DNA from: Escherichia coli
GTDB lineage: Bacteria > Pseudomonadota > Gammaproteobacteria > Enterobacterales > Enterobacteriaceae
Strand: one strand, 5' to 3'
NCBI RefSeq assembly: GCF_046105845.1
Contig: NZ_CP151004.1
Length of the DNA stretch: 64,000 nucleotides
Part shown: piece by piece, positions 1-64,000 of the stretch
Numbering within the stretch: position 1 is the stretch's first letter
How the letters are laid out: every line of letters starts with the position of its first letter
Made by a program: the position numbers and the translations under genes
The notes under the pieces: model-generated
The model's input: only the letters and a program-made list of their open reading frames with translations
Database searches by the model: none
What the model was told of the DNA's origin: nothing

Positions 1-1026
1 GAAATGCTGCGTCCCGGGCGCAAACTAGCCTCGCTGCTGGTGTCGCGTATCAAGGTGATGGCGCGGCTGGACATTGCCGAAAAGCGCGTGCCGCAGGATG
101 GACGTATTGCGCTGCTGCTGGGCGGTCGGGCGATTGACGTGCGTGTCTCCACCATGCCTTCTGCCTGGGGCGAGCGCGTGGTGCTGCGACTGCTGGACAA
201 AAACCAGGCCCGCCTGACGCTGGAGCGTCTGGGGCTGAGTCATGAACTGACCGCGCAGTTGCGCCAGCTACTGCACAAACCGCACGGTATCTTTCTGGTG
301 ACGGGGCCGACGGGTTCCGGCAAAAGCACCACGCTGTACGCCGGATTGCAGGAGCTGAACAACCATTCGCGCAACATTCTCACGGTTGAAGACCCCATCG
401 AATACATGATTGAAGGGATCGGTCAGACGCAGGTTAACACCCGCGTCGGCATGACCTTCGCCCGTGGCCTGCGCGCGATTTTGCGTCAGGACCCGGATGT
501 GGTGATGGTCGGTGAAATCCGCGATACCGAAACCGCAGAAATCGCTGTTCAGGCGTCGCTCACGGGGCACCTGGTACTTTCCACGCTGCATACCAACACG
601 GCGGTGGGGGCGATTACGCGTTTGCAGGATATGGGCGTCGAGCCTTTCCTGCTCTCTTCCAGTCTGACGGGCGTGATGGCGCAGCGACTGGTCCGCACGC
701 TGTGCCCAGACTGCCGCCAGCCTGCACCTGCCACTGACGAAGAAAAACGCCTGCTGGGAATTACCGACGCGCGTACTGTCACGCTTTACCATCCGCAGGG
801 CTGCCCCGCCTGTAATCACAAAGGTTTCCGCGGGCGTACTGCCATCCATGAGTTGATCGTGGTGGACGCCACATTGCGTGATTTGATCCACCGTCAGGCC
901 GGGGAACTGGAGCTGGAACGTTATGTCCGGCAACAGTCTGCGGGCATCCGCAGCAATGGCATTGAGAAAGTGCTCGCCGGAGAAACCTCTCTCGATGAAG
1001 TTCTGCGGGTAACCATGGAGGCGTAA
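1..1026 (+). CDS. gspE: Type II secretion ATPase GspE, 5' end cut by window edge
   Basis: ORF 4..1026 in frame to window start; Walker [11 protein letters not shown]-terminal CxxC...CxxC motif; followed by gspF-M. Confidence 0.93.
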
Positions 1027-2249
1027 TGGCACTGTTTTACTATCAGGCGCTGGAGCGTAATGGTCGCAAAACCAAAGGCATGATTGAGGCGGATTCAGCG
1101 CGTCATGCCCGCCAGTTGTTGCGCGGTAAAGAGCTTATCCCCGTGCACATTGAAGCCAGGATGAATGCTTCGACAGGGGGAATGTTGCAGCGTCGGCGGC
1201 ACGCACATCGTCGCGTGGCGGCGGCAGATCTGGCGCTGTTCACACGCCAACTGGCAACGTTAGTACAGGCAGCAATGCCGCTGGAAACCTGCTTACAGGC
1301 GGTCAGTGAGCAAAGTGAAAAACTGCATGTGAAAAGCCTCGGAATGGCGCTGCGCAGTCGGATTCAGGAAGGCTATACCCTGTCGGACAGCCTGCGCGAA
1401 CATCCCCGCGTCTTTGACTCCCTGTTTTGTTCGATGGTCGCTGCCGGAGAAAAATCCGGACATCTCGACGTGGTGCTCAATCGCCTGGCGGATTACACCG
1501 AACAGCGGCAGCGCCTGAAATCACGATTGTTGCAGGCCATGCTCTATCCGCTGGTATTGCTGGTGGTGGCAACGGGCGTGGTCACTATTTTGCTGACGGC
1601 AGTGGTGCCGAAAATCATCGAACAGTTCGATCACCTCGGACACGCGCTACCCGCCTCCACCCGAATGCTCATCGCCATGAGCGACGCGTTACAGGCCAGC
1701 GGCGTTTACTGGCTGGCGGGTTTTCTGGGGCTTCTGGTGCTGGGGCAACGGTTACTCAAAAATCCTGCTATGCGCCTGCGCTGGGATAAAACCTTGCTGC
1801 GCCTGCCCGTGACGGGGCGTGTTGCGCGCGGGCTGAATACGGCGCGTTTTTCCCGCACATTAAGCATCCTCACCGCCAGCAGTGTTCCGCTACTGGAAGG
1901 TATTCAGACCGCTGCCGCCGTGTCGGCAAATCGCTATGTCGAGCAACAACTGCTGCTGGCGGCAGATCGCGTCCGCGAAGGAAGCAGTCTGCGCGCCGCG
2001 CTGGCGGAGTTGCGCCTGTTCCCGCCGATGATGCTGTACATGATCGCTTCCGGCGAACAGAGCGGCGAACTGGAAACCATGCTTGAGCAGGCCGCAGTCA
2101 ACCAGGAACGGGAATTTGATACCCAGGTGGGGCTGGCGTTAGGGCTGTTTGAACCGGCGCTGGTGGTGATGATGGCGGGCGTGGTGCTGTTTATCGTCAT
2201 CGCCATCCTCGAACCGATGCTGCAACTGAACAATATGGTTGGAATGTAA
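1026..2249 (+). CDS. gspF: Type II secretion inner-membrane platform protein GspF
   Basis: 407-aa ORF, polytopic membrane protein; ATG overlaps gspE stop (TAATG). Confidence 0.92.
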   Translation: MALFYYQALERNGRKTKGMIEADSARHARQLLRGKELIPVHIEARMNASTGGMLQRRRHAHRRVAAADLALFTRQLATLVQAAMPLETCLQAVSEQSEKLHVKSLGMALRSRIQEGYTLSDSLREHPRVFDSLFCSMVAAGEKSGHLDVVLNRLADYTEQRQRLKSRLLQAMLYPLVLLVVATGVVTILLTAVVPKIIEQFDHLGHALPASTRMLIAMSDALQASGVYWLAGFLGLLVLGQRLLKNPAMRLRWDKTLLRLPVTGRVARGLNTARFSRTLSILTASSVPLLEGIQTAAAVSANRYVEQQLLLAADRVREGSSLRAALAELRLFPPMMLYMIASGEQSGELETMLEQAAVNQEREFDTQVGLALGLFEPALVVMMAGVVLFIVIAILEPMLQLNNMVGM

Positions 2250-2265
2250 TTTACGGAGTTATCAC

Positions 2266-2721
2266 ATGAATTCGTTATCCCGCACACAAAAACCACGGGC
2301 AGGTTTTACCCTGCTGGAAGTGATGGTGGTGATTGTTATTCTTGGCGTCCTGGCAAGTCTGGTGGTGCCTAACCTGTTGGGCAATAAAGAGAAAGCGGAT
2401 CGGCAAAAAGCCATCAGCGATATCGTGGCGCTGGAGAATGCGCTGGATATGTACCGACTGGATAACGGGCGTTATCCGACTACCGAGCAGGGGCTTGAGG
2501 CGCTGATCCAGCAACCGGCCAATATGGCGGACGCCCGCAACTACCGTACCGGTGGATACATCAAACGACTGCCAAAGGATCCGTGGGGCAATGATTATCA
2601 GTATCTCAGCCCGGGTGAAAAAGGGCTGTTTGATGTTTATACCCTGGGGGCAGATGGTCAGGAAAACGGGGAGGGCGCTGGCGCAGATATCGGTAACTGG
2701 AATTTGCAGGAGTTTCAGTAA
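2266..2721 (+). CDS. gspG: Type II secretion major pseudopilin GspG
   Basis: Prepilin leader ending GFTLLEVMVV; GGAG 8 nt upstream of ATG 2266; track ORF start 2239 is probably an in-frame upstream extension. Confidence 0.9.
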   Translation: MNSLSRTQKPRAGFTLLEVMVVIVILGVLASLVVPNLLGNKEKADRQKAISDIVALENALDMYRLDNGRYPTTEQGLEALIQQPANMADARNYRTGGYIKRLPKDPWGNDYQYLSPGEKGLFDVYTLGADGQENGEGAGADIGNWNLQEFQ

Positions 2722-2724
2722 TCA

Positions 2725-3288
2725 GTGCCTGAACGCGGATTCACACTTCTGGAAATCATGCTGGTGATTTTCCTTATCGGCCTTGCCAGTGCGGGCGTGG
2801 TACAGACGTTTGCGACCGCTTCAGAGCCGCCTGCGAAAAAAGCGGCGCAGGATTTTCTGACTCGCTTTGCGCAGTTTAAGGACAGGGCAGTGATCGAAGG
2901 GCAAACACTCGGTGTACTAATCGATCCTCCTGGCTATCAGTTTATGCAGCGTCGTCACGGGCAGTGGTTGCCCGTTTCTGCGACCCGCTTATCGGCACAG
3001 GTTACGGTGCCAAAACAGGTGCAGATGCTGTTACAACCCGGCAGTGATATCTGGCAGAAGGAGTATGCGCTGGAACTGCAGCGTCGTCGCCTGACGCTGC
3101 ACGATATTGAACTGGAGCTGCAAAAAGAGGCGAAAAAGAAGACGCCGCAGATCCGTTTTTCGCCTTTTGAACCCGCCACGCCGTTTACGCTGCGCTTCTA
3201 CTCGGCGGCGCAAAACGCATGTTGGGCGGTAAAACTGGCACACGATGGCGTGTTATCCCTCAATCAATGTGATGAGAGGATGCCATGA
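2725..3288 (+). CDS. gspH: Type II secretion minor pseudopilin GspH
   Basis: GTG start; N-terminal GFTLLEIMLV prepilin motif. Confidence 0.85.
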   Translation: MPERGFTLLEIMLVIFLIGLASAGVVQTFATASEPPAKKAAQDFLTRFAQFKDRAVIEGQTLGVLIDPPGYQFMQRRHGQWLPVSATRLSAQVTVPKQVQMLLQPGSDIWQKEYALELQRRRLTLHDIELELQKEAKKKTPQIRFSPFEPATPFTLRFYSAAQNACWAVKLAHDGVLSLNQCDERMP

Positions 3289-3656
3289 AGCGCGGATTTA
3301 CCTTGCTGGAAGTGATGCTCGCGCTGGCGATTTTTGCGCTGGCGGCCACGGCGGTGTTACAGATTGCCAGCGGTGCGCTGAGTAATCAGCACGTTCTTGA
3401 GGAAAAAACAGTAGCGGGCTGGGTAGCTGAAAACCAGACCGCGCTGCTCTACCTGATGACCCGCGAGCAGCGGGTGGTCAGGCACCAGGGCGAGAGTGAT
3501 ATGGCAGGAAGCCGCTGGTACTGGCGAACCACACCGCTGAATACCGGTAACGCGCTGCTCCAGGCGGTGGATATTGAAGTCAGCCGTCACGAAGATTTTT
3601 CGTCGGTGATTCAGTCACGACGCGCCTGGTTTAGCGCCGTGGGAGGCCAACAGTGA
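3285..3656 (+). CDS. gspI: Type II secretion minor pseudopilin GspI
   Basis: N-terminal KRGFTLLEVMLA prepilin motif; ATGA overlap with gspH stop. Confidence 0.87.
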   Translation: MKRGFTLLEVMLALAIFALAATAVLQIASGALSNQHVLEEKTVAGWVAENQTALLYLMTREQRVVRHQGESDMAGSRWYWRTTPLNTGNALLQAVDIEVSRHEDFSSVIQSRRAWFSAVGGQQ

Positions 3657-4258
3657 GAAGGACTTGCGCTGGTTTCACGTTACTGGAAATGCTGGTGGCA
3701 ATTGCCATTTTTGCCTCGCTGGCACTGATGGCGCAGCAGGTGACTAACGGCGTCACACGCGTGAATAGCGCCGTCGCCGGACACGATCAAAAACTAAACC
3801 TCATGCAGCAAACGATGAGTTTTCTGACCCACGATCTGACACAAATGATGCCGCGTCCGGTAAGAGGCGATCAGGGCCAGCGTGAACCTGCGTTACTGGC
3901 GGGCGCTGGCGTGCTGGCGTCTGAGAGTGAAGGGATGCGCTTTGTGCGTGGCGGCGTGGTTAACCCGTTGATGCGTCTGCCACGCAGTAATCTGCTCACC
4001 GTCGGTTACCGCATTCATGACGGCTATCTCGAACGGTTAGCCTGGCCGCTGACCGACGCAGCAGGCAGCGTGAAGCCGACAATGCAAAAGTTGATTCCGG
4101 CGGATTCGCTCCGTTTGCAGTTCTACGACGGCACGCGCTGGCAGGAGAGCTGGTCATCAGTACAGGCAATCCCAGTGGCGGTGCGCATGACCCTGCATTC
4201 GCCACAATGGGGCGAGATTGAACGCATCTGGTTGTTACGCGGGCCGCAATTATCATGA
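3653..4258 (+). CDS. gspJ: Type II secretion minor pseudopilin GspJ
   Basis: GTG start overlapping gspI stop (GTGA); N-terminal AGFTLLEMLVA prepilin motif. Confidence 0.85.
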   Translation: MRRTCAGFTLLEMLVAIAIFASLALMAQQVTNGVTRVNSAVAGHDQKLNLMQQTMSFLTHDLTQMMPRPVRGDQGQREPALLAGAGVLASESEGMRFVRGGVVNPLMRLPRSNLLTVGYRIHDGYLERLAWPLTDAAGSVKPTMQKLIPADSLRLQFYDGTRWQESWSSVQAIPVAVRMTLHSPQWGEIERIWLLRGPQLS

Positions 4259-5232
4259 TCACCTCACCACCAAAACGCGGAATGGCACTGGTCGTGGTGC
4301 TGGTATTGCTGGCGGTTATGATGCTGGTGACCATCACGCTTTCCGGGCGAATGCAGCAACAACTTGGGCGAACGCGCAGCCAGCAGGAGTACCAGCAGGC
4401 GCTGTGGTACAGCGCCAGTGCGGAAAGCCTGGCGTTGAGCGCACTCAGTCTGAGCCTGAAAAATGAAAAGCGCGTGCATCTGGCGCAGCCGTGGGCTTCC
4501 GGCCCTCGTTTTTTCCCACTGCCGCAGGGGCAAATCGCCGTCACTCTGCGTGACGCACAGGCCTGCTTTAACCTGAATGCCCTCGCTCAGCCGACGACGG
4601 CGTCGCGTCCTATCGCGGTACAACAACTGATTGCCCTGATCTCGCGCCTGGATGTGCCTGCTTATCGGGCCGAACTGATAGCCGAAAGCCTGTGGGAGTT
4701 TATTGACGAGGACCGCAGCGTGCAGACGCGTCTGGGGCGTGAAGACAGCGAGTATCTCGCCCGCTCGGTGCCGTTCTACGCCGCCAATCAACCGCTGGCC
4801 GATATCAGTGAGATGCGCGTGGTACAGGGAATGGACGCCGGGCTTTATCAAAAACTGAAACCGCTGGTCTGTGCGCTGCCGATGACCCGCCAGCAAATCA
4901 ACATCAATACCCTGGACGTCGCGCAAAGTGTGATTCTTGAGGCGCTGTTTGACCCGTGGTTAAGCCCTGTTCAGGCGCGGGCGTTATTACAACAACGTCC
5001 GGCGAAGGGCTGGGAAGATGTCGATCAGTTTCTTGCGCAGCCGCTACTTGCTGACGTCGATGAGCGTACTAAAAAACAGCTAAAAACCGTCCTGAGCGTG
5101 GACAGCAATTACTTCTGGCTGCGTTCAGATATCACCGTGAATGAGATTGAACTGACGATGAACTCGTTAATTGTCCGCATGGGCCCACAACACTTTTCGG
5201 TTCTCTGGCATCAGACAGGAGAAAGTGAGTGA
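4255..5232 (+). CDS. gspK: Type II secretion minor pseudopilin GspK
   Basis: 325-aa ORF with hydrophobic N-terminus (RGMALVVVL); ATGA overlap with gspJ stop. Confidence 0.85.
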   Translation: MITSPPKRGMALVVVLVLLAVMMLVTITLSGRMQQQLGRTRSQQEYQQALWYSASAESLALSALSLSLKNEKRVHLAQPWASGPRFFPLPQGQIAVTLRDAQACFNLNALAQPTTASRPIAVQQLIALISRLDVPAYRAELIAESLWEFIDEDRSVQTRLGREDSEYLARSVPFYAANQPLADISEMRVVQGMDAGLYQKLKPLVCALPMTRQQININTLDVAQSVILEALFDPWLSPVQARALLQQRPAKGWEDVDQFLAQPLLADVDERTKKQLKTVLSVDSNYFWLRSDITVNEIELTMNSLIVRMGPQHFSVLWHQTGESE

Positions 5233-6407
5233 GTTCCATGCTTGAGATTTTTATCCCGCTTTGCGCCTCCGATCCCATCCGTTGGCAGCACCGTACCACC
5301 GACGTGGAGCACGGCATCTGGTCTGACGTTGACAACGAACAGCTCCAGCAATGGCTGCAAACTGATGCGATTCGACTCTACATTCCCGGCGAATGGATCA
5401 GCGTCTGGCAGGTTGAACTGCCTGATATCCCCCGCAAGCAGATACCGACTATTCTGCCCGCCTTGCTGGAAGAAGAGCTGAACCAGGATATCGATGAACT
5501 GCATTTCGCCCCGTTGAAAATCGACCAGCAACTGGCAACCGTAGCAGTGATTCACCAACAGCATATGCGCAACATTGCGCAGTGGTTGCAGGCAAACGGC
5601 ATCACCCGCGCTACCGTCGCGCCGGACTGGATGTCCATTCCTTGTGGGTTTATGGCTGGCGATGCGCAACGGGTTATCTGCCGCATCGATGAATGCCGGG
5701 GATGGAGCGCCGGGCGGGCGCTGGCTCCGGTCATGTTCCGCGCCCAGCTCAATGAGCAGAATTTACCGCTTTCGCTAACCGTAGTCGGCATTGCACCGGA
5801 AGAGCTATCAGCATGGGCTGGCCCAGATGCTGAACGTCTGACCGTTACGGCTCTGCCCGCCATTACCACTTATGGCGAACCGGAAGGAAACCTGCTAACA
5901 GGGCCGTGGCAGCCCCGCGTCAGCTACCGAAAACAGTGGGCGCGCTGGCGGGTGATGATTCTGCCGATATTGCTGATTCTGGTTGCGCTGGCAGTGGAAC
6001 GGGGCGTGACGTTATGGAGCGTCAGCGAACAGGTGGCGCAAAGCCGCACCCAGGCGGAAAAAAAGTTCTTAACACTGTTCCCGGAGCAGAAGCTGATTGT
6101 GAATTTGCGTTCCCAGGTGACGATGGCGCTGAAAAAATATCGCCCGCAGGCCGACGATACCCGGCTGCTCGCTGAGTTGTCAGCGATAGCCAGCACCCTG
6201 AAATCAGCATCACTTTCCGACATCGAAATGCGTGGTTTCACCTTTGATCAAAAACGCCAGACGCTCCACCTTCAGTTGCAGGCCGCGAACTTTGCCAGCT
6301 TCGACAAACTGCGTAGCGCACTGGCGGCAGATTATGTTGTGCAACAGGACGCGTTACAGAAAGAGGGTGATGCGGTTTCCGGCGGCGTAACGTTGCGGAG
6401 GAAATAA
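5229..6407 (+). CDS. gspL: Type II secretion inner-membrane protein GspL, full length
   Basis: 392-aa ORF; GTG start overlapping gspK stop (alternative ATG at 5238); single TM segment mid-protein. Confidence 0.82.
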   Translation: MSSMLEIFIPLCASDPIRWQHRTTDVEHGIWSDVDNEQLQQWLQTDAIRLYIPGEWISVWQVELPDIPRKQIPTILPALLEEELNQDIDELHFAPLKIDQQLATVAVIHQQHMRNIAQWLQANGITRATVAPDWMSIPCGFMAGDAQRVICRIDECRGWSAGRALAPVMFRAQLNEQNLPLSLTVVGIAPEELSAWAGPDAERLTVTALPAITTYGEPEGNLLTGPWQPRVSYRKQWARWRVMILPILLILVALAVERGVTLWSVSEQVAQSRTQAEKKFLTLFPEQKLIVNLRSQVTMALKKYRPQADDTRLLAELSAIASTLKSASLSDIEMRGFTFDQKRQTLHLQLQAANFASFDKLRSALAADYVVQQDALQKEGDAVSGGVTLRRK

Positions 6408-6408
6408 C

Positions 6409-6945
6409 ATGTTACGCGATAAATTTATTCACTATTTTCAGCAATGGCGTGAACGCCAGTTAAGCCGTGGCGAACACTGGCTTACACAACACCTGGCGGG
6501 GCGTTCTCCGCGTGAAAAGGGCATGTTACTGGCAGCGGTGGTGTTCCTGTTTAGCGTCGGATATTACGTCCTCATCTGGCAGCCGTTGAGCGAACGGATA
6601 GAACAACAGGAGACGTTGTTGCAGCAGCTGGTGGCAATGAACACCCGACTGAAGAGCGCCGCGCCGGATATTATTGCGGCGCGAAAATCCGCCACAACAA
6701 CGCCTGCGCAGGTATCTCGGGTCATCAGTGACAGTGCTTCCGTGCACTCAGTGGTCATCAAGCGGATAGCCGAGCGCGGGGAGAATATTCAGGTCTGGAT
6801 AGAACCTGTGGTGTTTAATGACCTGCTGAATTGGCTTAATGCGCTGGATGAAAAGTATGCGCTGCGGGTGACACAAATTGATGTCAGTGCAGGTGAGAAG
6901 CCTGGGATGGTGAATGTGCAGCGGCTGGAGTTTGGAGGGGGGTAA
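6409..6945 (+). CDS. gspM: Type II secretion protein GspM
   Basis: 178-aa ORF with N-terminal TM helix; GGAG RBS; position matches K-12 yghD next to pheV. Confidence 0.82.
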   Translation: MLRDKFIHYFQQWRERQLSRGEHWLTQHLAGRSPREKGMLLAAVVFLFSVGYYVLIWQPLSERIEQQETLLQQLVAMNTRLKSAAPDIIAARKSATTTPAQVSRVISDSASVHSVVIKRIAERGENIQVWIEPVVFNDLLNWLNALDEKYALRVTQIDVSAGEKPGMVNVQRLEFGGG

Positions 6946-7055
6946 GTATCAGGAGATTAATATCAATAAAATTACTCTCGTTAACGTGGCGAGAGTAATT
7001 CCCCCAGACCTCATAAGCTAAGTTTTTTCGTGAAGGTTATTGCCAGATCCAAAAG

Positions 7056-7080
7056 CAAAAACCCGCCTTGTGGGCGGGTT
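7056..7080 (-). terminator. Rho-independent terminator of pheV
   Basis: Minus-strand hairpin AACCCGCC-CACA-AGGCGGGTT followed by TTTTGCTTTT, directly 3' of the tRNA. Confidence 0.55.
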
Positions 7081-7092
7081 CTTAAGAATTAG

Positions 7093-7168
7093 TGGTGCCC
7101 GGACTCGGAATCGAACCAAGGACACGGGGATTTTCAATCCCCTGCTCTACCGACTGAGCTATCCGGGC
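7093..7168 (-). tRNA. pheV: tRNA-Phe (anticodon GAA)
   Basis: Reverse complement reads the 76-nt E. coli tRNA-Phe sequence, GCCCGGATAGCTCAGTCGGTAGAGCAGGGGATTGAAAATCCCCGTGTCCTTGGTTCGATTCCGAGTCCGGGCACCA. Confidence 0.96.
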
Positions 7169-7273
7169 AACGGGGCGCATTAAACCTGATTCGCCTCGTC
7201 TCGTCAATCAAATTTCTTCAATTTACTGCAGACTGCACAATCTATCATCACTTTGCCGCTAATGCACGCATTG

Positions 7274-8002
7274 TCAGGCAAACCAAGCGGTCCAGGCGGC
7301 GGAAAGCGGCATTGCCAGAAGGAGTGCTGGAAGCATGTTGACCACCGGGAACATTTTAATGCCACAGATGCGTAATCCGGTTGCCAGCAGCAATAAACCG
7401 CCTACGGCGCTGAAGTCTGCCATCATCGACGGTGTGGTCAGCGGTAATATCAGCGCGGCAGCCCACGCCAGCGTTAACTGGATGATCAGTAATGGGATAC
7501 TAATCACCGATACCGCAATACCCAGCGAGCAGGCGAAGATCATCGCCGTAAAGAAATCAAGAAATGACTTGGCGATTAAAATACTCGGATCGCCGGTCAT
7601 CCCTTCGTTCATTGCCCCGAAGATCCCGGTGCCGCTGGCGCAAAACAGGACAATAATCGCGACATAATTCTGAATAAAAGATTCATGCGCTGGCTTCTTA
7701 CGTGAGTGGCGAAACAGATTTTGTGCTTTGGTGACCGCGGTATTGACGCCTTTTTCCAGCAGACAAATTTCGCCGATTAATGCACCGAGTAAGGTTGCTA
7801 ACACCATCGCAGGAAGGTTGGCGCATTTCACCACCAGTAAAATACCAATCCCCAGCGATGCCAGACCAAAAATTGATGTCATGGAGACGCGGATACGTTC
7901 CGGTAAGCGTTGGCTAAGGAGTGCACCGAGAACGCCACCCAGTAATACTGCACTTGCGTTGATAAAAGGACCGATGACCACAAGAGTTCCTGTTAGCTGC
8001 AT
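7274..8002 (-). CDS. yqgA: DUF554 inner-membrane protein YqgA
   Basis: 242-aa hydrophobic ORF between pheV and speC, as in K-12. Confidence 0.85.
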   Translation of the reverse strand: MQLTGTLVVIGPFINASAVLLGGVLGALLSQRLPERIRVSMTSIFGLASLGIGILLVVKCANLPAMVLATLLGALIGEICLLEKGVNTAVTKAQNLFRHSRKKPAHESFIQNYVAIIVLFCASGTGIFGAMNEGMTGDPSILIAKSFLDFFTAMIFACSLGIAVSVISIPLLIIQLTLAWAAALILPLTTPSMMADFSAVGGLLLLATGLRICGIKMFPVVNMLPALLLAMPLSAAWTAWFA

Positions 8003-8373
8003 TATCTGATTTTCTTATTATGAACGTTTGGCACCTTCGATGGCTTGTTTGTTCGCAAAGTCCTGGCTTGCACGCTCTGGTGAAAGGTGCCATGATTGCG
8101 CGAATTTTCTCCTCTCTGTACGGAGTTTGCCCGATGCACGCCACCTCCTTACATTCTCTCGCTTATCGCCGTTTCGCGCGAAACTCCTCCCCTTTTCTGC
8201 TCATGCGGTGAAGTTAACGCACGCTCACTGCAGGACAACAGTAAAATCAGAGCGTTTCTGCTTTTACTGATGTCTGGCGGTCGGAGCTGGTGACCAGTTT
8301 GACCCATATCTCGTGGGGCAGGGTTTTTCACCTTGTCCGGTATTCTTACTTCCCCGAAACGGGTTTTGCGCTT

Positions 8374-10509
8374 ATGAAATCAATGAATATTGCCGCCAGT
8401 AGTGAACTGGTATCCCGACTTTCTACTCATCGCCGCGTGGTGGCGTTGGGAGATACTGATTTTACGGACGTCGCGGCAGTCGTCATTACCGCTGCGGATA
8501 GTCGCAGTGGCATTCTTGCGTTGCTTAAGCGCACCGGTTTTCATCTACCGGTGTTTTTGTATTCCGAACATGTTGTTGAATTACCTGCGGGCGTTACGGC
8601 GGTAATCAACGGCAACGAGCAGCAGTGGCTGGAGCTGGAATCCGCAGCCTGTCAGTATGAAGAGAATTTGCTGCCACCGTTTTATGACACGCTGACGCAG
8701 TACGTTGAGATGGGCAACAGCACCTTTGCTTGCCCTGGACATCAACATGGTGCGTTTTTTAAAAAGCATCCTGCCGGACGCCATTTTTACGATTTCTTTG
8801 GTGAGAACGTCTTTCGCGCCGATATGTGTAACGCTGACGTAAAATTGGGCGATCTGCTTATTCATGAAGGATCGGCGAAAGATGCGCAGAAATTCGCAGC
8901 CAAAGTCTTTCATGCCGATAAAACCTATTTTGTACTGAACGGCACATCGGCAGCGAATAAAGTGGTGACGAATGCGCTGTTAACGCGTGGCGATCTGGTG
9001 CTCTTCGACCGTAACAACCATAAGTCGAATCATCACGGCGCGCTGATTCAGGCGGGGGCGACGCCGGTCTATCTGGAAGCTTCACGTAACCCGTTTGGTT
9101 TCATTGGCGGTATTGATGCGCACTGTTTTAATGAAGAGTATCTGCGCCAGCAAATTCGCGACGTTGCGCCAGAAAAAGCTGAGTTGCCGCGCCCGTTTCG
9201 CCTGGCGATTATTCAGTTGGGAACCTATGACGGCACTGTCTATAACGCCCGTCAGGTGGTCGATACCGTTGGGCATCTGTGTGATTACATTCTGTTTGAT
9301 TCCGCATGGGTCGGTTACGAACAGTTTATCCCGATGATGGCGGATAGCTCGCCGCTGCTGTTAGAACTTAACGAAAACGATCCGGGGATCTTTGTGACTC
9401 AGTCGGTGCACAAACAGCAGGCGGGATTCTCACAGACGTCGCAGATCCATAAAAAAGATAACCATATCTGCGGACAGGTGCGTTTTTGCCCGCATAAGCG
9501 GTTGAATAATGCCTTTATGCTCCATGCTTCTACCAGCCCGTTCTATCCGTTGTTTGCCGCGCTGGACGTTAACGCCAAAATTCATGAAGGGGAGAGTGGG
9601 CGTCGGCTGTGGGCTGAGTGTGTAGAGTTGGGGATTGAGTCGCGCAAGGCGATTCTTGCGCGCTGTAAGCTGTTCCGCCCGTTTATCCCGCCCGTTGTTG
9701 ATGGCAAATTGTGGCAGGATTATCCGACATCAGTGTTAGCCAGCGACCGCCGTTTTTTCAGTTTTGAGCCGGGGGCGAAGTGGCACGGCTTTGAAGGATA
9801 TGCCGCGGATCAGTATTTTGTTGATCCGTGCAAGCTGTTACTCACTACACCAGGTATTAATGCCGAAACTGGCGAATATAGCGACTTTGGCGTTCCGGCG
9901 ACGATTCTGGCGCACTATCTGCGTGAGAACGGCATTGTGCCGGAGAAGTGCGATCTCAATTCCATTCTGTTCTTATTAACGCCGGCGGAAAGCCACGAGA
10001 AGCTGGCACAACTGGTGGCGATGCTGGCGCAATTTGAACAGCATATTGAGGATGACTCGCCGCTGGTTGAGGTGTTGCCGAGCGTTTATAACAAATATCC
10101 GGTGCGCTATCGCGACTACACCCTGCGCCAGTTGTGTCAGGAGATGCACGATCTGTATGTCAGTTTCGACGTCAAAGACCTACAAAAAGCGATGTTCCGC
10201 CAGCAGAGTTTCCCGTCAGTGGTGATGAACCCCCAGGACGCGCATAGCGCTTATATTCGCGGTGAAGTGGAGTTGGTGCGGATTCGTGATGCCGAAGGGC
10301 GAATTGCGGCAGAAGGGGCGTTGCCTTATCCACCAGGCGTGCTTTGCGTGGTGCCCGGGGAAGTCTGGGGTGGGGCGGTTCAACGTTATTTCCTTGCGCT
10401 GGAAGAAGGGGTGAATTTGTTGCCGGGATTTTCGCCGGAGCTGCAAGGTGTCTATAGCGAAACCGATGCAGATGGCATGAAACGATTGTACGGTTATGTG
10501 TTGAAGTAA
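8374..10509 (+). CDS. speC: Ornithine decarboxylase, constitutive (SpeC)
   Basis: 711-aa product from ATG 8374 (MKSMNIAASSEL...); track ORF begins upstream at 8290. Confidence 0.95.
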   Translation: MKSMNIAASSELVSRLSTHRRVVALGDTDFTDVAAVVITAADSRSGILALLKRTGFHLPVFLYSEHVVELPAGVTAVINGNEQQWLELESAACQYEENLLPPFYDTLTQYVEMGNSTFACPGHQHGAFFKKHPAGRHFYDFFGENVFRADMCNADVKLGDLLIHEGSAKDAQKFAAKVFHADKTYFVLNGTSAANKVVTNALLTRGDLVLFDRNNHKSNHHGALIQAGATPVYLEASRNPFGFIGGIDAHCFNEEYLRQQIRDVAPEKAELPRPFRLAIIQLGTYDGTVYNARQVVDTVGHLCDYILFDSAWVGYEQFIPMMADSSPLLLELNENDPGIFVTQSVHKQQAGFSQTSQIHKKDNHICGQVRFCPHKRLNNAFMLHASTSPFYPLFAALDVNAKIHEGESGRRLWAECVELGIESRKAILARCKLFRPFIPPVVDGKLWQDYPTSVLASDRRFFSFEPGAKWHGFEGYAADQYFVDPCKLLLTTPGINAETGEYSDFGVPATILAHYLRENGIVPEKCDLNSILFLLTPAESHEKLAQLVAMLAQFEQHIEDDSPLVEVLPSVYNKYPVRYRDYTLRQLCQEMHDLYVSFDVKDLQKAMFRQQSFPSVVMNPQDAHSAYIRGEVELVRIRDAEGRIAAEGALPYPPGVLCVVPGEVWGGAVQRYFLALEEGVNLLPGFSPELQGVYSETDADGMKRLYGYVLK

Positions 10510-10510
10510 G

Positions 10511-10549
10511 AAAAAAAAGGGTCACCTTCTGGCGACCCGTTTTTCTTTG
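10511..10549. terminator. Bidirectional rho-independent terminator between convergent speC and nupG
   Basis: A-run, hairpin GGGTCACC-TTCT-GGCGACCC, then T-run; readable as hairpin plus U-tract on both strands. Confidence 0.7.
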
Positions 10550-10554
10550 CGTAA

Positions 10555-11811
10555 TTAGTGGCTCACCGTCTGTGTGCCTGTCGGGACACGAACGTGTTTA
10601 TATTTGAACATCGCCATGAACGCGAAGGCCAGAACCACGGAGTAACCAGCGAAAATCAACCATACGGTCTGCCAGTCGGTAATGCCGTTTTGGGTGTACA
10701 TCTCAACAACTTTACCGCTCACGATGCCGCCAAGGATACAGCCGAAGCCGTTAGTCATCATCAGGAACATCCCCTGCGCACTGGCGCGAATTGCCGGGCT
10801 AACTTCTTTTTCGACAAACACCGAACCAGAGATGTTGAAGAAGTCGAATGCGCAACCGTAAACGATCATCGACAGTACCAGCAGCACGGTACCGAACGGA
10901 GTCGGGTCGCCGTAAGCAAACAGCGCAAAACGCAGGATCCACGCCACAATACTGATCATCATTACGTTCTTAATACCGTAGCGGCTTAAGAAGAACGGGA
11001 TAGTCAGAATGAACAGGGTTTCAGAGATCTGCGAAATCGACATGATGATTGACGCATGCTGCACAATAAAGCTGCTGGCAAACATCGGATCTTTGTCGAA
11101 GCTGTGCAGGAAGGTGTTACCGAACATGTTGGTAATCTGCAGTTCCGCGCCCAGCAGCATTGAGAAGATGAAGAAGATTGCCATACGCTTGTTTTTAAAC
11201 AGCGCGAATGCATCGAGGCCCAGCAGGGTTGTCCAGCTCTGATTCGCTTGCTGTTTAGCAACCGGAATATGCGGCAGAGTCAAGGTAAACAGAACCAGAA
11301 TGGCGGAAAGTGCTGCGCCAATATACAGCTGCATGTGGCTTAATTCGAAGCCAGACAGGCTCACCACCCACATTGCCATGATAAAGCCGATGGTGCCCCA
11401 GATACGGATTGGCGGGAAGTCAGTAACGATATCCATCCCGGCATTTTGCAGGCGATAGTAAGAGATGGTGTTGATTAACCCAAGCGTTGGCATATAAGCA
11501 AACGAGTTAATCAATATCACAAGGAACATCGCCTCCGGCGTCGTGACCTGGGCCGCCATGAACAGCGTGATAGCGCCAATGGTGTGGCAAATGGCATAGA
11601 CCCATTTCGCACTTAACCATTTGTCGGCCACAATCCCCAGCAGCGCTGGCATAAAGACCGCGGCGATACCCAGTGAACTATAAACTGCGCCGATAGAAGC
11701 ACCGTCAAACTTCAGGGTAACAAACATATAGGAGCCGAGGGTCGTCAGCCAACTTCCCCACAGACAGAACTGCAGAAAAGAGAGGATTTTCAGCTGCAGC
11801 TTAAGATTCAT
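10555..11811 (-). CDS. nupG: Nucleoside:H+ symporter NupG
   Basis: 418-aa MFS permease from MNLKLQLKILSF; track ORF extends 16 codons upstream. Confidence 0.93.
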   Translation of the reverse strand: MNLKLQLKILSFLQFCLWGSWLTTLGSYMFVTLKFDGASIGAVYSSLGIAAVFMPALLGIVADKWLSAKWVYAICHTIGAITLFMAAQVTTPEAMFLVILINSFAYMPTLGLINTISYYRLQNAGMDIVTDFPPIRIWGTIGFIMAMWVVSLSGFELSHMQLYIGAALSAILVLFTLTLPHIPVAKQQANQSWTTLLGLDAFALFKNKRMAIFFIFSMLLGAELQITNMFGNTFLHSFDKDPMFASSFIVQHASIIMSISQISETLFILTIPFFLSRYGIKNVMMISIVAWILRFALFAYGDPTPFGTVLLVLSMIVYGCAFDFFNISGSVFVEKEVSPAIRASAQGMFLMMTNGFGCILGGIVSGKVVEMYTQNGITDWQTVWLIFAGYSVVLAFAFMAMFKYKHVRVPTGTQTVSH

Positions 11812-11958
11812 GTTAATTTCCTCACATCGTGATGCGGATGAGTGTTTGAAAAAGCACATTTGACCGTGCGAGATGATGGGATTCTATCAACTTCGCGGAC
11901 TGGTTTTTTGTTACCTGTGGCAAATAATTGCAAACATTCCCAATTTGCAAAACGAAAT

Positions 11959-11974
11959 TGTGATGTGGATAACA
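11959..11974 (-). promoter_or_regulatory. Candidate CRP site upstream of nupG
   Basis: TGTGA-N6-TAACA, about 150 bp upstream of the nupG start. Confidence 0.3.
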
Positions 11975-12012
11975 TTTTTACCCCTGAGCATCGTCAGGGG
12001 CGGTTAGTGGAA

Positions 12013-13119
<1,107 letters not shown>

Positions 13120-13156
13120 TTATGCAAGTTGCCGGAGGCGTGCTCCGGCACTGTTT

Positions 13157-13435
<279 letters not shown>

Positions 13436-13459
13436 TCATCCTCTTTATCGACTCACGCG

Positions 13460-14512
13460 CTAAACCGGCGCGCCAGTGCGTAACTGCTGTAACAAACGCT
13501 CCACGGGAGCCGCCAGGCCAACTGACGGCGGTTGCGCTAAGTTATACCAGAGCGCATTGCCTTCATCCATGCAGCCGGTGAATGACGACACGGGAAGCCA
13601 CATAGGCACAATATCTAAGTGGAAATGGCTGAAGGTATGCCGAAACGCGGTCAGCTGCGTCAGGTTATCGGCAGAAATCTGTCGTTGCGCCAGCCACTGC
13701 CGCAAACTTTCTTCATCGGCAAACTGCGGGAAACAGTATAAACCGCCCCACAATCCGCTCGGCGGACGCTGCGCCAGCAATACTTCATCTTCGTGCTGTA
13801 ACAGCAAAAAGTAGCCGGTGCGCTCTGGCAGCGTCTGTTTCGGTTTTTTGCCCGGATAAAGCGACCAGCTATTGTTGGCGGCGGCAATACATCCGTTTTG
13901 TAGCGGACAGAGCGAACATTTCGGCTTAGAGCGCGTACAAATCATCGCGCCCAAATCCATCATCGCCTGATTAAACCGTTCCACGCCAACCGCGGGCGTC
14001 ACCTGCTCGCTCAAACTCCATAGTTTATTCTCGACCTCTTTTTTCCCAGGCCAGCCGCTTACAGCATAGCAGCGCGCCAGCACCCGTTTGACGTTACCGT
14101 CGAGAATCGGAAAGTGCTTACCCAGAGAAAGCGAGAGAATCGCGCCTGCGGTGGAACGCCCGACGCCCGGTAACGCCGCGACTTCTTCAAAGGTTTCCGG
14201 GAATTTACCGCCGTGTAAGGTCGCCACTTGTTGTGCCGCTTTATGCAGATTGCGCGCGCGGGCGTAATAGCCAAGCCCGGTCCACAAGTGGAGAACTTCG
14301 TCCAGCGGCGCATTGGCGAGATCGGTCACCGTTGGGAAGCGCGCCATAAAGCGTTCAAAATAGGGGATAACGGTCGCAACCTGAGTTTGTTGCAACATCA
14401 CTTCTGAGAGCCATACTTTGTAGGGCGTCTTGTCAATTTGCCAGGGCAGCGTTTTCCGCCCGTATTTATCGTACCAGTCCAGAGCCTGGGCTGAAAATTG
14501 CGACGCTTGCAT
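13460..14512 (-). CDS. mutY: Adenine DNA glycosylase MutY
   Basis: 350-aa product from MQASQFSAQ; [4Fe-4S] Cys cluster CxxxxxxCxxCxxxxxC near residue 190; track ORF extends 10 codons upstream. Confidence 0.93.
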
Positions 14513-14672
14513 GGTCACCGAATTCACTGTTGTTGGGGGCAAGATTGCAGCACAGCGACGGCAGGGTGTAAACCGGAACTTTCCGCAGCCACGGCCTTAT
14601 CATGCTTGCATCCGGCAACTAACTTTGGATAATGCCCGTTTTCAGAACACTTTCACAAGCGACTAAATCTTT

Positions 14673-15392
14673 ATGAAAAACGACGTCATCTCACCGGAAT
14701 TTGATGAAAACGGCCGCCCGCTGCGCCGTATCCGTAGTTTTGTGCGCCGCCAGGGGCGACTGACCAAAGGCCAGGAACATGCGCTGGAAAACTACTGGCC
14801 GGTGATGGGCGTTGAGTTCAGCGAAGATATGCTGGATTTCCCTGCGCTTTTTGGCCGTGAAGCGCCGGTGACGCTTGAGATTGGTTTCGGCATGGGGGCG
14901 TCGCTGGTGGCAATGGCTAAAGATCGCCCCGAGCAGGACTTCCTCGGCATTGAAGTGCATTCACCGGGCGTTGGTGCGTGCCTGGCTTCTGCGCATGAAG
15001 AGGGCTTAAGCAACCTGCGCGTGATGTGTCACGATGCGGTTGAAGTGCTGCATAAAATGATTCCTGACAATTCATTGCGCATGGTGCAGCTCTTTTTCCC
15101 TGACCCGTGGCACAAAGCGCGCCATAATAAACGCCGTATCGTTCAGGTGCCGTTTGCCGAACTGGTAAAAAGCAAACTGCAACTGGGGGGCGTATTCCAT
15201 ATGGCGACCGACTGGGAACCTTATGCGGAACATATGCTTGAAGTGATGTCTTCTATTGACGGTTATAAAAACCTGTCAGAGAGCAATGATTACGTACCTC
15301 GTCCGGCATCACGTCCGGTGACGAAATTTGAACAACGTGGTCATCGTCTTGGTCACGGAGTATGGGACTTAATGTTCGAGAGGGTGAAATAA
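14673..15392 (+). CDS. trmB: tRNA (guanine-N7)-methyltransferase
   Basis: 239-aa ORF; stop overlaps yggL start (TAATG). Confidence 0.93.
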
Positions 15393-15718
15393 TGGCAAAG
15401 AACCGTAGCCGTCGTCTGCGTAAAAAAATGCACATCGACGAATTCCAGGAATTAGGATTTTCGGTGGCATGGCGATTCCCGGAAGGTACATCGGAAGAAC
15501 AGATTGATAAAACCGTTGATGACTTTATTAACGAGGTTATCGAACCGAACAAACTGGCCTTTGACGGCAGCGGTTATCTGGCCTGGGAAGGTCTGATCTG
15601 CATGCAGGAAATCGGCAAATGCACCGAAGAACATCAGGCGATTGTGCGTAAGTGGCTGGAAGAGCGCAAACTGGGCGAGGTACGCACCAGCGAACTTTTC
15701 GACGTTTGGTGGGACTAA
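15392..15718 (+). CDS. yggL: DUF469 protein YggL
   Basis: 108-aa product from [12 protein letters not shown]. Confidence 0.9.
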   Translation: MAKNRSRRLRKKMHIDEFQELGFSVAWRFPEGTSEEQIDKTVDDFINEVIEPNKLAFDGSGYLAWEGLICMQEIGKCTEEHQAIVRKWLEERKLGEVRTSELFDVWWD

Positions 15719-15760
15719 GAAAGCATACGGGCGATGACAAAGTTAAAAAAAGCGCTCGGA

Positions 15761-15872
15761 TAGTCCCCTCGCCCCTCCGGGGAGAGGGTTAGGGTGAGGG
15801 GAACAGACCAGCACTGGCGCGATTATTTACCCTCACCCCGACCCTCTCCCTAAAAGGGCGAGGGGGAAAACC
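15761..15872. repeat. GC-rich composite palindromic intergenic repeat (two inverted copies of a ~40-bp motif)
   Basis: Left arm CCCCTCGCCCCTCCGGGGAGAGGGTTAGGGTGAGGG; reverse complement of right arm CCCCCTCGCCCTTTTAGGGAGAGGGTCGGGGTGAGGG; arms about 20 bp apart. Confidence 0.55.
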
Positions 15873-15954
15873 GTGCCCCTTTTGACTTTTAAGCCAGTTT
15901 GTTATCAATCTGGGGCCAGCAAATGCTGGCCTGATTTGTTCTTGAGGGAAGACT

Positions 15955-16674
15955 ATGATGCGCAAAATGCTGCTGGCGGCAGCACTTTCAGTGACGGCAA
16001 TGACCGCTCACGCCGACTACCAGTGCAGCGTCACGCCGCGTGACGATGTGATTGTCAGCCCGCAAACCGTGCAGGTGAAGGGCGAAAACGGCAATCTGGT
16101 GATCACGCCAGACGGCAACGTGATGTATAACGGTAAGCAATATTCCCTGAATGCCGCCCAGCGCGAGCAGGCGAAGGATTATCAGGCTGAACTGCGTAGC
16201 ACGCTGCCGTGGATTGATGAAGGTGCGAAAAGCCGCGTCGAGAAAGCCCGTATTGCGCTGGATAAAATTATCGTTCAGGAGATGGGCGAAAGCAGCAAAA
16301 TGCGCAGCCGTCTGACCAAACTTGATGCGCAGCTGAAAGAGCAGATGAACCGCATTATCGAAACGCGCAGCGATGGCCTGACGTTTCACTATAAAGCCAT
16401 TGATCAGGTTCGCGCCGAAGGCCAGCAATTAGTGAATCAGGCAATGGGCGGAATTTTACAGGACAGCATTAATGAAATGGGCGCGAAAGCGGTGCTGAAA
16501 AGCGGCGGTAACCCATTACAGAATGTGCTGGGAAGCCTGGGCGGTCTGCAATCCTCAATCCAAACCGAATGGAAAAAGCAGGAAAAAGATTTCCAACAGT
16601 TTGGCAAAGATGTTTGTAGCCGCGTTGTGACTCTGGAAGATAGCCGCAAAGCCCTGGTCGGGAATTTAAAATAA
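15955..16674 (+). CDS. yggN: DUF2884 periplasmic protein YggN
   Basis: 239-aa ORF with signal peptide. Confidence 0.88.
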   Translation: MMRKMLLAAALSVTAMTAHADYQCSVTPRDDVIVSPQTVQVKGENGNLVITPDGNVMYNGKQYSLNAAQREQAKDYQAELRSTLPWIDEGAKSRVEKARIALDKIIVQEMGESSKMRSRLTKLDAQLKEQMNRIIETRSDGLTFHYKAIDQVRAEGQQLVNQAMGGILQDSINEMGAKAVLKSGGNPLQNVLGSLGGLQSSIQTEWKKQEKDFQQFGKDVCSRVVTLEDSRKALVGNLK

Positions 16675-16688
16675 TCCTCTATTTTAAG

Positions 16689-16722
16689 ACGGCATAATAC
16701 TTTTTTATGCCGTTTAATTCTT
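16689..16722 (+). terminator. Rho-independent terminator after yggN
   Basis: Stem ACGGCATA/TATGCCGT followed by T-rich tract. Confidence 0.5.
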
Positions 16723-16849
16723 CGTTTTGTTACCTGCCTCTAACTTTGTAGATCTCCAAAATATATTCACGTTGTAAATTGTTTAACGTCAAATTTCCCA
16801 TACAAAGCTAAGGGATAATGCGTAGCGTTCACGTAACTGGAGGAATGAA

Positions 16850-17896
16850 ATGGAGTTTTTCAAAAAGACGGCACTTGCCGCACTGGTTATGGGTTTTAGT
16901 GGTGCAGCATTGGCATTACCCAATATCACCATTTTAGCAACCGGCGGGACCATTGCCGGTGGTGGTGACTCCGCAACCAAATCTAACTACACAGCGGGTA
17001 AAGTTGGCGTAGAAAATCTGGTTAATGCGGTGCCGCAACTGAAGGACATTGCGAACGTTAAAGGCGAGCAGGTAGTGAATATCGGCTCCCAGGACATGAA
17101 CGATAATGTCTGGCTGACACTGGCGAAAAAAATTAACACCGACTGCGATAAAACCGACGGCTTCGTCATTACCCACGGTACCGACACGATGGAAGAAACC
17201 GCTTACTTCCTCGACCTGACGGTGAAATGCGACAAACCGGTGGTGATGGTCGGCGCAATGCGCCCGTCCACGTCCATGAGCGCAGACGGTCCATTCAACC
17301 TGTATAACGCGGTAGTGACCGCAGCTGATAAAGCCTCCGCTAATCGTGGCGTGCTGGTGGTGATGAACGACACCGTACTGGACGGTCGCGATGTCACCAA
17401 AACCAACACCACCGACGTAGCGACCTTCAAGTCTGTTAACTACGGTCCTCTGGGATACATTCACAACGGTAAGATTGACTACCAACGTACCCCGGCACGT
17501 AAGCACACCAGCGATACGCCGTTCGATATCTCTAAGCTGAATGAGCTGCCGAAAGTCGGCATCGTTTATAACTACGCTAACGCATCCGATCTTCCGGCTA
17601 AAGCACTGGTAGATGCGGGCTATGATGGCATCGTTAGCGCTGGTGTGGGTAATGGTAACCTGTATAAATCCGTGTTCGACACCCTTGCAACCGCCGCGAA
17701 AAACGGCACTGCAGTCGTGCGTTCTTCCCGCGTACCGACGGGCGCTACCACTCAGGATGCCGAAGTGGATGATGCGAAATATGGCTTCGTGGCCTCTGGC
17801 ACGCTGAACCCGCAAAAAGCGCGCGTTCTGCTGCAACTGGCTCTGACGCAAACCAAAGATCCGCAGCAGATCCAGCAGATCTTCAATCAGTACTAA
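16850..17896 (+). CDS. ansB: Periplasmic L-asparaginase II
   Basis: 348-aa ORF with signal peptide; asparaginase motifs (TGGTIAG, HGTDTMEET). Confidence 0.95.
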   Translation: MEFFKKTALAALVMGFSGAALALPNITILATGGTIAGGGDSATKSNYTAGKVGVENLVNAVPQLKDIANVKGEQVVNIGSQDMNDNVWLTLAKKINTDCDKTDGFVITHGTDTMEETAYFLDLTVKCDKPVVMVGAMRPSTSMSADGPFNLYNAVVTAADKASANRGVLVVMNDTVLDGRDVTKTNTTDVATFKSVNYGPLGYIHNGKIDYQRTPARKHTSDTPFDISKLNELPKVGIVYNYANASDLPAKALVDAGYDGIVSAGVGNGNLYKSVFDTLATAAKNGTAVVRSSRVPTGATTQDAEVDDAKYGFVASGTLNPQKARVLLQLALTQTKDPQQIQQIFNQY

Positions 17897-17903
17897 TCAC
17901 CTC

Positions 17904-17929
17904 GCCCCGGTAACGTGCCGGGGCTTTTT
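17904..17929 (+). terminator. Rho-independent terminator of ansB
   Basis: GCCCCGG-TAACGTG-CCGGGGC followed by TTTTT. Confidence 0.7.
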
Positions 17930-18012
17930 CACTTCAGACTTACGTCCATTGCCAATTTTCATTACCCTGATGATAATCACTGGAATAAATTATTCCGCGA
18001 GAGGGTTTTCGG

Positions 18013-19020
18013 GTGAAAAAGCAATGGATTGTTGGCACGGCGCTGCTTATGTTGATGACTGGTAATGTCTGGGCAGATGGCGAACCGCCAACTGAAAATA
18101 TCTTAAAAGATCAATTCAAAAAGCAGTATCACGGCATTCTCAAGCTTGATGCTATCACCTTAAAAAATCTTGATGCTAAGGGTAATCAGGCCACCTGGTC
18201 AGCGGAAGGCGATGTCTCTTCCAGTGACGATCTCTATACCTGGGTCGGTCAGTTGGCAGATTACGAACTGCTCGAACAGACCTGGACGAAAGATAAACCG
18301 GTAAAATTCTCGGCGATGTTAACCAGTAAAGGAACGCCCGCGTCTGGCTGGTCGGTGAACTTTTACTCTTTTCAGGCGGCAGCCAGCGATCGTGGACGGG
18401 TGGTCGACGATATCAAAACGAATAATAAATATCTGATCGTGAATAGCGAAGATTTCAATTATCGCTTTAGTCAGCTTGAGACTGCGTTGAATACCCAGAA
18501 GAACTCGATTCCTGCGCTGGAAAAGGAAGTGAAAGCGCTTGATAAGCAAATGGTGGCGGCGCAGAAAGCAGCGGATGCATATTGGGGAAAAGATGCAAAC
18601 GGTAAGCAAATGACCCGCGAAGACGCATTTAAAAAAATTCACCAACAGCGTGATGAGTTTAATAAACAGAACGATAGCGAGGCGTTCGCGATTAAATATG
18701 ACAAAGAGGTTTATCAACCGGCGATTGCGGCATGTCATAAACAGAGTGCAGAGTGTTATGAAGTGCCGATTCAGCAGAAGCGAGAATTCGATATCAACGA
18801 ACAACGGCGACAGACTTTTCTGCAATCACAAAAAATTAGCCGTAAATTGCAGGATGACTGGATAACGCTCGAAAAAGGGCAATATCCGTTAACGATGAAA
18901 GTTTCAGAAATAAACAGTAAAAAAGTCGCGATTTTGATGAAAATTGACGATATCAATCAGGCTAATGAACGCTGGAAAAAAGATACCGAACAATTGCGGC
19001 GCAATGGAGTGATTAAGTAA
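18013..19020 (+). CDS. yggM: DUF1202 periplasmic protein YggM
   Basis: 335-aa ORF, GTG start, signal peptide. Confidence 0.88.
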   Translation: MKKQWIVGTALLMLMTGNVWADGEPPTENILKDQFKKQYHGILKLDAITLKNLDAKGNQATWSAEGDVSSSDDLYTWVGQLADYELLEQTWTKDKPVKFSAMLTSKGTPASGWSVNFYSFQAAASDRGRVVDDIKTNNKYLIVNSEDFNYRFSQLETALNTQKNSIPALEKEVKALDKQMVAAQKAADAYWGKDANGKQMTREDAFKKIHQQRDEFNKQNDSEAFAIKYDKEVYQPAIAACHKQSAECYEVPIQQKREFDINEQRRQTFLQSQKISRKLQDDWITLEKGQYPLTMKVSEINSKKVAILMKIDDINQANERWKKDTEQLRRNGVIK

Positions 19021-19035
19021 CTCATGTTAAGTGCC

Positions 19036-19078
19036 TTTGCCGGATAATATAAAAAGTTATCCGGCAAATTATTTTTTA
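19036..19078 (+). terminator. Rho-independent terminator after yggM
   Basis: 12-bp stem TTTGCCGGATAA/TTATCCGGCAAA, 9-nt loop, then TTATTTTTT; the T-tract overlaps the stop codon of the convergent TRAP large-permease gene. Confidence 0.75.
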
Positions 19079-20377
19079 CATTAGCCCTAGTAGCTGTGGA
19101 ATGAACAAGGATATTTGCGGGATGTAAGTGATCATCATCAACGCGATTAACAATGCGGCATAAAATGGCAGCAATGGTTTGATCAAATGTTGAATCTTCA
19201 CACCTGAAATAGAACAACCAACAAATAGCGCACTACCCACCGGCGGTGTTAACAGCCCAATACAAAGGTTGGCCACCATCATAATACCGAAATGTACCGG
19301 ATCCATTCCCAGCTCTTGTGCAATCGGCAAGAAGATTGGTGTGAAGATTAGTACAGCCGGTGTCATGTCCATAAAGATGCCGACAATTAATAAGACGATA
19401 TTAATCAGCAGCAATATGACCAGTGGGTTATCAGAAATCCCCATCAACGCGTCGCTGATCATATAAGGAATATCAGCATTGGTCATTGCCCAGGACATGC
19501 CCACGGAAAAACCGATCAACAGTAATACAATCGAAGTGGTAACAACCGATTCCAGAATCAGTTTGGGTAAATCGCGCCATTTTACTTCCCGGTAAATCAG
19601 CACCGAGAGGATAAATGTGTAGACAACGGCAATTGCTGACGCTTCAGTTGCGGTAAAAATGCCGCCCAGAATGCCGCCCATTACAATGAACACCAGAAGC
19701 AAACTTGGTAAGGCATCCAGAAACGCTTTACATGCCTGAGCAAAGGTTGCTCTTTCTGAAAGTGGGTAGCCACGGCGTTTAGCAATAATGCCGCAGACTA
19801 TCATTACCGCGAGACCCATTAAGATCCCTGGCAAATATCCCGCCATAAATAGCGATGCTACAGAAACGCCGCCAGCTGTCAGGGAAAACACAATTAACAC
19901 GTTTGAGGGCGGTATCAGTAATCCAGTAATACAAGATGAGACGTTTACAGCGGTAGAAAATGCCGGATCATAACCTTCTTTGGTCTGAATGGGATTCAGT
20001 GTGCCACCAACGGCAGCAGCTGCCGCAACAGCTGAACCAGAAATGGAACCAAACATCATATTCGCCAGGACGTTCACATGACCAAGCGAACCAGGAACGC
20101 GGCCAACCATTACCTGGGCGAGGTTAATCAAACGTATCGCAATACCGCCGCTGTTCATCAGCGTTCCGGCAAAGATGAAAAAGGGGATTGCTAATAGGGC
20201 AAAGTTATCCAGTCCATTAGCCAGTCGCTGCGAAACAGTGATTGCCGCGATATCCTAGGGAAACATCAACAGCATTGAAGCTACAGTGGCAATACCGATT
20301 GAGAACGAAATGGGCACACCAATAAAGACCAGCACAAAAAAACAGCCAAACAGTGTAAGCGCGATATAACTATCCAT
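19076..20377 (-). pseudogene. TRAP transporter large permease (DctM family), interrupted by an in-frame TAG at codon 41
   Basis: ATG near 20377 directly after the small-permease stop; translation reads MDSYIALTLFGCFFVLVFIGVPISFSIGIATVASMLLMFP-stop-DIAAITVSQRL..., and the track's 360-aa ORF (19076..20158) restarts at internal Met 74 in the same frame. Confidence 0.8.
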
Positions 20378-32276: not shown

Positions 32277-32358
32277 GATGCCCTCCAATATGGTTATTTT
32301 TTATTGTGAATTAAGATAGGTGAGTACGACGTAAAAAGATGTGAAGCAAATCACATCA

Positions 32359-32374
32359 GTGTAATCGCTTACAC
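32359..32374 (-). promoter_or_regulatory. GalR/GalS operator upstream of galP
   Basis: GTGTAATCGCTTACAC matches the gal operator consensus GTGKAANCGNTTMCAC, about 85 bp upstream of the galP start. Confidence 0.55.
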
Positions 32375-32434
32375 TAACATTTATCTTGGTTATGATTTAA
32401 GTGCATGAAAATAATTGAGTTATATCATCATAGA

Positions 32435-32650
32435 TTAAACGCTGTTATCTGCAATTAAGACTTTACTGAAAAGAAATGTAACAACTGTGAAAGCTGAATA
32501 ATAATATGAAAATATTACAAATATTTGGCTGGCGTGGTTGGTGTAATCGGTTTCAGTAGTGATGGTAATTTGCGGTAAAACGTGTTGAGGAAGAATGATG
32601 TTATTGTGCGGGCGGTTTTTTTGCCGGATGCGGCGTGAATGCCTGTCCAC
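32435..32650 (-). CDS. yqgD: Small ORF at the K-12 yqgD position; coding status uncertain
   Basis: 71-aa ORF with GTG start lying inside a REP-like sequence, between the metK terminator and the galP promoter. Confidence 0.3.
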   Translation of the reverse strand: MDRHSRRIRQKNRPHNNIILPQHVLPQITITTETDYTNHASQIFVIFSYYYSAFTVVTFLFSKVLIADNSV

Positions 32651-32661
32651 CGCGGTGAGGT

Positions 32662-32693
32662 AAAAGAAAAAGGCCAGCGCGAGGCTGGCCTTT
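32662..32693 (-). terminator. Rho-independent terminator of metK
   Basis: Minus strand: AAAGGCCAGC-CTCGC-GCTGGCCTTT followed by TTCTTTT. Confidence 0.7.
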
Positions 32694-32712
32694 GAAAGCA
32701 GGTGAAGAAAGA

Positions 32713-33867
32713 TTACTTCAGACCGGCAGCATCACGCAGCAGCTGCGCTTTGTCGGTTTTTTCCCACGGGAAATGTTCACGACCAAAGTGACCGTATGCT
32801 GCGGTTTCTTTGTAGATCGGGTGCAGCAGATCCAGCATCTGAATCAGACCGTATGGGCGCAGGTCGAAGAATTCACGTACCAGCAGAGTCAGTTGTTCAG
32901 AAGGCACTTTCTCAGTACCGAAAGTTTCTACCATGATGGAAGTCGGTTCAGCCACGCCGATTGCGTAGGAAACCTGAATTTCACAACGATCGGCCAGGCC
33001 AGCAGCAACGATGTTTTTCGCGACATAACGTGCTGCGTAGGCTGCGGAACGGTCCACTTTTGATGGATCTTTACCAGAGAATGCACCGCCACCGTGACGC
33101 GCCATGCCGCCGTAGGTATCAACGATAATTTTACGACCAGTCAGACCGCAGTCACCCATCGGGCCACCGATAACAAAACGACCGGTCGGGTTGATGAAGA
33201 ATTTGGTGGCAGAAGTCAGCCATTCAGCCGGCAGAATCGGCTTGATGATCTCTTCCATTACCGCTTCTTGCAGCGATTTCTGGTCGATTTCTTCAGAGTG
33301 CTGAGTGGAAAGCACGACAGCATCGATACCAACGATTTTGCCGTCGTCATACTGGAAAGTCACCTGGCTTTTCGCGTCCGGGCGCAGCCACGGCAGAGTG
33401 CCGTTTTTACGCACTTCAGCCTGACGCTGTACCAGACGGTGTGCATAGGTGATAGGCGCTGGCATCAGCACGTCGGTTTCATTGGTTGCGTAGCCAAACA
33501 TCAGACCCTGGTCACCCGCGCCCTGTTCCAGCGGATCGGCACGGTCAACGCCCTGGTTGATGTCAGGAGACTGTTTACCGATGGCGCTCAGAACCGCACA
33601 GGAGTTAGCGTCAAAGCCCATGTCGGAATGTACATAGCCAATTTCGCGAACGGTGTTACGGGTGATCTCTTCGATGTCTACCCAGGCGCTGGTGGTGATT
33701 TCGCCGCCAACTAAAACCATGCCGGTTTTTACGTAGGTTTCGCAAGCAACGCGTGCTTTCGGATCCTGTTCGAGGATCGCGTCTAAAACGGCATCAGAGA
33801 TTTGGTCAGCAATTTTGTCAGGATGCCCTTCAGAGACGGACTCGGACGTAAAAAGGTGTTTTGCCAT
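32713..33867 (-). CDS. metK: S-adenosylmethionine synthetase
   Basis: 384-aa product from [18 protein letters not shown]. Confidence 0.96.
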
Positions 33868-34170
33868 ATTTAATATCACCTAAAGAGAATTTGGTTAGCT
33901 CAAACTGTTGTGTGGATTTTCTGTGGTAGCGGATCCTACCACGACTCTGCAGGTTAAAAACACTGGCAGTCTGAGTGTTAATCGGTATGGATGGATTAAC
34001 ATCTGGATGGCTATTTTAGGTCAGTTCTTCACCCAATTTCCACTTTTTTTTGAATCGTGTCTCATTCTGTTAAAAACGTGGCTGGAAATTTTTCCTGACA
34101 ATGCTGGCATTCTGCGTATTTATCTTTTGCAATTTTCTGCCATTGTGGGGTATAAAACGCGGCGCGCGGC

Positions 34171-34386
34171 TTAAATAAAAAGCACACGACGTTTCTTTCG
34201 TGTTGCCACTTCCAGCCGGGTTGAAATCAGAGTTTTGGCTTGTGGGTTCGTCTTAACAGGCGGCCGTGGAGGTGATACGAAATAATGAACCGTTGTCTGC
34301 TGCTTAACCTGTCTCACCGTTCTGGTGAAGATTCGTTCCCCGCACTCTGCATCTCTGCTTTGCATACCTGCCGATGTTATACCCAT
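34171..34386 (-). CDS. Small ORF, possibly yqgC
   Basis: 71-aa ORF in the metK-speA intergenic region; no other support. Confidence 0.2.
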
Positions 34387-34521
34387 CTCGGCGCTTCTCA
34401 GGATTCAAGAGCTGGTTACAGTTACTGAGGACTGAACAAGGGCGCTCTTGTAAAAACAAGAGTTTTCTCGTGGTTTCGCCGAACTGTCACACTTACGTTC
34501 GGTTATGTGCTTAATAATGTT

Positions 34522-34653
34522 ATGAAAAAGAAACCGGTTGCGCAGTTGGAGCGTCAGCATTCACTGCTGGAAAATCCATGTGCTTATGGGTTGTTATCGC
34601 AGTTCCAGGCTGCGATAGTCGTTAACTGTTTTACACTTAATAAAATAATTTGA
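34522..34653 (+). CDS. yqgB: Small acid-stress protein YqgB in the speA leader
   Basis: 43-codon [46 protein letters not shown] ending 8 nt before the speA ATG. Confidence 0.6.
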
Positions 34654-34661
34654 GGTTCGCT

Positions 34662-36638
34662 ATGTCTGACGACATGTCTATGGGTTTGCCTTCGTCAGCG
34701 GGCGAACACGGTGTACTACGCTCCATGCAGGAGGTTGCAATGAGCTCCCAGGAAGCCAGCAAGATGCTGCGTACTTACAATATTGCCTGGTGGGGCAATA
34801 ACTACTATGACGTTAACGAGCTGGGCCACATTAGCGTGTGCCCGGACCCGGACGTCCCGGAAGCTCGCGTCGATCTCGCGCAGTTAGTGAAAACTCGTGA
34901 AGCACAGGGCCAGCGTCTGCCTGCACTGTTCTGTTTCCCACAGATCCTGCAGCATCGTTTGCGTTCTATTAACGCCGCGTTCAAACGTGCGCGGGAATCC
35001 TACGGCTATAACGGCGATTACTTCCTCGTTTATCCGATCAAAGTTAACCAGCACCGCCGCGTGATTGAGTCCCTGATTCATTCGGGCGAACCGCTAGGCC
35101 TGGAAGCCGGTTCCAAAGCGGAGTTGATGGCGGTGCTGGCACATGCTGGCATGACCCGTAGCGTCATCGTCTGCAACGGTTATAAGGACCGCGAATATAT
35201 CCGCCTGGCATTAATTGGCGAGAAGATGGGCCACAAGGTCTATCTGGTCATTGAGAAGATGTCAGAAATTGCCATTGTGCTGGATGAAGCAGAACGTCTG
35301 AATGTCGTTCCTCGTCTGGGCGTGCGTGCGCGTCTGGCTTCGCAGGGCTCCGGTAAATGGCAGTCCTCCGGCGGGGAAAAATCGAAGTTCGGCCTGGCGG
35401 CGACTCAGGTACTGCAACTGGTTGAAACCCTGCGTGAAGCCGGGCGTCTCGACAGCCTGCAACTGCTGCACTTCCACCTCGGTTCGCAGATGGCGAATAT
35501 TCGCGATATCGCGACAGGCGTTCGTGAATCCGCGCGTTTCTATGTTGAGCTGCACAAGCTGGGCGTCAATATTCAGTGCTTCGACGTCGGCGGTGGTCTG
35601 GGCGTGGACTATGAAGGCACCCGTTCGCAGTCCGACTGTTCGGTGAACTACGGCCTCAATGAATACGCCAACAACATCATCTGGGCGATTGGTGATGCGT
35701 GTGAAGAAAATGGTCTGCCACATCCGACAGTAATCACCGAGTCGGGTCGTGCGGTGACTGCACATCACACCGTGCTGGTGTCGAATATCATCGGCGTGGA
35801 ACGTAACGAATACACGGTGCCGACTGCGCCTGCAGAAGACGCACCGCGCGCCCTGCAAAGCATGTGGGAAACCTGGCAGGAGATGCACGAACCGGGAACT
35901 CGCCGTTCTCTGCGTGAGTGGTTGCATGACAGCCAGATGGATCTGCACGATATTCATATCGGCTACTCTTCCGGCACCTTTAGCCTGCAAGAACGCGCAT
36001 GGGCTGAGCAGCTTTATTTGAGCATGTGCCATGAAGTGCAAAAGCAGCTGGATCCGCAAAACCGTGCTCATCGTCCGATTATCGACGAGCTGCAGGAACG
36101 TATGGCGGACAAAATGTACGTCAACTTCTCGCTGTTCCAGTCGATGCCGGATGCGTGGGGGATCGACCAGTTGTTCCCGGTTCTGCCGCTGGAAGGGTTG
36201 GATCAAGTGCCGGAACGTCGCGCTGTGCTGCTGGATATTACCTGTGACTCTGACGGTGCTATCGACCACTATATTGATGGTGATGGTATTGCCACGACAA
36301 TGCCAATGCCGGAGTACGATCCAGAGAATCCGCCGATGCTCGGTTTCTTTATGGTCGGCGCATATCAGGAGATCCTCGGCAATATGCACAACCTGTTCGG
36401 TGATACCGAAGCGGTTGACGTGTTCGTGTTCCCTGACGGTAGCGTAGAAGTAGAACTGTCTGACGAAGGCGATACCGTGGCGGACATGCTGCAATATGTA
36501 CAGCTCGATCCGAAAACGCTGTTAACCCAGTTCCGCGATCAAGTGAAGAAAACCGATCTTGATGCTGAACTGCAACAACAGTTCCTTGAAGAGTTCGAGG
36601 CAGGTTTGTACGGTTATACCTATCTTGAAGATGAATAA
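34662..36638 (+). CDS. speA: Biosynthetic arginine decarboxylase
   Basis: 658-aa product from [18 protein letters not shown]; track ORF starts at an upstream TTG. Confidence 0.95.
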
Positions 36639-36655
36639 TTAAGATTATTCCGCTG

Positions 36656-36696
36656 GCGGGTCGATTTATTTACGTAAATCGGCCCGCTTTCTTTTT
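36656..36696 (+). terminator. Rho-independent terminator of speA
   Basis: 13-bp stem GCGGGTCGATTTA/TAAATCGGCCCGC (one G-U) followed by TTTCTTTTT. Confidence 0.7.
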
Positions 36697-36783
36697 ATAT
36701 ATTCTTAAAAATAATTTAGCTGCTTTTCTTATTAAATAATCCCCCTACAATCGCTGCATTAATTAAATACAGAGGGAACGGTT

Positions 36784-37515
36784 ATGAAAAAAGGGAAAGT
36801 ACGTAGCGCGTTGATAGCATTAGCCGTGCTGCTGGCCGGTTGTTCCAGTAATGCGCAGTATAATAGCAGTGCATCGGGCAATGTCGGCACCGCCTGGGGT
36901 GGGGATGTGCACTCATCGGTTCAGGGCGTATCTGCTGAGCGAGCCTGGCGCGATCCGGCAGAGATGATCGTTATTAGTTATTCGACTAATGTTCCTTCCG
37001 GCTATGATCGCGTTTATAGCATTCGTATTAACGAACTGGAATATGCTATTCGCGATGGTAATTTTAATTCTCTACCTATTACGCGTGTTTATGATTCATC
37101 CAATAATGAACCACGCTATATTGTCCATGCCAGAGTCGGAATGAATTATCAATTATATGTCCGTAATTACAGTCGTAACACCAACTACGAGATCGTTGCT
37201 ACGGTTGATGGCCTGGATGTGCTGAACGGCAAGCAAGGTTCGCTGAATAACAACGGCTATATTGTGAATGCCGGAGATTCGTTAGCGATTAAAGGATTTC
37301 GCAAAGATAAACATACCGAAGCGGCTTTTCAGTTCGCCAACGTTGCTGATTCCTACGCAGCCAATTCGGCGCAAGGCGATGTGCGTAATACCGGGGTAAT
37401 CGGCTTTGCCGCCTTTGAATTACAAGGCTCGGCGCAAAACGCGATGCCGCCGTGCTCTGGACAAGCCTTTCCGGCAGATAACAATGGCTATGCGCCGCCA
37501 CCGTGTCGGAAATAG
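36784..37515 (+). CDS. Lipoprotein of unknown function, accessory
   Basis: 243-aa ORF; lipobox LLAGCSS; Asn/Tyr/Ser-rich mature domain; AT-rich (about 32% GC in a sampled 60 nt); own RBS and flanking terminators. Confidence 0.75.
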   Translation: MKKGKVRSALIALAVLLAGCSSNAQYNSSASGNVGTAWGGDVHSSVQGVSAERAWRDPAEMIVISYSTNVPSGYDRVYSIRINELEYAIRDGNFNSLPITRVYDSSNNEPRYIVHARVGMNYQLYVRNYSRNTNYEIVATVDGLDVLNGKQGSLNNNGYIVNAGDSLAIKGFRKDKHTEAAFQFANVADSYAANSAQGDVRNTGVIGFAAFELQGSAQNAMPPCSGQAFPADNNGYAPPPCRK

Positions 37516-37524
37516 CAACCTCGC

Positions 37525-37553
37525 TTGATGCCTCGTCCATTTAAGGCGATAAT
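37525..37553 (+). promoter_or_regulatory. Candidate sigma-70 promoter upstream of speB
   Basis: TTGATG, 17-nt spacer, GATAAT. Confidence 0.4.
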
Positions 37554-37580
37554 TAGCGCAAACTTGTGTTTCGCAAATCC

Positions 37581-37622
37581 AACCCTTCCTCGTCGGGCCT
37601 AACGACGCGGAAGGGTTTTTTT
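37581..37622 (+). terminator. Intrinsic-terminator-like hairpin 29 nt upstream of the speB start
   Basis: AACCCTTCC...GGAAGGGTT with inner stem CGTCG/CGACG, followed by TTTTTTT. Confidence 0.65.
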
Positions 37623-37650
37623 ATATCGACTTTGTAATAGGAGTCCATCC

Positions 37651-38571
37651 ATGAGCACCTTAGGTCATCAATACGATAACTCACTGGTTTCCAACGCCTT
37701 TGGTTTTTTACGCCTGCCGATGAACTTCCAGCCGTATGACAGCGATGCAGACTGGGTGATTACTGGCGTGCCGTTCGATATGGCCACTTCTGGTCGTGCG
37801 GGTGGTCGTCACGGTCCGGCAGCTATTCGTCAGGTTTCGACGAATCTGGCCTGGGAACACAACCGCTTCCCGTGGAATTTCGACATGCGTGAGCGTCTGA
37901 ACGTGGTGGACTGCGGCGATCTGGTATATGCCTTCGGCGATGCCCGTGAGATGAGCGAAAAACTGCAGGCACACGCCGAGAAGCTGCTGGCTGCCGGTAA
38001 GCGTATGCTCTCCTTCGGTGGTGACCACTTTGTTACGTTGCCGCTGCTGCGTGCACATGCGAAGCATTTCGGCAAAATGGCGCTGGTACACTTTGATGCC
38101 CACACCGATACCTACGCTAACGGTTGTGAATTTGACCACGGCACCATGTTCTATACCGCGCCGAAAGAAGGTCTGATCGACCCGAATCATTCCGTGCAGA
38201 TTGGTATTCGTACTGAGTTCGATAAAGACAACGGCTTTACCGTGCTGGACGCCTGCCAGGTGAACGATCGCAGCGTGGATGACGTTATCGCTCAGGTGAA
38301 ACAGATTGTAGGTGATATGCCGGTTTACCTGACTTTTGATATCGACTGCCTGGATCCTGCTTTCGCGCCGGGAACTGGTACGCCGGTGATTGGCGGCCTG
38401 ACCTCCGATCGCGCCATTAAACTGGTACGCGGCCTGAAAGATCTCAACATCGTTGGGATGGACGTAGTGGAAGTGGCTCCGGCATACGATCAGTCGGAAA
38501 TCACCGCTCTGGCTGCGGCGACGCTGGCGCTGGAGATGCTGTATATCCAGGCGGCGAAAAAGGGCGAGTAA
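37651..38571 (+). CDS. speB: Agmatinase
   Basis: 306-aa ORF; Mn-binding His/Asp motifs (GGDHF, DAHTD, DIDCLDP). Confidence 0.95.
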
Positions 38572-38607
38572 GCGCCGGATAAGATGCGTTATGCGTCAAA
38601 TCCGGCG
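38572..38607. repeat. REP-like palindromic unit between convergent speB and loiP
   Basis: GCGCCGGATAAGATGCGTTATGCGTCAAATCCGGCG; ends CGCCGGAT/ATCCGGCG are complementary. Confidence 0.5.
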
Positions 38608-38618
38608 TAATAAAATGC

Positions 38619-39377
38619 TTACTTAATTCCATCCGCGCTCATACGATCGCGAATATGCTGGGCGCGTTCGGCGGATGCAGGATGGTCGTCAAACATTGAG
38701 CTTTGGCGGCCTTCTTCCAGTTTCGCCAGTTTTTCAAAGCTGGTGGCAAGACCTGCCGGGCTGATGCCGCGTTGACGCAGAAGATCGTAAGAATAATCAT
38801 CGGCTTCTGCTTCCTGGCGCTGGGAGAATTGCGAATTAACTAATTTCTCGCCCAGATCACCGAGTTGTGATTGAGATAAACTGCCGACAATCCCGCCCGC
38901 AGAGGCCGCAGCTACTCGCACGGCATTTGTACCAAGTGCCACCTGCATCCCTTTTTTCACATGGCCTAACGCCACGTGCCCCATTTCGTGACCGATCACC
39001 GCTTCGACTTCGTTATCCGTCATCATATCCATCAGCCCGCTATAGACGCGGATACAGCCGTTAGCCATTGCAAAGGCGTTCACATCCTTCGCCATATACA
39101 CTTTGTAATTCACCGGCTGACCGTTGATATTGTTGCCTAGCGCATTGGCAATAGTTGTCAGACGTTTAGCGTATTCGCTATTGGCTGGCGCAATCGTCGC
39201 CTTGCTGTCCATCTCCTGACATGCCTGATCGCTCAGGGTTTTCACCTGCGCATCACTCAAACTGTAAGCCTGAAAAGCTTCCGCTCCTGATGAGAGCAGT
39301 CCGTTGGAGTCCATATTCTGGCAACCGGTCAGTACCGTTGCCACGCTCATTGCTACCAATAAGGCGCGAATTTTCAT
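38619..39377 (-). CDS. loiP: Outer-membrane M48 metalloprotease LoiP (YggG)
   Basis: 252-aa product from MKIRALLVAMS; lipobox LTGCQ; HEMGH zinc motif. Confidence 0.92.
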   Translation of the reverse strand: MKIRALLVAMSVATVLTGCQNMDSNGLLSSGAEAFQAYSLSDAQVKTLSDQACQEMDSKATIAPANSEYAKRLTTIANALGNNINGQPVNYKVYMAKDVNAFAMANGCIRVYSGLMDMMTDNEVEAVIGHEMGHVALGHVKKGMQVALGTNAVRVAAASAGGIVGSLSQSQLGDLGEKLVNSQFSQRQEAEADDYSYDLLRQRGISPAGLATSFEKLAKLEEGRQSSMFDDHPASAERAQHIRDRMSADGIK

Positions 39378-39654
39378 GTTTTCTCTTCCGCACAAGGTCA
39401 GGATTATTCTAAAAATGCGCCGTTTGCAGGTGAATCGACGCTCAGTCTCAGTATAAGGAAAAGCGCAGCGGACGGGCGAGCAGATTGCGCAACATGCGAG
39501 CATGATCCAGAGATTTCTGAAGCGGCAAAAGGATGTTCCATGTACATGACGCGCGGCTTGCGGTAAATTGTTGGCAAATTTTCCGGCGTAGCCCAAAACG
39601 CGCTGTCGTCAAGTCGTTAAGGGCGTGCCCTTCATCATCCGATCTGGAGTCAAA

Positions 39655-41646
39655 ATGTCCTCACGTAAAGAGCTTGCCAATGCTATTCGTGCGCTGAGCA
39701 TGGACGCAGTACAGAAAGCCAAATCCGGTCACCCGGGTGCCCCTATGGGGATGGCTGACATTGCCGAAGTCCTGTGGCGTGATTTCCTGAAACACAACCC
39801 GCAGAATCCGTCCTGGGCTGACCGTGACCGCTTCGTGCTGTCCAACGGCCACGGCTCCATGCTGATCTACAGCCTGCTGCACCTCACCGGTTACGATCTG
39901 CCGATGGAAGAACTGAAAAACTTCCGTCAGCTGCATTCCAAAACGCCGGGCCACCCGGAAGTGGGCTACACCGCAGGTGTGGAAACCACTACTGGTCCGC
40001 TGGGTCAGGGTATTGCCAACGCAGTCGGTATGGCGATTGCAGAAAAAACGCTGGCGGCGCAGTTTAACCGTCCGGGCCACGACATTGTCGACCACTACAC
40101 CTACGCCTTCATGGGTGACGGCTGCATGATGGAAGGCATCTCCCACGAAGTTTGCTCTCTGGCGGGTACGCTGAAGCTGGGTAAACTGATTGCGTTCTAC
40201 GATGACAACGGTATCTCTATCGATGGTCACGTTGAAGGCTGGTTCACCGACGACACCGCAATGCGTTTCGAAGCTTACGGCTGGCACGTTATTCGCGGCA
40301 TCGACGGTCATGACGCGGCATCCATCAAACGCGCAGTAGAAGAAGCGCGCGCAGTGACTGACAAACCGTCCCTGCTGATGTGCAAAACCATTATCGGTTT
40401 CGGTTCACCGAACAAAGCCGGTACGCACGACTCCCACGGTGCGCCGCTGGGCGACGCTGAAATCGCCCTGACCCGCGAACAGCTGGGCTGGAAATATGCA
40501 CCGTTCGAAATCCCGTCTGAAATCTATGCTCAGTGGGATGCGAAAGAAGCAGGCCAGGCGAAAGAATCCGCATGGAACGAGAAATTCGCTGCTTACGCGA
40601 AAGCTTATCCGCAGGAAGCCGCTGAATTTACCCGCCGTATGAAAGGCGAAATGCCGTCTGACTTCGACGCCAAAGCGAAAGAGTTCATCGCTAAACTGCA
40701 GGCTAATCCGGCGAAAATCGCCAGCCGTAAAGCGTCTCAGAATGCGATTGAAGCGTTCGGTCCGCTGTTGCCGGAATTCCTCGGCGGCTCTGCTGACCTG
40801 GCACCGTCTAACCTGACCCTGTGGTCTGGTTCTAAAGCAATTAACGAAGATGCTGCGGGTAACTACATCCACTACGGTGTTCGCGAGTTCGGTATGACCG
40901 CGATTGCTAACGGTATCTCCCTGCACGGTGGTTTCCTGCCGTACACCTCCACCTTCCTGATGTTCGTGGAATACGCACGTAACGCCGTACGTATGGCTGC
41001 GCTGATGAAACAGCGTCAGGTGATGGTTTACACCCACGACTCCATCGGTCTGGGCGAAGATGGCCCGACTCACCAGCCGGTTGAGCAGGTCGCTTCACTG
41101 CGCGTGACCCCGAACATGTCCACATGGCGTCCGTGTGACCAGGTTGAATCCGCGGTCGCGTGGAAATACGGCGTTGAGCGTCAAGACGGCCCGACTGCGC
41201 TTATCCTCTCCCGTCAGAACCTGGCGCAGCAGGAGCGTACTGAAGAGCAGCTGGCAAACATCGCGCGCGGTGGTTATGTGCTGAAAGACTGTGCCGGTCA
41301 GCCGGAACTGATTTTCATCGCGACCGGTTCTGAAGTTGAACTGGCGGTTGCTGCCTACGAAAAACTGACTGCCGAAGGCGTGAAGGCGCGCGTGGTTTCC
41401 ATGCCGTCTACCGATGCATTCGACAAGCAGGATGCGGCTTACCGTGAATCCGTACTGCCGAAAGCGGTTACTGCACGCGTTGCGGTAGAAGCGGGTATTG
41501 CTGACTACTGGTACAAGTATGTTGGCCTGAACGGCGCTATCGTCGGCATGACCACCTTTGGTGAATCTGCTCCGGCAGAGCTGCTGTTTGAAGAGTTCGG
41601 TTTCACCGTTGATAACGTTGTTGCGAAAGCCAAAGCGCTGCTGTAA
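39655..41646 (+). CDS. tktA: Transketolase 1
   Basis: 663-aa product from [20 protein letters not shown]. Confidence 0.96.
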
Positions 41647-41666
41647 TCGGTAAGATGCTTTGTGAG

Positions 41667-41692
41667 AAGGGCCGCGAAAGCGGCCCTTTTTT
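41667..41692 (+). terminator. Rho-independent terminator of tktA
   Basis: GGGCCGC-GAAA-GCGGCCC followed by TTTTTT; the T-tract overlaps the stop codon of the convergent SPFH gene. Confidence 0.75.
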
Positions 41693-42591
41693 ACTTGGTG
41701 GAGATAAACGGAACTGTGCTGCCGGGGATCATGGTATCGGGTAGCTTACCGTCCCAACGCTCTGCAGTGGTTAGGGCAACAAGTCCGGGATTATCCCGCA
41801 GAGCTTCACCGCGCAGGCGGATAGCTTCTGCTTCAGCCGCACTTTTTAAACGAATAGTTTCAGCCTCTGCCGCGCCTCTTACGCGAATAGTCTCAGCTTC
41901 TGCTTTGGCTGCCGCCAGTTTACTGTCTGCTTCAGCCTGGGCCTGAGTTACTGCTATTTGCGCCTGGATTTTCTCTGTTTCCAGATTTTGCTTACGTGTG
42001 GCAATGGCGACTTCTGCTTTCATTCGATCTTCAATCGATTTTTCATAAGCGTCAGAAAAATCAATATTTTCAATCTGGACACCATCAATCACCACCGGGC
42101 CAACAACGGCTTTACGCATTGCATTTTGCAGATCCTGAACCAGTTTTGTACGATCCTGTACCGCGCTGATGGCGGTATATTGGCCGAAAACGTTCTCCAG
42201 TTGAGTTGGCAGCTGGCGGACGATCAGACGCTCTTTTAAAGATTCAATGGTGTTGTAGGTTGTATAAACTGCGCCAGCTTCTGAAGGTTTAATGTGGAAG
42301 CTGACTGATACTGTCATTTGTGCCGGTTGCTGGTCGCGGCTGTAGGCCCTGATAAACCACAGCCTGATTACGCGTGGAAATTTTCTCCACGCTTTCCATA
42401 AAAGGGATCTTAAAACCCAGACCCGGCTCGGCAACTTTTACGATTTTTCCGTAGCGCAGCAAAATGCCGCGTTCACCTTCATTAACGGTGTAATACGAGA
42501 GAAATGGCAGCACAACCACGGCAAGCACGCCAATGACGATAGCAATAGATTTTTGTGGGCGAAATGAGGTTATTGAAACAGGTGCTTTCAT
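41691..42591 (-). pseudogene. SPFH/band-7 (stomatin/prohibitin-like) membrane protein gene split by a frameshift
   Basis: N-terminal part (TM helix, EGERGILLRYGKIV, PGLGFKIPFMESV) in ORF 42289..42627; remainder (VSVSFHIKP..., coiled-coil Ala/Glu-rich tail) in ORF 41691..42434 in another frame; RBS AGGAAG before ATG 42591. Confidence 0.75.
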
Positions 42592-42967
42592 ATGAATCTT
42601 CCTTGAGTAAAGTGGGGAATATGTCACATGAGGTGAGGAGAAAATAGCCGACAGGTGAGAATTCAGAATCTATAAAGGGGTATAGCGAAAAAACATTGCA
42701 TTAAAAAAGTATGTTTTCGGACATTCAATAAATAAATGGCGATATGCATCACAAATACAACAACAATCAAAATGTTGATTTTGTGACAAACATAACAAAT
42801 ACAAAATTGACTTTAAAAATATCAATTTCATGTTGTTGTTATTTAAAGTTTTATTATTTTTGTTCATGGGGTTTTTCTTCTCGCGTACCCAATTGCTTTC
42901 ATTAAACCGCACGAGTATTTTATTTTTACCGCCGGACGGTACCCTAAAAATAAAATAAGGATAATTT

Positions 42968-43411
42968 ATGCGGCTTAGTGATTATTTTCCAGAGTCATCA
43001 ATCTCAGTTATACATTCAGCAAAAGATTGGCAGGAAGCTATTGATTTCTCGATGGCATCATTGCTGGATAAAAACTATATCAGCGAGAATTACATTCAGG
43101 CAATTAAAGATTCCACCATTAACAATGGCCCTTATTATATTCTCGCACCAGGTGTGGCAATGCCTCATGCGCGACCGGAATGTGGGGCGCTTAAAACCGG
43201 GATGTCTTTGACGTTACTTAAACAAGGCGTTTATTTTCCGGGGAATGACGAACCGATTAAATTACTCATCGGGCTTTCTGCTGCCGATGCCGATTCGCAC
43301 ATTGGCGCTATTCAGGCGTTAAGTGAATTACTAAGCGAAGAAGAAATACTCGAACAACTCTTAACAGCATCATCAGAAAAACAATTAGCGGACATTATCA
43401 GCCGCGGATAA
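42968..43411 (+). CDS. cmtB: Mannitol-type PTS enzyme IIA, cryptic
   Basis: 147-aa ORF with PTS EIIA-2 His motif (VAMPHARPE). Confidence 0.9.
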   Translation: MRLSDYFPESSISVIHSAKDWQEAIDFSMASLLDKNYISENYIQAIKDSTINNGPYYILAPGVAMPHARPECGALKTGMSLTLLKQGVYFPGNDEPIKLLIGLSAADADSHIGAIQALSELLSEEEILEQLLTASSEKQLADIISRG

Positions 43412-43438
43412 TTACTCTCTCCTCTACAGGATAATATT

Positions 43439-44827
43439 ATGGAAAACAAGTCTGCTCGTGCAAAGGTCCAAGCTTTTGGGGGTTTTTTGACGGCAATGGT
43501 CATCCCCAATATCGGTGCTTTTATTGCCTGGGGCTTTATAACTGCGTTATTTATTCCCACCGGTTGGCTGCCGAATGAACATTTCGCCAAAATTGTCGGC
43601 CCGATGATTACCTATTTATTGCCCGTGATGATTGGTTCTACTGGTGGTCATCTGATCGGCGGCAAACGCGGCGCGGTCATGGGCGGAATAGGTACTATTG
43701 GTGTGATCGTCGGCGCAGAGATCCCGATGTTCCTTGGCTCAATGATCATGGGACCGCTCGGTGGGCTGGTCATAAAATATGTCGATAAGGCACTGGAAAA
43801 ACGCATACCTGCCGGTTTTGAGATGGTTATCAATAACTTCTCATTAGGTATCGCGGGGATGCTCCTTTGTCTGCTGGGTTTTGAAGTGATCGGCCCTGCG
43901 GTGTTAATTGCCAATACTTTCGTCAAAGAGTGTATTGAGGCGCTGGTACATGCGGGTTATCTGCCTTTGCTGTCAGTCATCAATGAACCGGCGAAAGTGC
44001 TTTTCCTTAATAATGCGATCGATCAGGGCGTCTATTATCCGCTGGGAATGCAACAGGCATCAGTTAACGGCAAATCCATCTTCTTTATGGTGGCCTCTAA
44101 CCCAGGTCCGGGCCTGGGGCTGCTGCTGGCGTTTACCTTGTTTGGTAAAGGGATGAGTAAACGTTCTGCGCCAGGGGCGATGATTATTCACTTCCTCGGT
44201 GGGATCCACGAACTGTATTTCCCATATGTGCTGATGAAGCCGCTGACCATTATTGCCATGATTGCGGGCGGTATGTCTGGCACCTGGATGTTTAACTTAC
44301 TGGACGGTGGTCTGGTGGCTGGCCCAAGTCCGGGGTCTATCTTTGCTTACCTGGCACTGACGCCGAAAGGCTCGTTCCTGGCGACAATTGCCGGTGTTAC
44401 GGTAGGTACCCTGGTGTCCTTTGCTATCACTTCGCTGATACTGAAGATGGAAAAAACGGTGGAAACGGAGAGCGAAGATGAGTTTGCTCAGTCAGCCAAT
44501 GCGGTTAAGGCGATGAAACAAGAGGGTGCATTCTCGTTAAGCCGGGTTAAGCGTATCGCCTTTGTTTGCGATGCGGGGATGGGCTCCAGCGCGATGGGCG
44601 CAACCACCTTCCGTAAACGTCTGGAAAAAGCGGGGCTGGCAATTGAAGTAAAACATTACGCGATAGAAAACGTGCCTGCGGATGCGGATATCGTTGTTAC
44701 TCATGCCAGTCTGGAAGGGCGCGTGAAACGTGTGACGGATAAACCGCTGATACTGATTAATAACTATATTGGCGATCCAAAACTCGACACTTTATTTAAT
44801 CAATTAACCGCCGAACATAAAAACTGA
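43439..44827 (+). CDS. cmtA: Mannitol-type PTS enzyme IICB, cryptic
   Basis: 462-aa polytopic ORF with C-terminal EIIB Cys motif (FVCDAGMGSSAMG). Confidence 0.9.
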   Translation: MENKSARAKVQAFGGFLTAMVIPNIGAFIAWGFITALFIPTGWLPNEHFAKIVGPMITYLLPVMIGSTGGHLIGGKRGAVMGGIGTIGVIVGAEIPMFLGSMIMGPLGGLVIKYVDKALEKRIPAGFEMVINNFSLGIAGMLLCLLGFEVIGPAVLIANTFVKECIEALVHAGYLPLLSVINEPAKVLFLNNAIDQGVYYPLGMQQASVNGKSIFFMVASNPGPGLGLLLAFTLFGKGMSKRSAPGAMIIHFLGGIHELYFPYVLMKPLTIIAMIAGGMSGTWMFNLLDGGLVAGPSPGSIFAYLALTPKGSFLATIAGVTVGTLVSFAITSLILKMEKTVETESEDEFAQSANAVKAMKQEGAFSLSRVKRIAFVCDAGMGSSAMGATTFRKRLEKAGLAIEVKHYAIENVPADADIVVTHASLEGRVKRVTDKPLILINNYIGDPKLDTLFNQLTAEHKN

Positions 44828-44841
44828 TTGCCGAGGTAAAA

Positions 44842-46119
44842 ATGAAAACCAAAGTTGCTGCTATTTATGGCAAGCGGGATGTCCGTCTGCGCGAATTTGA
44901 ACTGCCAGAAATTACCGATAATGAACTGTTAGTGAGTGTGATTTCTGACAGCGTCTGTTTATCGACCTGGAAAGCGGCGTTACTCGGTAGTGAACATAAA
45001 CGCGTACCCGACGATTTAGAAAATCATCCGGTCATTACCGGGCATGAATGTGCCGGGGTTATTGTTGAAGTGGGTAAAAATCTCACCGACAAATATAAAA
45101 AAGGCCAGCGTTTTGTATTGCAACCGGCGATGGGGTTACCAAGCGGATATTCAGCGGGCTACAGCTACGAATATTTTGGCGGTAACGCCACCTATATGAT
45201 TATTCCCGAAATCGCCATTAATTTGGGCTGCGTATTACCGTATCACGGCTCTTATTTTGCTGCGGCGTCGCTGGCAGAGCCTATGTGCTGCATTATTGGC
45301 GCTTATCATGCCAATTATCACACCACGCAATATGTTTATGAGCATCGCATGGGCGTTAAACCTGGCGGCAGTATTGCGCTGCTGGCATGTGCTGGTCCGA
45401 TGGGCATTGGCGCTATCGATTATGCTATTAACGGCGGCATACAACCGTCGCGGGTGGTGGTGGTCGATATCGACGACAAACGCCTGGCGCAGGTACAAAA
45501 GCTGCTGCCGGTGGAACTGGCGGCCAGTAAAGGCATTGAGCTGGTGTATATGAATACCAAAGGGATGAGCGATCCGGTCCAGACGCTGCGGGCGCTGACG
45601 GATGATGCCGGATTTGATGACGTATTTGTCTATGCAGCGGTGCCTTCAGTCGTCGAGATGGCTGATGAATTACTGGCGGAAGATGGCTGCCTGAACTTCT
45701 TTGCCGGGCCGACGGATAAAAACTTCAAAGTGCCGTTTAATTTCTACAACGTCCATTACAACAGCACGCATGTCGTCGGTACGTCCGGCGGTTCAACGGA
45801 CGACATGAAAGAGGCGATTGCGCTTAGCGCCACAGGGCAGTTGCAGCCGTCGTTTATGGTGACCCATATCGGTGGGCTGGATGCGGTGCCTGATACCGTG
45901 CTCAATCTGCCGGATATCCCCGGCGGTAAAAAACTCATTTATAACGGTGTGACCATGCCGCTCACTGCCATTGCCGATTTTGCCGAAAAAGGCAAAACCG
46001 ATCCGCTGTTTAAAGAGCTGGCGCGGCTGGTTGAGGAAACGCACGGCATCTGGAATGAGCAGGCCGAGAAATATCTGCTGGCGCAATTTGGCGTTGATAT
46101 CGGGGAGGCCGCGCAATGA
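44842..46119 (+). CDS. yggP: Zinc-binding dehydrogenase-like protein YggP
   Basis: 425-aa MDR-superfamily ORF (GHECAG, GAGPMG). Confidence 0.88.
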   Translation: MKTKVAAIYGKRDVRLREFELPEITDNELLVSVISDSVCLSTWKAALLGSEHKRVPDDLENHPVITGHECAGVIVEVGKNLTDKYKKGQRFVLQPAMGLPSGYSAGYSYEYFGGNATYMIIPEIAINLGCVLPYHGSYFAAASLAEPMCCIIGAYHANYHTTQYVYEHRMGVKPGGSIALLACAGPMGIGAIDYAINGGIQPSRVVVVDIDDKRLAQVQKLLPVELAASKGIELVYMNTKGMSDPVQTLRALTDDAGFDDVFVYAAVPSVVEMADELLAEDGCLNFFAGPTDKNFKVPFNFYNVHYNSTHVVGTSGGSTDDMKEAIALSATGQLQPSFMVTHIGGLDAVPDTVLNLPDIPGGKKLIYNGVTMPLTAIADFAEKGKTDPLFKELARLVEETHGIWNEQAEKYLLAQFGVDIGEAAQ

Positions 46120-47081
46120 TGTCCCTGGCGTGGCCATTATTTCGCGTTACGGAACAGGCAGCGTTGGCTGCCTGGCCGCAAACCGGATGTGGCGACAAAA
46201 ATAAAATTGATGGCCTGGCGGTCACCGCGATGCGCCAGGCATTAAACGACGTCGCTTTTCGTGGGCGAGTGGTTATCGGCGAGGGAGAGATTGACCATGC
46301 GCCGATGCTGTGGATTGGCGAAGAGGTGGGCAAAGGCGATGGGCCAGAAGTCGATATCGCGGTTGATCCCATTGAAGGTACGCGGATGGTGGCGATGGGG
46401 CAGAGCAATGCGCTGGCGGTCATGGCTTTCGCCCCTCGAGATAGCCTGTTACACGCGCCCGATATGTATATGAAAAAACTGGTTGTTAATCGGCTGGCGG
46501 CGGGCGCGATTGATCTGTCCATGCCTCTGGCGGACAACTTGCGCAACGTGGCGAAAGCGTTAGGCAAACCGCTGGACAAGCTGCGTATGGTTACGCTGGA
46601 TAAACCGCGCCTGAGTGCCGCAATTGAGGAAGCAACACAGCTGGGCGTGAAGGTTTTTGCCCTGCCGGATGGCGATGTCGCCGCCAGCGTGCTGACCTGC
46701 TGGCAGGATAATCCTTACGATGTGATGTACACCATCGGCGGTGCGCCAGAAGGCGTGATTTCTGCCTGTGCCGTTAAAGCATTAGGCGGGGATATGCAGG
46801 CCGAGCTGATTGACTTTTGTCAGGCTAAAGGGGATTACACGGAAAATCGGCAGATTGCAGAGCAGGAGCGCAAGCGTTGCAAGGCAATGGGCGTTGACGT
46901 TAACCGTGTGTACTCGCTCGATGAACTGGTGAGGGGGAACGATATCCTCTTTAGTGCTACGGGCGTGACGGGCGGCGAGTTGGTGAACGGTATCCAACAG
47001 ACGGCGAATGGGGTGCGGACGCAGACATTACTGATCGGCGGCGCGGACCAAACGTGTAATATAATAGACTCCCTGCATTGA
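46116..47081 (+). CDS. yggF: Class II fructose-1,6-bisphosphatase (GlpX paralogue) YggF
   Basis: 321-aa ORF; ATGA overlap with yggP. Confidence 0.9.
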   Translation: MMSLAWPLFRVTEQAALAAWPQTGCGDKNKIDGLAVTAMRQALNDVAFRGRVVIGEGEIDHAPMLWIGEEVGKGDGPEVDIAVDPIEGTRMVAMGQSNALAVMAFAPRDSLLHAPDMYMKKLVVNRLAAGAIDLSMPLADNLRNVAKALGKPLDKLRMVTLDKPRLSAAIEEATQLGVKVFALPDGDVAASVLTCWQDNPYDVMYTIGGAPEGVISACAVKALGGDMQAELIDFCQAKGDYTENRQIAEQERKRCKAMGVDVNRVYSLDELVRGNDILFSATGVTGGELVNGIQQTANGVRTQTLLIGGADQTCNIIDSLH

Positions 47082-47102
47082 TGGTGATCTATCGGAAGAC
47101 CA

Positions 47103-47612
47103 ATGGCGACGCTGACAGAAGATGATGTGCTTGAGCAACTGGATGCACAGGACAATTTATTTTCATTTATGAAAACTGCGCATTCTATTTTGCTCCAGGG
47201 GATACGCCAGTTTCTGCCGTCGCTGTTTGTCGATAATGATGAAGAGATCGTCGAATATGCAGTGAAGCCGTTACTCGCCCAAAGCGGCCCGCTTGACGAT
47301 ATTGATGTTGCACTGCGTTTGATTTATGCGCTGGGAAAAATGGATAAATGGCTGTACGCCGATATCACCCATTTTTCCCAGTTCTGGCATTACCTGAACG
47401 AACAGGATGAAACGCCCGGATTTGCCGATGACATGACCTGGGATTTTATCAGCAACGTCAATAGCATAACCCGCAATGCGACTCTCTATGACGCGTTGAA
47501 AGCGATGAAGTTCGCCGATTTCGCCGTCTGGTCAGAGGCGCGTTTTAGCGGGATGGTCAAAACGGCGCTGACGCTGGCAGTAACGACAACCTTAAAGGAA
47601 TTAACGCCGTGA
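47103..47612 (+). CDS. yggD: MtlR-like regulator YggD
   Basis: 169-aa ORF. Confidence 0.85.
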   Translation: MATLTEDDVLEQLDAQDNLFSFMKTAHSILLQGIRQFLPSLFVDNDEEIVEYAVKPLLAQSGPLDDIDVALRLIYALGKMDKWLYADITHFSQFWHYLNEQDETPGFADDMTWDFISNVNSITRNATLYDALKAMKFADFAVWSEARFSGMVKTALTLAVTTTLKELTP

Positions 47613-48322
47613 AAATCGAACTGACGGTGAATGGACTAAAGGTACAGGCGCAGTACTCTGATGATGAAATTGAGAATGTTCATAAACCGCTACTGCGTAT
47701 GCTGGCGGCCTTACAGACGGTAAATCCGCAGCGGCGTACGGTGGTTTTTCTTTGCGCTCCGCCGGGGACGGGTAAATCTACCCTAACCACCTTCTGGGAA
47801 TATCTCGCGCAACAAGACCCGGAACTACCCGCTATTCAGACACTCCCGATGGATGGTTTTCACCATTACAATAGCTGGCTGGATGCGCATCAATTGCGCC
47901 CCTTCAAAGGCGCACCAGAGACATTTGACGTTGCGAAACTGGCGGAAAATCTGCGCCAGGTCGTGGAAGGGGATTGTACGTGGCCGCAGTACGATCGACA
48001 AAAGCATGATCCTGTTGAAGATGCGTTGCACGTTACCGCACCACTCGTCATCGTCGAAGGAAACTGGCTATTACTGGATGATGAAAAGTGGCAGGAGTTG
48101 GCATCTTTCTGCGATTTTTCTATTTTTATTCATGCACCTGCTCAAATTCTGCGGGAGCGCTTGATTAGTCGTAAAATTGCGGGAGGATTATCGCGGCAAG
48201 AAGCCGAAGCTTTTTATGCCCGAACCGATGGTCCCAATGTCGAGCGTGTGCTGGTGAATAGTCGTCAGGCCAATCTGATATTAGAGATGACCGAAGAAGG
48301 CAGATATCACTTCAAAAGCTGA
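47609..48322 (+). CDS. yggC: P-loop kinase-like protein YggC
   Basis: 237-aa ORF with Walker A (PPGTGKST); ATGA overlap with yggD. Confidence 0.85.
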   Translation: MKIELTVNGLKVQAQYSDDEIENVHKPLLRMLAALQTVNPQRRTVVFLCAPPGTGKSTLTTFWEYLAQQDPELPAIQTLPMDGFHHYNSWLDAHQLRPFKGAPETFDVAKLAENLRQVVEGDCTWPQYDRQKHDPVEDALHVTAPLVIVEGNWLLLDDEKWQELASFCDFSIFIHAPAQILRERLISRKIAGGLSRQEAEAFYARTDGPNVERVLVNSRQANLILEMTEEGRYHFKS

Positions 48323-48467
48323 CAATTTATTCCAGTTATTGCAGGGGGATTATTACGCCAGCCTGGAATAAAGCTCCCTACAAAAGGGGATAAAAGTGTG
48401 ATGTAAGTCAGATAAATGTCTTCTTCGGCTGGACAATCATTCCTTTTATTCCACGTTTCGCTTATCC

Positions 48468-48484
48468 TAGCTGAAGCGTTTCAG
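48468..48484 (+). promoter_or_regulatory. Cra (FruR) operator upstream of epd
   Basis: GCTGAAGCGTTTCAGTC matches the Cra palindrome GCTGAAWCGWTTCA, about 125 bp upstream of the epd ATG. Confidence 0.5.
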
Positions 48485-48606
48485 TCGATTAAATGTTCGA
48501 CAATTAACCAATCAGTCGCAGTTTGCGACAGGTAAGGTTTCCCCGAACGATTTGCTGGATTACTCTGTCAGGCAAATTTGCTCAGGGAAAACCTTGCAGG
48601 AGATCT

Positions 48607-49626
48607 ATGACCGTACGCGTAGCGATAAATGGCTTCGGTCGCATCGGGCGTAATGTGGTTCGTGCTTTGTATGAATCCGGACGTCGGGCGGAAATTACCG
48701 TGGTGGCAATCAACGAACTGGCGGATGCTGCGGGCATGGCGCATTTGTTGAAATATGACACCAGCCATGGCCGTTTTGCATGGGAAGTACGACAGGAACG
48801 CGATCAACTTTTTGTTGGTGATGACGCCATCCGCGTATTGCATGAACGTTCACTGCAATCGCTCCCCTGGCGTGAACTTGGCGTTGATGTAGTCCTCGAC
48901 TGCACCGGCGTATATGGCTCCCGCGAACATGGCGAAGCGCATATTGCCGCCGGGGCTAAAAAAGTGCTCTTTTCACATCCTGGCAGTAACGATCTCGATG
49001 CGACCGTTGTTTACGGCGTCAATCAGGATCAACTTCGTGCGGAACACCGCATCGTTTCTAACGCTTCCTGTACCACGAATTGCATAATTCCCGTCATCAA
49101 ATTGTTAGATGATGCGTACGGTATTGAGTCCGGCACTGTGACCACAATTCACTCCGCCATGCACGATCAACAGGTTATTGATGCATACCATCCTGACCTG
49201 CGTCGCACCCGGGCAGCCAGCCAGTCGATCATTCCGGTCGATACTAAACTGGCCGCCGGTATCACACGATTTTTTCCGCAATTTAACGATCGCTTTGAAG
49301 CGATTGCGGTACGTGTGCCAACCATAAATGTGACGGCAATCGATTTAAGCGTGACGGTGAAGAAACCTGTAAAAGCCAATGAAGTCAACCTGTTGCTGCA
49401 AAAAGCAGCACAAGGTGCATTTCATGGTATAGTTGACTATACGGAATTGCCGTTGGTCTCTGTAGATTTTAACCACGATCCGCACAGTGCCATTGTCGAT
49501 GGCACCCAAACCCGGGTCAGTGGCGCACACCTGATCAAAACGTTGGTCTGGTGCGATAACGAATGGGGCTTTGCTAACCGAATGCTCGACACGACGTTAG
49601 CTATGGCTACTGTTGCTTTCAGGTAA
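48607..49626 (+). CDS. epd: Erythrose-4-phosphate dehydrogenase
   Basis: 339-aa product from [15 protein letters not shown]; active-site SNASCTTN. Confidence 0.95.
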
Positions 49627-49675
49627 GACGCAAGCAGCGTCTGCAAAACTTTTAGAATCAACGAGAGGATTCACC

Positions 49676-50839
49676 ATGTCTGTAATTAAGATGACCGATC
49701 TGGATCTTGCTGGGAAACGTGTATTTATCCGTGCGGATCTGAACGTACCAGTAAAAGACGGGAAAGTAACCAGCGACGCGCGTATCCGTGCTTCTCTGCC
49801 GACCATCGAACTGGCCCTGAAACAAGGCGCAAAAGTGATGGTAACTTCCCACCTGGGTCGTCCTACCGAAGGCGAGTACAACGAAGAATTCTCTCTGCTG
49901 CCGGTTGTTAACTACCTGAAAGACAAACTGTCTAACCCGGTTCGTTTGGTTAAAGATTACCTCGACGGCGTTGACGTTGCTGAAGGTGAACTGGTTGTTC
50001 TGGAAAACGTTCGCTTCAACAAAGGCGAGAAGAAAGACGACGAAACTCTGTCCAAAAAATACGCTGCACTGTGTGACGTGTTCGTAATGGACGCATTCGG
50101 TACTGCTCACCGCGCGCAGGCTTCTACTCACGGTATCGGTAAATTTGCTGATGTTGCGTGCGCAGGCCCGCTGCTGGCAGCTGAACTGGACGCGCTGGGT
50201 AAAGCACTGAAAGAACCTGCTCGCCCGATGGTGGCTATCGTTGGTGGTTCTAAAGTATCTACCAAACTGACCGTTCTGGACTCCCTGTCTAAAATCGCTG
50301 ACCAGCTGATTGTTGGTGGTGGTATCGCTAACACCTTTATCGCGGCACAAGGCCACGATGTGGGTAAATCTCTGTACGAAGCTGACCTGGTTGACGAAGC
50401 TAAACGTCTGCTGACCACCTGCAACATCCCGGTTCCGTCTGATGTTCGCGTAGCAACCGAGTTCTCTGAAACTGCACCGGCTACCCTGAAATCTGTTAAC
50501 GATGTGAAAGCTGACGAGCAGATCCTGGATATCGGTGATGCTTCCGCTCAGGAACTGGCTGAAATCCTGAAGAATGCGAAAACCATTCTGTGGAACGGTC
50601 CGGTTGGCGTGTTCGAATTCCCGAACTTCCGCAAAGGTACTGAAATCGTGGCTAACGCTATCGCAGACAGCGAAGCGTTCTCCATCGCTGGCGGCGGCGA
50701 CACTCTGGCAGCAATCGACCTGTTCGGCATTGCTGACAAAATCTCCTACATCTCCACTGGCGGCGGCGCATTCCTCGAATTCGTGGAAGGTAAAGTACTG
50801 CCTGCAGTAGCGATGCTCGAAGAGCGCGCTAAGAAGTAA
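49676..50839 (+). CDS. pgk: Phosphoglycerate kinase
   Basis: 387-aa product from [17 protein letters not shown]. Confidence 0.96.
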
Positions 50840-50937
50840 AAAATCACAGGGCAGGGAAACCTGCCCTTGTTGCAGCGCGCTTTTAAAGCACGCACTTTTT
50901 CATACTCTAAATAATTCGAGTTGCAGGAAGGCGACAA

Positions 50938-51042
50938 GAGAGTGAATCCCATGAGCTTACATAAGTAAGTGACTGGGGTGAGCGAACGCAGACGCAGCAC
51001 ATGCAACTTGAAGTATGACGAGTATAAGGCCCGACGATACAG
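50938..51042. repeat. ERIC (IRU) element
   Basis: Contains AAGTAAGTGACTGGGGTGAGCG (exact ERIC2 primer sequence) and GTGAATCCCATGAGCTTACAT (near reverse complement of ERIC1R); flanked by direct ACAAGAGA repeats; ends about 10 bp before the fbaA ATG. Confidence 0.8.
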
Positions 51043-51052
51043 GACAAGAGAC

Positions 51053-52132
51053 ATGTCTAAGATTTTTGATTTCGTAAAACCTGGCGTAATCACTGGTGAT
51101 GACGTACAGAAAGTTTTCCAGGTAGCAAAAGAAAACAACTTCGCACTGCCAGCAGTAAACTGCGTCGGTACTGACTCCATCAACGCCGTGCTGGAAACCG
51201 CTGCTAAAGTTAAAGCGCCGGTTATCGTTCAGTTCTCCAACGGTGGTGCTTCCTTTATCGCTGGTAAAGGCGTGAAATCTGACGTTCCGCAGGGTGCTGC
51301 TATCCTGGGCGCGATCTCTGGTGCGCATCACGTTCACCAGATGGCTGAACATTATGGTGTTCCGGTTATCCTGCACACCGACCACTGCGCGAAGAAACTG
51401 CTGCCGTGGATCGACGGTCTGCTGGACGCGGGTGAAAAACACTTCGCTGCTACCGGTAAGCCGCTGTTCTCTTCTCACATGATCGACCTGTCTGAAGAAT
51501 CTCTGCAAGAGAACATCGAAATCTGCTCTAAATACCTGGAGCGCATGTCCAAAATCGGCATGACTCTGGAAATCGAACTGGGTTGCACCGGTGGTGAAGA
51601 AGACGGCGTAGACAACAGCCACATGGACGCTTCTGCACTGTACACCCAGCCGGAAGACGTTGATTACGCATACACCGAGCTGAGCAAAATCAGCCCGCGT
51701 TTCACCATCGCAGCGTCCTTCGGTAACGTACACGGTGTTTACAAGCCGGGTAACGTGGTTCTGACTCCGACCATCCTGCGTGATTCTCAGGAATATGTTT
51801 CTAAGAAACACAACCTGCCGCACAACAGCCTGAACTTCGTATTCCACGGTGGTTCCGGTTCTACTGCTCAGGAAATCAAAGACTCCGTAAGCTACGGCGT
51901 AGTGAAAATGAACATCGATACCGATACCCAATGGGCAACCTGGGAAGGCGTTCTGAACTACTACAAAGCGAACGAAGCTTATCTGCAGGGTCAGCTGGGT
52001 AACCCGAAAGGCGAAGATCAGCCGAACAAGAAATACTACGATCCGCGCGTATGGCTGCGTGCCGGTCAGACTTCGATGATCGCTCGTCTGGAAAAAGCAT
52101 TCCAGGAACTGAACGCGATCGACGTTCTGTAA
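51053..52132 (+). CDS. fbaA: Class II fructose-bisphosphate aldolase
   Basis: 359-aa product from MSKIFDFVKPGVITGDD. Confidence 0.96.
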   Translation: MSKIFDFVKPGVITGDDVQKVFQVAKENNFALPAVNCVGTDSINAVLETAAKVKAPVIVQFSNGGASFIAGKGVKSDVPQGAAILGAISGAHHVHQMAEHYGVPVILHTDHCAKKLLPWIDGLLDAGEKHFAATGKPLFSSHMIDLSEESLQENIEICSKYLERMSKIGMTLEIELGCTGGEEDGVDNSHMDASALYTQPEDVDYAYTELSKISPRFTIAASFGNVHGVYKPGNVVLTPTILRDSQEYVSKKHNLPHNSLNFVFHGGSGSTAQEIKDSVSYGVVKMNIDTDTQWATWEGVLNYYKANEAYLQGQLGNPKGEDQPNKKYYDPRVWLRAGQTSMIARLEKAFQELNAIDVL

Positions 52133-52156
52133 GTCATTCCTTTCTGCTTATCTCAA

Positions 52157-52181
52157 GGCCCGCTCTGCGGGTCTTTTTTTC
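52157..52181 (+). terminator. Rho-independent terminator of fbaA
   Basis: GGCCCGC-TCT-GCGGGTC followed by TTTTTTT. Confidence 0.7.
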
Positions 52182-52322
52182 GCCAAAAGCAAGGTGATAC
52201 AGATGAGAAATCTGTGATCTATTTGGCAAAATTATGCTTTATTGTTTACCCTTGTCAGACTGCCCGTCATAAGGCGGCGGAGTGTATTTCTCCATTTTGA
52301 GTCAGTTGAAAAGGAATATTGA

Positions 52323-53183
<861 letters not shown>

Positions 53184-53192
53184 TCAACGCTG

Positions 53193-53230
53193 AGGCCAGA
53201 TAATACTCTCTGGCCTCTCTCTTATTAGTT
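53193..53230 (+). terminator. Candidate terminator after mscS
   Basis: Stem GAGGCCAG/CTGGCCTC followed by T-rich tract. Confidence 0.45.
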
Positions 53231-53321
53231 TTTCTGATTGCCAATTAATATTATCAATTTCCGCTAATAACAATCCCGCGATATAGTCTCTGCATCAGAT
53301 ACTTAATTCGGAATATCCAAC

Positions 53322-53957
53322 GTGTTTTCTTATTACTTTCAAGGCCTTGCTCTTGGGGCAGCTATGATTCTGCCGCTCGGCCCACAAAATGCTTTTGTGA
53401 TGAATCAGGGCATTCGTCGTCAGTACCACATTATGATTGCCTTACTTTGCGCTATCAGCGATTTGGTCCTGATTTGCGCCGGGATTTTTGGTGGCAGCGC
53501 GTTATTGATGCAGTCGCCGTGGTTGCTGGCGCTGGTCACCTGGGGCGGCGTAGCCTTCTTGCTGTGGTATGGTTTTGGCGCTTTTAAAACAGCGATGAGC
53601 AGTAATATTGAGTTAGCCAGTGCCGAAGTCCTGAAGCAAGGCAGATGGAAAATTATCGCCACCATGTTGGCAGTGACCTGGCTGAATCCGCATGTTTACC
53701 TGGATACTTTTGTTGTACTGGGCAGCCTTGGCGGGCAACTTGATGTGGAACCAAAACGTTGGTTTGCGCTCGGGACTATTAGCGCCTCTTTCCTGTGGTT
53801 CTTTGGTCTGGCTATTCTCGCAGCCTGGCTGGCACCGCGCCTGCGCACGGCAAAATCACAACGCATTATCAATCTGGTTGTGGGATGTGTTATGTGGTTT
53901 ATTGCCTTGCAGCTGGCGAGAGACGGTATTGCTCATGCACAAGCCTTGTTCAGTTAG
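53322..53957 (+). CDS. argO: Arginine exporter ArgO (LysE family)
   Basis: 211-aa ORF. Confidence 0.93.
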
Positions 53958-54049
53958 GCGCTATCTGATGGAAAAATAAAACAGAGGCGCTAAGCTTGCC
54001 TCCAGAGGTCCTGAATTTTAGGCAAGTCAATTAACACGGAGAGACTAAC

Positions 54050-54790
54050 GTGAAGTTCAAAGTTATCGCCCTGGCGGCATTAATGGGTATTAGCGGGATG
54101 GCAGCGCAGGCTAACGAATTGCCGGATGGACCGCATATTGTCACCTCCGGTACGGCAAGCGTGGATGCGGTGCCAGACATTGCCACTCTTGCGATTGAAG
54201 TTAACGTGGCCGCGAAGGATGCCGCTACTGCCAAGAAACAGGCGGATGAGCGCGTCGCACAATACATTTCCTTCCTTGAACTCAATCAGATCGCGAAAAA
54301 AGATATCAGCTCAGCGAACTTACGCACCCAGCCAGATTATGATTATCAGGATGGTAAAAGTATCCTGAAAGGCTACCGCGCTGTGAGAACGGTGGAAGTC
54401 ACGCTCCGTCAGTTAGACAAACTGAATTCCTTGCTGGATGGCGCGCTGAAGGCGGGTCTTAACGAAATTCGTTCTGTGTCGCTGGGCGTGGCGCAGCCGG
54501 ATGCCTATAAAGACAAAGCGCGTAAGGCAGCGATTGATAACGCGATTCATCAGGCGCAGGAACTGGCGAACGGCTTTCATCGTAAACTAGGGCCGGTATA
54601 TAGCGTGCGCTACCATGTTTCCAACTATCAGCCCAGCCCAATGGTGCGGATGATGAAAGCCGATGCCGCGCCGGTGTCCGCCCAGGAAACTTACGAGCAG
54701 GCCGCTATTCAGTTTGATGATCAGGTCGATGTGGTCTTCCAGTTAGAACCTGTGGATCAACAACCCGCTAAAACACCTGCCGCACAATAA
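54050..54790 (+). CDS. yggE: SIMPL-domain periplasmic protein YggE
   Basis: 246-aa ORF, GTG start with GGAGAG RBS, signal peptide. Confidence 0.9.
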   Translation: MKFKVIALAALMGISGMAAQANELPDGPHIVTSGTASVDAVPDIATLAIEVNVAAKDAATAKKQADERVAQYISFLELNQIAKKDISSANLRTQPDYDYQDGKSILKGYRAVRTVEVTLRQLDKLNSLLDGALKAGLNEIRSVSLGVAQPDAYKDKARKAAIDNAIHQAQELANGFHRKLGPVYSVRYHVSNYQPSPMVRMMKADAAPVSAQETYEQAAIQFDDQVDVVFQLEPVDQQPAKTPAAQ

Positions 54791-54956
54791 TACTTGTAGC
54801 CCGACGTATTGGTCGGGCTAATGCCTTTACCCGATATTGCCTCCTTTTTCTGTAATTTTCTGTAAAACCATGACGTAATCACCTATCTTTGCTCGCGGTT
54901 TCATCAAGGATAGGCTGACTGAAACGGTTAAGCGGACAAGGATGCGGGGAGCGGGG

Positions 54957-55853
54957 ATGGACATTTTTATTTCGAAAAAGATGCGCAATTTCATTTTATT
55001 AGCGCAAACCAATAATATTGCCCGGGCGGCAGAAAAAATCCATATGACGGCTTCGCCATTTGGCAAAAGCATTGCCGCGCTGGAAGAACAAATTGGCTAT
55101 ACGCTATTTACCCGCAAAGATAATAATATCAGCCTCAATAAAGCCGGACAGGAACTGTATCAAAAACTGTTCCCGGTTTATCAACGACTTTCTGCGATTG
55201 ATAATGAAATCCATAACTCAGGGCGTCGTTCACGAGAAATTGTGATTGGCATAGATAATACTTATCCGACAATTATTTTCGATCAGTTGATTAGTCTCGG
55301 AGATAAGTATGAAGGCGTGACCGCCCAGCCAGTTGAGTTCAGCGAAAACGGCGTTATCGATAATCTTTTTGACCGTCAGTTAGATTTTATTATCTCCCCA
55401 CAGCATGTATCTGCACGAGTTCAGGAACTGGAAAACCTGACTATCAGTGAACTACCACCGCTGCGATTGGGCTTTCTCGTTTCTCGCCGTTATGAAGAGC
55501 GACAAGAGCAAGAGCTGCTTCAGGAGCTACCCTGGCTACAAATGCGCTTTCAGAACCGGGCCAACTTCGAAGCAATGATTGATGCGAATATGCGACCTTG
55601 TGGGATCAATCCAACCATTATTTATCGTCCCTACAGTTTTATGGCCAAAATCAGCGCCGTGGAGCGCGGACATTTTCTGACGGTGATCCCGCATTTTGCC
55701 TGGCGACTGGTGAATCCGGCAACGCTGAAATATTTTGATGCGCCGCACAGGCCGATGTATATGCAGGAATATCTTTATTCAATCAGAAATCATCGTTATA
55801 CCGCCACGATGCTTCAGCATATTGCTGAAGATCGTGACGGGACGAGTCATTAA
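54957..55853 (+). CDS. ygfI: LysR-family transcriptional regulator YgfI
   Basis: 298-aa product with N-terminal HTH; stop overlaps scpC stop (convergent). Confidence 0.85.
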   Translation: MDIFISKKMRNFILLAQTNNIARAAEKIHMTASPFGKSIAALEEQIGYTLFTRKDNNISLNKAGQELYQKLFPVYQRLSAIDNEIHNSGRRSREIVIGIDNTYPTIIFDQLISLGDKYEGVTAQPVEFSENGVIDNLFDRQLDFIISPQHVSARVQELENLTISELPPLRLGFLVSRRYEERQEQELLQELPWLQMRFQNRANFEAMIDANMRPCGINPTIIYRPYSFMAKISAVERGHFLTVIPHFAWRLVNPATLKYFDAPHRPMYMQEYLYSIRNHRYTATMLQHIAEDRDGTSH

Positions 55854-57328
55854 CCCAGCATCGAGCCGGTTGCAATTAAATTACGGTGTAAATCGAAGAC
55901 GTGGCTAAGATCGTGGTGAATATGTCCGCCGGGCGCATTTTCCAGATAGCGATGCAGATAATCCCGATACATAGGATGTGCACAATTATCAATGATAGTG
56001 CGGGCGCGTTGAAGCGGGGAAAGACCACGCAGATCGGCGATGCCTTGTTCGGTGATGATCACTTTGACGCTGTGTTCGCTGTGATCAACATGGCTGCACA
56101 TTGGCACGACGGTTGAGATCTTGCCTTCTTTAGCAATCGACGGGGCCATAAAGATCGACAGATACGCGTTGCGTTCAAAATCACCGCTGCCACCGATGCC
56201 GTTCATCAGATCGACCCCGGCTACGTGCGTTGAGTTGGCATGCCCGTAAATATCAAACTCCAGGCCGACGTTCAGAGCGATGACGCCCAGACGACGGATG
56301 ATTTCCGGGTTATTGGAAATCTCCTGCGGACGCAACACAATGCGGCTGGCAAAGTAATCCATATTGTCGTAAATCTTGCGCAGGGAATCGGCCGAGATAG
56401 TCAGGCTGGAGGCGCTGGCCCCGCTGATTTTGCCCGTTTCCAGTAAATGCACCACCGATTCCTGTAGCACTTCCGAATACATCATGAACGGAGGAATTTC
56501 CGGGTTTTCCCCTAGTCGCGCCATGACTGCATTATTGATATTGCCCACGCCACTTTGCAGCGGCAGAAATTCCGGCGGAATACGCCCATGCGCCATTTCC
56601 TGCAACAAGAACGTGACCACGTTATCGGCAATCTGCTGGCACATGGGATTTTGCTTATCCAGCATATTACCGGCGTCGGGCAAGTTGGTTTCCACGACGG
56701 CGACAATCTTTTTCGGATCGATTTGCACATAGCGGGTACCGACGCGATCCATTGCATGGAAGATCGACACGCTATTGCGCCGCGGTGGCGCGCCAGGAAT
56801 CACAATATCTGCCAGTTCTGCAACGCGCGGATCGTGATAGTGATTGAGTTCAATGATCACTTTCTTCGCCCGCAGCAGCCAGGTCGGCGCATTACCGATC
56901 CCGCTGGTTAACCAGACTCGACCATCCGGTGCCAGTGCCGATGCTTCAATGACGGCAACATCAATTTCGCCGAAGAAACCGTAATTGACCATTTGCGCCA
57001 CTTCGCTCAAATGCAGGTCAACGAAACTCACCGCGCCCTGATTGATCTTTTTACGTAAACCGGACGATGTTTGATATGGCGCACGCCAGGAAACAGCATC
57101 GGCGTCAGAAAGTACATCGTCAGCGGCGGCGCTGATTGACGCCCCCGTCAGCAGGCGGATTTGATACGGCTTTTGGGCCTCATGCTGTTCGTTAGCTCTG
57201 CGGGCAATGGCGGTGGGAAGGGCTTTCGGCGAACCCGCCGGGGTAAAGCCGCTAAATGCCACCATGTCGTTATGCTGGATAATTTCTGCCGCTTCATCGG
57301 CGGTCATCCTTGTCCACTGAGTTTCCAT
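55850..57328 (-). CDS. scpC: Propionyl-CoA:succinate CoA transferase
   Basis: 492-aa ORF, last gene of the sbm operon. Confidence 0.92.
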   Translation of the reverse strand: METQWTRMTADEAAEIIQHNDMVAFSGFTPAGSPKALPTAIARRANEQHEAQKPYQIRLLTGASISAAADDVLSDADAVSWRAPYQTSSGLRKKINQGAVSFVDLHLSEVAQMVNYGFFGEIDVAVIEASALAPDGRVWLTSGIGNAPTWLLRAKKVIIELNHYHDPRVAELADIVIPGAPPRRNSVSIFHAMDRVGTRYVQIDPKKIVAVVETNLPDAGNMLDKQNPMCQQIADNVVTFLLQEMAHGRIPPEFLPLQSGVGNINNAVMARLGENPEIPPFMMYSEVLQESVVHLLETGKISGASASSLTISADSLRKIYDNMDYFASRIVLRPQEISNNPEIIRRLGVIALNVGLEFDIYGHANSTHVAGVDLMNGIGGSGDFERNAYLSIFMAPSIAKEGKISTVVPMCSHVDHSEHSVKVIITEQGIADLRGLSPLQRARTIIDNCAHPMYRDYLHRYLENAPGGHIHHDLSHVFDLHRNLIATGSMLG

Positions 57329-57351
57329 TTTTACTCCTTCGTTCGTAGGGA

Positions 57352-58137
57352 TTAATGACCAACGAAATTAGGTTTACGTTTTTCGAGGAAAGCGTTCATC
57401 CCTTCCTGGTAATCTTCGCTGTCATAAACCGCGCGGCGCATCCCCTGAATACGTTCAAATTCATCGGAGTTCATGGTGTGCGCTTCGCCCAGTACACGCA
57501 GCTCTTCTTTGATAACGGCAATGGCTAACGGCGCTTTCTCAGAGATGTGGTGCGCCATTTGTAAGGTGAAATCTTCCAGTTCTTCCACTTCCACAACATG
57601 GTTGAGGATGCCGACAGCCAGCGCGCGCTGGGCTGTGATTGGCGAAGCGGTAAAAATCAGCTCTTTGACAATGTGGAAGCCCGCGTCGCGGGTCAGGTTG
57701 TGAATGCCGACCAGGTTATACGGGACACCGAGGTTTACAGGTGTCATTGAGAAGGTTGAGGTACTGGCGGCGATAATCAGATCGGAACTCATGATCATTT
57801 CAAATGCGCCACCCCAAACACTACCTTCCACCATCGAAATGATCGGTTTCGGGAATTTTTGGATCATGCGGGTGATTTGACGCAATGGATCATCATAGGA
57901 GAGCGGATCGCGACCGCCAGACGGCAGTTCGTGAATATCGTGACCTGCGGAGAAGACTTTGGAACCACTCGGCGCGCGCAAAATGATACAGCGAATTTCC
58001 GGCCGGTTGAGATCGCTTAATGCCTGCATAAGATCATCAATAAAGACTTTACTTAAGGCATTAAGTTTGCGGCCATAGTTAAACTCAATGACCGCCACTT
58101 TGTTGATAGTGACAACGTTCACATACTGATAAGACAT
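57352..58137 (-). CDS. scpB: Methylmalonyl-CoA decarboxylase (crotonase fold)
   Basis: 261-aa product from MSYQYVNVVTINKV. Confidence 0.9.
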   Translation of the reverse strand: MSYQYVNVVTINKVAVIEFNYGRKLNALSKVFIDDLMQALSDLNRPEIRCIILRAPSGSKVFSAGHDIHELPSGGRDPLSYDDPLRQITRMIQKFPKPIISMVEGSVWGGAFEMIMSSDLIIAASTSTFSMTPVNLGVPYNLVGIHNLTRDAGFHIVKELIFTASPITAQRALAVGILNHVVEVEELEDFTLQMAHHISEKAPLAIAVIKEELRVLGEAHTMNSDEFERIQGMRRAVYDSEDYQEGMNAFLEKRKPNFVGH

Positions 58138-58147
58138 AAAAATTCCT

Positions 58148-59143
58148 TTAATCAAAATATTGCGTCTGGATAAATTCACTGAGCTGCCGCAGGCCGGTGC
58201 GCGGTGAGAGCGTATTGTTTTTGACCGCTAAAAGCGTCTGGCGGTAATAGCGATCGAAATCTTCATTCGCGAACAGGTGATTCAGTACTTCTTCTTCGGT
58301 TTGTTTACGCAGCCATTCCACCGATTGTTGTTGCCGCACTTGTTGCAAACGACCACTGGCAGTTAGCGCGGTTTTGAAGTCGATGATGGCGTGCCAGATC
58401 TCATCGATTCCACGTTTTTCCAGTGCGCTACAAGTCAGAACTCGTGGCTGCCATTCGTCGTATTTATGTCGCAGAATATGCAGGGCACTCTCGTACATAT
58501 GCCGGGCAATGGCGACATTGGTATGGTTATCGCCATCGTCTTTGTTGATAACGATCAGATCTGCCACTTCCATCAGCCCCTTTTTAATGCCCTGCAGATC
58601 ATCGCCACCACCGGCAATTTGCAACGAGATAAAACAGTCAACCATGCGGGCGACTTCCGTTTCCGACTGCCCGACGCCAACCGTTTCGACAATCACTACG
58701 TCATAACCCGCCGCTTCGCATAACAGCATTAATTCCCGCGCTCGCTGACTGGCACCGCCCAGATGGCCGGAGGATGGTACCGGGCGAATAAACGCCGCCT
58801 CGGCACGCGCCAGGTCATTCATGCGGGTTTTATCCCCGAGAATGCTACCGCCAGTGACCGGGCTACTGGGATCGACCGCAACAACCGCAACCTTTAGTCC
58901 CTCACGAATCAACAACATGCCAAAGGCTTCAAGAAAGGTACTTTTCCCCGCGCCGGGTGTGCCGGTAACGCCCAGTCGCAGGGCGTTACCACAGAACGGC
59001 ATAATGGCATCAAGCAGCTGCGTACTTAGCGCCTGATGACGCGGGTGACGGCTTTCTACCAGTGTCATGGCCTGGGCGAGCGTGGCACGCTCACCCTGAC
59101 GTAAGCGGCGAATACTTTCTGCCAGCGTGGCTTCATTAATCAT
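58148..59143 (-). CDS. argK: MeaB-like G-protein chaperone of methylmalonyl-CoA mutase (ArgK/YgfD)
   Basis: 331-aa ORF with P-loop GTPGAGKST; start overlaps the sbm stop. Confidence 0.92.
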
Positions 59144-61280
59144 GATGCTGGCTTATCAGATTCAGTACGTCGCGCACGCTGTCGAGCATAGGCGTACCAG
59201 GACCATAAATCGCCGCCACGCCGCGCTCCTGCAGGAAGGCGTAATCCTGTGGCGGGATGACGCCACCCGCGACCACGCAGATATCTTCGCGTCCCCATTT
59301 TTTCAGCGCTTCGACCAGTTCCGGGATCAGCGTTTTATGACCGGCAGCCAGTGAAGATGCGCCCACTACGTGAACGTCGTTTTCTACTGCCAGGCGGGCG
59401 ATCTCTTCAGGTGTAGAGAACATCGGGCTTAAATCTACGTCGAAACCGAGATCGGAATAGGCGCTGGCGATCACTTTCGCGCCGCGATCGTGCCCATCCT
59501 GGCCCATTTTGGCGATCAGAATGCGCGGGCGACGACCATTGTCGGCAAGGAACTGCTCCGTTTGCGCAACAATGGCATCGAACTCGGAAGCCGATTTCTC
59601 AGACTGATGATAGCTTTGCGCAATCACGCCGGTAACACACTGGCTTGGCACCAGATAACGGTCAAATGCCGCTTCCAGCGCATCGGAAATTTCACCAAGC
59701 GTTGCGCGAACGCGAGCGGCATTAACAGCGGCAGCCAGCAGGTTTTCGTTATGCTGTGCGGCGTGAGTCAGGGCGTTCAACGTGGCGGTTACGGCGGCAT
59801 CATCACGGGTGGCGCGAATGCGTTCCAGTGAAGCAATCTGCTCGTTACGCACCATCACGTTGTCGATCTCAAGTACATCGGTTTCGTCTTCGTGATCCAG
59901 TTTGTACTTGTTGACACCAACGATGACACGCTTGCCCTGGTCGATCAGCGACTGTTCGCGCGCTGAGGCCTCTTCGATCATTCGTTTTGGCAGACCTGCT
60001 TCGATCGCTTTCGCCATACCACCGGCTTCGTCGATCTGTTGGATAATAGCTCTGGCTTGTTTGACGATTTGATCGGTCAGCGACTCAACGTAATAGGATC
60101 CGGCCAGTGGATCGACGGTGCGGCAGAGTTCTGATTCTTCCTGAATGATGATCTGGGTATTGCGGGCAATGCGTGCTGAGAAATCGGTAGGCAAACCAAG
60201 CGCTTCATCAAAGGCGTTGGTATGCAGTGACTGAGTACCGCCCAGCGTTGCAGCCAGTGCTTCAATGGTGGTGCGGATAACGTTGTTATACGGATCCTGT
60301 TCAGTCAGGCTCCAGCCTGAGGTCTGGCAGTGGGTACGCAGCGCCAGTGATTTCGGATCCTGTGCGCCAAATCCACTGACCGCTTCGCTCCATAAATAAC
60401 GTGCCGCACGCAACATGGCGACGTTCATAAACAGATCCATGCCAATGCCGAAGAAGAACGACAGGCGAGGAGCGAAGTCATCAATTTTCAGCCCGGCGGA
60501 GATTGCTGCTTTGATGTACTCAATCCCATCAGCGAGCGTAAATGCTACCTGCTGCACGCAGTTGGCACCCGCTTCACCCATATGGTAACCGCTGATACTG
60601 ATGGTATTAAATCGCGGCATGTTGCCGGAACACCAGGCGATGATGTCTGCGATAATACGCATTGACGGTTTTGGCGGGTAAATATAGGTGTTGCGGCAAA
60701 GATACTCTTTGAGGATATCGTTTTGAATGGTGCCGGTCAGTTTATCGGGTGTAACACCTTGCTCTTCTGCGGCGACAATATAAAACGCCAGTACTGGTAG
60801 TACTGCGCCATTCATGGTCATCGAAACCGACATTTTATCCAGCGGGATCTGGTCGAACAGGACTTTCATATCTTCCACGGTGTCGATAGCAACGCCCGCT
60901 TTGCCGACGTCGCCCGCCACGCGCGGGTTATCGGAGTCGTAGCCTCGGTGGGTGGCAAGGTCAAACGCAACGGAAAGACCTTTTTGCCCGGCGGCCAGGT
61001 TACGGCGATAAAAAGCGTTGGACTCTTTTGCTGTTGAAAAACCAGCATACTGACGGATGGTCCACGGTTGGGCGGTATACATAGTGGCACGCGGGCCACG
61101 AACGTAGGGAGGCAAACCAGGAAGGGTACCTGTCACCTCCAGATTATCGAGATCGGCTTCGGTATACAGCGGCTTGATGGCGATCCCTTCCGCGGTTTGC
61201 TGAACCAGCGAGTCGACAGTTTTCTCCCGACGGCTCAATTCCTTGTTGGCAAGCTGTTGCCACTCCTGCACCTTAGACAT
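59136..61280 (-). CDS. scpA: Cobalamin-dependent methylmalonyl-CoA mutase (Sbm)
   Basis: 714-aa product from [15 protein letters not shown]. Confidence 0.93.
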
Positions 61281-61483
61281 TATTTGCTCCGTAAAACGCA
61301 ATCAAAATGAGGGTATTTGCGCCTACGGTGAGCTTTTTACGTGGGTTTGTCGCCAGCAAAAAAAATGCATTCAGACGTCGTTTTTTGCCGCCTGAGATTT
61401 GTCTATTTTGTGATGTGATTCAAGGAATACAAAAAGAAGTGAGGATAACGCCTGATATGTGCTATCAGGCATTATTTGATGGA

Positions 61484-62377
61484 TTAATCCTGACGAAGGA
61501 CTTTGTGACCATAATCGAGCAACGCATCAGTGACTTTACGCATCATGCGGCTTTCAGGAGCAAAGCGGTGCCAGTAGAGCATCCGGCGTTGAAATAGCCC
61601 TGGCGTTAAGTCAATCAGTTCACCGCTGGCCAGTTCTTTCTCGATTTGCAGGTGCGGGATCATACAGCAGGTGGTGCCCTGGCGAGCAAGTTGCACGAAC
61701 GCTTCTGAAGAATTAACGATATGGCACGGTACGCTGCCTGGGGGCAGATCGAAGTTTTGCTGCAAAAAGGCCTGGTGCATATCGTCAAGATGGTCAAAGG
61801 CGACCACAGGTGCTTTCAATAATGCCGAACGCGTTACGCCGTTAGGGAAATATTTTTCGGCAAACGGTTTTGAGCTGACGAACAGATAGTCAAGCGCACC
61901 GAGCTTATCGACAAGACAACTCGGCAGCGCCTGATGTTGAATACTCACCGCGCCGACCACTTCGCCGCGGCGCAGACGTTCCTGAGTGCGGGTTTCATCT
62001 TCTACCTGCAAGTTGAGGCGGATAGGCGAATCAGCCAACACAGGAGCCAGCGCCGGAAGCAACCACGTCGCCAGACTGTCAGCGTTGACCGCCAGTGAAA
62101 GCAGCAGCGGAGTTGAACCGGTTTGTTCATCGCCCAGCCACTCTTCTTCCAGTAACTCCACCTGGCGCAGCAGTGCCAGCAGTTTTTGCCCTTGTTCTGT
62201 CGGGCGCGGTGGTACGGTACGCACCAACAGTGGCTGCCCGAACATATTTTCCAGTTGCTTAATGCGCTGTGAGACGGCTGATTGTGTAATGCACAGCTTT
62301 TGTGCCGCGCGCTCAAATCCTCGTTCACGTATCACCGCATCCAGTGCCTGTAATGTTCTGTAGTCCGGGCGTTTCAT
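61484..62377 (-). CDS. argP: LysR-family regulator ArgP (IciA)
   Basis: 297-aa product from [25 protein letters not shown]. Confidence 0.92.
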
Positions 62378-62804
62378 TGCTGTTGTCTGCTCCTGGTAAA
62401 TGCTTTTTCCTGCACTATGACACAATTTTGTGTCAGGTTGCATATACCGAAGCCGTCGGCGGGTAACATTTGTATTCGTGGTAAAACGCGCAGCTTAAAA
62501 GATCAGGGATTTGCGCTAATGCATTTCGCTCAGCGAGTTCGCGCCCTGGTTGTGTTGAATGGCGTGGCGCTATTGCCTCAATTTGCCTGTAAACAGGGGC
62601 TTGCGAACGGTGAACTGGTGCGCCTGTTTGCACCGTGGAGCGGCATACCCAGATTGTTGTATGCCTTATTTGCGGGGCGAAAGGGGATGCCTGCCATTGC
62701 GCGATATTTTATGGATGAGTTAACCACGCGGCTTGCCAACGGGGTCTGAATCGCTTTTTTTGTATATAATGCGTGTGAAATTTCATACCACAGGCGAAAC
62801 GATC

Positions 62805-63464
62805 ATGACGCAGGATGAATTGAAAAAAGCAGTAGGATGGGCGGCACTTCAGTATGTTCAGCCCGGCACCATTGTTGGTGTAGGTACAGGTTCCACCGCC
62901 GCACACTTTATTGACGCGCTCGGCACGATGAAAGGCCAGATTGAAGGGGCCGTTTCCAGTTCAGATGCTTCCACTGAAAAACTGAAAAGCCTCGGCATTC
63001 ACGTTTTTGATCTCAACGAAGTCGACAGCCTTGGCATCTACGTTGATGGCGCAGATGAAATCAACGGCCACATGCAAATGATCAAAGGCGGCGGCGCGGC
63101 GCTGACCCGTGAAAAAATCATTGCTTCGGTTGCGGAAAAATTTATCTGTATTGCCGACGCCTCCAAGCAGGTTGATATTCTGGGCAAATTCCCGCTGCCA
63201 GTAGAAGTTATCCCGATGGCACGTAGTGCAGTGGCGCGCCAGCTGGTGAAACTGGGCGGTCGTCCGGAATACCGCCAGGGCGTGGTGACCGATAACGGCA
63301 ACGTGATCCTCGACGTCCACGGCATGGAAATCCTTGACCCGATAGCGATGGAAAACGCCATAAATGCGATTCCTGGCGTGGTGACTGTTGGCTTGTTTGC
63401 TAACCGTGGCGCGGACGTTGCGCTGATTGGCACACCTGACGGTGTCAAAACCATTGTGAAATGA
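62805..63464 (+). CDS. rpiA: Ribose-5-phosphate isomerase A
   Basis: 219-aa product from [18 protein letters not shown]. Confidence 0.95.
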
Positions 63465-63719
63465 TCTGACGGGGGAACCTCCCCCGTTAAAAAAATTCTC
63501 TTCATTAAATTTGGTGACATGTGTCACGTTTTTACCTGGCTATTGTCGATTGCTCTAAATAAACCCTCTAAACCAGCATATTCATCCAAGAAATACCTTT
63601 GCGTGATATTTCCTCAACATTGCGACGCAAACGTTCATATTGCCGCAATATTATTTTTTGATATGTTGAAAGGCGGATGCAAATCCGCACACAACATTTC
63701 AAAAGACAGGATTGGGTAA

Positions 63720-64000
63720 ATGGCAAAGGTATCGCTGGAGAAAGACAAGATTAAGTTTCTGCTGGTAGAAGGCGTGCACCAAAAGGCGCTTGAAAGCCTT
63801 CGTGCAGCGGGTTACACCAACATCGAATTTCACAAAGGCGCGCTGGATGATGAACAATTAAAAGAATCCATCCGCGATGCCCACTTCATCGGCCTGCGAT
63901 CCCGTACCCATCTGACTGAAGACGTGATCAACGCCGCAGAAAAACTGGTCGCTATTGGCTGTTTCTGTATCGGAACAAACCAGGTTGATCTGGATGCGGC
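63720..64000 (+). CDS. serA: D-3-phosphoglycerate dehydrogenase, 3' end cut by window edge
   Basis: Reads MAKVSLEKDKIKFLLVEGVHQKALESLRAAGYTNIEFHKGAL... to the window end. Confidence 0.93.
   Translation, partial: MAKVSLEKDKIKFLLVEGVHQKALESLRAAGYTNIEFHKGALDDEQLKESIRDAHFIGLRSRTHLTEDVINAAEKLVAIGCFCIGTNQVDLDA

Follow-up and report, generated by a model that had tools for sequence, protein, structure and literature searches.

In Escherichia coli K-12 the mRNA of speB, the agmatinase gene, is read-through RNA whichever of its two sources it comes from: speB has a real promoter of its own, and a terminator which works in vivo stands between that promoter and the start codon. Promoter and terminator are kept together as a unit in a sample of about 20 enterobacterial genera. 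The parts are already present in genome-wide tables; the conserved promoter-terminator unit itself is described here from a 64,000-nt stretch of E. coli DNA (contig NZ_CP151004.1 of assembly GCF_046105845.1), referred to below as the window. We consider it reasonably probable that the unit is an architectural attenuator, i.e. a promoter-proximal intrinsic terminator which is partial, and whose read-through is set or modulated by a trans-acting partner via the invariant upper part of the hairpin.

Agmatinase carries out the final step of the route from arginine to putrescine. The promoter of speB was first described in 1990, repression of the gene by cAMP was reported in the literature of the 1980s and 1990s, and in work from 1992 agmatine is said to induce it. 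To our knowledge, no regulator of speB has been identified. The unit described here is a concrete, mutable target of 100 nt for this old question of speB regulation, and is relevant both to operon annotation and to the engineering of strains for putrescine production. If read-through is modulated, a hairpin-type attenuator would join speFL, mdtU-mdtJI and the speA leader among the RNA-level polyamine controls. If it is not modulated, the element would be a terminator that closes one gene while throttling the next gene's own promoter.

The speB locus and the sequences compared

The features of the window are given in Table 1, and the RefSeq annotation of near-identical genomes matches this gene order. 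A gap of 135 nt lies between the stop codon of the lipoprotein gene and the ATG of speB, and houses both promoter and hairpin. RefSeq labels the lipoprotein gene as a hypothetical protein, lipoprotein or membrane protein, and searches of Pfam and NCBIfam with the 243-aa product gave no match from which a name could be obtained. The gene is a presence/absence polymorphism, found in ~3550 of 5426 complete E. coli genomes, and K-12 is without it.

Table 1. Coordinates of the speB leader and its surroundings in the window
Feature	Position	Strand	Basis
speA	34650-36638	+	ORF
Lipoprotein ORF, 243 aa, signal peptide with LLAGC lipobox	36784-37515	+	ORF list
-35 hexamer TTGATG	37525-37530	+	Scan; TTGnnn at the aligned position in 78/81 distinct enterobacterial sequences
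-10 hexamer GATAAT	37548-37553	+	Scan; inside the conserved block GGCGATAAT, 37545-37553
Predicted transcription start, A residues 7-9 nt past the -10	37560-37562	+	Inferred by homology from K-12
Terminator hairpin	37581-37617	+	Fold; 9 bp, U·C mismatch, 5 bp, 7-nt loop
T7 run (U-tract)	37616-37622	+	Sequence; first two T pair with A37581-82
Shine-Dalgarno AGGAG of speB	37639-37643	+	Sequence; GAGG conserved in alignment
speB (agmatinase), gene served by the leader	37651-38571	+	ORF; RefSeq speB WP_000105566.1
loiP		-	Polyamine locus of E. coli
tktA		+	Polyamine locus of E. coli

The scan placed a terminator-like hairpin of 15 bp, followed by TTCTTTTTAT, at 36655-36688, 17 nt past the speA stop. 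In the window haplotype speA thus owns a terminator. Between the lipoprotein stop and position 37581 no terminator-like site was found in the scan. In K-12, the first hairpin 3' of speA is that of the speB leader.

The comparative sample consisted of 80 speB loci from other species, together with Salmonella, Morganella, Providencia, Edwardsiella, Sodalis, Acerihabitans and an Erwinia-like genome. The promoter was counted over 81 distinct sequences 5' of speB, which represent about 20 genera of enterobacteria, and pairing in the hairpin over 61 distinct sequences.

The promoter of speB

A preliminary description of the window had reported a promoter, a hairpin, a run of seven T residues and a distance of 29 nt from the end of this run to the speB ATG, and each of these proved correct to the base. 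The promoter, TTGATG-17-GATAAT, begins 10 nt 3' of the lipoprotein stop and matches the consensus at nine of 12 hexamer positions in the scan. Four sites of equal quality were found in 2.5 kb, against 3.1 expected, and the hexamer match by itself is at chance level. The case for a real promoter comes from comparative data and from published transcripts, not from the hexamers.

In the alignment, TTGnnn-16/17-GATAAT is kept in 78 of the 81 distinct upstream sequences, with an invariant GATAAT in these 78 and a 17-nt spacer in 76. The commonest -35 hexamer is TTGAAC, and the TTGATG of the window is the poorest variant, seen in four of the 78. K-12-like strain 3FA, whose coordinates coincide with the MG1655 positions published for the speB locus, has the speA stop followed by cTTGAAT-17-GATAAT, and an identical hairpin 26 nt later. 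Over the promoter region K-12 and the window are identical at 19 of 30 positions, and the hexamer positions and the spacing to the hairpin are unchanged.

SMRT-Cappable-seq of K-12 recorded an operon of b2937 (speB) only, with its start at reverse-strand position 3083886 (Yan et al., 2018; PMC6131387, Supplementary Data 2), and long reads from this start cover speB (PMC6131387). The start (position 1489 of locus L001) is an A; GATAAT ends 8 nt 5' of it, and the hairpin comes 18 nt later. RegulonDB also holds a transcription unit for speB on its own; the start-site table of Kim (2012) is without a speB entry. Given the K-12 start and the retention of hexamers and spacing in 78 of 81 sequences, the promoter proposed for speB in the preliminary description is very likely to be real, and this variant would be expected to fire at 37560-37562.

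It is quite unlikely that the match in the window is non-functional and that strains with the lipoprotein gene make speB by read-through from upstream only. A match of this quality at chance frequency and the poor -35 hexamer would suit such a reading, but the GATAAT and the 17-nt spacing are identical to those of the validated K-12 promoter, and Citrobacter, Kluyvera, Klebsiella spallanzanii and an Enterobacter species share a conserved, lipoprotein-linked variant of the promoter, TTGAAG...TTTAAGGCGATAAT. Furthermore, in a strain with an IS1 insertion upstream, the promoter-hairpin segment is all that is left before speB.

In this strain, E. coli 23CRST038 (L003 2248-3434), IS1 truncates the lipoprotein gene and parts speB from speA, and the promoter-hairpin segment of speB is intact behind it. 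The gene end ...PPPCRK-stop is found together with the TTGAAG variant before speB in some Citrobacter, in Kluyvera georgiana, in Klebsiella spallanzanii and in an Enterobacter species. Since the end of the lipoprotein gene and its linked promoter are shared with other genera, this looks like an old haplotype and not a recent insertion. Genomes without the lipoprotein gene, including K-12-like ones, align to the window only from ~37574 onward.

Palindromes, imperfect or perfect, lie over the predicted start. In the window this is GCGCAAAC-TTGT-GTTTCGC (37556-37574) and the K-12 counterpart is CACAATTTATTGTG (L001 1486-1499), which is another sequence in the same place. They may serve as operators or form small hairpins at the 5' end. 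Judged by eye, the spacing and orientation of the half-sites spoke against a PurR or CRP box over the start.

The terminator hairpin and its transcripts in K-12

In the window the hairpin starts 27 nt past GATAAT. Its lower stem of 9 bp (AACCCTTCC/GGAAGGGTT) is separated by an internal mismatch, U37590·C37608, from an upper stem of 5 bp (CGTCG/CGACG), which carries the loop GGCCTAA (37596-37602). It has the makings of an intrinsic terminator, namely a GC-rich hairpin of 14 bp with one mismatch and a T7 run directly after it, and a simple terminator scan missed it only because of the internal mismatch. The free energy of the hairpin alone is -24.4 kcal/mol. Taken from 37560 up to the speB ATG, the 91-nt leader has a folding energy of -31.5 kcal/mol, compared with -18.7 ± 3.0 kcal/mol for dinucleotide shuffles (z = -4.2; none of 200 shuffles as good), and the hairpin is beyond chance.

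An RNA 3' end was mapped by Term-seq of K-12 to reverse-strand position 3083827, which lies 30 nt 5' of the start codon of speB (Adams et al., 2021; PMC7815308). Read off the printed sequence, this is the sixth T of the run, equivalent to window position 37621, and by analogy the 3' end in the window is expected at ~37621. The preliminary description had named Term-seq ends at 37622 as a check on the terminator, and the K-12 homologue provides one; this 3' end on the U-tract in vivo belongs to the K-12 copy alone, the hairpin of which is identical. The end is seen in the M63-glucose data set only and is absent from two LB data sets (PMC7815308). It was retained in a table of 5'-UTR ends, the rule for which is a dRNA-seq start site 21-200 nt upstream (PMC7815308). 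The main text of that paper does not mention speB, and the end is neither discussed nor followed up there.

Between them, the start at 3083886 and the end at 3083827 bear out the proposal of the preliminary description that RNA made from the speB promoter has an intrinsic terminator at its start, although the 3' end in K-12 could stem for the most part from transcripts of speA and not from this promoter. Two longer operons, that of b2938 and b2937 (speA-speB) and that of b2939, b2938 and b2937 (yqgB-speA-speB), cross the hairpin (PMC6131387). The alternative offered in the description, in which the hairpin terminates the upstream gene and speB depends on read-through, thus stands as well: the hairpin is the first terminator of the upstream gene and is passed by the long reads of both operons. 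Since initiation at the gene's own promoter and read-through from upstream both hold, the two readings are not exclusive.

Conservation among enterobacterial genera

The consensus of the aligned upstream sequences is CTTGAAC-17-GGCGATAAT ... AAtCCCTTCC-T-CGTCG-GGyyTAA-CGACG-C-GGrGGGaTT-T(7-9), in which ~20-25 variable nt separate the -10 from the hairpin. The distance from the -10 to the hairpin core is 27-34 nt, mostly 29-30 nt (78 sequences). The module is carried by Escherichia, Citrobacter, Klebsiella, Raoultella, Enterobacter, Lelliottia and Leclercia, and also by Kluyvera, Atlantibacter, Trabulsiella, Pluralibacter, Cedecea and others. What stands 5' of the module, be it a speA stop, repeat elements or the lipoprotein gene, makes no difference to its presence.

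Pairing in the hairpin holds in 99.2% of cells across the 61 distinct sequences, compared with only 37-60% in slid controls. One pair swaps between U-A and A-U (42 vs 19 sequences), and another runs through the series C-G, U-G and U-A. Two pairs are compensatory, with changes on both sides, and none of 500 shuffles reaches the covariation score; this evidence is limited, as nine of the 15 pairs never vary. The upper stem and loop positions 1, 2, 5, 6 and 7 are essentially invariant, and the U·C mismatch is present in 60 of 61 sequences. Each of the 61 has 7-9 T in a row behind the hairpin, and the free energy of the hairpin was -24 to -25 kcal/mol in each of the seven representative lineages folded.

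Mean pairwise identity is 0.95 in the hairpin core, 0.72 in the 35-nt promoter, 0.64 in the leader before the hairpin, 0.65 in the leader after it, and 0.64 at the third codon positions of speB. The 3' flank of the gene, taken from these genomes as a control, is unalignable, and its hairpins and repeats differ by lineage. The invariance of the hairpin beside such a flank is thus the result of selection rather than of transfer or recent shared ancestry. That it was brought about by recent horizontal spread is also ruled out by the third positions of speB, which are just 64% identical among these loci.

Both promoter and hairpin are kept in Edwardsiella and in the Erwinia-like genome. In Salmonella the hairpin is kept and the conserved promoter is replaced by a different upstream sequence; at the Salmonella enterica locus (L084 1-2500), genes for an alpha/beta-hydrolase, DUF386 and Ldh_2 precede speB in place of speA. 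In an Enterobacter MAG (L049) the speA stop abuts the hairpin, and there is no promoter. No promoter-hairpin element was found at the Morganella, Providencia, Sodalis and Acerihabitans loci. The distance between speA and speB is 13 nt in the last two.

Within E. coli, the segment from the hairpin to speB is single copy in 5425 of 5426 complete genomes, and BLAST placed it in a median of one place per genome and at most two. A wider regulon, or extra copies of the element, was considered and rejected, as a covariance model of the hairpin matches only itself in the 64-kb window.

A plain gene-end terminator beside an independent promoter, with a fixed fraction of transcripts lost, no regulation and no specific recognition, is a possible but on the whole doubtful account of these data. 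It would fit a hairpin that is the first one past the lipoprotein gene in the window and past speA in K-12, that is retained in L049 and Salmonella where the conserved promoter is missing, and that is accompanied by no switching structure or upstream ORF (see the next section). Against it, speA in the window already has a terminator-like hairpin of its own (36655-36688). Ordinary terminators drift, as in the 3' flank of speB, but in the speB leader the upper stem, the U·C mismatch and five of the seven bases of the loop are invariant across about 20 genera. The fixed distance of ~29-30 nt between promoter and hairpin further suggests that the two are selected as a unit.

Search for switching elements

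Only 18-20 poorly conserved nt stand 5' of the hairpin in the transcript, and a single-sequence fold of the leader contains no antiterminator helix competing with it. Leader-peptide attenuation would call for a conserved ORF and an antiterminator, and the speB leader has neither. A candidate leader peptide, ...N-P/Q-T/S-L-P-R-R-A/V-stop, begins with TTG, GTG or ATG in Escherichia but was rejected as a conserved feature, since an in-frame ATG, GTG or TTG 3' of the transcription start is present in only 18 of 81 sequences. In the window this frame is a 12-codon ORF (37564-37602) with a TTG start, encoding LCFANPTLPRRA and ending at the UAA of the loop; its two Arg codons fall in the 5' arm of the hairpin. 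E. albertii and several other genera have an ATG at the same place.

The speB leader matches no curated aptamer model, the mark of a riboswitch. Rfam gave no match at E <= 1 over 34000-39700 (5.7 kb), and over 131 nt at E <= 10 it returned chance matches only, at 10-15 bits compared with thresholds of 40-86 and with no guanidine family among them. The PyrR family was rejected on a score of 14.6 bits against a threshold of 54. A full-text literature search for the hairpin sequence found no paper, and no discussion of the speB leader was found either.

Ligand control of the leader, which the preliminary description had raised, is a hypothesis that the sequence prompts. In its strict form the apical hairpin would be a sensor of polyamines or agmatine, or a site for an antitermination or termination-enhancing protein: it would directly bind agmatine, putrescine, spermidine or an RNA-binding protein, change termination, and so couple speB to the state of the pathway. 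We regard this as unlikely, whether it is put as a claim on the apical hairpin or on the attenuator as a whole. In its favour, the conservation of sequence exceeds the needs of pairing, induction of speB by agmatine has reportedly been seen, and guanidine riboswitches with a conserved ACGA control speB-family genes in other phyla, with an invariant ACGACG here. Set against this are the low Rfam scores, the build of the element, one simple hairpin that leaves no space for an aptamer, and the position of the ACGA in the stem and not in a loop. Were the sensor reading true, it would describe a new class of terminator-embedded switch, without a separate aptamer or antiterminator, for putrescine synthesis in the Enterobacteriaceae.

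The leader could in principle also act after its release. It would then be a small regulatory RNA of ~61 nt in which a single-stranded 5' seed precedes the terminator hairpin and the U-tail is a potential binding site for Hfq or ProQ. The terminated leader suits this in its constant length, its ~20-nt 5' tail, its Rho-independent terminator with U7-9 and the promoter that it has to itself. The tail is, however, its least conserved part: identity between the -10 and the hairpin is 0.64, the same as at synonymous sites, so that there is no conserved seed and the leader is unlike an sRNA of the Hfq type. There is also no match to an sRNA family, and the hairpin sequence occurs in no paper of the full-text search. 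We consider such a role very improbable.

Proposed working of the leader

In the mechanism that we favour, that of a partial terminator with a trans-acting partner, the sigma-70 promoter (37525-37553) would start transcription near 37561, and the polymerase would pass through 18-20 unstructured nt before meeting a hairpin of -24 kcal/mol and U7. Part of the polymerases would release a leader RNA of ~61 nt near 37621 and the remainder would read through to give speB mRNA. The hairpin would also end transcripts that arrive out of the lipoprotein gene in the window, or out of speA in K-12, and a fraction of these would continue. The output of speB would then be (own promoter + upstream read-through) x (1 - termination efficiency). 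For K-12 the start, the 3' end and the read-through in this scheme are direct observations, and they are carried over to the window by homology. We infer that termination is partial rather than an on/off switch.

The read-through fraction would be set or modulated by the trans-acting partner via the CGUCG/CGACG stem, the U·C mismatch and the GGyyUAA loop. This mechanism is favoured since the loop and mismatch bases are invariant and unneeded for pairing, the spacing is fixed, and the unit is kept despite new neighbours. The invariance of the upper stem could, however, reflect only strong selection on terminator strength. The simplest candidates for the partner may be the end-product polyamines, which would be expected to stabilise the hairpin and so give feedback. 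Agmatine, the reported inducer of speB, would have to weaken the terminator, as a ligand that stabilises it would lower expression; a simple ligand-stabilised hairpin thus fails to explain induction.

Comparison with known leaders

The K-12 copy is one row among the 5'-UTR terminators found in E. coli by Term-seq (PMC7815308) and, like the others, has its 3' end between a start site and a start codon. The polyamine-related cases validated in that study (speA and mdtJI) are Rho-dependent and linked to uORFs, whereas the speB leader has a classical hairpin and U-tract.

As in the trp, his, thr and pyrBI leaders, polymerase leaving the promoter meets a terminator ahead of the first structural gene, and expression means read-through. 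The speB leader differs from these in having no conserved leader ORF (18/81), no antiterminator and only ~20 nt before the terminator. It also resembles the intercistronic partial terminators that set operon stoichiometry, as in K-12 the hairpin likewise lies between speA and speB, is read through and uncouples their levels. Unlike those, the speB terminator has a dedicated conserved promoter upstream of it, not downstream, and a change of upstream neighbour does not part the element from speB.

Guanidine riboswitches (ykkC, mini-ykkC and ykkC-III) are 5'-UTR cis elements of agmatinase-family genes with an ACGA/ACGR motif, and the speB hairpin has ACGACG. It is nonetheless not a member of this group: it matches none of the three models at E <= 10, and has no pseudoknot or tandem loops.

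The region between the terminator and speB

No conserved structure was found between the T run and the ATG (alifold -1.6 and -0.9 kcal/mol). Sequestration of the Shine-Dalgarno sequence was considered, as a GACUUU/GGAGUC helix forms in the E. coli fold, and was rejected since this helix is not general across the alignment.

The loop GGyyUAA (37596-37602) is complementary to positions +10 to +16 of speB (37660-37666, UUAGGUC, codons 4-6) in 75 of 80 sequences, counting G·U as allowed; loop positions 3 and 4 vary between C and U only. In a variant of the sensor reading, the loop may pair with this stretch and control translation of the read-through mRNA. The match may be a coincidence, as double compensatory changes are absent and conservation is just as high at other early codons.

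The distance from the hairpin core to the ATG is 31-75 nt and falls into two main classes, of about 33-39 and 48-52 nt. Most genera retain a short (U/C)CGAC box (37626-37630 in the window) at a distance of 10-16 nt on the 5' side of the Shine-Dalgarno sequence, within a spacer that varies in sequence as well as in length.

Follow-up and report, generated by a model that had tools for sequence, protein, structure and literature searches.

In Escherichia coli K-12, ChIP-exo analysis finds Cra (FruR) over the -10 box and start site of the epd promoter. CRP acts at epd from an upstream class I position, and repression by Cra overrides activation by CRP (PMC5888115). The promoter string has been published as ...CGCTTATCCTAGCTGAA / ...CATTCCTTTTATTCCACGTTTCGCTTATCCTAGCTGAA, transcription starting 132 nt upstream of the ATG (PMC2759082, Table 1), and the sequence AGCTGAAGCGTTTCAGTC, taken "from epd gene", has been moved as a portable operator that brings pBAD under Cra-dependent repression (PMC8363753). 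On the upstream side of epd, E. coli W carries "cbiQ-O2 in the region epd-yggC", which is absent from K-12, B and C (PMC3032704). Two further kinds of described system are relevant to this intergenic region. Stable stem-loops lacking a run of U are documented as the steady-state ends of Rho-terminated E. coli transcripts (PMC6061677), and at template-switch or quasi-palindrome junctions a short inverted copy of a neighboring sequence, capable of forming a hairpin, stands at the edge of a deletion or replacement.

The region compared here with these systems is the yggC-epd spacer of a 64,000-nt stretch of DNA, hereafter the window. The window is E. coli chromosome: a 701-bp query covering the yggC-epd region (48100..48800) has a match in 5425 of 5426 complete E. 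coli genomes. Over this query the identity to K-12 is 96.9%, and the lineage of the window is a non-K-12 one. yggC, the final gene of the cmtBA-yggP-glpX(yggF)-fumE(yggD)-yggC block, ends with a TGA stop codon at 48320..48322, and the ATG of epd is at 48607. The two genes and the elements of the epd promoter are as follows.

47609..48322, plus strand: yggC coding sequence, 237 aa, nucleoside/nucleotide kinase family (ORF list and RefSeq annotation of matching E. coli records).
48397..48412, plus strand: CRP site TGTGAtgtaagTCAGA, centered at -70.5 (class I), with one mismatch to TGTGA-N6-TCACA; activation is published (PMC5888115).
48463..48468, plus strand: epd -10 hexamer TATCCT, placed by its position relative to the published start site and by the published promoter string (PMC2759082).
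48469..48486, plus strand: Cra (FruR) operator AGCTGAAGCGTTTCAGTC, assigned by consensus match, experimental literature and conservation.
48475, plus strand: transcription start (A) of epd-pgk-fbaA, from Table 1 of PMC2759082 mapped onto the window.
48476..48606, plus strand: rest of the structured epd 5' UTR, including a long hairpin (48534..48595) just before the ribosome-binding site.
48607..49626, plus strand: epd coding sequence, 339 aa.

A preliminary description of this DNA had recognized a Cra palindrome upstream of epd and placed it at 48468..48484. The sequence and its fit to Cra hold, but the coordinates need correcting, the true position of the palindrome GCTGAAGCGTTTCAGTC being 48470..48486. 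The 16-bp palindrome of the operator occupies 48470..48485, that is, -5 to +11; the operator abuts the -10 box and overlaps the start site, a position that fits repression. GCTGAAGCGTTTCAGT agrees with the published Cra consensus gcTGAAtCGaTTCAgc at 15 of 16 positions (PMC5888115). The core TGAANCGNTTCA matches the consensus core exactly and is its sole exact copy in the 64-kb window, while GCTGAANCGNTTCAGC finds a single match in the window at up to one mismatch, about 0.35 being expected at up to two. Elsewhere in the window, a weaker Cra-like sequence with two mismatches, ACTGAAACGGTTAAGC (54918..54933), falls at the 3' end of yggE by alignment with K-12 and is probably due to chance.

The assignment to Cra combines the published consensus and the experimental literature with phylogenetic footprinting, for which 78 Enterobacterales epd loci were taken from GTDB species representatives. 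Of these 78 loci, 70 retain the core and 62 the extended GCTGAANCGNTTCAG. Variation in the core is restricted to the N positions of the consensus and affects mostly the first of them; the second is T in 69 of the 70. A CRP-like site stands at a fixed 75-76 nt from the Cra core in 27 loci. Within E. coli the promoter is nearly invariant, with a single variable position between ~48440 and the ATG among the window, K-12, EC958 and O157:H7. Control of epd-pgk-fbaA by Cra, which the preliminary description had invoked, is borne out by published experiments: the 18-mer of the window is the one used as a portable operator (PMC8363753), and the K-12 ChIP-exo signal covers this promoter (PMC5888115). 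At the mapped K-12 site, moreover, the two sequences are the same, with 100% identity across the promoter. Not only the 18 bp but also their distances from the -10 box, the start site and the CRP site are identical, as is the antagonistic Cra/CRP logic of PMC5888115; there is no difference of substance in the window. By its sequence and placement, then, the palindrome is the known, already characterized Cra operator of the epd-pgk-fbaA promoter. With fructose phosphates scarce, Cra bound here would occlude RNA polymerase and so override class I activation by CRP from TGTGAtgtaagTCAGA. This is a textbook operator, in use in synthetic biology, about which nothing further is needed.

Two observations concern the transcript that starts here. 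The epd 5' UTR (48475..48625) has a predicted folding energy of -47.3 kcal/mol (z -3.3), and K-12 Term-seq data contain an RNA 3' end at 3073682, corresponding to about 48616 in the window, 9 nt inside epd.

The second element pointed out in the preliminary description was a 9-bp inverted repeat at 48327..48370, with a 26-nt spacer, for which a role as another protein-binding site had been suggested. The repeat exists, but it is longer than described and its coordinates differ: two perfect 10-bp arms, TTTATTCCAG at 48326..48335 and CTGGAATAAA at 48363..48372, are separated by 27 nt, and the 9-bp arms TTATTCCAG and CTGGAATAA correspond to 48327..48335 and 48363..48371. The repeat begins 4 nt past the yggC stop codon. 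The window has 11 perfect inverted repeats of at least 10 bp with a spacer of 3-40 nt, where first-order Markov simulations give 2.2 +/- 1.4, and the bare 10-bp repeat is only mildly non-random. A separate perfect inverted repeat, of 13 bp with a 25-nt spacer (CTGGGAAAAATGG / CCATTTTTCCCAG, 47331..47381), lies within the fumE (yggD) coding region. The features on which the discussion of the spacer turns are these.

48060..48385, no strand assigned: deeply diverged "cassette-less" segment, which stands where cassette-bearing strains have their own yggC 3' end (~62-66% identical to it) and a 3.2-kb five-gene ECF-transporter cassette.
48314..48356, plus strand: 43-nt indel AAAAGCTGACAATTTATTCCAGTTATTGCAGGGGGATTATTAC, a single gap against Enterobacter-type yggC-epd loci, with an inverted match to 7971..7990 of the EC958 locus (L001).
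48326..48335, plus strand: left arm TTTATTCCAG, invariant in seven alleles (E. coli, E. fergusonii and E. albertii).
48363..48372, plus strand: right arm CTGGAATAAA, which includes the old TGGAATAA box; the CRP site follows 24-25 nt downstream of the box.
48445..48453, plus strand: third copy of TTTATTCCA, inside the core promoter at -30 to -22.

The yggC-epd spacer of the window is matched throughout in 2094 of the 5426 E. coli genomes; the others match only from ~48386 onward. In EC958 and O157:H7, five minus-strand genes lie between yggC and epd, in a 3.2-kb cassette (L001 4774..8000). Their products are a PCC-domain protein, the substrate-specific (S) component of an ECF transporter, a transmembrane (T) component recognized only weakly, below threshold, as CbiQ-like, and a pair of ABC ATPases. 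In cassette-bearing strains yggC shares its final 29 nt with the ATPase gene that converges on it. The cassette is present in ~61% of complete E. coli genomes and in the species representative of E. albertii, and is missing from the window and from K-12. This is the identical presence/absence polymorphism reported with E. coli W, the window belonging to the absent class; the anatomy of the junction and the inverted repeat are undescribed in that report (PMC3032704). By the blastn breakpoints (48293/48386), 92 bp of the window (48294..48385), with the whole repeat inside, stand for 3227 bp of cassette DNA. A 107-bp segment around the repeat is found only in the 2094 cassette-less genomes, and its occurrence once per genome rules out a dispersed repeat of the REP/BIME, MITE or IS-end kind. 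The cassette-less arrangement, repeat included, is also found in E. fergusonii and in some E. albertii.

The two haplotypes differ by more than the presence of the cassette. In identity profiles, the agreement between the window and EC958 drops from ~97% to ~62% near 48060, and because of this fall the segment ~48060..48385 must be regarded as a deeply diverged allele. A clean deletion of the cassette was rejected on the same ground: the last ~260 bp of yggC (~48060..48322) are only ~62-66% identical between haplotypes, a divergence of genus level, as against ~95-97% for the remainder of the gene. The alignment suggests that this 3' segment is an old recombinant or imported allele, common to E. 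fergusonii and some E. albertii. The end of yggC has also been a site of insertion in the cassette-less E. coli strain CP8-3_Sichuan, where an IS1A (L087 788..1485) occupies the extreme 3' end of the gene, a few bases before the repeat.

Across genera, the general state is one in which tktA adjoins epd. The ECF cassette is next to epd in Escherichia, Citrobacter, Pseudescherichia and Superficieibacter, and in several of the lineages with this arrangement tktA and the cassette are separated by the cmt-yggC block. In EC958, the spacer that parts the transporter operon from epd (L001 7851..8000) contains a second CRP-like site, CTGATataagTCAGg, and a good minus-strand -10 sequence, TATTAT, features suggesting that the ECF operon is transcribed divergently from a promoter dependent on CRP; no Rfam riboswitch matches this spacer. 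The half-site of the epd CRP site itself also varies, reading TGTGA (48397..48401) in the cassette-less haplotype and CGTGA (L001 8012..8016) in cassette-bearing E. coli and E. albertii. Since this half-site and the sequence upstream of about -90 both differ by haplotype, CRP activation, and with it the strength of this glycolytic promoter, may differ as well.

Comparison with other genera also indicates where the two arms came from. In EC958, Citrobacter, Kluyvera and P. vulneris, 24-25 nt separate the TGGAATAA box from the CRP TGTGA downstream of it, and this intervening sequence is unconserved. In Enterobacter-type lineages, where yggC (239 aa) adjoins epd directly, the gene ends in the same box (...ATG GAA TAA). 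Judged by these alignments, the right arm is the old, conserved TGGAATAA box found upstream of epd. As to the left arm, global alignment of the window with an Enterobacter-type locus contains one gap of 43 nt, and excising these 43 nt restores a yggC end ...RYHFASLE*, to be compared with ...EYTFARME*. Both the stop codon that yggC now has and the left arm come from this 43-nt indel, whose reverse complement copies the TGGAATAAATT box together with the flanking CTGCAA. Likewise, the reverse complement of 48324..48344 (CTGCAATAACTGGAATAAATT) matches CTGCAAAGTGGAATAAATT, which is the box and its flank in EC958. This inverted match is the top local hit in the 3.2 kb of EC958-specific DNA, is equalled in 4 of 500 shuffles, and falls at the positionally homologous site; when the 92-bp junction segment was compared with the cassette interior, nothing else stood out.

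We infer from these alignments that the left arm is derived from the box by inverted copying, most likely through a template switch or an inverted duplication. The resemblance to known template-switch and quasi-palindrome junctions lies in the short, hairpin-capable inverted copy of a neighbor at the edge of a deletion or replacement; here, copy and source are 27 nt apart. The 43-nt difference may reflect an insertion in this lineage or a deletion elsewhere. The original junction is beyond reconstruction because the event is old, being common to three Escherichia species.

We found that the arms of the repeat have been conserved within this diverged segment. Among seven alleles from the three species, 2 of the 20 arm columns vary, both in a manner compatible with G-U pairing, while about half of the columns in the flanks and central loop are variable. 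The left arm has no variable column out of 10, against 8 of 15 in the adjoining left flank. In RNA of the yggC sense, a hairpin folds in all five alleles submitted to prediction, at -12.6 to -17.4 kcal/mol (z -1.8 to -4.7). Its stem is A/U-rich and its loop 27 nt long, for a moderate stability. None of the stem pairs has undergone a compensatory double change across the seven alleles, so pairing has no covariation support.

These data point to the long-loop repeat being a lineage-specific junction structure of cassette-less Escherichia rather than, by itself, a second operator of epd. In the yggC-sense RNA, the arms would pair 4 nt after the stop codon and produce a stem-loop lacking a run of U. 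One could envision that such a structure blocks 3'-5' exonucleases and fixes the point, before the epd promoter, at which the mRNA of the cmt-yggC operon ends. By analogy with the stem-loops described by Dar and Sorek in 2018 (PMC6061677), which likewise stand directly after the last gene of an operon and have no U-tract, the repeat could be a protective 3' stem-loop of the Rho-terminated type in the yggC 3' UTR, the likeliest mechanism to our mind, though held tentatively and with a little less than even confidence. The yggC stem differs from those precedents in being A/U-rich, with a long loop, and less stable; no rut site was identified. Against a role for the hairpin, the K-12 Term-seq tables record no 3' end at the yggC 3' UTR, although the operon may be silent under the conditions used, and Enterobacter-type lineages have the same yggC-epd adjacency and do without any hairpin. 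Furthermore, the right arm is kept in lineages that have no left arm, so part of its conservation must have another cause. The overall reading that joins the known Cra operator to a cassette-less junction structure with a yggC 3' stem-loop strikes us as about evenly balanced between being right and being wrong. The population and comparative data explain the apparent "second site" as a structure of the haplotype junction, and what is new at this locus is its comparative context only: the cassette polymorphism, the diverged allele and a recurrent TTATTCC box.

It is also worth considering that this box is what matters, and that the repeat is a site at the DNA level, with TTATTCC/GGAATAA half-sites for a regulator or an architectural protein of the epd promoter. 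A span of 128 bp holds three copies of the 9-mer TTTATTCCA (at 48326 and 48445 on the plus strand, at 48364 on the minus strand), and the window holds five, where 0.6 copies are expected and none of 100 shuffles reaches five. Boxes of the cassette-less arrangement at -149..-140, -112..-103 and -30..-22 could support cooperative binding, or a DNA loop about the CRP site. The offsets from the Cra core are fixed across genera. Of 71 Enterobacterales loci, 35 have TTATTCC at -26 (48446..48452 in the window); a second direct copy stands at -90 in 11 loci and at -91 in a twelfth, four loci have a copy at -111 or -112, and six have one in inverted orientation at -106 or -107. The contrast already mentioned, between a conserved box and an unconserved 24-nt spacer separating it from the CRP site, is of the kind expected under this interpretation, and in vitro genomic SELEX assigns FlhDC (intensity 98), together with RNA polymerase flagged for H-NS, to the yggC-epd spacer. 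However, no known factor was matched to the TTATTCC box, and the FlhDC consensus scores no better here than in shuffled sequence. As a candidate FlhD4C2 box (a 42-44 bp palindrome, AAYGSSNNAAATAGCG-N10-12-CGCTATTTNNSSCRTT), the repeat scores 13/28 and was rejected, the best score of the region being 17/28 and the shuffle mean 16.8; an FlhDC box listed in PMC9962212 maps inside yggC (~48167..48210), at odds with its stated coordinate, and is not relied on.

Several of the conserved copies, moreover, have other possible reasons for being kept. The box belongs to the yggC stop codon region in Enterobacter-type loci, forms the edge of a larger conserved block that is part of the divergent transporter promoter in cassette-bearing loci, and may be retained in the epd promoter as core-promoter sequence. 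One natural allele alters the core of the box (CTGGGATAAA), and RNA pairing is retained in it. On balance, a DNA-level role for the repeat appears unlikely to us, although worth keeping in mind. The broader proposition is that TTATTCC/GGAATAA constitutes a factor-bound cis-element of epd-pgk-fbaA across Enterobacterales, with fixed offsets on both sides of the CRP site. Under this proposition, the copy at -26 would be present in about half of the loci and the second copy would sit at -90, at -111 or, inverted, at -106 according to the clade; cassette-less Escherichia would have gained a third, inverted copy, thereby forming the repeat. As a whole we consider this improbable; the TTATTCC box, conserved in its position about the CRP site of epd, is noted here as an inexpensive candidate for testing.

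A possibility of another kind is that the repeat has no function, being a neutral scar of rearrangement or recombination in the cassette-less haplotype, or in part a chance match. The repeat sits exactly on the junction of a structural variation, and about two such 10-bp repeats are expected by chance in each window. It is missing from ~61% of E. coli and from other genera that use the same Cra and CRP sites at epd. The lack of a yggC 3' end in the K-12 Term-seq tables, with the proviso given above, fits this possibility as well. Against a neutral scar, the left arm is invariant in the seven alleles of three species beside a flank in which more than half of the columns vary, both substitutions in the stem are compatible with pairing, and the hairpin is predicted in every allele. 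We find it doubtful that the repeat is functionless.

The last alternative, an intrinsic (Rho-independent) terminator of yggC, would account for a hairpin starting 4 nt after the stop codon but is very improbable, given the A/U-rich stem, the 27-nt loop and the want of a U-tract (the next bases are GCUCCCUACAAAAGGGG); a terminator scan finds no terminator-like site at 48326..48385, in agreement with the preliminary description, which had called the repeat unlike a terminator. Known RNA families were likewise discarded, a search of Rfam 15 with 48200..48700 returning only a chance snoRNA hit (E = 0.24) and, with the EC958 spacer, none. A scan of 48200..48700 for sigma-70 promoters was empty, which is weak evidence as the same scan also misses the real, CRP-dependent epd promoter.

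Returning to the preferred reading, in which the repeat marks a junction between haplotypes, we note that the cassette is not the only variable element of this part of the chromosome. An SPFH/Band-7 ("prohibitin family") gene, missing from K-12, occupies 41691..42434 on the minus strand, with tktA and cmtB on either side. A 1.5-kb query over this gene is matched over at least 80% of its length in 1816 of the 5425 E. coli genomes with a hit, making it a second presence/absence polymorphism of the tktA-epd interval, found in ~33% of E. coli genomes. The interval is now documented as a hotspot for presence/absence variation, with the ECF cassette in ~61% and the SPFH gene in ~33% of E. coli. Farther downstream, the fbaA-mscS spacer (~52100..52350) contains an indel relative to K-12, with 59% identity in a 250-bp bin, and the shorter spacer is also found in EC958. 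Finally, a half-site shared with the arms of the repeat recurs at 17981..17996 in a tight palindrome, TGGAATAAATTATTCC, which comes directly after a terminator-like hairpin and lies ~17 nt upstream of the GTG of a 335-aa ORF (18013..19020).

Follow-up and report, generated by a model that had tools for sequence, protein, structure and literature searches.

The window, that is, the whole stretch of 64,000 nucleotides analysed here, comes from an Escherichia coli chromosome and carries the genes epd-pgk-fbaA-mscS in this order on the + strand. The stop codon of pgk (TAA, 50837-50839) and the start codon of fbaA (ATG, 51053) are separated by a spacer of 213 nt, and two sequenced strains match a 611-bp query around this spacer with 100% identity and K-12 derivatives with 99.0%. 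The spacer opens with two hairpins 3' of the pgk stop codon (50848..50900, + strand), recognized by their sequence, their fold and their conservation in genera that lack the repeat described below: the first one is GGGCAGGGAAACCTGCCC and the second one is GCGCGC...GCACGC, followed by CTTTTTC. Both hairpins (50848-50896) are kept in those genera. The second one, together with CTTTTTC, looks like a weak intrinsic terminator or attenuator, a role suggested by its sequence, and the repeat lies directly 3' of its T-run. A simple terminator scan flagged the first hairpin only, and on the minus strand (tail GTGATTTTTT).

The repeat is an ERIC (enterobacterial repetitive intergenic consensus, also called IRU; Sharples & Lloyd 1990; Hulton et al. 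1991). It is a standard copy, homologous to the family over its whole length, and the complete element occupies 50901..51026 (+ strand, 126 bp), as delimited by conservation in a 35-copy alignment and by plasmid copies. Its core TAC...GTA corresponds to 50903-51024 and is flanked by CA (50901-50902) and TA (51025-51026). The K-12 copy is 127 bp long (NC_000913.3 3071271-3071397), the difference being due to one C that is absent from a CCCC run in the window. The left terminal inverted repeat TACTCTAAATAATTCGAGTTGCA (50903..50925, + strand) pairs with the right one in the minimum free energy (MFE) fold and in a consensus fold with compensatory changes, and the right terminal inverted repeat TGCAACTTGAAGTATGACGAGTA (51002..51024, + strand) is defined by these folds and by the 35-copy alignment. 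Between them lies the central conserved inverted repeat (50942..50984, + strand), made up of an imperfect complement of the ERIC1R primer (50942-50962) and an exact ERIC2 primer site. In fact, the 22 nt of ERIC2 (AAGTAAGTGACTGGGGTGAGCG) occur a single time in the window, on the + strand at 50963-50984, and in 0/100 shuffles, as the sequence-only reading of this DNA had stated. ERIC1R had no match within 3 mismatches in the window because the site has lost one C and carries a G>T in this copy; it is intact in K-12 and most strains. The ORF list of the window contains no transposase-size ORF inside the element.

The limits of the element were established by comparison with independent copies. 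A metagenome scan with the ERIC2 22-mer gave 120 stretches, representing 63 distinct contexts after deduplication of their flanks, and the window copy was aligned with 34 canonical-length copies from unrelated flanks (35 in total). Mean column identity in this alignment was 89%, and column conservation was 0.8-1.0 inside TAC(C/T)CTAAATAATTCGAG...GAAGTATGACG(A/G)GTA and 0.3-0.5 immediately outside, with TA on both sides in most copies. Furthermore, plasmid-borne copies align to limits equal to window 50900/50902-51026/51027, and the window copy is separated by just 3 positions from E. coli copies at unrelated loci, such as L082. The sequence-only reading would have given up its ERIC call if the similarity had been confined to the 22-bp primer match; the alignment revealed homology over the full length and the call stands. 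Its interval (50938-51042) has to be replaced, as similarity to the independent copies spans 50901/50903-51026: the former interval leaves out the first ~37 bp, and with them all of the left terminal inverted repeat, and takes in 16 bp of a leader that is not ERIC.

Like the E. coli subfamily of ERICs, the window copy is homologous over the full 126/127 bp, has the ERIC2 site in a central inverted repeat and a long hairpin closed by terminal repeats, was inserted at TA and lies between genes in what is probably a common transcript. The differences are not essential: a locus-specific C>A, a left CA in place of TA and, in the window strain only, the 1-nt deletion and G>T of the ERIC1R site. The RefSeq annotation of K-12 lists no repeat feature at the site, which neither confirms nor denies the element. 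Wilson & Sharp reportedly catalogued the K-12 ERICs in 2006, and the pgk-fbaA copy is almost certainly already known, in kind and in instance. In the literature the family is described as 127-bp elements with terminal inverted repeats that duplicate TA, form hairpins and are co-transcribed (PMC2229807, PMC3184786, PMC2267715), and 19-21 copies have been catalogued in K-12 (PMC2267715). An Rfam scan of the spacer, against a database that has no ERIC family, gave a single sub-threshold match to RF02818 (V_AS5, Vibrio RNA AS5), which is weak but extends over the full length (50900-51018, 36.2 bits, E = 6e-6) and falls far below the gathering threshold of 96 bits, so that the element does not belong to that family. 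This match presumably comes from a Vibrio ERIC copy that overlaps that RNA, and V. cholerae carries ~80-100 ERICs (PMC2267715).

The word ACAAGAGA had been noticed on both sides of the former interval and likened to a target-site duplication. Two copies of the word do exist, at 50934-50941 and 51044-51051, and the common word is actually 9 nt long (GACAAGAGA), but they do not bound the element. The left copy (50934..50941, + strand) is 33 bp inside it (element positions ~34-41), in a predicted internal loop, where sister E. coli-type copies read ACAAGCGA, ACAAGTGA or ATAAGAGA, and it is created by the locus-specific C>A of the window ERIC. The right copy begins 17 nt past the element end, within the native fbaA leader (51027..51052, + strand), a non-ERIC segment that is conserved in ERIC-less genera and invariant in 10 E. 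coli strains. The Shine-Dalgarno AGGA is at 51041-51044, and the right ACAAGAGA overlaps its last base and the stretch that precedes the ATG. ERIC-less Citrobacter, Kluyvera, Enterobacter, Klebsiella and Salmonella have kept the leader AGGCC(C)GA(C/A)GATACAGGAC; in the ERIC-less genera 6-9 nt separate GATACAGGAC from the ATG, and at the position of the right copy Salmonella reads ACAACGAA (in a longer reading, GGACAACGAAACATG). Because genera without ERIC keep this leader as far as the Shine-Dalgarno motif and with it, the right ACAAGAGA is native to it; that it matches the left one is coincidental and was favoured by a single substitution in the ERIC. A shared word of at least 9 nt between the 126-bp element and the 26-nt leader was found in 0.5-1.7% of controls, and one of at least 8 nt in 3-6%, so that the match is mildly unusual by chance; it was, moreover, chosen post hoc, and the sequences compared explain it away. 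The idea that the Escherichia-specific leader hexamer AAGAGA was templated from the ERIC was also considered; the Salmonella ACAACGAA suggests ordinary divergence.

These data bear directly on the earlier model, in which a ~105-bp ERIC (50938-51042) abuts the fbaA start and its insertion doubled an 8-bp target, ACAAGAGA. The existence of both words and the uncommon shared 9-mer speak for it. Against it, homology to the 34 copies begins 33 bp before the left repeat and ends 17 bp short of the right one, the former repeat is an internal ERIC position and the latter belongs to the leader, the empty sites described below indicate that ~126 bp were gained at a TA, and the documented ERIC duplication is TA (PMC2229807). 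In addition, no duplication pattern of the ACAAGAGA type was found in the empty sites of ERIC-less genera, and the right end of the element is 26 nt from the ATG and not ~10 bp. We consequently give this model practically no credence.

Some further features of the leader were observed. Its motif CGA(A/C)GATACAGGAC (window 51027-51045; L215 372-391; also in L008, L009 and L011) is conserved across Enterobacteriaceae, and a tandem duplication of GATACA (GATACAGATACAGGAC) is found in the leader of Klebsiella, Phytobacter, Pluralibacter gergoviae and others. The segment AUACAGGA resembles what we take to be a CsrA-type GGA site.

The comparison with genomes that lack the element places its insertion. 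In a survey of 80 species and a few extras, the pgk-fbaA spacer measured 83-109 nt in most of the ERIC-less Enterobacteriaceae sampled (88 nt in Citrobacter werkmanii, 97 nt in Klebsiella pneumoniae, 101 nt in Salmonella Senftenberg, and 87 nt in Kluyvera and Pluralibacter, which equals 213 minus 126), and 66 nt in Pseudescherichia vulneris and Escherichia sp. ESNIH1. An ERIC would not fit into the matched span of K. aerogenes. Related genomes thus differ in the presence of the element, and in length by ~126 bp, which is a sign of past mobility; Salmonella, Klebsiella, C. werkmanii, Kluyvera, E. cloacae and others are without it at this site. At the junction a single TA is found in Phytobacter (TTTTT-TA-AGGCCCGACG) and in E. 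cloacae and Pseudocitrobacter (TTTTC-TA-ACGGCCGAAG); the E. coli counterpart at exactly this place is CA-[ERIC]-TA. ERIC insertion is known to duplicate TA (PMC2229807 Table 1; PMC3184786). Judging from these aligned junctions, the true insertion site is the TA dinucleotide, and the CA of the left flank is read as a degenerate TA, the TA duplication being imperfect at the window copy.

Within E. coli the element is fixed. The full 611-bp region was recovered in one piece, with at least 98.5% identity, from 5414 of the 5426 complete E. coli genomes, so that at least this number carry the ERIC, and one low-coverage genome that was inspected also has it, its record beginning at the right edge of the element. 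When the deleted spacer of Escherichia albertii was used as query, each listed E. coli genome gave two pieces spanning ~332-333 nt; all of these listed genomes are full, and no E. coli with an empty or deleted site was found among them. Three E. albertii strains, with copies such as L073 1359-1500 and L213 259-400, have the same junctions and lack 72 alignment columns of the core (window ~50919-50990). This deletion removes the whole central core and both ERIC-PCR primer sites and spares both terminal inverted repeats, which are predicted to form a stem of -11.9 kcal/mol. As E. albertii has the same junctions and the Salmonella site is empty, the insertion is dated after the Salmonella split and before the split between E. 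coli and E. albertii. The comparison across Escherichia that the sequence-only reading had proposed thus supports the presence of an ERIC at this site, core-deleted in the three E. albertii strains.

Two peculiarities of database records were seen in these searches. The E. coli chromosome record NZ_OZ369284.1 (L202, L203) opens exactly at the right edge of the ERIC. Several PLSDB "plasmids" that carry pgk-fbaA are chromosomes or fragments of them, with records that include NZ_CP077332.1 and NZ_LN868944.1; among them are a 157-kb linear Lelliottia record, a 728-kb Salmonella record and several E. coli records of 4.8-4.9 Mb.

Ten E. coli strains, taken from across the identity range, give an indication of the constraint acting on the spacer. 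Variable positions amounted to 7/126 in the ERIC, all of them between 50947 and 51019, to 3/61 in the left spacer, to 0/26 in the leader and to 8/398 in the flanking coding sequence. As coding changes are expected to be mostly synonymous, the ERIC interior therefore varies at about the neutral rate. This neutral-like interior, together with the core deletion of E. albertii and the fact that most genera do without the element, argues that the ERIC is not required. The left arm (50901-50946) is invariant in this small 10-strain sample and E. albertii keeps the terminal repeats, which may reflect selection for, or a role of, the basal stem. Some of the variable positions of the E. coli strains fall in primer sites (50947, 50952, 50965 and 50973, with equivalents in L204-L212 and L202): strains 536, A33, STEC299 and Esc12 read GTGATTGGGG in place of GTGACTGGGG, and the length of the C-run also varies. 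Such polymorphism of the ERIC1R and ERIC2 sites at a fixed locus would alter priming in ERIC-PCR.

With regard to transcription, a promoter scan of 50700-51200 found no sigma-70-like site. Olvera et al. 2009 (PMC2759082) obtained neither a 5'RACE product nor a transcription start from the 214-nt pgk-fbaA spacer, which led them to conclude that fbaA relies on upstream promoters, and pgk and fbaA have been described as co-transcribed (PMC2396614, citing Bardey 2005). With no detectable promoter in the spacer, the ERIC would therefore be transcribed as part of the pgk-fbaA message, and the literature and the promoter scan together point to an intercistronic RNA and not to a classical 5' UTR. The statement that the element forms most of the fbaA 5' UTR has to be reworded in consequence: it makes up 126 of the 213 nt of an intercistronic spacer. 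The same data bear on the possibility that the ERIC provides fbaA with an internal promoter, an in-frame N-terminal extension or a mini-ORF (GTG 50969, AUG 50950). ERICs have been noted to contain ORFs (PMC2229807) and an ORF starting at GTG 50969 is in frame with fbaA; however, neither a sigma-70-like site nor a 5'RACE start was found in the region, FbaA starts with MSKIF in every genus, with a Shine-Dalgarno 8 nt upstream, and AUG 50950 is exclusive to the variant of the window strain among the strains examined. We regard this possibility as very improbable, and the in-frame GTG ORF was dismissed as a mechanical ORF. The variant of the window strain at 50948-50968 (CCCATGAGC vs CCCCAGGAGC) creates the AUG and a 5-codon mini-ORF (MSLHK), located 11 nt after the purine-rich AAGAGAG; none of the other strains examined has this mini-ORF, which probably means nothing. 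Separately, one member of the FbaA cluster, P0007 (399 aa, JGI), is called 40 residues longer than normal, and an upstream start through an ERIC-containing spacer may explain its length.

The folding analysis describes what the ERIC could do as RNA. Folded alone, the element forms a single long imperfect hairpin with an MFE of -42.9 kcal/mol (z = -5.99 vs dinucleotide shuffles), and the same hairpin is predicted unchanged when 254 nt are folded together, the two pgk 3' hairpins and the fbaA start included. The folding check that had been proposed thus yields an autonomous predicted hairpin, with the Shine-Dalgarno leader outside it. The consensus structure of 30 copies contains 32 pairs, 6 of them with compensatory double changes, for instance at columns 7/124 (CG 19, UA 7, AU 3) and 14/117 (AU 27, CG 3); no variation could appear in its apical part, since the ERIC2 22-mer served to collect every copy. 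Covariation in the terminal repeats is equally expected from symmetric recognition of the DNA by a transposase, so that it leaves an RNA function unproven.

The sequence-only reading had suggested an effect of the ERIC on mRNA stability or translation of fbaA. As for translation, the partition function gives a mean unpaired probability over -20..+12 of 0.58 with the ERIC and 0.57 without it, the predicted unpaired probabilities of the Shine-Dalgarno and the AUG are the same in both cases, and a small native hairpin involving them (GGACA/UGUCU) is also predicted with and without the element. The base of the ERIC hairpin is at -27 relative to the A of the ATG, which we judge to be just outside the usual 30S footprint. 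Occlusion of the Shine-Dalgarno by the ERIC was ruled out by this comparison with and without the element, and the predictions thus go against an effect on fbaA translation. An effect on mRNA stability is possible.

This last possibility is at the centre of the main rival to a passive element, a reading drawn by analogy with the effects of Yersinia ERICs, in which the hairpin would be a regulatory RNA module that sets the pgk:fbaA expression ratio. It could act through RNase III on the ~19-bp segmented basal stem or through RNase E at the AU-rich left arm, or alternatively by shielding the 5' end of the fbaA segment or the 3' end of the pgk segment. Like the Yersinia regulatory ERICs, the window copy belongs to this repeat family, lies between two genes of an operon and has terminal-repeat hairpins. 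De Gregorio et al., writing in 2005 (J Bacteriol 187:7945), are said to have described the Yersinia ERICs as mRNA-stability elements; these copies reportedly adjoin or overlap the stop codon, in the "B" orientation, and ribosomes unmask an RNase E site in them. The window copy, in contrast with that reported position at or next to stop codons, begins 63 nt past the pgk stop codon, behind two hairpins. Reviews also mention ribosome-induced unmasking of an RNase E site in Yersinia ERICs (PMC2229807, PMC10969869), and co-transcribed Yersinia ERICs shift the balance between upstream and downstream transcripts, depending on their orientation (PMC2229807, PMC3184786, PMC10969869), in favor of a module of this kind. 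So do the stability, autonomy and covariation of the predicted hairpin, the fixation of the element in E. coli, the terminal-repeat stem kept in E. albertii and the recurrence of the same site and orientation in other lineages (see below). However, the interior varies at a roughly neutral rate and E. albertii has lost its 72 core alignment columns, most Enterobacteriaceae express this essential operon without an ERIC, and processing data for the pgk-fbaA spacer were not found in the accessible literature. In fact, searches of that literature for ERIC together with pgk and fbaA, for RNase III together with fbaA, and for IRU/fda returned nothing relevant, and the RNase E papers found treat the epd-pgk junction only. 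We therefore consider a regulatory module unlikely, although it is the alternative to be taken most seriously. REP/BIME and the Neisseria Correia elements (NEMIS) are likewise intergenic repeats co-transcribed in operons, and REP hairpins can stabilise the upstream mRNA while Correia hairpins can be cut by RNase III; their sequences are unrelated to the window ERIC, which can be likened to them by analogy only.

Taken together, the observations are best accounted for by an old, fixed ERIC MITE that is co-transcribed, self-folding and a near-neutral passenger, a reading that includes the identity of the element and that we hold with good confidence. An ERIC would have inserted at a TA that lies ~29 nt before the fbaA start and directly after the conserved pgk hairpins, in the Escherichia lineage, after the Salmonella split and before that of E. 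coli and E. albertii, and would now be an immobile and fixed passenger of the pgk-fbaA intercistronic spacer. In the pgk-fbaA message it is predicted to fold on itself into a long imperfect hairpin closed by the terminal inverted repeats, leaving outside the 26-nt native leader with its Shine-Dalgarno; both this folding in vivo and the absence of effect are model predictions. At most, the hairpin would be a modest RNA-stability or processing module that does not act on the initiation of fbaA translation, possibly as a barrier to 3' exonucleases for pgk or as a place where a double-strand or RNase E-type cut would separate pgk from fbaA. The essential glycolytic operon is seen to tolerate a 126-bp structured insert just outside the fbaA ribosome-binding window. 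The result also corrects the coordinates of this ERIC and removes a spurious claim of target-site duplication.

The occupancy of the same site in other lineages could hint at an orientation-specific benefit and would then speak against the neutrality of the passenger. At the pgk-fbaA site, and in the same orientation, an ERIC is found in Lelliottia amnigena (L216 253-377) and in "Citrobacter sp. FP75" (L003 1349-1474), both of them of another subfamily (TACAC...GTGTA, TACACAAAATC...), whereas the Escherichia copy belongs to the TACTC subfamily. A soil MAG (L013 1351-1471) has a divergent ERIC-like copy with eroded ends, also at this site and in this orientation, and the genera between the ERIC-bearing ones are empty there. 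The three copies of L216, L003 and L013 share a TTCAATT left flank and may derive from one event; Escherichia and that group represent at least two independent gains at one TA. It is possible, though we find it rather doubtful, that the TA 3' of the terminator-like pgk hairpin is a recurrent and orientation-specific landing site for ERICs. If it were, this would imply either that the mobilising transposase chooses its target by structure or that an orientation-specific RNA function in the pgk-fbaA message, such as the tuning of the Pgk:FbaA ratio, has been selected repeatedly. Should the recurrent occupancy be non-random, the locus would be a tractable one in which to study ERIC target choice or the effects of ERICs on operon mRNAs.

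Other ERIC loci came up in the same material. Hafnia paralvei (L017 2781-2908, - strand) has a full, oppositely oriented ERIC ~200 nt beyond the fbaA stop codon. In three metagenome contigs (L104, L106 and L175) either the pgk-side or the fbaA-side flank of the pgk-fbaA ERIC is linked across the repeat to a flank of another ERIC locus; these are probably assembly chimeras at the repeat, with recombination between ERIC copies as the less probable alternative. Long ERIC variants have been described in the literature. Some of the copies recovered here (L195, L087, L095, L102, L103, L112, L127 and L172) carry an extra structured insert of ~80 bp after ...GGGGTGAGCGA (CAAATCCGCATGGAGCGGATTTGAACGC...GGCCCATGGATGGGCCGA...), and L158 and L195 represent the same locus without and with this insert, respectively, that is, a presence/absence polymorphism of a nested element.

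Follow-up and report, generated by a model that had tools for sequence, protein, structure and literature searches.

We are highly confident that the locus between positions 54957 and 61280 of the window (the whole stretch of E. coli DNA that was analyzed, 64,000 nucleotides in length) represents the chromosomal scpA-argK-scpB-scpC ("sleeping beauty mutase") operon together with the convergent gene srsR (ygfI), all five genes being intact and their products presumably active. Gene identity, intactness, conservation, and purifying selection were observed directly in the present analysis, and the enzymatic activity of the scp products in this strain is predicted from their sequences. An intact operon is already known and ordinary, and as such it offers nothing new: the scp genes have been characterized since 2000 and are covered by automatic annotation. 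Its regular association with srsR and with a conserved dyad upstream of scpA provides a concrete and cheap handle on the operon switch, which matters for engineering the production of propionate, 1-propanol, and odd-chain products.

Gene content and layout of the scp locus

Genes were placed using the list of open reading frames and direct comparison with E. coli K-12 MG1655. On the plus strand, srsR (positions 54957 to 55853) encodes a LysR-family regulator of 298 amino acids and converges on scpC, the last gene of the minus-strand operon. The scpC gene (ygfH; 55850 to 57328) encodes a propionyl-CoA:succinate CoA transferase of 492 amino acids, scpB (ygfG; 57352 to 58137) a biotin-independent methylmalonyl-CoA decarboxylase of 261, argK (meaB/ygfD; 58148 to 59143) the 331-amino-acid G-protein chaperone of the mutase, and scpA (sbm; 59136 to 61280) the adenosylcobalamin-dependent methylmalonyl-CoA mutase itself, with 714. 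All five genes start with ATG and end with TAA. As originally predicted, the stop codons of srsR and scpC overlap by 4 bp at 55850 to 55853, where TTAA could be read directly and where K-12 shows the same geometry. The tight gene overlaps that had also been claimed are real for scpA and argK, which share 8 bp (ATGATTAA) with the argK start lying over the scpA stop, but argK and scpB as well as scpB and scpC are separated by gaps, of 10 and 23 bp, respectively. The spacings of -8, +10, and +23 bp between these same-strand genes are compatible with a single transcription unit, from which the four genes would be cotranscribed, and no promoter- or terminator-like sites clearly above chance were found inside the operon. 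No terminator separates scpC from the convergent srsR. Apart from short chance-level repeats, the locus contained no repeats or mobile-element signatures.

The identities and order of the five genes were confirmed at the predicted coordinates, with every product exceeding its NCBIfam cutoff. ScpA scored 1251.7 bits against NF006944 (cutoff, 876) and carries the MM_CoA_mutase domain (PF01642, residues 28 to 539) and the B12-binding domain (PF02310, residues 586 to 701); its cobalamin-ligating DxHxxG motif (DGHDRG, residue 595) aligned to that of human MUT, and its best solved relatives in structure comparison were the human and P. shermanii mutases. ArgK (NF006958; score, 494; cutoff, 329; Pfam MeaB) has a P-loop, GTPGAGKS, at residue 61 and the guanine-specificity NKxD motif (NKDD) at residue 200, and its gene adjoins that of the mutase, as expected of a MeaB/ArgK chaperone; the top structure match, PDB 2P67, was deposited as "LAO/AO transport system kinase." ScpB belongs to the crotonase superfamily (NF008506; score, 487; cutoff, 257) and aligned over residues 1 to 261 with PDB 1EF8 and also at full length with PDB 6N92. 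ScpC exceeded the cutoffs of both TIGR03458 (754 versus 659) and NF053853 (603 versus 500), contains the N- and C-terminal AcetylCoA_hydro domains (PF02550 and PF13336), and has CoA-transferases as its closest solved structures. SrsR matched the NF047842 equivalog (score, 635; cutoff, 425) and contains the Pfam HTH_1 and LysR_substrate domains. All five exact protein sequences are already public under the label E. coli, that of ScpC in at least 1000 contigs, while the exact ScpA sequence is rare (4 to 7 contigs).

Comparison with E. coli K-12

E. coli K-12 (b2917 to b2921) has the same five genes in the same order, on the same strands, with the same lengths, 8-bp overlap, 10- and 23-bp gaps, and TTAA stop overlap, and it shares the flanking argP-scpA...srsR-yggE synteny. 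When the reading frames were checked against K-12, as the original prediction had proposed, neither indels nor internal stops were found in any of the five genes, whose nucleotide identity to K-12 was 97.3 to 99.2%. ScpB and SrsR are identical in amino acid sequence to their K-12 counterparts, whereas ScpA differs at five positions (N3K, H27Q, I398V, A500T, and V537A), ArgK at four (Y50F, T54A, I88V, and R226H), and ScpC at four (N11D, K52Q, D121E, and V277E); none of these 13 changes falls inside the motifs checked. The 110 nucleotide differences in the four enzyme genes, described as silent or conservative, comprise 97 synonymous and 13 nonsynonymous ones, with a pN/pS of 0.042 (dN/dS of ∼0.04). 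Given the 99.3% identity of ScpA to the characterized K-12 protein, it most likely acts as an adenosylcobalamin-dependent isomerase. The region upstream of scpA is identical to that of K-12 at 202 of 203 positions, and thus nothing points to different expression.

Intact, deleted, and decayed alleles in the population

The intact state of the operon had been considered worth noting, especially next to decayed accessory genes elsewhere in the window. Such decay could indeed be detected in two genes, namely, a TRAP large-permease gene with a TGG-to-TAG change at codon 41 (positions 20255 to 20257) and a prohibitin-family gene with an 8-bp deletion near position 42349. The other 56 reference genes checked (window positions 1026 to 54790) had matching lengths and no internal stops; 55 of them had no gaps at all, and one 84-nt hypothetical open reading frame had an in-frame 6-nt gap. 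Intactness of the scp operon, on the other hand, did not turn out to be exceptional, since at least 80% of the region was present in 4272 of 5425 complete E. coli genomes, making the intact operon the majority state in about three quarters of sequenced strains. Best identities per window region against 5426 complete genomes ranged from 98.1 to 99.1%.

One 4273-bp deletion was common to 1114 of the 5426 complete genomes. It takes out argK and scpB completely and the greater part of both scpA and scpC, and it lies between imperfect 15-nt repeats, TCAATGATAGTGCGG (window position 55989) and TCAATGGTGGTGCGG (60262); srsR is intact in all 1114 genomes. In strain JCM 5491 (locus L003), which carries this allele, the flanks are the same as in the window, srsR is intact, and the scpA promoter region and 5' end have been kept, but the scpA remnant contains further small deletions; the window represents the undeleted form. 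Since there is a single junction, the large deletion was one event inherited by a clade rather than recurrent decay. A different set of lesions was seen in one O157:H7 strain: scpC has a 28-bp duplication, scpB has lost 10 bp, and srsR contains a stop. Matches to the duplication junction at ≥99% identity came from about 57 genomes, which were taken as carriers, an assignment resting on this identity band because the query is repetitive and coverage is ambiguous. A literature search for the deletion allele or for the phylogroup distribution of the scp genes returned nothing relevant.

These alleles, together with the very weak expression of the operon in K-12 (PMC3850637), might suggest a cryptic relic that is drifting towards loss and whose intactness here is merely a matter of time: the large deletion is frequent, and the O157-type duplication in scpC has about 57 presumed carriers. 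We nevertheless regard this as very improbable. The low pN/pS against K-12 argues against drift, as does the persistence of intact five-gene modules with conserved noncoding elements in at least 48 species from several Enterobacterales families, and the single junction reduces the large deletion to one event. Across the population, about a fifth of sequenced strains share a single ancient 4.3-kb deletion, with strong purifying selection elsewhere, and this indicates natural use of the "silent" operon in those lineages that have retained it.

Linkage of srsR and the scp operon across species

In the 48 species that have a ScpB orthologue, 47 loci could be assessed, and in every one of them an SrsR orthologue (58 to 100% identity) converges on scpC; this linkage spans at least nine unrelated chromosomal contexts. 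Of 48 related loci, ranging from Escherichia to Yersinia, 37 retain the 4-bp stop overlap in the form YTAR. The same convergent arrangement was found at locus L008, in Hafnia (L059), and in an assembly labeled Aeromonas sp. MdU4 (L060). One SrsR homologue with 68% identity adjoins cadCBA, with no scp genes there. In this comparison, srsR accompanies the scp operon as a conserved partner and travels with the module across many species.

Conserved elements upstream of scpA

A candidate operator upstream of scpA is a 33-bp dyad at positions 61356 to 61388 (GCAAAAAAcGAcg...TTTTTTGC, followed by TGGCGACA in the operon direction), whose end lies 75 nt from the scpA ATG; the corresponding K-12 segment is the spacer between argP and scpA. 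The dyad is unique in the window, with 0 occurrences expected by chance, and moves with the five-gene module, its length being fixed in every Enterobacteriaceae context, including those with nonhomologous flanks. Variants exist in the Sodalis group and Yersinia. The forms GCAAAAAAcGA and GCAAATAATGA are among the dyad variants. Such conservation suggests that the operon may be regulated through this dyad. About 20 nt further upstream, a candidate CRP/FNR-like site (CTTGA-N6-TCACA; 61409 to 61424, minus strand) stands out as a conserved block when scpA upstream regions are aligned and reads TTTGA-N6-TCACA in most other genera. We assign it tentatively and on account of the conserved block, since in the window alone the CRP consensus was at chance level (28 two-mismatch matches versus 25 expected). 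A scan for sigma-70-like promoters gave no match upstream of scpA, with overall counts at or below the shuffled expectation; this fits weak expression and says no more than that there is no strong promoter. No cobalamin riboswitch or other known RNA was matched in Rfam over positions 54000 to 64000, even at a permissive E value.

SrsR as a possible regulator of the operon

The original prediction correctly placed a LysR-family gene, srsR, next to the operon, but its role as regulator of the operon is not established. Its linkage and the dyad suggest, without proving, that SrsR is the operon's own regulator. SrsR may be a dedicated scp regulator acting at the dyad, with the operon "sleeping" for want of an inducer in laboratory media, an explanation that we hold tentatively and at somewhat less than an even chance. 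It would account for the invariably convergent srsR across at least nine contexts, extending to L008, Hafnia, and the assembly labeled Aeromonas, for the retention of the stop overlap in most loci, and for the movement of the dyad with the module. Moreover, the left half of the dyad, TCGTTTTTTGC, agrees with the published SrsR box in 8 of 11 positions, and srsR, scpB, and scpC have all been inactivated in the O157:H7 strain. In vivo confirmation was not obtained for fucAO, one of the published targets (PMC11011485), leaving the true SrsR regulon unsettled.

Several observations point the other way. Genomic SELEX with purified SrsR recovered ten loci at a signal cutoff of 150, and scp was absent from them (PMC9181523). 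With a position weight matrix built from 13 published SrsR boxes, the better half-site of the dyad scored 7.3 bits, ranking 193rd among 128,000 window positions, and the other half scored 1.9; with so weak a half-site match, we do not claim the dyad as an SrsR site. The published box (TCAGATTTTGC) had no match with at most one mismatch near the operon, and the one 1-mismatch match in the window, at position 41981, is no more than expected by chance and has nothing to do with the operon. In addition, LysR regulators are usually encoded divergently from their target genes rather than convergently, srsR has remained intact in the 1114 genomes that lost the enzyme genes, and the homologue beside cadCBA does without scp genes altogether. 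In the boldest reading, which is possible but still short of probable, srsR would be no bystander but would belong, as a fifth gene, to a mobile module with the four enzyme genes, and SrsR would control the operon via the 33-bp dyad, possibly together with a CRP/FNR-type site. If this reading is true, the operon would "sleep" because an inducer is missing, not because its promoter is dead, and the "stationary-phase stress" regulon published for SrsR would be of secondary importance.

Physiological role of the encoded pathway

According to the published biochemistry of the K-12 proteins, ScpC would move CoA from propionyl-CoA to succinate, ScpA with adenosylcobalamin would isomerize succinyl-CoA to methylmalonyl-CoA, and ScpB would decarboxylate methylmalonyl-CoA to propionyl-CoA, with the ArgK/MeaB GTPase loading and protecting ScpA. 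The net cycle would convert succinate to propionate and CO2 and may also need an epimerase from elsewhere. To our knowledge, B12 is not synthesized by E. coli, and transcription of the operon under laboratory conditions is minimal; the pathway would therefore stay silent without both a supply of B12 and forced expression. Genes for B12 uptake and adenosylation lie outside the window. The literature agrees with the earlier statement that the operon is known and poorly expressed in K-12, describing a B12-dependent pathway with weak expression (PMC3850637).

The pathway had also been called complete. While its four genes are present, completeness is disputed: the native operon is reported to lack the methylmalonyl-CoA epimerase step (PMC5512728), and Pfam and NCBIfam assignments of the five genes revealed no epimerase gene within the module. 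Since no propionate was produced by the native operon in glucose minimal medium when no epimerase was added (PMC5512728), the cycle as given in textbooks could be incomplete or could have a different role, e.g., in amino-acid-derived propionyl-CoA metabolism. The latter could even be the main one, with the scp genes handling propionyl-CoA and methylmalonyl-CoA from amino acid or odd-chain breakdown rather than succinate fermentation. Besides the glucose result, such a role is favored by the increased degradation of amino acids to propionate upon operon expression, which also permitted isoleucine degradation (PMC5512728), and by the position of the module beside microcompartment genes (BMC, EutP/PduV, and EutQ) in the assembly labeled Aeromonas sp. 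MdU4. We still consider it unlikely to be the main function, as the in vitro activities of Haller et al. (2000), as cited in PMC3850637, fit the succinate-to-propionate cycle, and engineered strains supplied with B12 made propionate or 1-propanol via this cycle (PMC3850637).

Comparison with other mutase systems

ScpA aligned over ∼700 residues with human MUT (E value, 2.5e-278) and, over a similar length of ∼700 residues, with MutB of P. shermanii, while ArgK aligned with both MeaB and MMAA. With the mutase-MeaB systems of Propionibacterium shermanii, Methylobacterium, and humans (MUT/MMAA), the E. coli proteins share a DxHxxG motif for B12 binding and the P-loop of the G protein. Unlike in the mutase systems compared, the E. 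coli mutase is encoded by one gene, without a separate small-subunit gene in the operon, and it is paired with a crotonase-fold decarboxylase and a CoA transferase instead of a biotin-dependent transcarboxylase or a propionyl-CoA carboxylase pathway. This contrast draws on established knowledge and on the Pfam and NCBIfam assignments.

Gene content and layout

Comparison of the ORFs between positions 53000 and 64000 with the annotated E. coli K-12 MG1655 region identified one plus-strand frame stopping at 55853 and four minus-strand frames spanning 55850-61301. The former is srsR (ygfI; 54957-55853, 897 nt), and the latter are scpC (55850-57328, 1479 nt), scpB (57352-58137, 786 nt), argK/meaB (58148-59143, 996 nt) and scpA/sbm (59136-61280, 2145 nt). 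The intact reading frames of the original prediction were borne out, since all five genes start with ATG, end with TAA and match K-12 in length, with zero indels, frameshifts, truncations or internal stops. Amino acid changes relative to K-12 number five in ScpA, four each in ArgK and ScpC and zero in ScpB and SrsR. As had been proposed, the convergent srsR and scpC stop codons share 55850-55853, where the bases read TTAA, and their geometry is the same in K-12. Tight gene overlaps had also been described; this holds for scpA/argK (8 bp, ATGATTAA), the sole overlapping pair in the operon, but not for the remaining junctions, which are spacers of 10 and 23 bp, each with Shine-Dalgarno-like sequences. 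Perfect hairpins directly 3' of argP (GCCTGATAGCACATATCAGGC, 61450-61470) and 3' of yggE (GCCCGACGTATTGGTCGGGC, 54798-54817) are likely terminators that flank the five-gene module at both ends.

The four enzyme genes differ from K-12 by 97 synonymous and 13 non-synonymous substitutions (pN/pS = 0.042), and srsR by seven and none, respectively. These counts mean that purifying selection on the operon and srsR is strong. Between argP and scpA, the 203-bp spacer has a single base that is not shared with K-12, and a consensus scan found no sigma-70-like promoter in it; the sequence therefore hints at no difference in expression from K-12. An Rfam search across 54000-64000 returned neither a cobalamin riboswitch nor any other family. 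The poor expression in K-12 that had been invoked agrees with a report that the operon is hardly expressed there and requires added cyanocobalamin (PMC3850637).

The intact operon is the majority state in E. coli

The intact operon was originally considered noteworthy beside decayed genes. Two decayed genes are indeed present: the TRAP transporter large-permease gene (19076-20377, minus strand) carries W41stop (TGG>TAG at 20255-20257) relative to strain Z1323HEC0462, with intact adjoining small permease and binding-protein genes, and the prohibitin-family gene (41691-42591, minus strand) is frameshifted relative to strain VCSW5 by an 8-bp deletion (GGATTACA) near 42349, at nt 244 of the VCSW5 gene. 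An intact operon, however, is not unusual: of the 5425 matching complete E. coli genomes, 4272 have at least 80% of 54957-61280. None of 5426 complete E. coli genomes is closely related to the source strain (best per-region identity, 98.1-99.1%), whose type II secretion genes gspF-yghD (1026-6945), all intact, are only 94.7-98.5% identical to their best match.

The rest of the 5425 matching genomes carry a deletion allele that keeps only srsR, an scpC stub and an scpA stub. An example is JCM 5491 (ATCC 11775), a strain of phylogroup B2. The junction (3533-3547 in the JCM 5491 locus) lies inside an imperfect 15-nt repeat with copies at 55989-56003 (TCAATGATAGTGCGG) and 60262-60276 (TCAATGGTGGTGCGG), 4273 bp apart; with these 4273 bp, argK and scpB are lost entirely, as is the greater part of both scpA and scpC, but srsR stays intact. 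A 151-bp query spanning the junction matched 1114 of 5426 complete genomes over its full length; the deletion is therefore one inherited ancestral event rather than recurrent loss. Separately, O157:H7 strain ECP19-2498 carries a 28-bp tandem duplication in scpC (equivalent to window 57117) and a 10-bp deletion in scpB (57631-57640), and its srsR is interrupted by an internal stop; regulator and enzymes thus decayed together in this strain. The duplication junction was matched at ≥99% identity by ∼57 genomes, taken as carriers, and is absent from other O157:H7 strains.

Linkage of srsR to the operon

Sampling one genome per species with ScpB gave 48 loci (ScpB identity, 77-100%). An SrsR orthologue (58-100% identity) is convergent to scpC in all 47 loci with DNA available downstream of scpC, and flanking-ORF clustering placed the module in at least nine unrelated chromosomal contexts: argP/yggE (∼31 loci), Superficieibacter, two arrangements in Kosakonia, Yersinia, the Sodalis group, Acerihabitans with a MAG, and an assembly labelled Aeromonas. 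On a Citrobacter contig, the module lies between modE and modF. In 37 of the 48 loci the stops overlap by exactly 4 bp (YTAR), the others comprising eight longer overlaps, one abutting pair and two gaps (128 and 186 bp). Conversely, when SrsR homologues are the starting point, those of Hafnia and of Aeromonas sp. MdU4 (as the assembly is labelled) likewise adjoin scpC; one homologue, 68% identical, adjoins cadCBA, where scp genes are absent. Genomic SELEX with purified SrsR, as YgfI is now named, yielded ten loci; scp is not among them and is nowhere mentioned in that paper. One SELEX target, fucAO, was unaffected by srsR in a later study (PMC11011485). We only tentatively suggest that srsR is part of the module and regulates the operon, a reading we consider somewhat doubtful. 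Were it true, one could directly test what activates the "sleeping beauty mutase" operon, which would be of moderate interest.

In the MdU4 assembly, the module directly adjoins microcompartment genes (14456-15897 of the MdU4 locus; BMC shell, EutP/PduV, EutQ), another B12-linked pathway. Enterobacterales-type modules, with ScpB 78-95% identical to that of E. coli, also occur under the record names Bacillota bacterium MAG, Martelella alba and Aeromonas sp. RU39B; this points to assemblies that are wrongly labelled or contaminated, or to a transfer of recent date.

Conserved non-coding elements

Alignment of scpA upstream regions from all contexts revealed a 33-bp dyad, GCAAAAAAYGA...TTTTTTGC, then TGGCGACA, of constant length across all Enterobacteriaceae contexts and with variants in the Sodalis group, Yersinia and Hafnia. 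It occurs once in the window (61356-61388; chance expectation, none). Some 20 nt further upstream, a TTTGA-N6-TCACA block resembling CRP/FNR sites is conserved (CTTGA-N6-TCACA at 61409-61424, chance-level when taken alone). The left half of the dyad, read on the opposite strand (TCGTTTTTTGC), shares 8 of its 11 positions with the published SrsR box. A matrix derived from the 13 published boxes gives this half only 7.3 bits, which places it 193rd among 128,000 window positions, and gives 1.9 bits for the right half. Given these weak scores, we keep binding of the dyad by SrsR as a hypothesis, backed by synteny and not by the motif.

Upstream of srsR, a block at 54848-54867 (TTCTGT-N6-TCTGTAAAA; TTCTGTGAGYAACTGTAAAA in other genera) is also kept in non-homologous contexts (the Citrobacter mod locus, Superficieibacter) and probably serves as promoter or operator of srsR. 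Acerihabitans and the related MAG carry GCAAAAAATCG there instead, resembling the scpA dyad half-site.

Comparison with known systems

The textbook cycle derives from biochemical work on K-12 (Haller et al. 2000, cited in PMC3850637): ScpC, ScpA/ArgK and ScpB act in turn, with net conversion of succinate to propionate and CO2. The four genes of this pathway, originally called complete, are intact, but completeness is contested because the native operon has been reported as incomplete: the mutase product is (R)-methylmalonyl-CoA, and glucose gave propionate in minimal medium only once methylmalonyl-CoA epimerase was added (PMC5512728).

The original gene assignments hold, all five proteins exceeding the curated NCBIfam cut-offs for specific families: ScpA (NF006944, score 1252, cut-off 876), ArgK/MeaB (NF006958, 494, 329), ScpB (NF008506, 487, 257), ScpC (TIGR03458, 754, 659) and SrsR (NF047842, 635, 425). 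Pfam architectures are as expected, namely, MM_CoA_mutase and B12-binding in ScpA, MeaB in ArgK, ECH_1 in ScpB, N- and C-terminal AcetylCoA_hydro domains in ScpC, and HTH_1 and LysR_substrate in SrsR. ScpA has the cobalamin-ligating DGHDRG motif, and ArgK has both a P-loop and an NKDD motif. Exact sequences of all five are already in public databases, labelled E. coli, those of ScpB, ScpC and SrsR in at least 1000 contigs each and the rare ScpA allele in only a handful.

The operon is thus already known, ordinary and in its majority state; the original observation is confirmed, its interpretation is supported with corrections, and the finding is accordingly of low interest. Among solved structures, the nearest to ScpA are the methylmalonyl-CoA mutases of human and P. 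shermanii; for ArgK it is 2P67, deposited under the name "LAO/AO transport system kinase", for ScpB methylmalonyl-CoA decarboxylase 1EF8, and for ScpC class I CoA transferases.
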